This document shows positions 1-64,000 of a DNA stretch of 64,000 nt, one piece after another. Position numbers and translations under genes: made by a program. Position 1 is the first letter of the stretch; every line of letters starts with the position of its first letter. Source of the stretch: Takakia lepidozioides (lineage: Eukaryota > Plantae > Bryophyta); NCBI GenBank assembly GCA_030704615.1, contig CM060734.1, forward strand, positions 26,474,001 to 26,538,000. The letters are read 5' to 3'. The notes beneath the pieces are model-generated. The model searched no databases. It was not told where the DNA came from and saw only the letters and a list, made by a program, of their open reading frames with translations.

Positions 1-1870
1 AAGGATAGCTACAATAAACCTGCATGGGTAGATGGTCAACTGGAAGCCGCAACAACATCGGACGATTGATAAAATCAGGCACAGCTCATGAAGGCACCTT
101 CTTCAACATGTTTCACCCTGTTTTTCCCTCTTACCAGAATCGGCCCTAAATGTTGAATTTTGCAAGTTAGCTGGTTGAATGAACCTTAAATAGTTTGGAG
201 TGACTTGGACATGATACTGCCAATGTGACAACATGATAAGTATCCAGAAACAGGTAACAGAGACGAGGAGAAGCTGTGGAATGAATACTTTTCTGACCCC
301 GTCAACAGTGGGACAATCGAGCAAAAAGGTGAATGCCTGTTGGATTACAAAGAGTAGCAGATGCAATTGAGCATAGGAACTAGAGTGAGAAGTTGAGTTG
401 GGTGTTTCCTAGAACAGATGTAGGCTGTCATTGTCAGCTGCTAGCAGCAAGGGAATGATGTATGCATGATTTGTGCAGAGGCATGGATAGCTGAAGGAGC
501 AGGGATAGAGTGTGGGTCCAGATTCATCCAAGAGGGCCGCATTTCAAGCTCCACATTACCTACGATTCCTTGTGGAAGGAAAGCTACAAGACCTGCATGG
601 GTAGATGGTCAACTGGAAGCCACAGCAGCGGCGGCGCCACACTTGATAAATCAGACACTGCTAATGATGGCACCTTCTTCAACATATTTCACCCTATTTT
701 TTCCTCTTATCAAGGACAATGTGGTGAGGGCACCTTCTTCTTCGACCTATTTCAGCCTGTTTTGCCCTCTCATCAGACTCGGCCCTGAGATGCATATTGA
801 ATTCTGTAAGTTAGCTCGTTGGGTGGATCTGTGGTGGTTTGGGGTGACTTTGACAAGTAGGGTTGGGTTGTTTGCTGGAAGAACTTCACGCCGTCAGTGT
901 CAGCTGCTAGCAGCAAGGCTGAGGATGTATTCATGATTGTACACAGGCAGGGATAGCTGAAGGACCAGGGATAGAGGTCCAGATTCATCCAAGAGGGCCG
1001 GATTTCAAACAAGTTTAGGGTCTGATTCCCTGTGGATCAGTAGCTACAAGTGGGTAGATGGTCGACTGGAAACAGCAGTGGCAGCAGCACAATTGGTAGA
1101 ACAAGGCACTACTAATGAAGGTACATTCTTCAACACATCTCCCCCTGTTTTTCCCTGCTATCAGAGTCGTCCCTACATTTTCATGTTGAATTCTACAAGT
1201 TAGCTCGTTGGTGGATCTATGGTGGGAGAGTTAGCTTGGTCTTAGCAGGCCATGATTCAATCTCTGCCTGTTTTGCCGCAGCAGCATCGGCACAATTGAT
1301 AAAATCAGGCACTGCTCTTCTTCTTACCTTTGGTGGTCGGGTCCTTCACGAACACCACGTGCCCTTTCTCATTGGCAGCCTCACTGGGCTGCGAAGGCAC
1401 CTTCTTCAACACATTTCACCCTGTTTTTCCCTCTTATCAGAATCGGCCCTAAATTTTCATGTTGAATTCTGCAAGTTAGTTGGTTGAGTGAACCTTAAAT
1501 AGTTTGGAGTGACTTTGACATGATACTGCCAATGTGACAACAGGAAAGTATCCAGAAACAGGTAACAGAGATGATGAGAAGTTGTGGAATGAGTACTTTT
1601 CTGACCCCAGTCAATGTTGGGACAACCGAGGCAAAAAGGTGAATGCCTGTATAATTACAGAGAGTAGCAGACGCAATTCAGCATAGGAATGAGTGTGATA
1701 AGCTGAGTTGGGTGTTTCCTAGAACAAATGTAGGCTGACATTGTCAGCTGCTAGCAGCAAGGCAACGTTGAATGCATGATTTGTGCAGAGCCATGGATAG
1801 CTGAAGGAGCAGGGATAGAGCGTGGATCCATATTCATCCAAGAGGGCCAGATTTACCTTGCACAAGATTA
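1..1870. repeat. Mosaic low-copy repeat blocks, recurring at 7790-8075, 9580-9720, 10560-11323 and inverted at about 13250-13450
   Basis: Blocks such as aggatagctacaa-acctgcatgggtagatggtcaactggaagcc and gttgaattctgcaagttagctggttgagtgaa recur many times in shuffled order. Confidence 0.8.
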
Positions 1871-1884
1871 CCTATGATTCTCTG

Positions 1885-2350
1885 TGGATCAATACCTGGG
1901 AGTGCCATGATTGCAAGTTATGGGCGACATGGGGATTGGATCTATGAGCAAATGTTGCAGGAAGGGGTGAAGCCCAACCACATCACATTCGTTTGCATTT
2001 GTGCAAATGCATGTACAAGCCTGGCAGCCCTGCAAAATGGCAAGAGGTCTATGGTGACATCATCAAAGCTGGAATTGTACCAGATGTCATTTGGAAGGAA
2101 GGAGGCAGTTCAGCAGCTCTTATGTCTCTCTCTTGCAATGCATGTGCAAGCTTGGCATACGTGGGAAAAGGAAAAGAGCTCCATGGTGACATCGTCAAAG
2201 TTGGAATCATTCCACATGTCATTTTGAACTGATGAAAATGTGTGCCAAACATGGGAGCATTGAGGATGCAAAGGGGTGTTTGAGAATATGGCTAACGAGA
2301 TGATGGGGTGTTATGGAACTCGATGATTGCAGGATATGCCTCTCATGGGT
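1885..2350 (+). pseudogene. PLS-class PPR gene fragments
   Basis: YEQMLQEGVKPNHITFVCICANACTSLAAL and GKELHGDIVKVGIIPHVIL, with frameshifts. Confidence 0.85.
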
Positions 2351-3399
2351 GAAAAGCTAAATGGATTCTAAAGTCTTGGCATGGTTGGAGCTCGAGTCGT
2401 CATCCCATATGACAAATGCGTATAGTCAGGTAGGCCTAACAATATTGCTAAGCATGGTCCTTTTGACTTCAGTTTTCTAATCCCTTTATAGTGGACTAAT
2501 TTTGTTTGTCTAACTGTCTGTGGGTGAGACACAGGTAGCTGCTGTGAGAGCAGAGTCTGGTTATAGTTCTAAGTCCATGTACGCTAGGGAGTTCCAGGCA
2601 GGGACACAACAGGTTGATACAGTTAATTCCCATGTCACAGACGGTGATTTCCTTCTCAAAATGTAGCAAGAAGCATGTCCTCTGAAGGAGACTTCTCTTT
2701 TTTATGTGTGGAGGTTTGTATGGAAGTTCTGAATCATGCAAAATGGTAGGGTTGAATCATAGTTTGTTGGACTTCAGACTGGTGGAAGGGGGTATCATTT
2801 TTAACATTAAACATGCATGCCAAATGTGGGAGCATAACATATGCTCATATGTTGACCTGCAGTATGCCTAAACAGATGTGGTCTTGGAGGAACACTCATA
2901 TGCTCGTTGTGGGTGTATACAGAAGTATGTTGAGGCCAAATATCGGAAGGGTGATTCTAAACATGTTTTCGTCATATGTCTTTTGAATGCAGATTGTGCC
3001 AGCCTAGGAAAGAGGTGAAGACATCATGCAAGCTAGGGTTGCATTATGTATAATCTGGAGAATAGCAAGTTAGGTGCAGAACCATATGCGACAGCATGGT
3101 CGTTACGGACTCATGAGTTTGTGCAAAGTATGGGACGGTTTTGAGGTATTGTCTTAATACAATGTCACGTGTTCTTTATCATGTTTATTTCTTTTCGTGC
3201 TTTGATGGGATGTCCTGTATGTTCTCCAGTCTCAATCACATCCGCAATGGGATGATCAGTGGCTGTTGGGGATTGTGTTGTGTTGTTATTCGGAGACAGT
3301 AGAAATAGTATTGCACTTGCACGTGTATGAACCACAAGCCGCAGCCCCCAAGTCACTGCAACCACTAGGAGTGCCTGTTTCCCAACCCACAGTCGATGT

Positions 3400-3873
3400 A
3401 TATCACTAGTGAAGGAGTGCATTTCAAACCCCAGTTGCATCTATCACTTAAACACTCTAGTTGTCGACTCCACTTGCAAGTCGTAAAGGCAACCAGCAAA
3501 CAACTTATTGTGCCACGCGGTGTGGCCTCAAGCCTGCACGTGGCCACATCTATGATAGAGAACACGTGGCATTTTGTCGCATAGCCACGTGGCTGTATTT
3601 CCAGCGTCGTCGCGGGTCAAAAGTCCACTTGGTCAAGGTCCAAGATTCAGTCAACGCCGCGCACGACGCTGCCATGTGGCCCCCCTACAAAAATTAAGCA
3701 GCAGTCGGCGGAATGACTGACCAAAACCACTCCGACCATGTCATGACTGAAACGACTGGGCTGTCCGAAGATACTAGTGTGTTGGCACTTCGAGTTGCCC
3801 AGTCGTTTTTGGTCTGCAAAGACTCACTTTGCTGTCGTTTCGCCAGTCGTTAAATCAACGATTCCTTGTAGTG
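3400..3873. mobile_element. CACTA-type terminus with subterminal repeats
   Basis: Ends ...attccttgtagtg at 3873 (reverse complement CACTACAAGGAAT), preceded by cagtcg/cgactg and ccacgtgg repeats. Left boundary is approximate. Confidence 0.6.
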
Positions 3874-4545
3874 CTTGCTTCCAGGTAAGTCTGAAAGGTG
3901 GCTTCATCACAGCGTGGGGATTCCAGAGAGAAGACTCCAGGCCCGGGCTTGTTTGTTGGCTTCGCGAGTGAGGATGGTTAGTAAATTACGTATTGGTCGG
4001 GATTTAGGTGGGCTTGGAATTGGGTGTATTAGCCAGAATGGGTGGGTATGTGCGATGTGAATGGGGTCGTCCGTGGGATCTTCTGGGGGTTTGGAAGCGC
4101 CTTCCTGACTGAGGAGCTCGGCTTCTTCATTGCTGCGTATACCGGTATGCGAGCGTACTTTGATAAAGTGGACGGGGTGGTCTATGGAGATGGCAAGTTT
4201 TACAATGGTTGTTATGAGGTTTCGGTCTGGGTGGTGATGGTGGAAGGAGGGGTGTGAGAGGTGGTTTCGGATAAGTAAAAGCAAGGTAAGGCTGTCTGCG
4301 AAAATATAGTGTAGGGGAGAGAGTGCGGTAAGCTGAGAAAGTGTTTTGGAAATGGCCATGAGCTTGGTACGAAGTATGGTGGCAGGGCCGAAAAGTCTAA
4401 GGGCAGTTCTTTGTTTAGTAGCGGCATCGTAAACACCATAGCCATCTCTAGATCCGGTGAAAGAGCCGTCAATATAATGTGAGTTAGACAGGGGGGATTT
4501 GGGGGCATAATCTTCTGGCATAGTGGGGGGGCACGGGGTGGTATC
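3874..4545 (-). mobile_element. Non-LTR retrotransposon RNase H fragment (Dualen/RandI-like)
   Basis: ORF 3907-4695 contains YIDGS, FADS and FIKVRSHTGIRSNEEAE, a cellular-type RNase HI motif set. Confidence 0.7.
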
Positions 4546-6515
4546 AAGGGGGGGGGGGGGGGGGGGGGGGGAGGGAGGGGGCGCGGTAGCGCCCTTACCC
4601 AGGCCTTCCCTGGGGAATGGACCAAGTGTCGGGCTATGGGAGATAGTGGTGGGGGGAATGCCTCTACGTGAGCATGTAAGCGCAGCCAGGCTCACGCCAC
4701 GTCAGCAGTTCGTGCCATGTTGGTTCTCGCCAACGTCGTTCACGCCATGTCATTCTCATAGGCACTGACCTATAACCGCGGACAGAACGGCGTGAAGGGG
4801 CCCTATAGCCGCGGACTTGAGCATTCGGCACATAGGGAACCATATTTGGGCGATGAGAAGTGCAGAACAAAGGGTTCGAATGAATGTTGCTGAATGATTG
4901 TGTTTGAGACCGAATATAGAAGAATAGTTGTGGATGAATCAATGTGGATGACACGCTCAGAATATGGATGAATATGGATGAAATCTTGCGGATGAATGAT
5001 AATGGAAAATGTGTGACATTCGCCCCAATAAAAAAATGCAAACCCAAGATTGAACCTGTTGTTGTTTTCATATTTAAGAACGGAGAAAAAAACAAGAAAA
5101 CCGATATTTGAATTTTGATAAACCAAGAAGTATGTGTCCAATGGCAACAACATTATGAAGTTTGCATTTCAATGAGGTGAGGATAAATGGTGGCCTTCAT
5201 GCCATGTGAACGTACAAGTAGTTGGTCGAGACGGGCCGAGAAGGTTGACGGTATAGAGATGCGGGAGGTGTGTTGAACATGCAATAACAGGGTTAGGGTT
5301 GGTTCCACGTGCTCTAGGTATTTGGGAAAAGGGGGGGGGGGGTTTTCTTCGTAGTGTGAAAAGAAGGGGCATAAATCCCCTTCTAGTAAACTTCTAAACT
5401 ATTCATTGCCCAAAGAGACTCAGACTGCCCTATGACACACACCATAGGTAATTACTTTACATTGTTCAGGATCCCTTTCCTTCTACACCATGCCAACTGT
5501 GTTGCTCTTATGAAACACACTAAAACCCTAGAGTGCATCAAATTTAGACTCACTGCTGGTACAAAAACCATAAGAGCAGAAATATCATGATACATTCTAT
5601 GATTCCAAGGCTACTGCACCTCCCCTCAATCAGCATTCCAAGAGACAGATACATCATCTCCCATTCTCTCTACACATCTCTGGTCAGACGTTCGACAAAA
5701 CTTCATTCCATTTTTCAAAACATTTCTCTCATCTCTGGTACTTGAGAGCTCTCTAATTCCTAGAACCAGTCCATCATAAGTAGAAGAAGAAGAAGCATAT
5801 CGCACTTAGCTGATTTATACCCCTTTCAGGCGGTGGAGATCCAAATGCCAGGTTAAACCCCCCCCCCACATCCTCTGTCAGATACCTCATAATGCTGGCC
5901 GTCGCCGCCCTCACTAGCACATTCTCAGGATAGGATACATTAAGCCAAGGTGCGTGAATCCTTCACCGCCCCCCAGCAGCACTCATCCCTCAGTGATCCA
6001 GATTTCACCAATCATCAGCACCTTGATGTCACCGCAGCTCCTGGCAGCACAATCATAACTCTGCCGTCGCTACCCTCACTGGCGCTAGCTTCCCAAAACA
6101 AGGAGTATGCACACATATCCTTTCACCACCGCGGCGAGCTTATCCTCCAGTAAGCCCAAGTCACAAATCATCAAAGCCATGATGACACCGCTCTCTCCTT
6201 TGGCAGCAGCACAAATCACCAAGTTGCCTTCCTAACTATCTCTTATCTTCTTACATTACTGCTAATCAACTCAAGCCGTAGGACAAAATCAAGAGGTCGA
6301 TAGAGTAGATTCAGAAACCCACAGCTCCCCGCTCTGCCCATTCCTTTGCCCGCAACATCAGCCTTGATTCCCCACCATTCGCCTCCCCATCATTCTAGGT
6401 TATCGTCATCAGCGAATGATATATGTTTCCACGAATGAAAAACACACACGATTTCATCAGTCAAGTAAAAACACTTGAAAATTTTTCCATTGGATAGATA
6501 ATGCTTCCAATGCAT

Positions 6516-6820
6516 CACTACAAGAGGAATTGGTTTTTGGGTGGTCACACTTTGCACAATCCATGGATCATATGACACATGTGTGCACTAGAAAAAAGTG
6601 TGGCACAACCGGACCCGATGTGTCACACCTGTGTGGCTTAAGTCACACTAGAATAGTCAACGGTATGAACCTAGGGTTGACCCCTAGATATATTTTCCGA
6701 GTTGGCACCCTGATTACGGAAAAAACAATGCCGCAGGGCATGCCCTGATTCGTCCAAGTTCTGAAATATCTGACTCAGCGTCTTACTCGCAAAAGGGGAT
6801 GCGTGACATGAGCGTCCTAA
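6516..6820 (+). mobile_element. CACTA-type terminus
   Basis: cactacaagaggaattggtttttg at 6516, followed by gtcacac/gtgtg subterminal repeats. Confidence 0.5.
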
Positions 6821-8099
6821 GACAATGACAGTGACAATGACAATGACAGCTCATTCCTGATGAGAGTGCCGCCATCCGGGGGTTTGGCGTCGCTTGTGTC
6901 TCCTGCTACTCCAGCTTTTCTTGCAAACTCAGCCTTTCTGTTGCACCCTCATGATGGGAGGACCTTGTGGAGGAAGTGAAAGATTTCGTTGTTAATGTTA
7001 CGGCTCATGATGGTTTCTTATTCACCTTAAATTTAGAATGACTACCCTTAATCAGACTTTGAAGGAATCTTCGACAGCGTGTGGAAGTTCGCATTGCAGG
7101 CAGGAAGAGGTCACATAAAGTACTTGGAGGACGAGAATCTAACCTTGAAAGAGCGCATGTTCTTGTTGCACAAAGCGCTTAATGAGCTGCAAAAAAGCGC
7201 AGATGGAGGCGGTGCACGGCGCTCACATTTTCGAAATGGATTCAAGCCTAACGTTTGTGTTGCACAACACCTTGTTCAACGTCAGAAAAGACTCACCTTG
7301 CTCCTGGTCAGTTTAAGAGACCCAATCTAACTCTCCAGACTGCAAATTACATAAGCTGGGTTAGCATCTATGTAAGTCTGGACATGTTCGTTGTTCATCA
7401 TCGTGTGTAGAGCCCAATGGAGCCCAAAAAAACTTGCATGAATGTGTTGATGAAAAGATCACTAGCAACCCTCAGACCTCGTCAAAATGTTGATGTTGTC
7501 GGATTTTCGAGCACAAACCTCGGAGCAGACCTCGGAGCACGGAGCAGACCTGGCATGAGTTTTTTTAAAGCTCCTTCACGACGGTGGGACAACAAACGCG
7601 AGTACGAAGCAGACCTGACATGAGTTTTATAAAGATCCTTCACGATGGAGGGACAACCGCAATCGCAAGGTGTGGATTTTTTCTAATGTACGAGGTGAAG
7701 AAAGTTCGTCCCTCCTGCAAAATGTGGGCTCTTAGCTCCTGTTGTTAGTACCATGATTTGGTATTCTTCTGATGTTTACAAGGTTCTTGGGAGATTCAGC
7801 TTGGTCTTAGCAGGCCGTGTTTCAATCTCTGCCCGATCAGCTGCACCGTGGTGGTTCTCACAGACCAATCCGACATTACCTGACTACAGACACAAGCAGC
7901 ACACACAAGAGGTCATCTTGGGTTCATGGTCAGTCAAATGCTCAATGGGCCATGACACAAGGTCGAGAACAATGTGGTGAGGGCACCTTCTTCTTCAACC
8001 TATTTCAGCCTGTTTTTCCCTCTCATCAGACTTGGCCCTGACATGCATATTGAATTCTGTAAGTTAGCTCGTTGGCTTCTGAAAGAGGATCAAGAGAAG

Positions 8100-10420
8100 A
8101 AGTCCATAAATGCTCTTCTGGCTCTTTCTGGACATGTGAAGATGCTTTGTGAGGCAGGGAGACTGAAAGAGGCTCTACAGACTTCAACCAAAGAGCATTT
8201 CAGCAGATTCAGATATGTATGTATGTCTCTTGCTTAAGTGCATCAAGATGAAAGGTCTGGAAGGAAGCTGGAAAGCAGGTGCACACCCACATTATCCAAA
8301 GTGGATTCATGCCAAGTGTTTTTCTCCTCAACACCCTTGTCAACATGTATGTTAAGTGCGGGAGCATCATGCATGCTCACCAAGTGTTCAACGGAATGCC
8401 TCGACGATCTTTGATCACGTGGAATACAATGTTGGCAGGATTTACCAAGCATGGGTGTGGTAGGAATGCTTTGGAGACATATGAGCAAATGTTGCGCGAA
8501 GGGGTGAAGCCCAACCACATCACATTTGTTTGTGTTTGCAATGTGTGTGCAAGCCTGGGAGCCTGGAAAAGAGGAAAGAGGTCCATGGCGACATCTTCAG
8601 AGCTGGAATTGTACCAATGCCATTCTGAACAATACCCTGGTGGACATGTATGCAAAATGTGGGTGCATGGAGGATGCAAAGGGAGTGTTCAACACTATGG
8701 CTGAACGAGATGTGGTGTCGTGAAGTGTGGTGCTTGCAGGGTATGCACAGCAGGGACGTGGGATGGAGACTTTGGAGACCTATGATCAAATGATGGGGGA
8801 AGGGGTGAAGCCTGGCCACATCATGTTTGTGTGCATTTGCAATGCTTGTGCAAGCCTGGCAGCCCTGGACAAGGGCAAAGAGGTGCATGGGGATATCATC
8901 AAAGCTGAATTGTACCAAATGTCATTCTGAACACTGCCCTGGCAACTCTGGAAAAGGGGAAAGGTCCATGGCGACATCTTCAGAGCTGGAATTGTACCAA
9001 ATGTCATTCTGAACAATACCCTGGTGGACATGTATGCAAAATGTGGGTGCATGGAGGATGCAAAGGGAGTGTTCAACACTATGGCTGAACGAGATGTGGT
9101 GTCGTGGAGTGCGATGCTTGCAGGGTATGCACAGCAGGGACGCGGATGGAGGCTTTGGAGACCTATGATCAAATGATGGGGGAAGGGGTGAAGCCTGGCC
9201 ACATCATGTTTGTGTGCATTTGCAATGCTTGTGCAAGCCTGGCAGCCCTGGACAAGGGCAAAGAGGTACATGGGGATATCATCAAAGGTGGAATTGTACC
9301 AAACGTCATTATGAACATTGCCCTAGCAGCTCTGGAAAAGGGGAAAGAGGTCCATGGCGACATCTTCAGAGCTGGAATTGTACCAAATGTCATTCTGAAC
9401 AATACCCTCGGCATGTATGCAAAATGTGGGTGCATCGAGGATGCGAAGAGAGTGTTCAACACTATGGCTGAGTGAGATGTGGTGTCGTGGAGTGCGATGC
9501 TTGTAGGGTATGCACATCAGGGACGTGGGATGGAGGCTTTGGAGACCTATGATCAAATGATGGGGGAAGGGGTGAAGCCCGGCCTGTTTTTCAGCCTGTT
9601 TTCCCTCTTATCAGAGTCGTCCCTAATTTTTCATGTTGAATTGTGCAAGTTAGCTGGTTAAGTGAATCTAATTTGGAGTGACTTTGACATGATACTGCCA
9701 ATGTGACAACAGGAAAGTGTCCAAAAATGAGATGTGGTGTGTGGGAGTGCCATGATTGCAAGGTATGTGCAGCATGCAGGGTGTGGGATTAAGGCTTTGG
9801 AAACCTAAGAGCAAATGATGTGGGAAAGGATGAAGCCAGACCAGGTCATGTTCGTTTGTAATATGCATATGCGAGCCTAGCAGCCCTGGGAAGGGGCCAA
9901 GAGGTTCATGGTGATTGCATCATCAAAGCTGGAATTGTACCTGATGTCATTCTGAACATCCCCTGGTGTACATGTATTTCAAATGTGAGCCTGGTAGCCC
10001 TGGAAAGGACGCAAATGTCCATGGTGACATCGTCAAAGCTGGAATTGTACCACTAGATGTCTCTAAACACTGCCTTGGTGGATATGTATGTCAAATGCAA
10101 GCCTGGCAGCCCTGGAAAATGGTGCAAAGGTCCATGGTGATATCGTCAAAGCCGGTATTGTATCTGATGTGATTCTGAACGTTGTCGTAGTGGGCATGTA
10201 TGCCAAGTTTGGGTACAACTACAAGGATACAAATGGCATGTTTGATAATATGGCTGAATGAGATGTGGTATCAGCCTAGCCCATAATTGCACTTAACTAG
10301 AGTAGGCAATGAGTGAAGACGGGGTTCGTGGTGACATCATCCAAGCTGGAATTGAACTGATGTCGTTCTGAACTATGCCCTTGTGGACTTGTATGCCAAA
10401 TGTGGGTGCATGGAGGAGGA
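8100..10420 (+). pseudogene. PLS-class pentatricopeptide repeat pseudogene
   Basis: LCEAGRLKEAL; HTHIIQSGFMPSVFLLNTLVNMYVKCGS; ITWNTMLAGF; repeated LVDMYAKCGCMEDAKGVFNTMAERDVVSW. Many frameshifts and stops; no E/DYW tail seen. Confidence 0.93.
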
Positions 10421-11323
10421 TGATGATCCCAAAGGACCTCACAGGTGTGATGGATCCCAAGGGCAGTTTGTGACGAGCACAGAGGTGTGTGTGCTCACAG
10501 GTGTGTGATCCCAAGGGCACCTAGAGCTACTCTAGGTGTGATGATCCCAAGTCATCTGGCAGCAGACACAAGAGGTCCTTTGGGGTTGATGGTCGGTCAA
10601 ATCCTCCATGGGTCATGACACAAGGTCAAGGACAATGTGGTGAGGGCACCTTCTTCTTCAACCTATTTCTGCCTGTTTTACCCTCTCATCAGACTCGGCC
10701 TGAGATGCATATTGAATTCTATAAGTTAGCTTGTTGGGTGGATCTGCGGTGGTTAGGAGCGACTTTGACAAGTTACTGCCGATGTGGGAACAGGAAAGTA
10801 TCCAAAAACAGATAACATAGATGAGGAGAAGCTCGTTGGTGGATCTATGGTGGTTTTGGAGTGATTTTGACATGTTACTGTAGGTAGGGTTTGGGGTGTT
10901 TGCTGGAAGAACTTCACGCCGTCAGTGTCAGCGGCTTCGGCTGCTAGCAGCAAGGCTGAGGATGTATTCACGATTTGTACGCAGGCATGGATAGCTGAAG
11001 GAACAGGGATAGAGTGTGGGTCCAGATTCATCCAAGAGGGCCGGATTTCAAGCTCCAGATTACCTATGATTCCCTGTGGAAGGATAGCTACAAGAAACCT
11101 GCATGGGTAGATGGTCAACTGGAAGCCACAACAGCAACGGCACAATTGATAAAATCAGGCACTGCTAATCAAGGCACCTTCTTCAACACATTTCACCCTG
11201 TTTTTCGGCCCTAAATTTTCATGTTGAATTCTGCAAGTTAGCTGGTTGAGTGAATCTTTGATAGTTTGGAGTGACTTTGACATGATACTGCCAATGTGAC
11301 AACATGAAAGTATCCAGAAACAG

Positions 11324-13100
11324 CTACAACACAAACTGGTTTTTGCCACGGCCTAATTCACACAATTTGGTGTGAAAACAGCCAGGGGTCACACCCTCAG
11401 CAAGTGTGTAAACAGACGTGAAGATTCGGACACCTGTTGCAAACGGTGGCTCTGTGGAAACGACCATGCCACACTTTATCACAAGCTGACATGGACAATG
11501 GTGGCCGTGGCTGGCCACCTGGGCATGCCATCGTGTCATGCCACCTGGACATGCGCACAGGGCACGCCACCTGGACATTGCCACGCGCCACGTGGAGGAG
11601 AGGGCACGTGGCAGCCCTGGATCGCTCCTGCCACGCGACATGGAATAATGATGCAGCGACATGTGGCATTTTGAACATGGCGTAGGGGGTACGTGGAATA
11701 ATAGGGGGATGACACGTGGATTTTTGGACATGGTTGTGGGGGCCACGTGGAATAATTTGGGGGGGACACGTGGATTATGGAAAACTAGGGGGTACACATG
11801 GATTATGGAAAACCAGGGGGGCCACGTGGAGTGAGGATGCAATGACACCTGCGAGGAGGTGGTTGTGGCCACATGACGCCAGTGTGGGTGATTCCACATG
11901 TGGGTGGGAAAATTCACAGATTTTGGGAGTCTAGGGTGAGGGACTAATCACACTCTGACTGTGCTTCTGCATGTCAAACTCACATGCTTGTGACATTGTG
12001 TACACTACTGGAAATGTAGTGCTGCTCATATGAACATACTGCAATTCTAAAAATCCATACATACGTACATACTACACATACTACACAAAATCAGTATACA
12101 GACCCTGCACACGAACAGAAGTAACAGCATGACAAAGACATGCATAATTGCGCATAGATCTACTTGCTACCAAACGGTTTCCAAATGACGCTTCATTGAA
12201 ATGTTTATATTAAACCCAATGACAATTCGAACTCCAAATGTTGACCAGCTTAAAGCCTCCTTTCAAACCCCTCCTGGTGCCTTGTTAAAACTTGTCTGAC
12301 AGTCTTTGTTGAAGAGCACTACAAGTCATACTTAACAACAATCATTTAAGCATGCTGCCTCTTCAACACCCCTCATCTTTCAAGTCTTACAGTGATCATG
12401 ATTTTATATTACTTGACAAACATCCTACAATCGAAACATTTGCATGGCACACCTGCGTTTCAGGCAGTCCTCCCAGGTACCCGTTGGAATACATTCAACG
12501 GGTGAACGGATGGTTGCCCATCCACATCATTTTTGTTTGCTTCCAAACTTTGCCAGTACGTTCGAGACACCCTCTCACAGGTCCCGGACTAATATGAGAT
12601 CAATCGAAATTCATCGATGGCTCAACGGATGGTTGGCCATCGAAAAATTTTGGTTCGCTTTGAGACTTGGCCACTATGTTCAATGTACCATGTAAGAGCC
12701 CCAGAGTAATATGAGATCATCGAAATTCGTTCAATGGCCAACGGATGGTGTATATCCAAATGATTTTTCATTCGCTTTGAGACTTGGCCAGTGTGTTTTC
12801 TCTGATACCTCCCAGTGTAATATGAGATCAATCAAAATTCGTTCGATGGGCCAATGAGGCGTTCACTTGTCATCTGGTTTTTGTTCAATTCGAAAAAGAA
12901 ATCCTGCAATGCGTGCACGACTATTGCACCCATTGAACGGATGTGGTTGAAGCCCCTCTTTTGCCCCCATGCGCTTGAACATGTGTGCAACACGTGTGCG
13001 GAGACACAACAGACGAATAAATCATTTGCCTCCCCATCGACGCGCTCACCCCTCAAGCCATTCCAGAATTTAATCGAATTTAAATTAATTTTAAACCAAT
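11324..13100 (+). mobile_element. Non-autonomous CACTA-like remnant
   Basis: Begins ctacaacacaaactggtttttg (clipped CACTAC), then ccacgtgg/ccatg subterminal repeats. 12900-13090 is similar to 48050-48250, which lies upstream of the CACTA transposase. Confidence 0.55.
12490..12855. repeat. About 120-bp tandem repeat (3 units); inverted copy at about 49790-50110
   Basis: aacggatgg...ttcgctttgagacttggcca...aatatgagatca.cgaaattc is repeated. Confidence 0.7.
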
Positions 13101-14660
13101 AAATAGGTTTGCACTAGGGGTTTCTGGCACGTATGAAAATGTGTTTTCTTTTTTACTATTACTTAGGTGTATATGATGTTTTTTTAGTCCATATAGTTTT
13201 TCATGTGTAACACTGCAGTCATTAAAATTCAACTTTAAGAATCCATAGCTCTGTCTCTACACAGATCATGCATACATCCTTGCCTTGCTGCTAGCATCTG
13301 ACAATGACAGCCTAGATTTGTTCTAGCAAACACCCAACTCAACTAATTATCACATTAATTCATATGCTCAATTGCATCTACTACTCTCTGTATTCGAATA
13401 GGCATTCACCTTTTTGCCTCCACCATTGACTGGGGTCAGAAAAGTATTCAAAGACTATGAAAGGAGACAATAGGCCCAAGGATTATGGGAAGCTGGAGAT
13501 AAATACAAGGTTGATGATGCTGAAAAGTAGTAAAAAACAACCATGGTATCTCATTGGGAAGGGCCTTATGATTTTATAGGATACAAGGACACTAACACTA
13601 CATCAAGGACATGAGAGGCAGGACGTCGATGTAAGTTGAAGGATGGAGCAGGAAAAAAGTGGGTAAGAAGCAGGCGTGATCTGAAGCTATTTGTACCAAT
13701 GATAAATGCTCAGCCTGCAGACATGGTCAGGAACCTGACACTTAAAAACGGAGACACACTACATATGTAGTGTGAATGGGTGGGGGGTTTTACCACTCTC
13801 TAAAAATTATAATGTGAATAGTTGTTGTCTTTTCTTAACATTTCTCCATAGGTCTACCTTCAGTTTTGCTATGACCTGAATCTTCTCCCTGCCTCATCAT
13901 GGTTGTCATGCTTTCAACATAATCATCTAAGTCTGGAGCAGCAGTTAAAGTTGCTTTGTTTGTCCAGTCCCAGACCTGGCACCCTTCCTGTCAACACTTG
14001 GTAAGAAGAGTAGTTAGTAGAAGCCTGCACACCCCCTCTGTAACCAAGCAAGGATATGTAAAGGTTTTGATCCCACTCAGTTTCACTCCCCACTCCCAAA
14101 GTTGTTATACTTTGAGCTTGAATGATTTTATCACTTGTTCGACCATCCCATTGCTTTGGGGCCAGTAAGGGGCATTGTGCTCCCTTCTGATTCCAAATGT
14201 ACAACATACATCCTCAAACTCTCCTTCCACTTAGTGCCATTGTCTGTGAGTATATAGTATGTGGACATCCATACCTACTAATGACCTCTTCCACCAGAAA
14301 ACGAGTCGTGGTTCCTGCCGTGTGATCAACAACAGGGGTTGCCTCCACCCACTTGGAGTAATGGTCAATTGCAACCAAAAAGTACCGGTTTCCTCTTGTT
14401 GTGACCGGGGGTGGTCCAGCTGTATCCAATGCAACTCTGTAAAACAAATCTACCAAAAGGATTCTCTGAAGTTTGGCGATTCCTGATCGTAGCACTCCCT
14501 TATCATTGGTAAATTGGCACTGCATGCACCCTTTTAGTACCCTTCCCAGCTGCATGGTCCTATTGTGCCAAAAGAACCGTCTGCATAGTTCTTCTTGTGT
14601 TCTTCTGATGCCAAAATGGGCAGTGGCTTCATGCAATTCCCTTATAATGCCCTCTCTTTC

Positions 14661-14747
14661 ATAGGGCCCACCCCTAAAAAGGGGCAGTAGCCGCAAGAAG
14701 AAGTGGCTCTTAGTTACGCCGGCCTCGACCAGAGTCTTCTCTCTCTC
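14661..14747 (+). mobile_element. 87-bp 5'-truncated retroposed insertion (3' tail of the Dualen-like LINE)
   Basis: Flanked by 13-bp TSD tgccctctctttc (14648-14660 and 14748-14760), similar to 23298-23381, ends in (CT)n. Confidence 0.85.
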
Positions 14748-16054
14748 TGCCCTCTCTTTCTCTTTTTGGTGACCTACAAGCTTCCCTTCAAAGAACACTT
14801 CTCCCTTAGAGTATGAGTACTGACTAGCTGCACGCTGTGTAGCCCGTCTACTCTCCTTCTCTATTAGGCAATCATTTGGATCTCCAAAACAGAGTACATG
14901 CATGGCTTCTATAGCATCAAGTATATCAGATGCCCTTTCTTCCTTACCAGCTGTTGTCTCCTGGTTGTCAGTGATCTGATTCCTCCCCCCACCTTTCAGC
15001 TGCATGTAGTAATGACATCTGAATAGCCTTAGTGGATGTAGTACTCCAATTTTGCCAGCCTTATTTGATCATGTCCTCATGAAGTGGACCTTTCTCTTAC
15101 TGAGACGTGTCCTCAGAGTCTGAGAGGTAGATAGTTCTAACAGAGCACCCACCTCTTGTGTCACTCTCAAGTGAGACTTCTGCCGAATGAGGTTGCTGGT
15201 TGTGTTCCTTTTCTTCCTCATTTTCATCATGTTGAAGGGACAATGTCTCCTCAGAGCTCCCTTCTTCATGTTGTGACTGCTCATCCTGGTGAGTGTGTGA
15301 TGCTTCCCCTTCTTCTGGTTCATGTCTCCGCCTCTAAGATCCTCGGGTGGTCACCACATGAATAGTGGGACATGAAAGCATCACAGTTGTTTCTCCCTTG
15401 ATATTGGTTGCAGCAACAACTTCCTTTTCTGCAACCACATTGTTACCCATTTTCCCCCCAAGCATATTGACAAACCCTGCCTGGCCATTGCTGGCACCTT
15501 GGACCATGGCTGCGAAGGTCACATTTTTCTCCACAATGTTAGGCATGAGTCCTGGCACTGGCCCCCTTTTCAGTATGCCATTAGCATATCCCCTGGTCAT
15601 CAGACTCCTTGTGGCACAACTATCTACCCTAGGGATGAACTCAAATGAAAAGTCACCCAGTAAATATGTACCACTATGGTATTCTGAACACAACCACCAA
15701 TATGGGTCTAACTCGGTTTCCAAAGAGAAATGACTTCCCAGCAGTCTGTCCTTGAAATGCCAGAATCCCCACACACATGCATAGTACTCTTCCCTCTTGC
15801 AGACCATCTCTCATCTCTCAGTGTTGTACCCGACCTATCTACGGGCGTGTTCTCTCAATTTTTTCTTGCTCTCTTCATACTGAAACAATAAAGCTATTAT
15901 GGCACCTCTGTCCCATTCCAGTTTAAGAAGAGAGACCCTATCCATCTTTCTCTCATCTCTTTTTTGACTGTAGAGAGAAGTGGAATATACCTCAAGATCC
16001 TCAGTTTCTTCTGCTGGACCCATTGGATACCTGCTCAGAGCATCCACGTTAGCG

Positions 16055-16545
16055 GGTATTTGTAGGATTGGGTGTCTCAAAAACGGCAGATGTTGAGTCC
16101 ATGAAAGTCCATGAAGATAAAATAAAATAAAAAATCATCCTATGTTTTATTTATTTTTTAGAAAAATAGATAGTAGTATACCTAACATTTTTAGTGAAGA
16201 GTCCCCCTCAAAATATTGAAGGCATTGTTTAATTTGAAAATATCAAAACTTAGAGTTTACAAACACTTGTCCATATACCACATGGAATCTCTAGATTATA
16301 GGTTTGTATGCCTTTGTAGTAAGAGATGACATCCCAAAAACCCAAAACATAACATGTTATGGACAATTTAGTTTTTAGGTCATAAAATAGTTCATAGCTC
16401 TCAATACCTAAGGTAACTAGTCCATATAAAAGTGGGTTTGGGTTTAAAAATGACACCCCTAGTATGTTTTCCTTTGTGCATTATATGAGTGTAGATGATT
16501 TTTTTTTAGTCCATAAGATTTTATATATAACATCTGTGCAGTCCA
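16055..16545. mobile_element. Partial copy of the AT-rich TIR element family seen at 58585-59325
   Basis: ggtgtctcaaaaacggcagatg...tccatgaaagtccatg matches the reverse complement of about 59266-59310. Confidence 0.7.
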
Positions 16546-16550
16546 AAAGT

Positions 16551-16670
16551 ATGACACCCCTCGAAGGGAGCGCAACTTATGGAGTCACTTCACCCCCAAG
16601 GGCTACTGCCTTCCGCTAGGAAGGTGGACACCTTCATGACACACCAGACCGTGGTTTGAACCCACAACCA
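16551..16670 (-). mobile_element. SINE-like short element, copy 1
   Basis: About 120 bp, close match to 45654-45771. Has a B-box-like GGTTCAAACC at the 5' end and a structured 3' domain. Confidence 0.6.
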
Positions 16671-19540
16671 GAGCTATGGATATTAACATCATTTACAAAG
16701 ACCTTTACACAATCCTTGATCTCCTTCTTAAGAACAGTATTCATAGTCCTATGAAAAGTAGTTGTGGCATTTTTCAGCCCAAATGGCATTACAAGCCATT
16801 CATATGTAAACCTTTCCTTATGATTACAGCAGTCTTGCTGATGTCACTTTCATCCATTTGTATCTGCCAGAACCCATTTTGTAAATCCAGAGCTCAGAAA
16901 ACCACTTGGACTTTCCCAGCTGGTTTAACACATCCTGGATTAAAGGCATGAGATAAGAATCTCTTCTGGTCAAGCGGTTCACAAGCCTGAAGTCACCACA
17001 AAAGCGCTAAGACCCATCTTTTTTTGGTGGTAGCAAGACCATTCTAAATTACTCTCCTTCATCTTCCCTTGTGAAATTAGAGTCTCAATCTATCCTTGTA
17101 CCTCATTCTCTTCCCATTCAGACAGACGACTGGGACGACTCCTACATGGAGGGAAACCTTGAGTGTCAATTACGTGTTCTACCTCATTGCAGTAACCCAC
17201 GTCAACCTTACTCAGAGCAAAGCAATGCTCACTTTCTCGCAGCTCTAGCTCCAACGCCAGTGTCTGTTCATGAGTCAGTTCAGGATTGATTCGAAGTCTG
17301 GTTCTCAGACTCCGCCAGCGACTCTCCATTTTTTCTCCATGACTGAGTTTTATATTTCTTCCTCTATACTGTGTAGAAAGCTAGCTACCCTCATGCTCTC
17401 TTCCTATGTGACTATCTGATTCCAGTCATGGAAGTCGTCTTTTATCTCAACATTGTTGTTGCCTAGTTCACCATTCCAAGCTTTTTGATATGCTTCTTGT
17501 ATAATTGAAGCAGCCATACTACGATGAGTCTCTTCCCGAAGCAGTTCAGACATTCCTTGGTCCTTGAACAAGTCTTCTCCTAGGGTGACGTCATCAATAA
17601 TTCTCTCAATATCCCTCAGATCTACATCTTTCAGATCCTCACTCTGACTAGATCCCTCCATCTCCTAATCTCTGTGAGATTCAGATGTCTCAGACTCTGG
17701 AAAGTCCTCTTCTGTATCCATACACTCTTCCATAGGCTCTCTCTCCTCTTCCCATAAACCCAAATACTGCTCATCAGAGGACAAAGACTACACATTATCA
17801 GTTGTTACTTGGCTTCTTGGGTTCCCCGCCCCAACAGATTCTTTCTGGTAATCTAACTCACTGACTGTAGATTCTAGGAAATTTATGGTATGCAAAGGAA
17901 AATGAGCATAATCCTTGCCTGGCCCCATAGCGAATGCAAATAGTCTCGGCTTCCGTATCCACCACAGCCCCGAACTTCTTCAGAAAGGATCCAGCCCCAG
18001 AAGCATGTGATAAGTATTTGTGTTCACTACCATAAAGGAAAGACGATTTGTCAGTTCCCCTACTTTAACCTTGAGATCCTCAAGCCTACCCATTGTTGTT
18101 TCAACAGCACCAGATGCTACTCAGTAGGTTATGTCTCTGTCAGTAACAACAGAACCCATCAGCCCCAGGTCTCGAACATTACTTGCAGATATAACCGACA
18201 ACATTTCACTTGTGTCAATTTGCCCCAAGACCTGAAAATCTCCCATAGTGATCATGAAGTGCCTTTACCTTACTAGTGTAGGCATATGATATTGTAGGTT
18301 CAGCATCTCTGGAGTACAGTGGCTTGGGAGCAGCCCTCACATTTGCCACAATGTGAGTTGCTTCTTTTTGTTGTACCATTGCCCTTTCTACCACCTTGAC
18401 TAAACCCTTCAACTTATCTAGCTCTCCAGGCACTGCCATGATAAGATCCATGGGAGACAATGAAATCCTCCCTTATAGAAATGATTCAATATGTCATGGT
18501 TTTAGTCATGGTTAATTAGAATGACCTATTTCTAGTTAACTAGGACATTTTGGATATTTATATTTGTATTTTGTGTGTTGGGACTTCATTTGGTCTCACA
18601 TGCCAAGTGAGGTATCAAGCCTCACTTGGGACATGGGGACGGGTTTTCCCCTTGTGAGTGTTGAGGAGGGCTCATCTTCTTGTAGTTGAGCCTCCATGAG
18701 CCTCTCCCACCTCCATAGCTCTAGGTATTGAGAGGGAGTGTGGTGAGGGCTTTGTAGGGTGAATTCCCTTAGCAAAGGTGCCATTGGCTTGACTTAGTTT
18801 ATGTGATTGAGTAGATTCATGAGTGGAGTGTTTCCATTGTGTTCACTTTCATTATCACTACAAGAAGATGACCTTATGCTTGTGAGTGCGGAGTGTAAGG
18901 ATTAGTTTTGCACTTGTATGTTAAAGAGGTTGAGAGCTAGGAGAATTTAGCTCTTCTATCACAAGGCTTGTAAGGGTTGCAAGGAAAGGTACTTGTGGTG
19001 TTACACCAAGGTGTTAGAGAGCTCAAGAAGGAGCTTGTTTGCCACAAGATTTGCAAGGATTGCAAGAGGGAAGTCTTGTGTGTGTGGAAGCATGGATTCT
19101 AGGGTTTGAGAATCATTCTATGCATTTATGGAGTCAATGGTGTATGTCATGGCATGTGGAGAGCGACCAAATGGTTCTTAGTGCTCATTTCACTAGCAAT
19201 CTAGGGTTAAACAAGCTCAAGTGTGGATGCTGTGGAAGAGAAGCCAAGGAGCTTGAAGACAACAAGGGCAAACACTTGGAGAGCATTAGGAAACTCAAGA
19301 GGTTAGAAGGGGAGCATGTTGAGGAATTCGCGTTGAACTCATGGCCAGTTTTAATGTTAAATTTATAATTTTTACGTTATGAAATTTCAACCTGTTTTAC
19401 TGTTATTTGATATAATTGCCGAATTGTTATAGAGTCTATTACAATTATCCAGGTTTGATTGTATGCTGCTTTCTGGTATGTTAGTTGGTGTGCATGTATA
19501 TTTATTTTCATTGGCCACATCAATTCATCAATTTTTCATT

Positions 19541-19893
19541 ACCAACGTTGGGTGGTTATTTAAATTTCTCTCTCATACCCGGCGGTTACCTATCCGGTTA
19601 TATATATGACTGGCGGAGGCAAAAAATAAATTAATTGGTGCAGTTAAGAACCGACGGAGGTCACGCACTCAAATAACCGAGCAAATAACCTTTTAAAGAA
19701 CCGCTCGATACTCGCGGTTATCTGATGAACACCGCTGGTTATTTGAGATTTTTGCAAGTATTAACCGCAACCACAGGTTATATCTAGCCATCAAAAATTT
19801 AATAACCACAACCACAGGTTAGTAGTTTTCTAAAATTTGAAGCAACCGGAACTGTTGGTTATGAAAAAAATCAAATAACCGCCCAACATTGGT
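19541..19893. mobile_element. MITE, hAT-like
   Basis: 21-bp imperfect TIRs accaacgttgggtggttattt / aaataaccgcccaacattggt, with many internal ataacc/ggttat motifs. Confidence 0.7.
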
Positions 19894-19967
19894 TTTTACC
19901 ATGTCACATTATATTTGAGCTAGTACAATTATGTGTGAATGGGCCACAAGATCTTTTGCACTGATCT

Positions 19968-20885
19968 TTGCGACATCACAAGCTTCGCTTTGTAAAAAAC
20001 GACGTTTTAACCCCCAAGACTGAATCCATGACGCCTAGGGCGTCGAAGAAAAGGACTTGGCCAAATTGGCACTCCCCTGCTTTTCCCTGGTCGTACTGCA
20101 ACGCCATAGGCATCGCAGCAGAAGGGAACTTCCATAGCAACAGCCGAAGCGTCGCTTTTTCTCCCAAGACTGAACCTGCGACGCCTTGGCAAGGACTTGG
20201 CCAAACTGGCAGTCCTTGGGTTGTAGTGCGACGGTTGAGGCGTCGTCTCGATAGCGACGGCAGGCGCGTCGCTGTATAACAGCGATGTTTTTGGCCCCAA
20301 AGACTGACCCTGCGACGCCCCAGGCGTCGCAGCTATGGGCTTGGCCAAAATGGCAGTCCCTCGGTCGCACTACGATGCCTTAGGCGTCGATTCTGAAGCG
20401 ATGGCAGCAGCGTCGCTGTATAATAGCGACGCCTTTGCCCCCCAATACAGACCCTGAGATGCTCCGAGCGTCGCAGCTAGGGACTTGGCCAAATTGGCAG
20501 TCCCTTGGCCGCCTTGCGACGCCTCAGGTGTCGCAAAAAAATCTGCGAGGAACACGGCAACACGACAAACACGACAAACCCTAACCCTGAGCGAACTGCC
20601 ATGTTCGTGCAGGGAAATAGTCTGGGAGTTAAGCTGGCGTCATTACCGCGGAAACATGGCAAACACGGCAAAGGCGAAACACGGCAAGCCCTAACCCTAA
20701 CCCTAACCCTTAGCAAACTGCCATGTTCGTGCAGGGAAACAGACTGGGAATTAAGCTGACGTCGTTACCGCGGAAACACGGCAAACACGGCAAACCGGGG
20801 AAACACTGCAAATCCTAACCCCAAACCCTAACCCTAACCCTTACCGAACTGCCATGTTCGTGCAAGGAAATTAAGCGGGCGTTAG
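19968..20885. repeat. DNA-transposon subterminal-type repeats with short CCCTAA runs
   Basis: Direct and inverted gcgacgcc and cttggccaaa motifs; three units of about 130 bp containing aaacacggc-ccctaa-actgccatgttcgtgca. Confidence 0.65.
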
Positions 20886-21048
20886 GCACATGAGAATTTA
20901 AATTTCTTTAAATAAAAAGAAAAAAAGATTTTTATTTTTATTTTTATTTTTATTTCCCCCACCCCCCCCCTTTGGAGAACTGAGTGCGTCAACGCACTCA
21001 ATTTCTTCATGATCATGATTTCATGATGATCATCGACGACATCGACGA

Positions 21049-21245
21049 CAGTGTTGTGCGGGTCCGGATTTTGACCCCGAGTACCCGGCGGGTTAGGGTC
21101 CGGGTTACCTATCCGGATCCGGACCCATGCCATCACCAAAAAGTCGGACCCTGACCCGGGTTCATTTTTAAAATGAACCCGGAACCGGACCCGGACCCGC
21201 CAGCTAGGTCCAGAACCTGTTAAACCCGCTACTCATGGGCCAGAG
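21049..21245. mobile_element. hAT-like MITE fragment
   Basis: Starts cagtgttg, followed by dense ggaccc/gggtccg motifs. Confidence 0.5.
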
Positions 21246-21826
21246 TAGGTATAGCCAATTAGTATAGCCATCTTCCCTAGTTCACTAGTTGACTTTCTAG
21301 AGAGTTATACTTTCTACATAGTTCTACTATTGTCAGTGGGTTGAAAAGCAACTCACTAGTGGGTGTGGCTGTTGCAGGAGTATATAGGAACAGTGACCAG
21401 AGAAGGTTGGGGCTTGGTGAGAGTGGGGCCAGGTGGGATCGCGGCTTGGGGCTCGTCTTCAAGGTGGAGCACTTGGGGCTGGTGGAGGGTGGGACCAGCT
21501 GCGTGAAGTGCTTGGGGAAGGAGTGCTTGGGGTTGACAAAGTAGGGCTGGGGGAATTGGGATCGTCGTGCTTCTAAAGGGGACTCAATATTGCCATGTTT
21601 GCCGTGTTTGGAAGTTTTACCGTGTTCACCTCTTCTTCCAAAATATACGCTTCCACGGTAATAAGACCCCCTCTAAACCCTGTTTTTGGTTATAGGACCT
21701 GCTTCTCCCTCCTCTAAACCTTGGGCTCACGCTTAGCAAGCGTGAGCCTAGGCTCACGTTTAGAGGGCAAAGCGTGAACCCAGCTCCCGGGCTCGCATGG
21801 CTAGGCTCACGCCATAGCTACACTCG

Positions 21827-24800
21827 TTATGCTGCAACCTCTTGAGCAGTCCCTGCCTGCTCAGTCAGTGACAAGGCCTCAGCCTGCCCTATCATCCCTT
21901 CTTTAAGGTCTTCCTCAGCCCGAGAAAAATCCCCAACCTCACCCATCACCCTAGCCGCCTTGGCTGCTAACTCCCTCTGAACCTCAAGCACCTCCCATGT
22001 ATGCCATGGATGTCTGCACCCCGTGATCCTCACCTGCTCGCCCCCACTCACTGCCTGTACCGTCTCGGTAGGCAAGGAGACTGTTAAGGGAAGTATGGTG
22101 ACTGAAGATGACCGCAGTCTACACTGCTTAGCCATACTCAGGCTAATAATCCAGGTTAAGCAATTGAGATCCATTGTTTGCCCCAACACCTGACGACGTG
22201 ATGCCTCAGAAAGAAATGGCACCGCCGTGGTACCAGTGGAGAAACCCATTGCCCGCTCACGCTCGGCAGCATTGGGCTCCAGTAACTGTTGCAACTTGAT
22301 ATCCCACAAGAGGATACGTCCACCATCTCGGAAAGCATGAGATCCTGGAAAGTTGAGAAGTGTAGGCAATGCTGCTTGTGGGTGACCCACCTTATTGACC
22401 ACTAGCAAAGGTGACCGGTCATCGTGTCTCACACGCTGAGACTGCCTCCCCATATCCAAAATGCTATCCACCGTGAGGTTTGGTGGCCGCTACACCCCAT
22501 CAAATGCACACTTGAGCAGTGTGGGTGGCATCAAGTTGGACCACCATAGTTGTGGGCGATGAATCCGTGATCCCACTGCAGCTGCATCTAGCAACACTGC
22601 TGACCCAAGGCAAGACCGCACTTGATGTACACTGGCCATCACCTTGGCCTGAGAATCACCCATCAATGGCACATTCTCTAAGATGTATGCTGGAGAGTCC
22701 GCCTATTGAAGTTGTAAATAACGCAAGATCCTCAATGTTGGTACCTACCAAGGCCGAATCCCTGACCACACTGTCCCTCACTGGATCCTTCCGTGTATTT
22801 GTCCTCATTCACCCTGTACATGTCCCTCTCGGCTCTGCCCGGATATTTTACTTGTCCAAGGCTTACCCATCAATGCCCCCCTATCCACTTCCCCTTCCCC
22901 AAAACTAACCATTCACATACTGTCATGACCGATACCCAGCCCCCTCCACCCTAGAGAAACGACAAAAATATGCCCCCCTCATCCTCGCCATCCGCCAGGG
23001 TGGGTGGCGCACCAGCCCCCTATCAGTTATCACAGCCGGTACTAGAGGTGGGATTCATACCGCCAGTATAAACGCGTTACACGACAATCTGAAAATCCCT
23101 ATCCCCCCGATCCACAAATGCTTTAAAGCTATCCACCTCACTGCGCTTCGCTTCCGCACTGCCATCATCACCAATAAGCGACAACTCGAGTCCAACCCCT
23201 CTGCAGTACCCCAGGGTACCCCAGGCACCCCAGGCACCGCTACCCTATTTACTACCTCCCCCTGGTTACTCTGTGTCCCCTGGGCACCTGTTTTTTTTAT
23301 AGGGCCCACCCCCGAAAGGGGGCAGTAGCCGTAAGGCAAAGTGGCTCTTAGTTACGCCGGCTTTGGCCGGAGTCTTCTCTCGGAGGATCCTCAACATCTC
23401 CCAAAACAAGCGCGACCTTGAGTCTTGCAATCCATTTCCATGTCTGGCCAATGAATGTCCTTGGCAGGGCCATCCTGCCACTAACAAATGAACGGGGCCC
23501 ACTCGCTCCAAATCTTGCGCCCCCATCAAAGAAATGTCTGCTGGCAATGCTCGCTGGTATCCACGCACTGCAGATACCGGCAACAAGTCAGGGTACTGCT
23601 GCACCAGCTGAGCAACATGGCCCAGTGAGACGCGTCGTGTAGTCTCATCCCTCTCCACGTATCGGTAATGCTGCACTCGTATACCTGCCTGTAGCACAGC
23701 AGCCAAACCAATGCGGATCCCGCTAAACAAGTCCAGAAGGTAGATGTCTTCATCCGGGTACTGCCACACAATAGATGTGGTGTCCAATGGCGACAACTGA
23801 GGTGGTTCTGGTGCAATCACCGCACTCTCCTCCTCTCATGACGGTACAAAAGCCTCTACCCAGGCTTATTGCACTCGTCGATCAGCAGCCCGCTGCAAAT
23901 CCTTGCTTGTGCCCTACATTAATGGAGTATGAGCAACCATGGCAGACAACTCCGTTGTACCATGCATGTCATCATGCTCTGTTGGAGGTGGCATATCCTC
24001 TGCACGAGTATTGCCTTCCATCAACTCTCCAAGCAAAGTAACTACAGCTGTGAAGGCTGTTGGTGTCGGCATCTTGCCCCGTTGGGCAACTGCAACTCTC
24101 CCAATGAATGCCACAGAGAGTTGCACATGACGGCCATCCCCTGACTGCCATCCAGGCCTATAGGAGGCGGACTCCTCCCAAAAATCCAGGTGAAGCCCAT
24201 GGGGTATAATACTGCCCCACCAACCAACACATCATATGAAACTGCATCCGTCACAATGGCCTTGGCTCGCATAACTGAGATGAGAACAAGGCTCCATGTT
24301 CACCTCTGTAAGCCTCAAACCTGCAATAGCAGCTCTACCCAGCATAAATGGCTGAGCTCCCGAGTCCAGCAATACTCGTAGTGGTCAAAACCTCCTGCCC
24401 GTCGACCCACTCAAATAGAAAACACCATCCTGGTTATCCAACAAAACAACTCTAGGTGTTACCATAGCGCGCTCAATGGCTGGCCTAGCTGGTAGCTCCG
24501 TCAATCTGGCAGCTGCAGCTTGCCATGGCGCAGCCGTGGCAGTCTTGACCCTCAACTCCTCTGACACAACACCTTCCACTAGCTCCGCATAGGATGAAGT
24601 GATCTCCCCACTCTCACAGAGTGTTGCTGCTAGTATGAACACTGCAGCAGATCGTACCCCCGGCGTTGCAATCATGGTCGCCGAGAACAATGGGGCCTAA
24701 CATACAGATATGGCCGCCCCCAGCAGCACACTGGTTGCACTAGCCTTGACAACAGGTATTGGTGCTACCCGTGTGGCTCTCCCCAATGGCACGCTAACCT

Positions 24801-25156
24801 CTGCCTTGGTATCAGTTGGACAAGAAGGTGCCATGGATGGCATTAACACTGTCTCTGCCAAGGTGAATGATTGAGGCAACCTGGCCTAACGGCTTGCCTC
24901 CTCACGTTGTGGATCCAACTCCACTTCTGCGCCTCGTGGCTCATGAACTCGTGCTGCTCCCCGAGTCACAGCTGCAGCAGAATCCACATGTACAAGTGAT
25001 CCTGCGAGTGCTGCTCCGCACATAAATCCCATGCTTCCTATGCCTACCATGTCTCCCCCGTCAGGATGACGCTGCTGAGGAGGAACAAGAGGTGGACCCT
25101 CAAGTCTTGGAGCCGGAGCTGTGGCCATGGCAGCGAGCTTTTGCTCTAGCTGCTGA
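21827..25156 (-). mobile_element. Truncated second copy of the methyltransferase-carrying Gypsy family (gag end, protease, C5-MTase)
   Basis: Colinear with 31499-34240. Shows LLDSGAQP, LLDLFSGI, AGWPCQGHS, ILENVP, HRPQLWWSN, ERERAMGF and RQVLGQTMD. Confidence 0.92.
22736..23385 (+). mobile_element. 5'-truncated non-LTR retrotransposon with restriction-like endonuclease (Dualen/RandI-like), inserted in the methyltransferase
   Basis: 9-bp TSD gatcctcaa (22727-22735 and 23386-23394). Frameshifted translation gives PDILLV..YCHD..KRQKYAPLILAIRQGGW..VITAGTRG. Removing the insert restores the host reading FWEMLRILRYLQ. Confidence 0.85.
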
Positions 25157-25510
25157 CACTATTGCAAAAAGGGGGATTTATTGACGGCAGCCGCGCCCCC
25201 ACGCCCCGTGCGACGCCAGCACCATGGCACCGATTTGCGACGCTGGGGTGTGGCAAGGTGGCGCCCCGGCGCTGCTTGTGACGCCGTCGCGTTGCAACCC
25301 AGCGCCGGGGCCATCCTGCGACGCCGAGACGTGGCAAGGTGGCCTCAAGGGCAAGAGGTAGCCCTTTCTTGCCATGCCTGGCCGTCGCAAAGGGGGGCGG
25401 CCCCACTTGCCACGCTCGGGCGTGGCAAGGTGGCTTGAAGGGGGAAAAGGCCTCTGCAACGGCCGGGCGTGGCAAGGGGGTATTGCGACGGGTTTTTTTG
25501 GCTTTAGGGT
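25157..25510 (+). mobile_element. CACTA terminus with GC-rich subterminal repeats
   Basis: cactattgcaaaaaggggg begins exactly where Gypsy copy 2 stops; gtggcaagg/ttgccacg repeats follow. Confidence 0.7.
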
Positions 25511-25669
25511 CAGGGAGAGGGGGTGGGGACGGGGGATGGGACTCTTGGGGGGGGGGGGGGGCACCTCTCTGTTTTTCTTTCTTTGCCCCCCCTCTCTCTC
25601 TCCCTCTCTCTCTTGGTTGTTAATAGATTTGTTTGCAAGATGGCTGTCACATTCAACATTTTCAAGGAC

Positions 25670-26240
25670 TTCCACTAATGGGAAGATGCTGACTAGTATT
25701 GTGAAGTCAGTGTTTTGGGTCAGCTCAAAAACACAAACATCTCTTCCTACCTTGGGAGGGCAGCATCGAGACCGCGATCCCCGCGCGACCTCCGAGCCGC
25801 CGCCGCCGCAGGTATGCTCCACGCCTCTGCTTGCTGCCCTTTCGTTTCTTCCCTCTTTCCCTCCCCCACTCTTCTCTCCACAAGCTTTTGGCCCGGCGGT
25901 GATACCAATCCTACAGAGCCATGAATTCACCCCAGTATGGATCCAAAGATACTCCCTAGGTGGTGGAGTTACCTGCCTTCGTTTGCCAAACTTATCAAAC
26001 ACTTGAACAGTAAAATTAGAGTATGAAACGAGAGTGAAGACAAGTTGGTCTCCGATTTTGAGGTCGAGGTTGAATGCAAACTCCCTCCACCTGCCAATCA
26101 CGAAACAACATTCGCTCATACTACGTCTACTTGGGGGACTGGGCCATATCCTCGAACTCATCCCCGCTACTTGTTGAGGCTGATGACTCCGAGGTGCCAT
26201 GGCCAGACCGACCATGCGCCTGAGCACCTGAAACATCTGT
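25670..26240 (-). pseudogene. B3 DNA-binding domain (REM-like) gene fragments
   Basis: GRWREFAFNLDLKIGDQLVFTLVSYSNFTVQVFDKFG, and a second B3 C-terminal piece RDVCVFELTQNTDFTILVSIF. Confidence 0.7.
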
Positions 26241-27449
26241 CACTCCCACAGAGCTCTGGTACAATCCCATTTCATCCCCCACCTCATCAAAACTAATGTC
26301 CTATGTTGTACTCCCCACTATGTGGGTCATGGTATTCATGAGCCTATGCCAACCATGCTCCTTGGTGTACGCGAACTCCACCAAAGATGGCCCATGAGCA
26401 TTGGGGTAATATCTCCATATCAGGTGGAGATTGTTAAGCAGTGCCTGAAAAAGCAGACGCACTTCAGATAGTCCTGGATTAGGATTGGAACTCATTGATG
26501 TGCAGGTCAAATCAATTGATGGCTTCCAGGGGAGGAAAAAAATATCATCATATTTTCTGTTGTCCGAGCAAATAGAGCTAGCAACATAGGCTTCTTGGAC
26601 AATGAACGCAGGCTAAATGTTGCATTGACTCATGGCAGGTGTTTACATTTCTACACCCTGATTTGTCCCCTTCCCAACTGTCTGCCCCCATTAGAGGTTT
26701 CATAAAGCTTCCCTTTTCCTAGTGGTTGTTATCTTGCATGTGAGCTTAGCGACTAAGCAAGGCTGGAGATAGAGTACGATGACAGTAGATGCTGTAGAGA
26801 CTAATGACTGAGCAAATGAAGGTGAACAGTCAAACATGGCAAGGCCAAGGGTTAGGCCTTTGGATAGCAAGCAGCAAATACCAAGGGGTATTCTCAGAGC
26901 AAGGGAATCCTCAAAGGAGGATCTGATGTGAGTGTTTGGGGAGGGAGCCACACAAGCCTGTTCTTGATAAGCAAGACTAAGAGCATAGCATGCTATGGTA
27001 CTCCTTGGCAAGTAGCAAGATGAGGATTCAACCATCACATCACCGCATTCACTAAAGGCATGAACAGAATCAAGACACAAGGAACAAACAAGGAATTTTG
27101 TGACAAGACCCCACCTCTCTGTTTTTCTTTCCTTGCCCTCTCTCATTCTCTCTCCCTCTCTTTTGTGCTACTCACCAAAAACAAAAAAAAACCAGAATTT
27201 GTAGATTGTGACCTTCATCGAGACCATGATGCACATGTGATGGGTGTAATTTTTTGGATATCCCATTAACATATGTGATTTACATAGCGTAAAGTCTTGG
27301 TGCCAATTTGCATCACTTGCTCCAGTTGCACGTTGTTGCTTTTGTGGGAGTCGTTTGACACAACCACCTAAGTCGTAACAGTTGTAACATCCATTTCAGG
27401 ATCCAGAGAGAGAGGGACACATGATTGCAAGACCATTGATTAATCATAG

Positions 27450-28112
27450 TGTCGTGCGCATACATATCGCTACACAACTACATCGTTGTCCAAAACCACA
27501 CAACACATGCGCACACCACACACTAGTATACCACTAGTCCAACCACTAGGTTGCCACTAGTCAGTCGCTAGGCTGCCCACTATGGCAGTCACTAGTCCAC
27601 CACAATGATAAAGAAGAAGAATACAAGCACAAGCTCATGCGAGCTCACAAAGCTGAAGCATAAACTCATGCATATATAAACTCATCACTCAAATACAAGT
27701 CAAGCCAAGTGCACCCCACGCCATGGGGAATCCACACTACGGCGCCATAGCTAGGCGCGGTGAGGCTCAACTCGAGAAAGATGAGCCTCCCGCACTTGCC
27801 GTGAAGATAACCACGCTAGGGCCTAAATCTGCCTTGACCCCTAGATTGATACTTTGGCCAATCCCAAATGTCAATATGTAAAAGCTAGCTATTTCCTAGC
27901 TAGTTTCACACTAGTGGTGAAATAACTTGACAGCTGTCGTGCGCATACATATCGCTACACAACTACATCGCTGTCCAAAACCACATAACACATGTGCATA
28001 CCACACACTAGTATATCACCAGTCTACCACTAGTCCAGCCACTAGTCCAACCACTAGGCTGTCACTAGTCAGTCGCTAGGCTGCCCACTATGGCAGTCAC
28101 TAGTCCACCACA
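27450..28112 (-). repeat. 3' terminal repeat block: A (27450-27604), B (27606-27932), gc, A (27935-28112)
   Basis: A (tgtcgtgcgcatac...ccaccaca) occurs twice; B matches 38247-38568. A short purine tract (sense AGGGGGG, 28117-28123) precedes the block. Confidence 0.92.
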
Positions 28113-28381
28113 ATTGCCCCCCTAGCTGGTGCTTAGGTCCCTCTAAGTCCAGGTAGCCACAAGATGTGATAGTGACCGTAGCCTCACTAAGTCCTCCACC
28201 ACTGTTCCTACTACACTCAAACTCGATAAATCAAGAGGCCAGGTGCAAGAGTTGCCCTATCGTTAGTCGTCGTCTTGCAACTTGTGAACTTGAACCTGGG
28301 ATCTCGTATATTGACTCCTATGAGTTTGGCCTCCTATGTCTTGTTAGCTGCCTCTAGTCATGTCCACTGCCACTATCCCAA

Positions 28382-29690
28382 GCAGTGTGGACACAACCAA
28401 TCTCCATCAGGAACCTTCTCAAGAGGTGGTGTCAAGCATCCCATGTGCCAACCTCTTGAGCATCAATCATACACCAGCATGGTGGCTGCCCCTTTGGCAG
28501 ACCCACAGAGCATGCACCTCAAACCTGCAGGTACCACTGCCAAGTTTGGGTCAACTCTGCCATCGACATTGGGAAGGTGACATGGCGCACAATTATGCAC
28601 ATGGTCTTTCCAAGTCATGCCATCCCAACCTTCCAAGATCAGGACTCCTGAGGGCAACACCTCTCGAACCCTCAGAATAACACACCCTGCAGTGACATCC
28701 AGGGTCGTAAGAGCAGTATGCTGCAAATAAACATAGTCACCAGGGCTAAACCTCCGAACCCCAGGACGATATCCTCCACCACGTATAGTGGCATACCTCA
28801 ACGTATCACGGTGCTGTGCAATGGCAAGGTTCTCAAAAGCCATGGGCATGACTTTCTTGAACAACTCTGCATGCTGATCACATGCACGTACCCACACGTG
28901 TGGATCGTCAAGGTTCAGGACTTGAGTAGTGTCCCTACAAATGGCTGCAGGCAAATCCGGCTCTCGGCCAAAGAGAAGGAAATATGGTGAGAAAGAGGCA
29001 AGTGATGCTTGTTTGCTGAACCTGTAGCCCATGGCTAACCAAGGCACCTGAAGATCCCAATCTCCTAGGTGTCCTTTCTGCAAGCCATACTTGCGTAAAC
29101 CCCTCTTCACCGTCTGAACAACTCTCTCTGCCAAGCCATCGGCCTCAGGATGATCCCGAGAAATGGTGGTGCGGTGGTCTATCAAGGCTTTATCACACAA
29201 AACCTGAAACTCCCCTAAGAACTCTCTCCCTTGGTCCGTGAGTACCTCAGCTGGAGCACCGAATCGGCTAAGCACACGATCCAAGAATGCATACGCAGCC
29301 CCCTCACTAGCCTTGTCAGGCAATGGAACCAACTCAATCCACTTGGAGAAGTGCTCCACCATCACCAACACATATCTGTGGTGGCGCATAGTCAGTGGCA
29401 AGGGTCCTGCGAAGTCAAGACTCCACCTGTAGCCCAATCCCATGATTGTTAAAGGATGCAACTGTGGTGTAGGGGCGTTGAATGAAGCATGCACCCTGTC
29501 ACACACCATGCATCTAGCCACGAAGTGTTGCACCTCTGCATGCATACCACGCCACCAATACTGCCCCTGCAGTAAACTGTGAGTGCGTCGCACTCCAAAA
29601 TGCCCCAACTCCTCATGGGCATGCTGCACTAACCGTGCACGCTGTGTTGGGTGAGGCACAATCCTCACCCGACCATCCTCCCACACTCGG
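28382..29690 (-). pseudogene. Gypsy DDE integrase with C-terminal PHD finger
   Basis: HHCC (HEELGH..CMVC); WSLDFAGP, LTDQGREF, GLAER; then CMLC..[32 protein letters not shown]. Confidence 0.93.
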
Positions 29691-29707
29691 AGTAGGTGTA
29701 TCCCCTC

Positions 29708-31498
29708 CTACTTGAACCTCTTGGCTCGTTGCAAGATCCGATCCCTCTCCCTGACAGTCACAGTGGCTACCGTGTCTCCAGTATGGAGGTAGTCCAACAC
29801 AGCCGAATCCTCATGTATATCTCTGGTACCACCTGGCTCATCACTAGCCTCAGGGTCCTCAGACACTCCGTCTATAGTCATCCCTGTTAGAGGTCCAACC
29901 TGACCTCCCGATGCCAAGATACACAAAAATGCATATGCGTGCCATCTCGGCACCATCTCCTCATCTGTCTCACTATGCCAGCGAGCTCCAATGTCATCCT
30001 GTTGGCTCATGCATGGATTGCGACTCAATCCATCCGCATCCCGATTGACCAAACCCGGTCGATGCACAACCTGAAAGTCATACTTCTGGAGTATGAGTGC
30101 CCACCGTGCAAGCTTCCCCGTAAGCTTGTCTGACTCCATCAACCACTTGAGTGGCTGGTGATCCGTGACAAGGGTCAAGAGATTGTCGTATAGATAGCAC
30201 CTGAAGCGTGCCACGGCCCACACTGCAGCTAAGCACTCTCCCTCATATGAGCTATACTTAGCCTCTGCAGTGTTGTTTGAGCGGCTAGCATAAGCCACTA
30301 CAAACTCTCTTCCCTCATCATCCACATGTGTGAGCACCGCTCCAAGCCCCAGCATGCTCCAATCCGTATGCAGGTGAAAGGGACGCCTCCTGATAGGTTG
30401 TCTCAGGATAGGCGCCGATGTCAACCTTGCCTTGAGCTCTTGAAAAGCTCCTTCCTGCTCATCTTCCCACTGCTACTCCTGGTCCACCTTGGTCAGCTTG
30501 GTTAGAGCCTTTTCAATGGCACTAAATCCCTTGACAAACCGTCTATAATAGTTTGCCAACCCCATGAAAGCTCGAACTCAGCTCACATCCGTGGGGCGTG
30601 GAATTTGTGCAATGGCCTCAACCTTAGTCTGTTGTACCCCCAATCCTCCAGGATATATCATGTGACCCAGATACTCAATCTGGTTGTGGAAAAACTTGCA
30701 CTTCCCCGGATGCAACTTCAATCCGTGCGCTCTTAAGCGCTCCAATACCACCTGAAGGTGTCTCTCATGCTCCTCCACCGTAGCACTAAAGATGATGATG
30801 TCATCTATGTAGCACCGAGCAAAGTCCACCCCTGCTAGAATCCTATCCATGACTCTCTGAAACTCTGCAGGAGCGTTCTTAAGCCCAAATGGTAAGAACT
30901 GCCACTGATATAGGCAATCCTTGCCATGCTCATTGATCCCCCAGAATGCTGTTTTCTGCTTGTCCACCTCCTTGATCGGCAACTGGTGATATCCGGATCG
31001 TAAATCCAAAGTGCTAAAGACCTTAGCATGCCCGATGGCATCAAAGATCTCCTCTGGTGTTGGCATGGCATACTTATCAGACTTGGTCTGACAATTTACA
31101 GGCCGGTAATTACCGCACATACGTCTCTCCGTCCAATTGCCATAGACATCCTTCTTGGCTGGCATCACTGTGGCTGAAGCATACTCTCCACCAGAGAGCT
31201 CCACCAAACCAGCCTCCCAGAGATCTTGAGTCCTCATTTGAATCAAAGACCTCTCCATGTCACTGTATCTATAGGGTCTCCGAAAGATTGGCGTGTCAGT
31301 AGCCAACTCAATATGAATCTCTTGACCCTTCAGTGCTCCTAAGTCCTTCAAACTGAAGGCAAAGCAATTCCTGTAAGCCCTCAGGAACCGCCGTATACGT
31401 TGTCTCTCTCCTCCGGTGACAATGGGTCCAGTGTCAGGCTCCCAATTGTCCTCCGTAACTGAAACCTTAAGTCCAGTGGGCTTAGAGGTAGAGAGCCG
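29708..31498 (-). pseudogene. Gypsy reverse transcriptase and RNase H
   Basis: LDLRSGYHQ, LPFGLKNAP, YIDD; HTDWSMLGLGAVL, YSSYEGECLAAVW, TDHQPL. A few in-frame stops. Confidence 0.96.
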
Positions 31499-31819
31499 CT
31501 ATGTTGCAACCTCTTGAGCAGTACTCCCTACCTGCTCAGTCAATGACAAGGCCTCATCCTGCCCCATCATCTCATCCTCGAGGACTTCCTCAACCCGAGA
31601 AAAATCCCCAACCTCATCCATCACCGCCACCTTGGCTGCCAACTCCCTCTGAACCTCGAGCACCTCCCACGTGTGCCATGGATGTCTGCACCCCGTGGTC
31701 CTCTCATGCTCACCCCCACTCACTGCCTGTACTGTCTTGGTAGGCAGAGAGACCATCGAGGGAAGTGTACTCCGCACTCTGCGTTGCTCAGCCATAGCCG
31801 CTGATGATAATCCAGGTCA

Positions 31820-32750
31820 AGCAATTGAGATCCATTGCTTGCCCCCAACATCTGACGATGTGATGCCTCAGAAAGAGATGACACCATCGTGGTACCAGTG
31901 ATAAAACCCATTGCTTGCTCACGCTCGTCAGCATTAGGCTCCACTAACTGCTGCAACTGAGCATCCCACAGGAGGCCAGGTCCACTATCCCCGAAAACAT
32001 GCGATCTTGGGAAGCTGAGCAGTGTAGGTAATGCTGCTCGTGGTTGACCCACCTTGTTGACCACTGCCAAAGGCGAACGGTCATTGTGTCTCACACGCTG
32101 AGACTGCCTCCTTGTGTCCAAAATGCTATCCACTGTGAGGTGTGTTGGCCGCTGCACCCCATCAAATGCACGCTTGAGCAGTGCGTGTGGCATCAAGTTA
32201 GTCCACCATAGCCATGGACGATGAGCCCGTGATCCCACTGTAGCTGCATCTAGCAACACTGCTGACCCAAGCCACGACCGGACTTGATGCACACTGGCCA
32301 TCACCCTGGCCCGAGAATCGCCCATCACTGGCACATTCTCCAAGATGTATGCTGGAGATACAGCCTGATGAAGCTGCAAGTGGCGCAAAACCCGCACCAT
32401 CTCCCAAAACAGACCCGACCTCGAGTCTCGCAATCCATTGCCATGCCCGGCTGATGAATGCCCTTGGCAGGGCCATCTTGCCACTACCAGATCAGTGGAG
32501 CCAACCCACTCCAAATCCTGCGCCCCCAGCAACGAAATGTCTGCTGGCAAGGCCTGTTGATATCCATGAACTGCAGACACCGACAACAACTCAGGGTACT
32601 GCTGCACCAACTGAGCAACATGACAAAGTAAAATGCGTCGTGCAGTCTCATCCGTCTCCACATACAGGTAACGCCGAACTCGTACACCTGCTTGTAACAC
32701 AACAGCCAATCCAGTGCTGATCCCGCCAAACAAGTCCAGAAGACAAATGC
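31820..32750 (-). pseudogene. DNMT3-like C5 cytosine methyltransferase domain inside the retroelement polyprotein
   Basis: Motifs in canonical order: I LLDLFGGISTG; II VETD; IV DLVVARWPCQ; VI ILENV; VIII AHRPWLWWTN; IX EREQAMGF; X RQMLGQAMD (after a 1-nt frameshift near 31842). Confidence 0.92.
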
Positions 32751-33149
32751 CTTCATCCAGATATTACCACACAATAGGTGTGGTATCCAATGGTGACAAC
32801 TGAGGTGGTCCTGGTGCAATCCCCGTACTCTTATCCTCTCCTGATGGTACAAAAGCCTCCACCCAGGCTTGTTGCACCCGTCGATCAGCAACCCGCTGCA
32901 AATCCTTGCTCGTGCCCCACAATGAAGTATGAGCAACCATGGCAGACAACTCCGCCATATCATACATGTCATCCTGCTCTCCTGGAGGTGTGTCATCCTT
33001 TGAATGAGCGTTGCCCTCTAGCAACTTTCCAGGCCAAGTCACTGCAGCTGTGAATGCTGCTAGTGTCGGCATCTTGCCCCGCTGGGCAACCGCAACTCCT
33101 CCTATGAACGTCACAGGGAGCTGCACACGCCGGCCCTCCCCTGACTGCC

Positions 33150-33500
33150 ATCCAGGCCTATAGGAAGCTGACTCATCCCAAAAATCCAGGGTGAAGCCCA
33201 TGGGGTACAATACTGCCCTACCAACCAGGACATCATACGAGACCGCGTCTGTCACAATGGCCTTGGCTCGCATCACTGAGCCATCTATAGGGTGATCCGG
33301 CCGTAGTCTGATAGCCAACTCATGCCGTGTCATGCCCCGAGCCTGCTCCAATCCTCCCAGAGACGTCTATATCTGGAAAAGACAAGGCTCCATATCCGCC
33401 TCCGTGAGGCCCAAGCTTGCAAATAGCAGCTCTGCCCGCATCAATGGCTGAGCTCCCGAGTCCAACAAGACCCGCAATGGCCGGTACCTCTTGCCTGCCG
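33150..33500 (-). pseudogene. Retropepsin aspartic protease
   Basis: RVLLDSGAQ catalytic motif and the C-terminal YDVLVGR motif. Confidence 0.8.
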
Positions 33501-33859
33501 GTCCACTCAAATAGAAAATGTCATCTTGGTTGTCTAACATGACAACTCCAGGTGTCACCATGGCGCGTACAATAGCTGGCCTAGCTAGTAGCTCCATCAA
33601 CCTGGCAGCTGCAGCTTGCCATGGTGCCGCCGTGGCAGTCTTGACCCTCAAATCCGAGGATCCCTCTGGCACTACACCTCCACTATCTCCGCAGAAGATG
33701 AAGTAACCTCCACTCTCACAGAGTGTAGCTGCCAGCCTGAACGCCTCAGCTGGTCTTACCCCCTGCGTCGCAAATCATGGTAGCCAGAACAATGGAGCTG
33801 ACACACAAATGTAGCCACTCCCAGCAGCACACTAGTTGCCGTAGCCTTGGAAACACTAG

Positions 33860-35657
33860 GTAGTGGTACTGCCCGTGTAGCTCTCCCCCAATGGCATAGT
33901 AACCTCCACCTCGGTAACAGTCGGGCGAGAACTAGGTGCCATGGATGGCGTCGACACTGTCTCCGCCAATGTGAATGACTCAGGAAGCCTAGCCTGACGG
34001 CTTGCCTCCCCACGCTGTGGATCCAACTCCACCTCTGCACCTCGTGGCTCAGGAACTCGTGCTGCTCCTCGAGTCACGGCTGCAGCAGACTCCACCTGCA
34101 CTAGTGGTAGTGTTGCTCCGCACATGAATCCCATGCCTTCCATATCTCCTCCCTCAGGAGCAGGAGGTGGACCATCCGGCCTTGGAGCCGGTACCACCTG
34201 AGCTGTAGCCATGGCAGCGAGCCTCTGCTCTAGCTGCTGAAGCCGGTTGGCCATGCTTTGGTCAACACCCTGACCTCCGCGTCCTTGGTCATGTTGAGCT
34301 TGCCCTTGGCCTACACCCCATGCCTGGCCACCTCGTCCTCTCTGGGCTGATCACCTCGCCCCCGGCCACCATTGTTCCCTCTTGGAACTGGCCTGGGCGC
34401 AACTCAGGATGCAAACCATAACACTGGGCCTCTCCATGCTCGTGCTTGCCACAATGCCCACACTTGCAACTGTGCAGGCTGTGCATATGCGGCCCTTTGC
34501 CTCCTCTGGGCAATCCTTGTTGACATGGGGTCCTCCACATGTCCAACACACCACCTCCGCCCGTTGTTGGCCTGCAAATGAAGGGAGAGACCCTGCATCT
34601 AAGGTCCTCTCTGTCCTTCCCTGGGCTTCACCTGGACCCCCTTGTTGCCTTGAGCACGTTGAGGTAGTGGTTGGCTAGGAGCACAACTACCCCGTGGTGT
34701 CTCCTTAGGTCTCCTTAGCAAATCCCACCATGACCACTCATTCCTCCACCATGTTGAGCTCTATCCGCTCTGCCAACAAAAACACATTTGTTAAAGTGGG
34801 TTGGGCCGATTGTAGGAGAGTTGCATCCCGCACCCTTCTCCTCAGCTCCTTGTCCATATCCCATACCAAATTGGACTGCCTGAGCTTTCGTAACCCCTTG
34901 GGTTACATTTATCAGCGCCTCATGCGAGTGAAAGCCTCCCTCAAGCTCTCAGTAGCCTTCCGTTGAAACTCTTGCAAGCTTCGCAACTTCTCTGTCCTCA
35001 CCCCTTGGTAGTTCCCTCTCAACTCTTCGAAGAACTCCACAACAGGGTTGAAGGCAGACACGGGTATTAGTGCTGGTGCGGTAGTGGCTTGGGTGGACGT
35101 CGTAGCTACTGTACCACTAGTCCCACTGCTGCTTGCTGAAGCTGCCGGTACAGCGACAGGTGTAGCCAATGCCCTCGTGGCTCTAGTGCCCCTAGTGATG
35201 GAGACATAGTCGGGTGACCAGTACATCCTCCACTCCTCGATCTCATCCTCATGCCCCTGCCTGAACTCATGTTAATCATCCATAGGCGGCCCCTCAAGGT
35301 GCTGAACAGCCCCTTCCATGCCATGAAAGGCGTAAATAGTTGTGGATTGCGCATTTGCTGCAAATCACACCAACTATCAAACTCTTGGATAAAATCATCC
35401 AACTCGATGGTGCCCACCACCTCAAAGTACCTTCGTGGCCCCTTGGTAGCTCCATACATCTCCTCCATTGTGTCCCACAACAATGGCAAGGAAACAACTT
35501 GCACCGCCGGTGTGAGTCCTCCTGATTCACAATCCGAATCAGAACCTTCCGTAGAAGACACATGAGGTGAAGGTGGCCTAAACCGCACACCTCGTCTCGT
35601 GTACCCACTAATATCGCTAGTGCTCGAACCAGCACTGTCCCCAACAACTAGTGGCAC
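33860..35657 (-). pseudogene. Gag with zinc knuckles
   Basis: QRKATESLREAFTRMRR (major-homology-region-like); CWTCGGPHVNKDC and CGHCGKHEHGEAQC knuckles; frameshifted. Confidence 0.8.
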
Positions 35658-36399
35658 CTCCGTGTTGACAAACTGTCACTCAACCGGTCATGAACATGTC
35701 CCTAACCCCCTCTCCACAAGGTAACCGGGTAGAGAACCTATTGCGGCTTATGGTTTGGAATACTAGGTTCCTAACATAGCCTACACTTGCACCTGCATCC
35801 ATCGCAAGCACTCCTATGGTTGGCTGGTCATCACCTCCAACCTCACCACAGGAGAAACAATGATGGTCTGACTGGTCATCACCCCCCAGCCTCACCATCG
35901 ACAGCATGCTCTAGGATTGGCTGGTGATCAAATCCGGACCAATCCCTATAAAACAAGCGCCCACACAAAACTAACATGGCGCACAGTCAAGCATGCAGGT
36001 ATGGAGGGGATCCAAACACAAGAAATCAGAACGACAACTCTCCCACACCAAAAAAAACTCCACGGTGTTGCTCCTGCAAGGACACCCCAGCCCCAACCCG
36101 ACTGACTCTTGCCTCCACCTACGGAAAGGTCTTGGCCTAATGAGAGGGTGGAAAACTACGAGGAAGAGAAGCTAAAGCAACGCCTAACCCCAGCATGCCC
36201 TCATCCCAACACTCTTCCTCTCCTCTCTTCCCTCACTTGCATGACCATGGGAATATCATGAAAATACTCCTCAAACCGCCCTCCACGAGCATCAAAATTC
36301 GGCCTTCAAGACCACATGCCAGTCCTTAGGCAGTCCACCAGTGCCTCCACGAGTCAGCATAGGCCGTCCATAGGTCAACACGGGCCACCAAAGACCAGC

Positions 36400-36700
36400 A
36401 CAGGCCCACACAGATCACTGGTCACAGCCATCACAGCCCCAAATGCCACAGCCTGTCACAGCCCATCACAACCCCAAAGGCCACATGGCACAGCCTATCA
36501 CAGCCCCTCACAGCCCATCACAGCCTGTCACAGTCCGTCACAGCCCCACAGGCCACAGGTCACAGCCTGTCACAGCCCTACACAGGTCACAGGATCACAG
36601 CCCCACAGGCCACAGCCTGTCACAGTCCGTCACAGCCCTACACAGGTCACAGGGTCACAGCCCCACAGGCCATAGCCCATCACAGCCTGTCACACAGCCC
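36400..36700. repeat. CACAG-based minisatellite in the retroelement leader
   Basis: Dozens of cacagcc/cacagg units. Confidence 0.85.
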
Positions 36701-38246
36701 CCCCTCCATGGCCACTCATGGCAGTTTCGCCATTTCTCCAAGGGGTTTAGCCACGCCAAGCTAGGGTTTGTGTCTCTTGGACTCTAGGCTTCTTTGCACC
36801 GAGCTATGGCGGCTATGAGGAAATCAACAAGTATTCTTGCTCTTATGGCCCCTACACACCACCAATAGTAGCTCTAATTCCAAAGGAAGATGTTTGCAAC
36901 CGAAACTAAGTGCACAAGCTTCCTTTTAACTCACAAAACAGCGCCATTGATCCCTATGGTGACTAACCAAACATGGCTGACTTCCAGCCCTTGTAGGCAC
37001 TCATTCACGTGCTTTTCTTGACCATAGCATGCCCTTCGCACCTAATCCAGCCCCTGCACCTACTGCTTCAAGAGTTGTGCTCCCTTCAAGCTTGAAGTTG
37101 AAACCCCAACTCACATAGACCCTACAAGTGCTTTTATTTCACCCCAAGTGGAAACCAGCCCTAGCCCTTCCGTTCTAGCTCTCTAAAGCTTGAAAACAAG
37201 AGCCTCAATGGGCTGAAGGCATGCTCCACACATGCCCCACTCTCACCATAAGAGAATCAGCTCATTTGCTTCATTTCTTGCACCCACAAACCTAAAAATA
37301 TAAGCTTCAGCGGGCTGAAAACATGCTCTACACATGCCCTACAGGGAAACCTGCCCCTTCCTTCCTTTCTTGCACTCCCAAACCTGAAAGTACAAGCCTT
37401 CAACAGGCTGAAAGCATGCTCCACACATGCATTGCCCTCACATAAGGGAAGTCAGCCCTTCCCTCTTCCTTGCTTGCCCTCCAAGCTTGAAGATGGAAGC
37501 TTTAATGAGCTGAATACATACTCCACACATGCAACCTCTTCACACAAAATGTATCAGCCCCCTATCTTGGCTCCTTGGCTCCTTGATGCTCTCTAAGGCA
37601 AGACTAAGCACTCCACAGCCTTTGCCAAGCTCCTGAAACCCTAAGGCTTACATTTCCAGCCACAAGACCCTCCTCTTGTGGTGCAAGAGCTCTTCTTCCA
37701 AGCTCTGAAACCCTAGGTGCACATTCCATGGCCTTGCCGCACCTCTTAGCTCCTGTTCCAGCCCTGCTCTTGCCATGACAAGAGCCCTCTCAATGCTGAA
37801 GCTCGAGATTGAAACCCAATCTCAACATACTCCACAAAGTGCACTGATTTGCCCCAAGCCAAATCAGCCATTTCGCTTGGTCTTGCAATCGTTCACACAA
37901 TGAAAGCTCACATTCCCAAGTCTAGTTCTCAGCTTTGCCACCAAAGCCACTTTAACTTACTCTTGACTGGTCCTCTTCCCTATCGTGCTTGCTCATGCAT
38001 GTACACAATCTGAAACCATCAAGGTGCTCTGGAATTACCTGCAGCATGGTGCTTTCATCTCTGAAGCTGAAGATCGAATGCCAAGGTCTCTACCTCGTAA
38101 CCCACATCGCCTCCGCTTCTAACAACCAAGAGCTCAACGGTGCTCCTTGCATAACAACCTGGTTTCTCTCATTCTCAAGCAAAAACCACAAGTGCTACAA
38201 CTAAGTCGTATCTGGCACTTACAGATACGAGCTCATCTTTCTCGAG

Positions 38247-38568
38247 TGATAAAGAAGAAGAATACAAGCACAAGCTCATGCGAGCTCACAAAGCTGAAGC
38301 ATAAACTCCTGCATATATAAACTCATCACTCAAATACAAGTCAAGCCGTGGAATCGTGGAATCCACACTACAGCGCCATAGCTAGGCGCGGTGAGGCTCA
38401 ACTCGAGAAAGATGAGCCTCCCGCACTTGCCGTGAAGATCGAAATAACCACTCCAGGGCCTAAATCTGCCTTAACCCCTGGATTGACACTTGGGCCAATC
38501 CCAATGTCAATATGTAAAAGCTAGCTATTTCCTAGCTAGTTTCACACTAGTGATGAAATAACTTGACA
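38247..38568 (-). repeat. 5' terminal repeat (segment B only)
   Basis: Near-identical to 27606-27932. Confidence 0.93.
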
Positions 38569-39299
38569 ATAGAAATAAGCTACAATATGCATGTATATGT
38601 ACAATCAATCGAAGGGATGGGTACAGTTCGGTGCGAGAATTATTATGTAGCTTTGATTACATGTCTAATCAACTTGAACATCATCATCCGGAGCTTTTTC
38701 ATCCTCATCAAGCTGCTCAAGTCTTCTTGGTCATCGGGAGTCATCGTCATAAATGGCCCGGCCTCAAAAGGCCCTCCGAATCATCCCTCACTCGTTGTCA
38801 ATGGACTCCGACTCCGAATCATCCTCCACCTCGTTGTCAATGGCCGTGTCTTCTCTCTTGTCAACATCCGTATCTTTTGGAGCTTCTCATATAGGATCCG
38901 GGTGCATTCTCCGGGGCGTCATCATCCTCTTCTACCCCCTCTACCCAACCTCCATCATCAGCATCATTATGACAGTCCGCCCTCCACCGCAATTGCATCC
39001 CGTGGAGATCCGAGACCATGATAGATATGTCTTCATCTTGGCTGAGCAGGCACAACCACCTTCCAATTTCCCCCTCTTGTTTTGTCATCGGAGAATAAAA
39101 CTTGCTGCATGTCCGGTTGTATGAGGTCGTGAATTGAGAGGGGCCCCTTGCAAGGTCTGGCACCATATCTGAAACCACCTCACCTTGAGAAACGGTATCA
39201 TAAATGAAGTCTTGAGGCCACATGTGGAAATGAACTTAGAGGCTGCAATTCCACGGGCAAAATCTTGTGAATGAACATTCCGGCGGCCCGCTCCACGTT

Positions 39300-40770
39300 G
39301 ACGGCGTCTAGTAACGGCCCTTAGATGGTTCTACCTCAATGCAAGCGTTCTCCTCCCTCTCGTTGTTGAACAAGGTTATTGTATCTTGCCTCCCACTCAT
39401 GTATGGTTGGAGGGGGGTGTTCTTCAGTATGAAGTCATGCGTTGCCTCAATAACAAGGTCAGCAATTTTACCCTCTTCGATTTTTTGGCAAAACGATGTA
39501 TTGGTTTGTGCATCCTCATCTTCCTCCACATCCGAGGGGCTTCCTCATCCACTTGCCTTGCCTTGTTACTTCATGCATATAGAACATAGCTTCTTGCAAT
39601 GTATACCCCTTCCCGCCATGCTACCTCCGGGTGCGCCATTTGTCTTACAAATGTTTTCAAAGTCTTCATGTGTAACGCTCACGCTCAAGAAAATACATCC
39701 ACCGAGAATGAACAGGGGCCGACAATCAAGTTCTATTCCACTAAGTGCAATACCAAGTGCATGATGTCAAAGAAGGAGGGAGGCAAAAGAAACTCGGGGG
39801 GGGACAGAAGAAGGAGGGAGGAAGGGGGAAAGGTCTCTCCAGCTACATTTACCTCCGCCCCTTTCCTCCGTTCAGGCGTGGCAAAAAAATCCGCTTCCTC
39901 CAACTCTTTGGAGGAAAATCCACCGGAACAAGCCTTCCCAATCTGTAGATTGTCTCGCAAACCTCAGGGGGAGGTCAATGTCCCACGTAACTACAATGGG
40001 CAAGATATCTTGCAAAATATTTGGTAGTGTAGTGAGACTTCAAACCATGGACCCTGTCTTCGTGAACTTCATACGGAGGGATGACCCAATAACCAGTTGG
40101 TGTTCGGGGCAACACCTATGGGGCTATCACATTCTTGATTCCTCTTTTGTTCATTGCCAAGGTGCGCGCATATACTTCCACCGTCCAACACCCTTTGGGT
40201 CCACACCATTTGTTCGGCCTAGATGGCGCATGCAACCTGCTCTTCAAGCTCCTTTCTAACACCGAGAGAATCTCTTTTGTAGCCACTCCCTTCTTTGCGG
40301 CGTGCCTGAAGAGAACCCGAAAAATGGACGAGCAGGACATTCTTCTTCTCATATGCATGGGATCTAGAAGATGGCGAAATCTTCAGGTCCTACATATATC
40401 CCACCCCAAAATACTTACACAAATATTTTGACGTGAAAGTGACAATGCAACGCATACCAAATGTGTAATATCACATGCATGAATAGGGAAATTAACGGTT
40501 GTTTTTGTGGAATACGTATCGCCCAATTTGGCAACTCGTAGAAGATTGAAAGTCGCTTCATGCCGGGCACGTCCACTCACCGACCGTGCCCGCATGGGCC
40601 TCCTTCATCGGTCTTTCCCAAAACTGCCCGGATGGTGTCACAGGGGGAGGACGTACCTCATCTTTGCCATCAAACAAGTGTTTCTCTCTTCTTCTCCATC
40701 GATCTGTGGCACCGCCTGCCCATCCTCGAGGGAGACGGGTCGCTGTTTCCTCACCATCGCATCCTAATTA
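39300..40770 (-). pseudogene. CACTA transposase C-terminal part (DUF4218-like)
   Basis: PPSFFDIMHLVLHLVE, MKTLKTFVRQMAHPE, LDPMH; frameshifted. Confidence 0.8.
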
Positions 40771-43700
40771 ACACACATTACCCCCACTTTCATTTCTCAA
40801 AACTCGTTGGCAGAAAAAACCCTATGTCCCTTTTCCACCCTACGACAGCAAGGGGTCGCTACGACCCAACGCCGCGAGGCCGTAGCGACCCTCACAAATT
40901 CAAACTCCAAAAACCAATATCAAAAAAATACTTATAAAAAAAAAAAAAAAAAAAACCCAAAAAAGACCAGTCCCACATTGCCCAAGGGCCTGGGCCTTTG
41001 CCTCAGCTCGGGAATTTGGAATTCAAAAAAGTGATAAACAAAGGTGGAGCATCCCTCTGGTGAGAGAACCCAAGACAATAAATCCTTCCTCACGTTCTGT
41101 CTTCAGGTTGCCCACATCATGGAAAAATTTACTGAGGCCCAACGCTTTGCGCTTATCAGATGAACCACTTTTGGATGTGTGAATCATAATTACACCTGTT
41201 TATCCTTTGAACCCAAAGACCCACAACCAAAACCTAGCACCATAAAACAAAAAAAACACCCTAGCCCAAAACCATAAGGGAAACGAAAAAACAAACAAAA
41301 TAAACCCTATAAATCCTAAAAACCCCAAAAGGCCTTAAACCCTAAACCTACAAAGTAACCCCATGTTGCCCAGCTTACAAGGGGGAGGTTGGGGTTGCCA
41401 CCCCCTGCCGTTGCTCATTGCCACGCCGCGGCGTCGCATCTTACGACGCGTTTTTTTGTTGTTGCCACGCGGGGGGGTTGCAAGCTGCGACGGCCGGCCG
41501 TGGCACACCCCATTTTCAAATTCAAAATAGGGCGTGGCGCCGGCGTGCGGGCCCGGGGCGTGGCAGTCGGCGCCGCCGCCACATTTTGTTTTTCCTAAGT
41601 GCTTGAAGCACCTGCTTCCCCCCCCCGTTGTGTTTTCGTTGCTTTTGGGAGAGAGAGAGGTGGGGACTGTGGGCTTAGGGTGGAGGAAGCTTACCTGCAG
41701 AGGTCGCCCCGGGTGGTCGCAAAGCGGAGGAGACAAACTCCCCCAAGTTGCTACTGCACTCCAACGCCGCGACCGCGAGGTGTTTGTTTTGCCTCCTTCC
41801 TCTCTTTCTTTTCTTCTCTCTCTTTCTTTCTCTCTCTCTCTCTCTTTCTTCTTTCTCTGTGCTAACCTCTCTCTCTCTGTGTCGCGTCGTGTGGTAAGAA
41901 ACGTCTCGTGGAGAGGCGTCCGCAAAAGAAGCGGAAGGAGAGAGAGAGAGGCGTGGGGGATCGGGGGAGAGAGCGTGCGCGGTGGGAGCGGGGGAGACAC
42001 GCCGTTTGCAGCAGCCACGGCGTCGCAGCAAACATAGGTAGGTTTTCTCCTAGGTTTTTCCCTCTCCCTTCTAGTGTTTTATTGCGGGGAGTGAAAAAAA
42101 GAGGGAGGAGAGAAAGAGGAGAAGGAGAGAGGGAGAGAGAGGGAGAGAGGAGACGGAGATACAAAGAAAAAAAACAAAAAAGAAGGTGGGGGGGGGAGTG
42201 ATAGAGCAGCTGTTGCTGCTCAGCTGCTCAGTCACTCCCCCCCCCCTTTTTTTTTTCTTGCACCCTCTCTGGTGGGGGGGAGATGAGAGCAGCAACACTT
42301 ACTCCTCTCAACCGCCCACATACATTGTTTTTTTTTTTGGCTTTGCTGACTCTCTCTCTCCCCTCTCTCCATCTCTCTCCCTCTCTTATGCCCCCTCCTC
42401 TCCCCGCTCAGCAACTGCTGCTGCTCAGTCACCGCCCCCCCCCCCACCTTCATTTTTTTTTTCTTTGTTGCCCCCCTCCTCCCTCTCCCTCTATAACTCT
42501 TTGGATTTCATCTGGCCTTAACCTTTTTGATGCTGGTTATTTGGTTTTTCATCCCAATTCCCTTTTCATCCAAAACTGGATGAATTTTCTGAAGGATGAT
42601 GACCCTTAGTATGCAGATTTTTGTTTTTCATCCCAATTTTTTTTTCATCCAAATTTGATGTTATATTGTAGGATGATGAAACTTACTGTGCAGAAATCTT
42701 GGTTTATCATTTGTTTTCTTCTATTTCATCCAAACTGGATGAGTTATTAAGCCTGAGCCTATACCCTAACCCTAAAAGTTACTTTTTAATGGATGTCATC
42801 CATTGACAAGTGCATCTCCTGCTAGAATGCGACTTTTCATTCCCCTTGGATGAGAAATCGGGGATCTGTGCCCTAAGCAGATCGACGCTTTTCACAGCAC
42901 AGAACTTGTGCTTCAGGCGCCGTGTAAAGCTGCTCCCCAACTGCTTCATGGTACCCGTGATGGCTGGCTCTTGGGATGCGCATTGACGGTTATGCAGATT
43001 CTTCTCTGGCAAGGGACAAAACGATGATTGTTTTGCTCATACCCTCATGGTTCTTTATAATTTGCAGCGGCGCTTTTACTTCTCGTTGGGAAGTACTCTA
43101 CCCCTATTAATCTACAGATTACATATGGCTCTTTCACTTTGTATGAGCTCTTCTTTATCTATGAACCCTTCTACTTTGATTGCGTTCTGTTGGAGACGAT
43201 ATGTTGGATGCCATGGCGCAGGGCATACCGCAAACACTCAAGGTCTTTTGAGGTTACCTTTGCTTGAATTGTGATCTGTACTTGCTTTAGAATTCAGCAC
43301 TGACATGGATAGCAACTGTGAAGACCTGCCACTCACCTGATGCATCCTCACTAAAACACATCTTTATGTGGCGGTTTTTGGGACGGTTACAGGTGAGGGT
43401 CTTCACTTGTCTTGATTTCTTGAAGCTTGCAGTTCCTATTCTTGCAAATGTGGGTGCTGCTGTTGCCTGCTGCTGAGCCTGTTGCTGTTTCAAAACTGTC
43501 ACCATACGGATGCAGACCTGCTTCAACTTGGCTCCAATGAGGATCTACTTCTACTCCTTACCTTGTTTTTGGTTTCTTGCACTACATGACAGGAGGTAGG
43601 GCATACATGAGGCTTCATGGAATACAAATCTACTGATTCATCTAATGCCCCTTTTCTTTCATGTTTCAACGCGGGTATAATGTAGCAGCTGGTACCTTGG

Positions 43701-45629
43701 CTGCACTGAAATTCGGCTCTAGAATGAAACCTCTTGGCTGGTTATTAAGACGGACTGTTGTGCCTTAGTAGACAACACACATTCTGCAAGGCCCTCATTT
43801 TACTTTGATTTTATAAGCTGGACTGCAAACAGGGTTTTTGAATTACTTTTCTACCCTGGCAAAGCTGTTTTTAAGGCCCTGGAATACCACTCCAGGCCTG
43901 TATCTGCTTAAAAAGACTCAGTCAAGCCAACACATGATGCTTTTGATGTTTTTCTGGTAACAAGGAACTGGTTGATACCCTCCAGCCCTAGGCTTAACCA
44001 TGCAAATGTTAAGCAGGTCTGCATATGATGTTCTTACTTAGTAAGTACCTTACTTTATTTCTGGATATGCCTTTTATGCATATGATAGACTGGTTGATGG
44101 TACTTTCAGAATTACATACTATTTTCTGTAAGCATCCCTTGGCCTACTTCTGGAAATTCCCATTCAGTTTCACTACTTGGTATGTTTTTTGAGGATCCGG
44201 TTTTATTGCTCTTGGTGCTCTTACTTTGAATCACCTCTGGGCTGGTGTTAACATACCAGCTCCACATGGTTTTGATCTGCCTATCAGCCTTTGTGAACCA
44301 CTTTTTAATGGTAAAACAGACATACTTATAAACTACCAAGGATTACCTTTGTTGAGCTTTTTTAGTCTACACACAGTTTTCTAAAGTACCCCAAGTCCTT
44401 TGGGACAAAAATTGGTATGTTTTATATGGTTTCTTATCATACTCCCTAGGTGGTGCTTGCTTTGCATCACTGCTGGCCTAAAGTGGATATATCAGATCCA
44501 GACTTACCAGGCTGGTCTGACTGAATATATATTTACTAGCATTTCAAGCTTAAAGGAGGTCTGAATATGCGGCTTTTTAAGTAAGTACCCTGCAGTACCT
44601 ATGGAGCTGCCAGCCTATGGAGCTGCCAGGTATGCCTGTGTTAAACTGATCTATGATGCCTGCAGAAGCACATACTGTCTTCTGCAATCATTCCATGACC
44701 TGCTGATGGAAATACCCTTTCAAGTCTGAAACAGCCAAGTATGTTGACCTATGCAGTACCATGCTGTGCTTTTCTGAGCTTAAGACAGTCATGTTTATCA
44801 GATTAACAAGCCCTTGGATTAACCATGCAAGTGTTAAGCAGGTCTGAGTATGTTATTCTTACTTGGTAAGTACCCCGCTTTACTTGTGGATATACCTTTT
44901 ATGCCAGTGATAGTCGGGTTTATGGTGTTTTCAGTATTACATGCTATTTTCTGAAAGCATTCCCTGGCCTACTTTTGGAAATTCCCATTCAGTTTTAAAT
45001 AGCCCTGCTTAAGCTTTCTTAACCTATGCAGTACCCTGCAATTTTTTGAGCACTAAGACATATATTGCTATCATGTTACCAAACATGTTTTTATGTAGTA
45101 CTCTGCAGGTCACATACAGACTGTTATAAAATACCAAGTAGTACTTTTTGGACCACTTATGGAATGTAAAACACACATACCCATGATGTTTTTACTTGTA
45201 AACTACCAAGCACTACTCTAGTGTTGATATTTTAGACTACACACTGTTTTCTAAATGATCCCCCAAGTCTTCTTGGGGACACGACTTGGCATGTTTTTTG
45301 TGGATCCACTCTGTATTGCTTTTGATGTGCTCGCCTTGAATCACTTCTGGGCTGGTGTTGACATACCAGCTCCAGAGTGTTTTGATCTACCTATCAACCT
45401 TTATGAACCACTTTTTAATTTAAAATAGACATATATATGCCGTGTTTATTTATAGACTACCAAGCACCACCTTGTTGGGCTCTTTTTAGACTACAAACTG
45501 TTTTCTAATGTACCCCAAGTGATCTTTTGGGACAAAAATTGGTAAGCTCTATATGGTCTCTTAACATACTCCCTATAGGGTTCTTGCTTTGCATCTCTGC
45601 TGGCCTGCAATAGAAATACCAGATCCAGG

Positions 45630-45771
45630 AAAAAAAAAATAAAAAAATAAAAATTACGCCTCCTGAAGGGAGCGTAACTTATGGTGTCACTTCACCACAA
45701 GGGCTACTCCCTTCCAGCTGAAAGGTGGACACCTTCATGACACACCAGACCGTGGTTTGAACCCACAACCA
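45630..45771 (-). mobile_element. SINE-like short element, copy 2, with T-rich 3' tail
   Basis: Matches 16551-16670; a 24-nt A-rich run on the + strand lies at its 3' end. Confidence 0.65.
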
Positions 45772-45799
45772 CATCCAACGTGGTATGTGTCAATTACCG

Positions 45800-47700
45800 C
45801 TGGGCTATAATGCTGGGGGAACCAACTGGTCACATCGGGCACAGGCTCTGGCACAAATTTTGCAAGCAGACCGGCGCGAAATGCCTCCCATGCAATGTGA
45901 TTGCGAGCTTGGGATCAAACAAGTGTTTCTCTCTTCTTTTCCATCGATGGTTCATAGGAAGAAACTTGCGGTAGTTGGGATACACCATCTTGCGAAGATG
46001 GCGGAAGCTATGTGCATCAAGATCATCGTCACAATGCAAGCACGCATGGTACCCTTTGGTGCTTAGCCCCGAGTAAACAGTTAGTCTTGTGTACATCCCG
46101 CCACATTAGCCAAGACAAGAAGTTCTCATGCGCATGGCCCATAGTGCCATCTACCCCATTACGATGTACAAGACTGTCGCCGCTACTTCAATCAATCTCA
46201 ATCCTCATCGATATTATCCGGCCTTGACAAGTAAATGTATGCGGGTTCTTCATGGGGAACATAATATACCTGGATAATCATGCATTGTCCAAAGCAATGT
46301 GTCTCTCATCTGAAAAGATTGTCCGGCCATAGGGTCAAGTGAAACATCCAATGCCGGCACCCCCCTCCATAGCTCCTTAAGTTCATCAACTAGAGGTCGC
46401 AAGTACGTGTCCATGTTTGCCACTTGTTTTTTCCCTGTGAGACATTCACATCATTGTTTCAATGCTCCACCAATATGCAAAATATACTACATAATGAATT
46501 ACACGTCTTACTCCATGATTATGTCACTCATCAATCTTGCATCCGAATTGCGCCAGAGATCATAAGATTAATGTAAAGTCCAAGGGAATAATAAGCATGA
46601 ATGGGGAACACTCACCTGGTATAATGGCAGCCAACATGTTTTTTATTGAAAGATACGGAGGGATGTTGTAATTCACCAAAGTCACCGGCCAAGTGGAATG
46701 ACTACATGACAGGACAGAGTACGGGTTGACCCCATCCGAGGAGAAGCCGAGGCGGACATGTCGTGGGTCCTCCAAGAGAAAAGGCCACATCTCTTCAATA
46801 TGCCTCCATGCTTGTGAATCTTGTGGCCCGCACACCTTTCCCGGGAGGCTCCGATGCGAGGCGTGCCATCTCATCAGTGTTGCCAACTTCGCGCTTCGGT
46901 AGTGTGCCTTCGATCGCGGGATGAACGGAAAGTAATGCATTTTCTAGGATGAAATACCCCACGTCCCCCACATATAATCATTCCATTATGACACATAATA
47001 CAACACCCTTATGTCTTTCCCTTTATACAGCCTCTCCTTCATTTGGGCGTGAACGGTCAAAACCGAACGTTGCTAGTATTACTCACTCCTTCCAAAGCCA
47101 CAATCAGATCTTGCATGAGTACTACTCTCTAAACCCTAAACTTTGTGGAATATACTTGACATGCATTGACAAGATTAAAGAAAAAAATTTCCATGCGAGG
47201 GGGAATGACACTTATACCTTGCGTGGTACTTTTTTCCTTTGGACATCATCCCAATATCGATCTTTCTTGCACTTTGGGCACTTGGTGAGACGCGAATCCT
47301 CTCCGTAGTATAGGGTTTTATCACATGGGCATGCATGAAAAATCTTATAGCCCATCCCCACGGAGTCCAAGACTTCGTGCGCCTCTTTCCGCGACCGTGA
47401 CATCTTGGGTTTCAAGTATGGAGCAAGGATATAGTCCGCAATAGGTCGCATTATGGCAGACATCCCAACAATACCTATGCCAAATTGAACTTGAAGATTG
47501 AGCAATAGTAAGATTGTTGAAAGTCGACTCACTTTCGCCTCTTCGTACAAGGGAGTTCTCGCCTCCCTCTCCATGTCATTTGAGGGGCCCATTTCAGGAT
47601 CAGCGATTGGCCTGGTTTCTTCTCCATGGGTTGCATCAGTGCCTATATGATGCATTAAGAGATCCTCCATAGCTTGCACATTCTCTTGGTTAATTCCATC
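45800..47700 (-). pseudogene. CACTA (En/Spm) TNP2-like transposase N-terminal part, with probable introns
   Basis: HACPCDKTLY..CPKC..RY; HYFPFIPR..MRWH..DSQAWRH..PRHVRLGFSSDGVNPY..STWPV..YNIPP; GYHACLHC. Confidence 0.9.
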
Positions 47701-49669
47701 CTCACTGCTGCTATCACTGTCACTGTCATCGTCATCATAGTTCGGTACTTGAACAACGGTGGGGGCGGCGTCTCGCCCACGGCTCCCACCTAATGTACTT
47801 GGGTTGTTTTACGGATACGTACAAATGAACATACGGGCATATATTATAATGTGTCATTGTAGTCATACAACTTATTATAAGCGAAAAGCAAACAACAACC
47901 TTCAATGTGTGTGTGCATGCATCAAATATGTCATTCAATAATTACATGTATGTGCGCAACGTCAGCATGCAAAGTTTCAAACCCAAACAAAATCATTTGC
48001 CCCCCAAAGGACGCGTTCACCCTATCAACCAATTTTTGTTTATTAATGTGAAAGAAAATCCTCTCATGTCATTGCACCCATCAAACGGATATGGCTCAAG
48101 CTTCATTTTTTCCCACATGTGCTTAAATGTATGTGCAACACCTGTGCAAAGATCCAGCAGGAAAAAAAAAAAAAAAAACAAAAACATTTGCCTTCCCAAC
48201 GACGCACTCACCCTTGAACCAATTTTGAATTAAAATCGAATTTAAAATGAATATTTGCATTTAGAAAATATAGGATTGCGGTTTTGAGGGGCGTAATGAT
48301 TTTATTTTTGGCTCTATTTTGTTTTGTGACATTGGGGTTTGCACCACTACATCCATGCAAAAAAAATTGGACAAAAAAAGAATGGAAAAGAAAATGTGTG
48401 TTTCTAGGGTCACTTTTGCAAAACTCTCTGTAAAGATTGCATGAAGTTGAAGATAACTCAACTTTGGAGTGCAAATGAGAGAACAAAATATGGTTCTAGG
48501 TCCAAATGACTTTTGTTTACTCCCAATTTTTGCACACACATTGCATATGTTGTCATTAAGCATATGGCTTGAAAATGGAATTAAAAGAAAATCATGTGCC
48601 GTCTCTACAACACGTAGCTGCGTTCAACACTAGAATGACCCATTGAATGAACTTGGTTCAAGCTCATATTTGGTCCACATGTGCATAAGTATGTTCAGAT
48701 CACATATGCAATGTTGCAACCCACACGAGCAACAAGAAAATATTTACATCAATCGATTAATTGGATTTATACAAAGTACATCATGAGAATATCTTCAATG
48801 CCTCTCTACGCGATCCCTGTCTCAAAGGAACCGTATTTCTATCATACACATCCCACTCATGCTGTAACCGGAGGGTCTGTATTTTCCATGAGCGATGAGC
48901 AGACGAGCCATGAGCCATGAGCCATGAGCAGAGTTTCGAACCTACACCGAAGCAAACCCAAAGCCAGATTCCAGGTTCGGAATAGGCTAGGGATATAAGC
49001 AAAGTTGAAGGATCAAAGTTATATTCCTAAATAGAAAGTGTACCACCTATACCCACGCGGGCCAAACGGAAAATATACAGCCGCAAGTCTGTGCCGACTT
49101 CTCAAAAAATATTTTATATTTAAAAAAAAACTGAAAATTGGGAAGCCGGAAGTCTATGCCGACTTCACATATAATATAATATAATATAATATTTAAAAGT
49201 CTGTGCCAACTTCTCAAAATATAATATAAAACTGTAAATGAGGAAGCCGGAAGTCTGTGCCGACTTCTCCAAAAACAATAAAAATAAAACGGAAAGTAGG
49301 CAACCGCAAGTCTGTGCCGACTTCTAAAAAAAAAGGTACCGACGCCCAAATATAGGGAATTCCCGAACCTAGCTTTGCATCCGAACCTAACCTAATTGTT
49401 CTATGATGAGGCACTTGTAACACTGAAAAACTAGTTCGGATGGTCGAAAACCTGGAAATATTCGCAGAAATATGCGAAAAAGATCTCAATAGGAGACAAC
49501 CCCCGTCCACGTACATCCTGTCCATTGACACACAAAATATAGGGTAGGATGTATGGGGCTTCGAGGGATAATGTACGGAACTCCTCGGAGGTGTAGTATG
49601 GACCGTAGTAGGGGAACAAATCCACCGTGTTGTTTCTCCGAGGAGTGATGGAGATACAATTAATCTTGA

Positions 49670-49782
49670 GACTGCCCTTGTTGACATGTATGCCAAATGT
49701 GGGAGCATGAAGGATGCCCATCAGGTTTTTGACAACATGGCTCAGCAAAATGTGGTGTCATGGAGTGCGATGATTGCAGGAA
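49670..49782 (+). pseudogene. Isolated PPR fragment
   Basis: ALVDMYAKCGSMKDAHQVFDNMAQQNVVSWSAMIAG. Confidence 0.8.
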
Positions 49783-50244
49783 GTGGAGCAGAAGCGAACC
49801 AAAATCATTTGGATGGGCATCCATCCGTTGGCCCATCAAACAAATTTCGTTTTATCTCATATTACATTGGAACCCGTCTTATGGTATGTTGAACATACTG
49901 GCAAAGTTTGAAAGCAAATCAAACTCATCTGGATGGGCAACCGTCCGTTGGGCCATTGAACGAATTTCGATTGATGTCATATTCGTACGAGACCTTTGAG
50001 ACGGCGTACCGAACATACTGACAAAGTTTGAAAGAAAACAAAAATCATTCAGATGGCCAACCATCCGTTGTCCAATCGAATGAATTTCGTTTCACCTCGT
50101 ATGACTCCTGGACCTGTTGGGATAAGCCACACGGTGGCAATGGCAATTGGAGATCGAAGGGAGGGCCTTCGCACGCCAGGGCGGCACCCGGTGCTCCAAA
50201 AGGAAAAATAGGTGCGATGGCACATGGCGGGCAGAATGCGACCT

Positions 50245-50310
50245 TTGATGGGGGTGTACTTTAATTGCGGTGAGATTAGGCACATGGCCAAAAAGTGCCC
50301 GAAACCGACA
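50245..50310 (+). pseudogene. Degenerate CCHC zinc-knuckle fragment
   Basis: YFNCGEIRHMAKKCP, with the first Cys replaced. Confidence 0.5.
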
Positions 50311-50484
50311 GTTAAACATGACAACGACGACCACGGAGATTTCCGAAGACTCCATCAACCGCTTGGTGGAGGTAGTGGCCGTCGTTTCATTTTTTTTTTA
50401 AAACGAAAAAGAGAGATAGCCATAGGGCAATTGATTCATTTTTTTTAAAAAAATTAAAAAAGAAATTTAAAAATAAAAACGTAA

Positions 50485-52183
50485 ACGAGCGACCGCCGAA
50501 TTGGCGGTCGCTTCAGTTTCTTAAAAAGTGAAGAAGAGCGACCGCCGTATGGCGGTCGCTTCAGATTTTTTTTTAATAAAAAAATATTAAATAAATAAAT
50601 TAATTAATTAAATAATATTTTTTAAGGAGCGACCGCCTTAATGGCGGTCGCTTCAGTTTCTTAAAAATCGAAAAAGAGCGACTGCCATAAAGCGGTCGCT
50701 TCCATTTTTTCTTTAAATAAAACTTCATTTTTTAAATTATTAAAAAATTATTTAAAAAAATTATAGGAGCGAAGCGGTCGCTTCAGTTTTTTTTAATTTT
50801 TTTAAGAAATAAAAAATTTATTTTTTATTTTTTTATTTAAAAAAATAAATAAAGGAGCGACCGCTGTATTGGCGGTCGCTTCACTTTCTTGAAAAGCGAA
50901 GAAGAGCGACCGCCGTATGGCGGTCGCTTCAGTTTTTTTTTTTTTAATTTATTTAAACAAAAATTAAAAAAACAATTATAAAAAATTTTTTGCTCTTAAG
51001 GAGCGACCGCCGTAATGGCGGTCGCTTCAGTTTTTTGTAAATCGAGAAAGAGCGACTGCCATACGGTGGTCGCTTCATTTTTTTCTTTAAAAAAAAAAAC
51101 TTATAGGAGCGACCGCCGTATTGGTGGTCGCTTCAGTTTTTTTAAAAGCGTAAAAGAGCGACTGCCATGGGGCGGTTGCTTCCTTTTCTTAAGAAATAAA
51201 AAACTTATTTTATTTTTTATTTTTAATTTAAAAATAAATAAAGGAGCGAATGCTGTATTGGCGGTCGCTTCACTTTCTTAAAAAGCGTCGCATCATTTTT
51301 ATTATTAAAAAAACTTATTTTAAAATTTAACTGTTTAATTTATTTTTTTATTAAAAAAAACCTTAAAGGAGCGATCGCCGTATTGGCGGTCGCTTCATTA
51401 TTTTAAAAAACAAAAAGAAGCGACCGTTGTATTGGCGGTTGCTTCATATATATATATATATATTTTAAAAACGATTGCCGTAGTTGCAGTCGCTTCATTT
51501 AAATTTCTTAAAAGAAAAGAGCCACTGCCGCTAAATGGCGGCCGCTAAATTTAAAAAAACAAAACGAGCGACTGCCATTTGGCGGTCGCTGCATTTAAAA
51601 ATAAATAAATTAAAGAAGCGACGGTTTGGCGGTTGCTTCATCTTAGAATAAAAATAAAAATATGCGATGGCCAACGAATGGCGGTCGCTGTATTTTTTTA
51701 AATATTTTCTAAACTGCAAGCGACTGCCAATCTGGGCGGTCGCTTAATTTTTAAAACTAATAATTTTCAAGCGACCACCAATATAGGCCGTCGCTTAATT
51801 TAAAATATAATGAATTGCAAGCGACGGCCAATATGGGCGGTCGCTCCATTTAAAACTTCATAAATTGCCGGCAACCGCCAATATAGGCGGTCGCTTAATT
51901 TAATAAAATATTAAATTACAAGCGACCGCCAATATGGGTGGTCGCTTGATTTAAATAATAATAATTTTTAAGCATCCGTATTTTTGGGCGGGCGTATTTT
52001 TTTAAATAAATTAATAAATTTTAATAATTGGCCACGTCTGTTTTACACTGTGGCCATGTCATTACAAAGGATAGAAGTAAATCGTAAAAGTCAAATATAA
52101 AAAAAATTACTTGGGTAAACGTCCGGATTCGACGTGACGTCTGACGTGTCCGGGCCACGTTACGTCAGGAATGATAACTAGGA
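50485..52183. repeat. Array of GCGACCGCC-n3-5-GGCGGTCGC palindromes with AT-rich linkers, ending in an ACGT-rich terminus
   Basis: More than 25 hairpin units visible. Confidence 0.9.
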
Positions 52184-52432
52184 GTTCAGTGGGATGCGGG
52201 TTCTCTCCTAGCCATTGCAGGGTATTAGGACTCAGATGTAGAAGGCCAATGAGATGGCACCACCATGTATTCGTAGATTTATGTACTCTGTCGTTCTATC
52301 TGCGTGCATGAGCACGCTCTACACAAGCTTCGCAACTATGGCATCCCGGATGCCTCGACGGGCAGCTCCAGCGGCGCATGGCGGGCAGCTCATGGATAGA
52401 GCATGGCGGGCAGCTCGCGGAATAGAGGCTCT

Positions 52433-52847
52433 TAGATGACACTGGACACTTGGGCCAATGGCACAGGCTACCCTAGTCTCCTTAGGCCCCGGCCGCACTG
52501 GTGGCTAACTAGCCACTGCTAGCCACTCTTAGTTAGCCACTATTAAACAGTGGTTAGTTAGCCCGGGATAATGTGCAGCCGCACTTATGGCTAAAAGTTA
52601 GCAATGGCTAACGAAGGTGATAAAGCAGCTCGTGGATAGAGCATGGCGTGCAGCTCGCGGGATAACCTTCGTTAGTCATTGCTAACTTTTAGCCATAAGT
52701 GCGGCTGCTCATCCCGGGCTAACTAACCACTGCTTAATAGTGGCTAACTAAGAGTGGCTAGTAGTGGCTAGTTAGCCACCAGTGCGGCCGGGGCCTAAGG
52801 AGATTAGGGTAGCCTGTGCCATTGGCCCAAGTGTCCAGTGTCATCTA
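52433..52847. repeat. Fold-back inverted repeat, arms about 185 bp
   Basis: 52433-52618 is the near-perfect reverse complement of 52665-52847. Confidence 0.92.
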
Positions 52848-54840
52848 TGTCCAAGTACAATCCCCTATGTATCCAGAGACCCCATTGTTTGGGAGATCCA
52901 GGATAGCCTGTGCCATTGGCCATGTGTGAAGAATTGAAATCTAAGCCCAAGTGCAATCTCCTATGTATCTAGGTGCGTCTCCTATGTACAGGCCCAAGTG
53001 CGACCTCCAGTGTCCAATGTCACTTAAGTCCAAGTGCAATCCGAAAAGCCCACTTTGCTATTTTTGCAATCTCCCTTGTCGAGGCTTCATATATTGATAT
53101 ATCCACTTTGCTATTTTTCGCGAATTTCCAGCCACCAAAAATACTTGAAATTCCATATTTCCCACATCACAGGTCCAAAAATTATGAGACCAAGTCGGTG
53201 CACCCCTTCTCATCGAGGGCTTTCCAACGGTACCAAGCACCAGGGCTGGGCCGCCGCGGTTTGGGAGATCTCAACGCTACAAAATCAAACAAACAAACAA
53301 ACTACCTTGCTTCATATATTGATTTGGGTGGCCTGTGCCGTTGGCCCAAGCGTCTAGTGTCATCTAAGTCCAACTGCAATCCCCACGTATCCAAGTGCGT
53401 CTCCTATGTCGAAGCCCAAGTGCAACCTCTAGGGTAGCCTGTGCCGTTGGCCCAAGTGTCTAGTGTCGTCTATGTCTAAGTGCAATCCCCTATATATCCA
53501 AAGACCCCCTTGTTTGGAAGATCTAGGGGTAGCGTATGCCATTGGCCCATGTGTGAAGAATTGAAATCTAAGCCCAAGTGCAATCTCCTAGGCATCCAAG
53601 TGCCTCTCCCATGTAAGTGCGACCTCCAGTGTCCAATGTCATCTAATTAGTACTCTAGTGCAATCCCCTATTCATCCAGAGACCCTAGAGTTTGGGAGAT
53701 CTCCATGTCATTGTTCCAACAAAGCCCATTGGCTATTTTTGCAATCTCCCCTGTCAAGGCTTCATATATTGATATATCCACTTTGTTTTTTTGGCGAAAT
53801 TCCAACGACCAAAAGTACTTGAAATTTCAAATTTCCCACGTGAAGGGCCAATCATTGCTCCAGGACAGCCCACTTTGCTATTTTTCCCGAATTTCGAGCG
53901 ACCCAAAGCACTTGAAATTCCACATCTTCCACAACGCAGGTCCAAAAATCATGAGACCAAGCCGGTGCACCCCTCATCATAGAGGGCTTTCCAACGGCAC
54001 CAAGCATCGGGGCTGGGCCAGCAGTTTGGGAGATCTCAACGACGCTACTTGAACAAAACAAAACAAAACAAACGTCTTGATTCATATATTGACTAGGGTA
54101 GCCTGTGCCGTTGGCCCAAGTGTCTAGTGTCATCTAAGTCCAAGCGCAATCCCCTATGTATCCAAGTGTGTCTCCTATGTCGAGGCCCAAATGCGACCTC
54201 TAGGGTGGCCTCTGCCGTTGGCCCAAGTGTCATCTAAGCCCAAGTGTAGATCTTCTATGTATCCAAGTGCATCTCCTATGTTGAGGCCCAAGTGCGACCT
54301 CTAGGGTAGCTTGTGTCGTTGGCCCATGTGTGTGAAGAATTGAAATCTAAGACCAAGTGAAATTTCCTATGTATCCCAATGCGTCTCCTATGTCGAGGCC
54401 CAAGTGCAACCCTCAAGTGTCCAATGTCATGTAAGTCCAAGTGCAATCCGGTATGTATACAGAGACCCTGCAGTTTGGGAGATCTCCATGTCATTGTTCC
54501 AACAAAGCCTACTTTGCTATTTTTGCAATCTCCCCTGTCGAGGCTTCATATATTGATATATCCACTTTGCTATTTTCGGGAATTTCCAGCAACCAAAAGT
54601 ACTTGAAATTCCAAATCTCCCACATGAAGGACCAATCACTGCTCCAGAAAGCTCAATTTGCTAATTTTCACGAATTTCCAGCGACCCAAAGTACTCCAAA
54701 TTCCACATCTCCCACACCGCAGGTCCAAAAATTATGAGACCAAGCCGGTGCACCCCTCCTCATCGAGGGCTCTCCAACGGCACCAAGCACTGGGGCTGGG
54801 GTCCGCGGTTTGGGAGATCACAAAACAAAACAAAACAAAT
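52805..54840. repeat. Complex tandem repeat with three higher-order units
   Basis: gggtagcctgtgccgttggcccaagtg subunits; the block gctatttttgcaatctcc...aggtccaaaaattatgagacc...tttgggagatc occurs three times. Confidence 0.85.
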
Positions 54841-55257
54841 GGATGCAATTCATGCAAGCCCTGCCCTCTAGTAATTATGAATAGATAGTAAAAATCTGGA
54901 AGATCACACAGTGTTTATTAACAAGCGGCTAGTCGCGTAATGGCTCCACCCTAAGACTCTAAGTAGAAAATTTCCTTAAAATGTTATATTGAAATAAAAT
55001 AATCACATATTCAAAACATATTTTAAACCTGTTCTGCATAAGAGGAAAATATTTTAATTTATAAAATAGAAAGGCCCTGACGGATCTTTATTGATGTATG
55101 AATTATATATTGATGTACGATATTACAACAATGATCTTCAGGCTTACTAATTATTAAAATATTGAAATGCTTCTCCCCCAAAGATACAGATGGCGTCGCT
55201 TCTTCAACTCGATTCCAATCAACTTCAAGCTTTAAAATCCACTGGAATACTGAAATA

Positions 55258-55475
55258 GTTGCTGAAGAATTAGCTGAAATATTAAAATACTTGCTTGAAA
55301 TACTTGCTAAGAAACTTGCTGAAATATTAAAATACTTGCTAGAAATACTTGCTAAGAAACTTGCTGAAATATTAAAATACTTGCTTGAAATACTTTCTAA
55401 GAACCTTGCTAAAATATTAAAATACTTGCTTGAAATACTTGCTAAGAAAGTGGCTGAAATATTGAAATATTGAAA
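55258..55475. repeat. 45-bp minisatellite
   Basis: gctgaaatattaaaatacttgcttgaaatacttgctaagaaactt, about 4.5 copies. Confidence 0.9.
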
Positions 55476-55914
55476 TACTTGCTGGAAATCTTGATTGAAA
55501 TACTGAATACTGAAATTTTGTTGTACTAAAATATTGTAGCCATTTGAATCTGCTGAAATGCCTCCTTGCTTTATAGTCTGTACCCTATATCTAACCAATT
55601 ACATAGTTTCCTCACATCCCTTCAGGTGCCAAAACATTTCTTGTGGACTCCCTCTCTTGGTCCTCCGTCAAATGGATTCATCACGTTGGACGTTCCTCAA
55701 ACAACTGTGTGACCCCTTCCTCCAGCTGAGGATCTATCCCTGGAGGTTTCTTGTAACTACCCATCCACAGTGATTCGGTGGTTCTCTTGTGCTTGAAGTT
55801 TAAAGATCTATTCAGGGCTTCACCTAGATAGCAGATCTGACATCTATCATATTTACAAGTACGAGACTAAGTAATTGATCTGAAAAGGTGAAAACGTGAG
55901 GAGGAGCAGCTTAC

Positions 55915-57330
55915 AAGAAGTTTTTGGTACGCTGTATTTTCCGACAGGTTGCGGGATGTGACTCGGTATCATGAACTTTGTACAGCAAGTTTTATTTAGA
56001 GGGAACAACGACACTACGGTTATGGAATGCTGCTACAAAAACCTGAGCCACACGGGTCAAGGGGCTCCCAACCTGCCGCTTATGCCTGTAGAATTGTGTG
56101 TCGGAAACTACAATTGAAAAAGCTATAAAAAATCCTACTGTTGGGATACCAAATCCCCAGCCCCAGCCAACATTGTCTTGGATGTAATTAATACTGTATG
56201 AGAGAAAAGAGTACCTATGTCAATGCAGTAAAAAAACCAGTTGAAGAACGAGGATTTCATTTTCCTCTCCGCTGGAACTCCATCATCAAATTGGTCTGCC
56301 CCAAGCATTGACAGATTAGGCTTTACACCACCCAGGCCAACTACAATTAAATGGAGAGAAAAGTAGAAGAAAACAACTTCGCCACCGGACGCACTTGGAC
56401 AGATTGTCCTTGTTGAGTTGCACGTTGGAGGTTTAAACTGAGGTAGTGACACAGATAATGTCAAGAATATCATTCCCTGCAAACCGGACATTTGAAGATA
56501 ACTGCACATACTAATGGAGTGACCTCAATGGATTACACATCCTGAGAAACTGGAGGACATCTAAGCAGCAATGTTTTGTAGAATGCAGAGTCTTGGTACT
56601 GGCCAACTTACACTGGCACACGCAGATGGGAAGTCTGCAAAAACAGAGGTCCGAAACAATGCAATCAGTTTAAACCTGCAGGCTTCAGAACAGCCTGGCC
56701 ATGCGTTTGACAGCACAACGAAAGTGCTGGTAAGAATCAATGAAAGTGCATCAGTGAATTGTCAAGACACCATGAGTTGGAAAAATACCAGCGGGTATAG
56801 TACTGAGAACACTATTAGGGTCCAGAAGCGACCCAGAAATGCATCTGCGATAAAAGTTCCAATCAATGGAGTGAGCCAGCCCAATTGAACATATTTGTTG
56901 CCGAGGAAGCCGTGCTCCCATGCAGAACACTTGTGAGATACGTTAGGAGGTTTGCTGTTATTCCATAGTATGCTATACTCTCTACCGTTTCTCCCACTGT
57001 ATACATGAGCACATGCACTTGGTTATAGATCATGTGCATGGCTCGTTTCACTAAAGATTTCAAATGCTGAAACTGTAAACTACCTTAGCTCAAATTCCAG
57101 CCGGGTCAGGTAATTCTGTGGTAATTGACAGAAACTGGAGCCAGGTTCGAAGCTCACCTACTCCTCAGTCTGGGCATAATTCACCAGTGTAATCTGACAT
57201 AGAGCTCTGACTGAATACGTTCCAGAAGAGGGTTGACGCTGTGCACCCACCCATCAAGAAGGAAGAAGCTTTCCAGCGACCAGAGGTTGCCATGTTGATT
57301 GGGTTGCCTCTGAGGTCAACTGAACATCAT
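55915..57330 (-). pseudogene. NPF (NRT1/PTR) transporter pseudogene, three exons (about 57330-57251, 56996-56789, 56476 to about 55915)
   Basis: DLRGNPINMATSGRWKAS; ETVESIAYYGITANLLTYLT; ADAFLGRFWT; GGVKPNLSMLGADQFD; SSFFNWF; GSPLTRVAQV. Frameshifts, a stop, and no C-terminal exon seen. Confidence 0.88.
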
Positions 57331-58289
57331 TCGAGCTCCAACTTTCCGCCTCAGATTTGCATTTCAAAGGTTTTCTAGAAGAGCTCCAATTCTCATCTTT
57401 CTCTACAACACCAGCAAAAATATCAAATCATCGTGGGACATGAAGAGTCCATATTTACAGGACAAACAAAGTTCTCCTTCTAATTCTACGCCTTCAACAA
57501 ACTTCTCTTTCTCATTCTACGCCTTCGATAAGGTCTGTGCATGAAGAACTTCTCCTTCTCATTCTACGCCTTCGATAAGGTCTGTGCATGAAGACGCTGC
57601 CATCCTCCCATCCCTGCGCGTCTTCTTTGCCATAAACAAAACCCTAAAGCTTTTCAGCGAAGACGCTGTCATGCTGCATCCCCGCGCAACACACGTCTTC
57701 CCTGCAAAAAACGCAACCCTCAGTTACAGCTTTCTTTTAATTCTTTCTTTGCTCTAAGAGATCAGAAAACAAAACAAAAAAAAATCAGAATGCCCGCCCA
57801 CCGACGTTATATATATACACACGAAGCAAATTAAACCTTGCTCTTTTCTTTTATAGTTTATTATAATTCCAAACTTTAACGTTATTGTTTTTTTTGGTAA
57901 ATTTACTTTCAGATATCTGCACTTCTGGCAGAATTATTATAAATAAATTTTAGACTCAGTTTATTTTTGGATAGTATTAATGTGATAGTGCTGTAATAAA
58001 TCTCATGAATTTTTAAAAAGCTAAAAACATTTCACTTTTATTTTGTTTTTATCCAAAAATGATTTTGTTTAGAAATGTAAGTATTTTCTGATCTCTAAGT
58101 TTCTGCTTTTTATTTTAGGGTGTATAAATAAATTATATATATAAGCCTATATAAGCATATGAATATTTACATGTGTAAGATTCATTTATGGGTCTTATCC
58201 AATCAAGTACATTCAAGCTAACATTTAAGTGGGGGAGGATTATCTGCTTCATGTAGGTACTATCTAGTGGAGGTATATCAGGATCTTAT

Positions 58290-60870
58290 TCATTTTTGGC
58301 ACCAATGCGTGGTCTCTCCCTTATAGGGAAGAACCAATAAATATCGCGGTAATAGATTTGATTGGAAGAGGATGGAGGCAGCTTCGAAAGAAGGCCTACT
58401 GACTTGTTCCAATTAATTTTAAATCCGGAAGCCAGACAGAAGAACTGCAGAGCTTCTCGGGCTCTGGTAATGTTGGGCGAATCCTCGTTATTCAGCAGCA
58501 GCATAGTATCGTCCGCGTACATAGAGATTTTAATGGATGGACCTTGATGCACCTTTAGGCCAACAATGTCCTGCCTAGCATTAAGGTGAGTGCAGGCTAA
58601 GGTGGCTCAGTTTGGACGTCACACTGCAGTTTTTCAGTGAGTGCTCTTCATATTATCTATAACATTGTGCAAATAAGTTTATCTTCATCCCAAATAAGAT
58701 TGAGTGTTGCTAGCCATCTACCATATCTACATATTGGTATGATTATTTTGCAAGTTAGATGATTTTTCATGGAACTATTTTAGGACTTACACTCTAGGCT
58801 GTCACATTCCCAGTTTGTCACAACTGGACTCTCAAACACTAACTTGCACTTAGTCATTTTACACATGGACTCCGAATATAGATTACCGTTGAGGAATAAG
58901 AGACGTGGATGAATTTGTAGACAATTTCATTCATTTGTTAGTGTGCTATGGACTTTTATATACCTCCAAATATACCCCAAATCTCAAAAGTCCATGGTTT
59001 TCAAAAAAATTCATATTTGGGTAGAACACTCTTCAATGACAATATAAAGATTGTTATTATTTACAAGTTCTTATAACTAGATGGACAAATGTCCTATATA
59101 ATTGGGGACCTACAAATTGGTTATTTTTAAAAATTATAGAATAATAATTCTAATAAAAAAATATCTCAAATATTTAGGATGGACCCTTTATTAAAAATGT
59201 TAGTCATATCATTATCTATCAATGTAGAAATATATTTGAACAAAAAACATAAATTATTTTCTTGCCCATGGACTTTCATGGAGGTCTCATCTGCCGTTTG
59301 TGAGACACCTGATCCTGCACTCACCCATTAAGGTAATGACCCATGGCATCCGCCGCTATGAGGAAGAGGTATGGGGCCAGCAGACATCCCTGCCTCACTG
59401 ATCTGTGTAGAGCAAAGGGACTAGAAATGACTCCATTTACAGCTACTTTGCTGACGCAGAATTGAGAAGCAGATGGACCCATCTAGAGAAGGACTCAGGA
59501 ACCCCCATCTTAGCTAGGATGTTTTGAAGAAAACCCCAGTCAATATTATCAAAGGCCTTTTCAAAATCTAGCATTAGAATTGTCAACGGCTGCTCCGAGC
59601 ACTTAGCCTTATGCATAGCCTCCTTGATTATAAGTATATTGTCCAGAATCATTCTGCCCTTGAGAAATCCAGATTGTTCGGGCCTAATGATATGAGAGAG
59701 AATTGGTTGCAACCTCAATGTTAACGCTTTAGCAATGATTTTGTAAGTAGAGTTCTAAAGCGTGATTGGGCAATAATTGGAGATAAGGCTTCTGTCACCT
59801 TTTTTGAAGATTATGGTGATAAGACCCACAGAAATCTGAGAAGGCATGATGCCTTTCTGCAAGATATCTTGGGCCAGAGCAACAAAATCATCAACAATAG
59901 TGGACTAGAGGGCAACAAACAATTCAATGGGCAAGCCGTCAAGACCAGGCACTTTCCCGAATGAAGAGACTGCATAGCTTTGGCAAGCTCTAAGTCAGAA
60001 AGCGGGGAGGAAAGAGACTCATTATCCTTCTCCGAGAGAAGAGAAGGGATGTGACTTAGAATAGTTTCCGAGGCCAGAGCAGCCTTGAAGGAGAGAGATA
60101 TTTTGGAGAAGTGGGAGGCAAAATGCTGCTCAGCAATTGATGCCATAATCTTAGGGGAGGAGGAGGAAGTCCCATCAAGGCTTGCAAGGGAAGCAATTGA
60201 AGAGGCCATTCTTCTTTGCTTTGCTTTGATAAAAAAATATTTGGACATTTTCTCACCTTTAAGGGACCAGTTAACTCCAGCCTTGAGACGAAGAGCATTC
60301 TCATTTTCCTGCCTAAAGTTCCACAGATTGGCTTTGGCTCTACTGTAATTCATCAGAGTGGAAGGGCCTTCATCTTTGTTTTCCAAGAGCTGTTGACAAA
60401 GGTGAAGACATTTGTGGAGATATTTTTCTTTGTGAGATCTAGCGAGCGCAAAGTCTCTAGAGATCTCCTGAGACCTAATGCGAATAGCCTCCAACTTAGA
60501 AAGGAATCTAAGCATGGGGGAAACAAATTGATTGCCAGAAGAGGACCAGACTTTAGATAGGACTTCAACCACCACCGCGGACTTAAGCAAAGATGGATTT
60601 GCCTTGAAAAAACCCCTCCCTTTAGTTCTATAGCCCGGAACAGTGAAACGAGTCCTTATCTTAGCATGATTGAAGTTTGGCAGCACAGGCCCCAGAGGAG
60701 AAGGACTTGCCCAAGATGTGATACCAGAGGTGCATTACACCCTGCCTTGTCTAGCCATGACCAGCTCATGAGATGTCCTGCAATTAGACCATGAGAAACG
60801 GAGCTCATTATCACTAGGAATGGCTCAAAGCAAGAACTAGTTATGGCTACCAAGCTTCTCCACAACCCGA
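58290..60870 (-). mobile_element. L1/Tx1-like LINE ORF2 remnant
   Basis: EQSGFLKGR, LDFEKAFDNIDWGFL, SVRQGCLLAPYLF and YADD; GEKMSKYFF linker. Confidence 0.92.
58585..59325. mobile_element. 741-bp non-autonomous TIR element inserted in the LINE RT
   Basis: Perfect 12-bp TIR ggtgagtgcagg and duplicated cattaa. Removal restores DAMGHYLNARQDIVGLKVHQGP. Confidence 0.88.
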
Positions 60871-60886
60871 CCTACTACCAGTTCAG

Positions 60887-63800
60887 TCCCGGTTATCAGC
60901 GTCACGTCCGTCAGTCAACGTCAGGTCACGTCAGACCTGACGCTGACGGGACCTCCGTTACGTCAGGTTCAGGGAATATTCTAGTAAAAAAAATATCAGT
61001 AAAATATTGCCACTTAAACAGCCACGTCGCCGACACGGTGGCGGTGGCAAATACATTTTGGAAAATAATAAAATGAAAGCGACCGCCAATTCTGGCGGTC
61101 GCTTTATATTTCAGAATTTAGAAATAAGAGCGACCGCCAACATGGCATTCGCTTAAATTTTTTTATAAAAAAAATAAAATTGGCTATCGCATTGGCGGTC
61201 GTCTATTTTTTTTTTTATAAATAGCAACCTCCATACTAGCGGTCGTATAATTTTGAAAATATATTTTAAAAAAAACGACAGCCAGAATTGGCAATCGCTT
61301 GTTTTCAATAATACATAAAAAAACAAGCGACCGCCATAATATGCCGGTCGCTTTATTTTACAAATATATTAAAAAAACCAGCGACCACCAAAATATGGCG
61401 GTTGCTTTACTTTAAAAATATATTAAAAAAACCAGCGACCGCCATAATATGGCGGTCGCTTTAATTCAAAAAACAAAAACAAAAACAAAAACAAAACAAA
61501 ACAGAGACTGCCAAATATATTGGTCGTTTTATTTTAAGAATATTAAAAATATTAAAAATATTTTTTAATTTCTGAAAATGCAGCGACCGCCAATAATGTC
61601 GGTCACATTTATTTTTTATTTTTTAAATAGAGCGACCGCCATTATTGGCGGTCGATTTTATTTTTATTTTTTTAAAATAGAGCGACCGCCATTACTGGCA
61701 GTCGCTTGTATATTTTTAGTTTCTGAAAATGCAGCGACCGCCAGTAATGACGATCGCTTTTATTTATTTATTTATTAAATAGACCGACCGCCATTATTGG
61801 CGGTCGCTTGTATATTTTTAATTTATGAAAATACAGCGACCGCCAGTAATGGCTGTTGTATTTTTTTTTTAAACAAAAATAGAGGGACCGCCATTATTGG
61901 CGGTCGCTTTTGTTTTTTATTTTTTTTTAAACAGAGCGACGGCCATTACTGGCGGCCGCTTGTATATTTTTAATTTCTGAAAATGTTGCGACCGCCTGTT
62001 ATGGCGGTCGCTTTTATTTTTCATTTTTTAAATAAAGCGACCGCCATTACTGGTGCTCGCTTGTATATTTTTAATGTCTAAAAATGTTGCGACTGCCAGT
62101 AATGGCGATCGTTTTTTTGTTTTTTTGTTTTTTTTTTCTAATAGAGCGACCGTCGTTACTTGCGGTCGTTTTTATTGTTTAATTTTTTAAATAGAGCGAC
62201 CATCATACCACCATTACTGGCGGTCGTGTTTTTTTTGTTGTTTTTTTAAAATAAAGCGACCGCCATGGTTGCGGTCGCTTCTAGAAGGTGTGCGTTACGC
62301 ATGGACCGAGGAATGAGAGGGGGGGGGGAGATAAGCCAAGGGAGGTTCATTCTCCCTTCACTTCCTCTCCACACAACTTATGTGCGACCGCCATTATTGA
62401 CGATCGTTTTTATTTTTTATTTTTTAAATAGAGCGATGGCCATTATTGGCGGTCGCTTGTGTATTTTTAATTTTTGAAAATGCTGCGACTGCCAGTTATG
62501 GCGGTCACTTTTAATTTCATTTTTTTTAAATAGAGCGACCGCCATTACTAGTGGACGCTTGTATATTTTTAATTTCTGAAAATGTTGCGACTGCCAGTAA
62601 TGGCGGTCGTTTTTTTTTTTTTTGGATTTTCTAATAGAGCGACCGTCGTTACTGGCGGTCGCTTTTATTGTTTAATTTTTTAAATAGAGCGACCGTCATT
62701 ACTGGCGGTCGCTTTTTTGTTGTTTTTTTTAAATGTAGCGACTGCCATGGTGGCGGTCGCTTCTAAAAGGTGTGCCTTACGCGTGGATCGAGGAATGAGA
62801 GGGGGGAGTCAGATAAGCCAAATGAGGCTCATTCTCCCCTCACTTCCTCTCCACACAACTTATGTGCGACCGCCATTATTGGCGGTCATTTTTGTTTTTT
62901 ATTTATTTTTAAATAGAGCGACGGCCATTACTGCGGTCGCTTGTATATTTTTAATTTCTGAAAATGTTGCGACCGCCAATTATGGCGGTCGCTTTTATTT
63001 TTTATTTTTTTAAATAGAGCGACCGCCATTACTGGTGGTCACTTGTATATTTTTAGTTTCTGAAAATGTTGCGACCGCCAGTAATGGCGGTCACTTTTAT
63101 TTTTTTCGGTTTTTTCAATAGATCGACCGTCATTACTGGCGTTCGCTTTTATTGTTTAATTTTTCAAATAGAACGACCGCCATTACTGGCGGTCGCTTTT
63201 TTGTTGTTTTTTTTAAATGTAGCGACCGCCATGGTGGCCGTCACTTCTAGAAGGTGTGCCTTACGCGTGGACCGAGGAATGAGAGGGGGGGGTTTGAGAT
63301 AAGCCAAAGGAGGCTCATTCTTCCCTCACTTCCTCTCCACACAATTTATGTGCGACCGCCATTATTGACGGTCGCTTTTGTTTTTTATTTATTTTTAAAT
63401 AGAGCGACGGCCATTACTGGCAGTCGCTTGTATATTTTTAATTTCTGAAAATCATGCGATCGCCAGTTATGGCGGTCGTTTTTTTTATTTTTTAAATAGA
63501 GCGACCGCCATTACTGGTGGTCGATTGTATATTTTTAATTTCTGAAAATGTTGCGACCGCCAGTATTGGCCGTCGTTTTTTTTTTTTTTTTTTTTTTTAA
63601 TAGAGCAACCGTCGTTACTGGCGGTCGCTTTTATTGTTTAATTTTTTAAATAGAACGACCGCCATTACTGGCGGTCGTTTTTTTGTTGTTTTTTTTAAAT
63701 GTAGCGACCGCCATGGTGGCGGTCGCTTCTAGAAGGTGTGCCTTATGCGTGGACTGAGGAATGAGAGGGGGGGGGGTCAGATAAGCCAAAGGAGGCTCAT

Positions 63801-64000
63801 TCTCCCCTCACTTCCTCTCCACACAACTTATGTGCGCCCGCCATTATTGGCGGTCGCTTTTGTTTTTTATTTATTTTTAAATAGAACGACGGCCATTACT
63901 GGCGGTTGCTTGTATATTTTTAATTTCTGAAAATGCTGCGTCCGCCAGTTATGGCGGTCGCTTTTATTTTAAATTTTTTTAAATAGAACGACCGCCGTGG
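60887..64000. repeat. Second palindromic GCGACCGCC array, with an ACGT-rich terminus and about 482-bp higher-order repeats
   Basis: Dozens of hairpin units; a distinctive block recurs near 62285, 62768, 63251 and 63733. Confidence 0.9.

Follow-up and report, generated by a model that had tools for sequence, protein, structure and literature searches.

Gypsy retrotransposons that carry a DNMT3-type DNA methyltransferase have been known since KnitGypsy-Dnmt3 was described from Klebsormidium nitens (de Mendoza et al. 2018, PMC5890265). According to the accessible part of that paper, the element contains an intronless, unpermuted DNMT3 within its Gypsy Pol region, the domain evolves under purifying selection, and the repeats follow the DIRS-like order A-coding-B-A-B. 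The same part of the text has the methyltransferase acquired within the K. nitens lineage, names no land-plant member, and is silent on the length of the duplication, on an internal palindrome, on self-priming, on a PHD finger and on how the element integrates. In the available portions of later works the element is cited under 'streptophytes' (PMC12344493; bioRxiv 10.64898/2026.05.21.726589: 'streptophytes (Gypsy-DNMT3)'). SymbioDIRS-Dnmt3, as far as the accessible text of PMC5890265 goes, likewise has a DNMT3 in Pol and A-coding-B-A-B repeats, and its enzyme methylates CG de novo in yeast; however, it is a DIRS element with a tyrosine recombinase. EpiLTRs and DAM-LTRs, in the available part of their description (bioRxiv 10.64898/2026.05.21.726589), are Gypsy-type elements that encode a chromatin reader along with DNA methyltransferases of their own, but their DNMT is sister to DNMT4, occurs with DAM and a chromodomain, and is located at the 3' end of pol. 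Self-priming Gypsy elements of the Tf1/sushi type and Tcn1 have a primer site complementary to their own LTR (PMC6317226), and Gypsy-7a_cRei of Chlamydomonas has a PHD finger in its polyprotein (PMC9940879), but in the portions of these sources available to us they have ordinary two-LTR ends and no methyltransferase is described for them.

Here we analyse an 11,119-bp Gypsy element in a stretch of DNA of 64,000 nucleotides (the window). Its repeats have the order reported for KnitGypsy-Dnmt3, the two elements being likened by description and not by sequence or domain order, while a DDE integrase and a 4-bp target-site duplication set it apart from SymbioDIRS-Dnmt3. Since the Gypsy-DNMT3 kind has been known from Klebsormidium since 2018, land plants extend its range, and we regard the element as a land-plant-type member of this known kind, whose structure points to a non-standard route of integration. 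An earlier sequence-only reading of the window had not been aware of methyltransferases as a standard feature of land-plant LTR elements. In the mainly open-access papers and preprint main texts that we searched, neither bryophyte members nor the route of integration were described, and the accessible parts of 10.1101/363937, PMC9406493, PMC9940879 and PMC6453930 contain no land-plant description; nonetheless, KnitGypsy-Dnmt3 is a precedent for a Gypsy-DNMT3 with the same repeat layout, and the novelty is correspondingly lower. That reading did not cover the splitting of the ends, the self-priming or the PHD finger. Our main reading, to which we give a probability of about 60%, is that the copy in the window is a dead member of an old family of Gypsy elements with a conserved DNMT3-like methyltransferase that likely acts on the element's own cDNA, and with an integrase that likely cuts a palindrome in the LTR.

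The element and its methyltransferase domain

The domains follow each other on the minus strand in the order gag, protease, methyltransferase, reverse transcriptase (RT), RNase H, integrase and PHD finger (Table 1). The gag-PR-RT-RH-IN order and the DDE integrase are those of Ty3/Gypsy elements, as are the primer-binding site (PBS), the polypurine tract, the TG...CA ends and the short target-site duplication; on the other hand, two complete identical LTRs are not present at the ends, the unit B-GC-A having been found at none of 22 distinct 5' ends. Scans of the window and of 23 relatives detected no chromodomain, the C-terminus of the integrase being a PHD finger instead, and no tyrosine recombinase, the enzyme that marks a DIRS element, was detected in the scanned ORFs. 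Pfam gave no protease match in the window copy itself.

Table 1. Positions of the features of the element and of a second family copy in the window
Feature	Position	Strand	Evidence
Complete Gypsy element, 11,119 bp, TG...CA ends	27450..38568	-	Empty-site joint
4-bp target-site duplication, element 3' end	27446..27449	.	
4-bp target-site duplication, element 5' end	38569..38572	.	4 ambiguous letters at empty-site joint
5' repeat A, 322 bp, TGTC...CA; downstream part of true LTR	38247..38568	-	
16 nt in A complementary to PBS; putative transcript 5' end and self-primer	38402..38417	-	Shuffle test
PBS, self-priming type, directly after 5' A	38231..38246	-	
gag region, CCHC-like motif, broken	34300..35675	-	Weak Retrotrans_gag E 0.066; Marchantia P0123 alignment
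Aspartic protease region (LLDSGAQP) and linker, broken	32767..33800	-	Asp_protease matches in relatives P0200, P0201, P0166
DNMT3-like C5 cytosine methyltransferase domain, dead in window copy	31797..32763	-	Pfam, PDB profile, fold search
Reverse transcriptase	30581..31498	-	RVT_1 1.1e-32
RNase H	29711..30472	-	RT_RNaseH 9.4e-34
DDE integrase, H2C2 zinc finger and core	28511..29707	-	Integrase_H2C2 8.7e-16, rve 4.1e-13
PHD finger, integrase C-terminus, broken by one stop	28373..28510	-	Pfam PHD 1.1e-6 on second half
Polypurine tract plus spacer, immediately upstream of inner B	28113..28126	-	Same tract in metagenome loci
Inner repeat B (TGTGG...GACA); upstream part of true LTR	27935..28112	-	
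Palindromic B/A junction GACA-GC-TGTC; putative internal integrase attachment site	27929..27938	.	Identical in L005 and L064
3' repeat A	27606..27932	-	Differs from 5' A at 16/315 positions
One-base joint x, A to outer B; putative join of original cDNA ends	27605..27605	-	
Outer repeat B	27450..27604	-	Versus inner B: 6/156 positions differ, plus 23-bp indel
Second, truncated family copy with same methyltransferase, 78-84% identity	21825..25156	-	Pfam DNA_methylase 2.7e-10

The sequence-only reading had listed a full, ordered set of C5-methyltransferase motifs. All of them lie within one stop-free frame of the minus strand, 32763-31843: LLDLFGGISTG starts at about 32742, WPCQ is at 32475 with its Cys at about 32469, ENV is at about 32340, AHRPWLWWTN at about 32226 and EREQAMGF at about 31926, and RQMLG ends at 31843. 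The domain matches Pfam DNA_methylase with E = 4.6e-10 and 39.9 bits against a cut-off of 22, so the set stands and the HMM search proposed as a check on it gave the expected hit. When the PDB was searched with a profile of 21 homologues, DNMT3A ranked first (8e-21), followed by DNMT3B/C (about 1e-19 to 1e-15), DRM (5e-11 to 4e-9) and DNMT2/HhaI (1e-6 or weaker). A fold search also placed DNMT3A/B at the top, the model used being mediocre (pLDDT 63) and the support from it weak. The motif order is unpermuted, and by sequence the domain is a DNMT3-like C5 cytosine methyltransferase, as had been claimed, rather than one with the permuted order of DRM.

The domain is intronless and lies inside Pol, unlike the host plant DNMT3 gene, which is defined in the accessible part of PMC6453930 as multi-exon with a C-terminal DUF3444; a Pfam scan of the ORFs adjoining the window methyltransferase gave no match to DUF3444. 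Its suggested position between protease and RT, in the polyprotein frame apart from lesions, agrees both with the order of the Pfam matches and with a tblastn alignment of the Marchantia protein P0123, which forms a single HSP in one frame from gag through the methyltransferase (35343-31810) and is interrupted by 14 stops. The window copy of the element and its methyltransferase are dead: in addition to the stops throughout, one of which lies directly upstream of the domain (32764-66), there is a frameshift near 31843, ahead of motif X, and conserved positions are substituted in motifs IV and VIII, with the Cys and ENV retained.

Several further features of the window may be recorded. The long 5' leader of the element contains short tandem-like repeats (36399-36694 and 37150-37533). 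The methyltransferase of the second copy is split by a 654-bp insertion (22735-23388), which shares 87 bp (86%) with 14657-14743 of another integrase-bearing element (14217-15068). An ORF beside the element (25178-26239), with a match to the B3 DNA-binding domain below the Pfam cut-off (3.6e-6), is possibly cargo of the repeat into which the element inserted. Other retroelement fragments occur at 3910-4701 (RNase H match, 1.2e-6) and at 59814-60734 (LINE-like by eye, no convincing Pfam match). Decayed, repeated PPR-coding fragments are found at 8252-10190 and about 2000-2240, and those at 8252-8701 match Pfam PPR, with 50% identity to the best named match. AT-rich tandem arrays at 49600-52000 and 61000-64000 consist of units of about 50 bp, each with a short GC-rich inverted core, and show a higher-order period of about 483 bp; an inverted repeat of 137 bp, 98% complementary and with arms 141 bp apart, is located at 52433-52847.

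Spread of the domain and selection on it

A protein search with the methyltransferase returned 170 homologues of nearly its length and 29 longer ones, those with names coming from Calypogeia, Marchantia, Sphagnum and Riccia and reaching 70% identity. The Marchantia, Calypogeia and Sphagnum homologues are about 60-70% identical to the window domain, which nests among liverwort and moss elements in a tree of element-borne domains; the long branch of the second window copy in this tree is a frameshift artefact and was disregarded. A land plant is the likely host. The window domain stands at 64-66% from the domains named after these three genera alike, and the host of the window is accordingly another lineage. 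Metagenome loci were fetched by methyltransferase patterns, and the best 80 of 115 confirmed loci were analysed; 79 of the 80 are nearest to Sphagnum-named domains (median 81%), and RT and protease are each present in 62 of these loci fetched by their methyltransferase. Motif counts in the loci are partly circular, since the patterns include catalytic motifs. Contigs cover all bins of the element, the methyltransferase included, and coverage falls off at 27450; the depth of contigs does not give a copy number, and the domains were not ranked by it. No relative of the element was found among the viral contigs searched, nor was any RNA data set listed as containing it, which tells nothing about its expression.

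Comparison of the window with the peat-moss-type loci gave dN/dS values, at dS near saturation, of 0.13 for the methyltransferase (n=52), 0.06 for RT (n=37), 0.08 for RNase H (n=37) and 0.08 for integrase (n=24). Among close, decayed copies the ratio is 0.63 for the methyltransferase versus 0.42 for RT, for variants shared among close copies 0.60 versus 0.32, and for the methyltransferase of the two dead window copies 0.40. These figures indicate that the methyltransferase is constrained, but less than RT. One could imagine that the domain was captured once from a host gene and has since evolved neutrally, an outcome that the sequence-only reading itself had named as fatal to its proposal; however, the domain is common to liverworts, moss and algae, and its dN/dS of about 0.13 against peat-moss-type copies speaks of constraint. 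The comparisons of sequences thus support the view that the methyltransferase is a family feature conserved under selection, and we see hardly any chance for a one-off capture.

On a wider scale, a profile search with the methyltransferase yielded 456 representatives at E up to 1e-30. Two domain orders were found among the proteins, one with the methyltransferase before RT and one reading RT-RH-MTase-IN-PHD (30 complete examples); named members from Closterium have the former and those from Scenedesmus the latter, and both are more distant from the window domain. No Klebsormidium name appeared among the named matches or the 30 proteins looked up, although Closterium relatives are present, and the accessible parts of the literature examined make no mention of chlorophyte members. 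In a large class of open Gypsy polyproteins (P0145, P0192, P0197, P0249 and others), the same DNMT3-like domain follows RNase H and precedes the integrase, and a PHD finger is present as well; one member is named from Scenedesmus, and motif IV often reads EC instead of PC. In trees of 51 elements, which took in element-borne domains only, the 8 pre-RT elements form one clade by methyltransferase as well as by RT (support 0.99), and the patristic distances of the two domains correlate at 0.63. Judging from the domain orders, the DNMT3-like domain has changed position between element classes.

Split repeats and a proposed route of integration

Within its 4-bp duplication the element reads A-internal-B-GC-A-x-B, where x is a single base (Table 1). 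An empty site was found in contigs of runs X1 and X2, which represent one sample that may be the source of the window: they join 27445 to 38569, skipping 11,123 bases, with 4 ambiguous letters, although this joint may correspond to the other allele or to another copy of the flanking repeat. As reported for the self-priming elements of the Tf1/sushi type (PMC6317226, accessible part), the PBS pairs with the element's own repeat: it is complementary to A over 16 nt, compared to a mean of 4.4 and a maximum of 9 after shuffling. In the peat-moss-type loci a different sequence keeps the pairing, with at least 9 nt in 12 of 20 and the site about 30 nt after a TATA box; altogether, the complement reaches at least 9 nt in 13 of 21 copies and is shorter or absent in 8. 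Taken together, the polypurine tract before the inner B and the self-priming PBS imply that the LTR made by RT is B-GC-A.

Prior to the counting of ends, duplicates of one insertion were dropped (L048=L047, L062=L064, L072=L071, L051=L050, L039=L040, L075=L044, L073~L049, L077~L028), as were partial A matches (L036, L052, L053, L057) and L038, whose contig ends; an opposite-strand B in L010 and L013 was left out. This B (L010 6209-6320, L013 6219-6330) lies upstream of gag without a matching A and is perhaps a separate insertion. All 22 distinct 5' ends start at A and none is preceded by B, whereas 7 of 21 informative 3' ends either continue past B with A or terminate in A-x-B, the other 14 stopping at B. 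The mirror form, A-x-B-GC-A-internal-B, is accordingly missing (0/22 versus 7/21, Fisher p=0.004). A target-site duplication of 4 bp flanks all 11 complete elements (8 perfect, 3 with one mismatch), whose ends lie at the conserved palindrome GACA|GC|TGTC.

The two internal joints differ in character. The B/A junction GACA-GC-TGTC is precise: exact in the window, L005 and L064, with 1-2 changes in L031 and L041 and a deletion across it in L040, and its palindrome is common to the window and the peat-moss-type loci, even though the repeats are otherwise dissimilar. The A/B joint, on the other hand, varies (1, 2, 2, about 27 and 17 nt in five elements), and in L050 it begins with 9 nt of the PBS. 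In 4 of 4 cases a tree placed both A copies of an element within one small clade (with weak support, and with another copy included in two of the clades). The two Bs of L031 have 3 rare variants in common, a number that was equalled or exceeded in 3 of 207 background pairs; L064 has 1 such variant and L041 none. Divergence between the Bs within elements (6-9%) overlaps the range between copies (4.5-12.5%).

Elements of the DIRS type have the layout A-coding-B-A-B (PMC5890265, accessible part), and one might ascribe the split repeats to the insertion of a DIRS-like circle through a tyrosine recombinase, or to chance nesting of solo repeats. Both ideas are opposed by the DDE integrase, the TG...CA ends and the 4-bp duplication in 11 elements, as well as by the lack of a recombinase match in the scanned ORFs and the recurrence of the same layout in independent insertions in another host. 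We regard them, together with the one-off capture discussed above, as largely refuted and extremely improbable.

Instead, we consider it quite probable that the integrase cuts a palindrome inside the LTR rather than using the ends of the cDNA. The 4-bp duplications, the empty site, the absence of B before the 5' ends, the precise B/A junction and the variable A/B joint with a remnant of the PBS all argue for internal cutting. According to this scheme, the transcript would prime itself as in Tf1, and RT would make a linear cDNA with B-GC-A at both ends. The methyltransferase, packaged and then released by the protease, would methylate cytosines of the cDNA de novo, so that the element would enter the genome already marked. 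The integrase would cleave GACA^GCTGTC after each CA, leaving normal recessed ends, i.e. by our analysis the ordinary processed ends of an integrase substrate. The ragged original ends would be joined, either in a 2-LTR circle before insertion or by gap repair after it, giving the variable A-x-B joint. In its integrated form the cDNA would then be closed at its original ends and opened within the 5' LTR. A-internal-B copies could be due to a 1-LTR circle, to two cuts or to B-B recombination at a later stage. A biochemical parallel exists in foamy virus, whose integrase cleaves the palindromic LTR junction of the 2-LTR circle after CA in vitro, on both strands and with 2-nt overhangs (PMC1180852, accessible part). 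In foamy virus, however, the joining of the cDNA ends creates the palindrome, and its cleavage brings back the normal linear form; in the window element the palindrome belongs to the LTR itself, in whose middle it lies, and cleavage would yield a permuted element. A simple circle model, furthermore, predicts the mirror form equally often, in conflict with the counts of ends. Its absence may be due to A-A recombination or to protection of one junction, with the methyltransferase as a possible candidate for the protecting agent.

Possible roles of the methyltransferase

We lean towards the view that the methyltransferase methylates the element's own new cDNA de novo, its place in Pol and the activity demonstrated for SymbioDIRS-Dnmt3 making this the most likely role. 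The sequence-only reading had suggested that the element may methylate its cDNA or its insertion site, which is plausible. CpG depletion as a trace of methylation was uninformative, with no extra loss in the element (o/e 0.44, compared to 0.46 and 0.76 in the flanks).

A more specific task would be to guard one of the two palindromes. If methylation fell on GACAGCTGTC or next to it, it could block the integrase at the 3' junction, so that only the replication-competent form A-internal-B-A-B would be made. This sequence holds CAG/CTG and a neighbouring CG, the junction is conserved in comparison with peat-moss-type loci whose repeats are otherwise dissimilar, the two LTRs would presumably be hemimethylated on opposite strands after strand transfer, and the missing mirror form would be accounted for. 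Nevertheless, the mirror form could also be lost independently of methylation, by recombination between the A repeats, which are the longer ones, and the guarding would have to be leaky to explain the 3' ends that stop at B, which makes this role unlikely.

Pol products act mainly in the particle and in the pre-integration complex. This speaks against the idea that the enzyme works after integration, in concert with the PHD finger, and targets either the new copy or the chromatin that flanks it, damping the element or keeping the site heterochromatic. The occurrence of the PHD finger on the integrase of the window element and of 22 of the 80 loci, as well as the description of moss DNMT3s as DNA methyltransferases distinct from DRM (PMC6453930, accessible part), would fit such a role, but we find it rather doubtful.

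It is also conceivable that the domain has been retained as a non-catalytic module that binds DNA or SAM. The PC of motif IV is present in only 20 of the 51 tree members, EC being common, the methyltransferase is under weaker constraint than RT, and the Klebsormidium Gypsy DNMT3 produced no methylation in yeast, a result that its authors call inconclusive (PMC5890265, accessible part). On the other hand, the catalytic Cys is kept in 51 of 51 members (8/8 and 43/43) and so is EN, while AHR and ERE are largely kept over the distances from chlorophytes to land plants. We therefore judge a purely non-catalytic role improbable, and prefer methylation of the cDNA.

In the boldest version of our reading, which we put forward as a speculation with a small chance of being correct, a Gypsy clade spanning the green lineage (chlorophytes, Zygnematophyceae, liverworts, mosses and the host of the window) would have replaced end-processing by cleavage of the LTR palindrome, and its own DNMT3 would mark the cDNA so that only one of the two palindromes is cut. 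If true, the marking of the cDNA combined with the cut at a single palindrome would amount to a control of retrotransposon integration that resembles restriction-modification. The internal-palindrome route, if it is true, would by itself provide an LTR element whose normal integration departs from the textbook scheme.

For the study of bryophyte genomes the family has practical consequences. It inflates the counts of DNMT3 in bryophyte annotations. Since its members do not end in two equal LTRs, structure-based LTR finders, which are behind the plant reference classification (PMC6317226, accessible part), would overlook them or set their limits wrongly. The role of DNA methyltransferases borne by retrotransposons has been a standing question since 2018, and the known Gypsy case is from an alga with few tools. 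The gene models of Marchantia polymorpha contain homologues, and this moves the question to a genetic model with methylation mutants.
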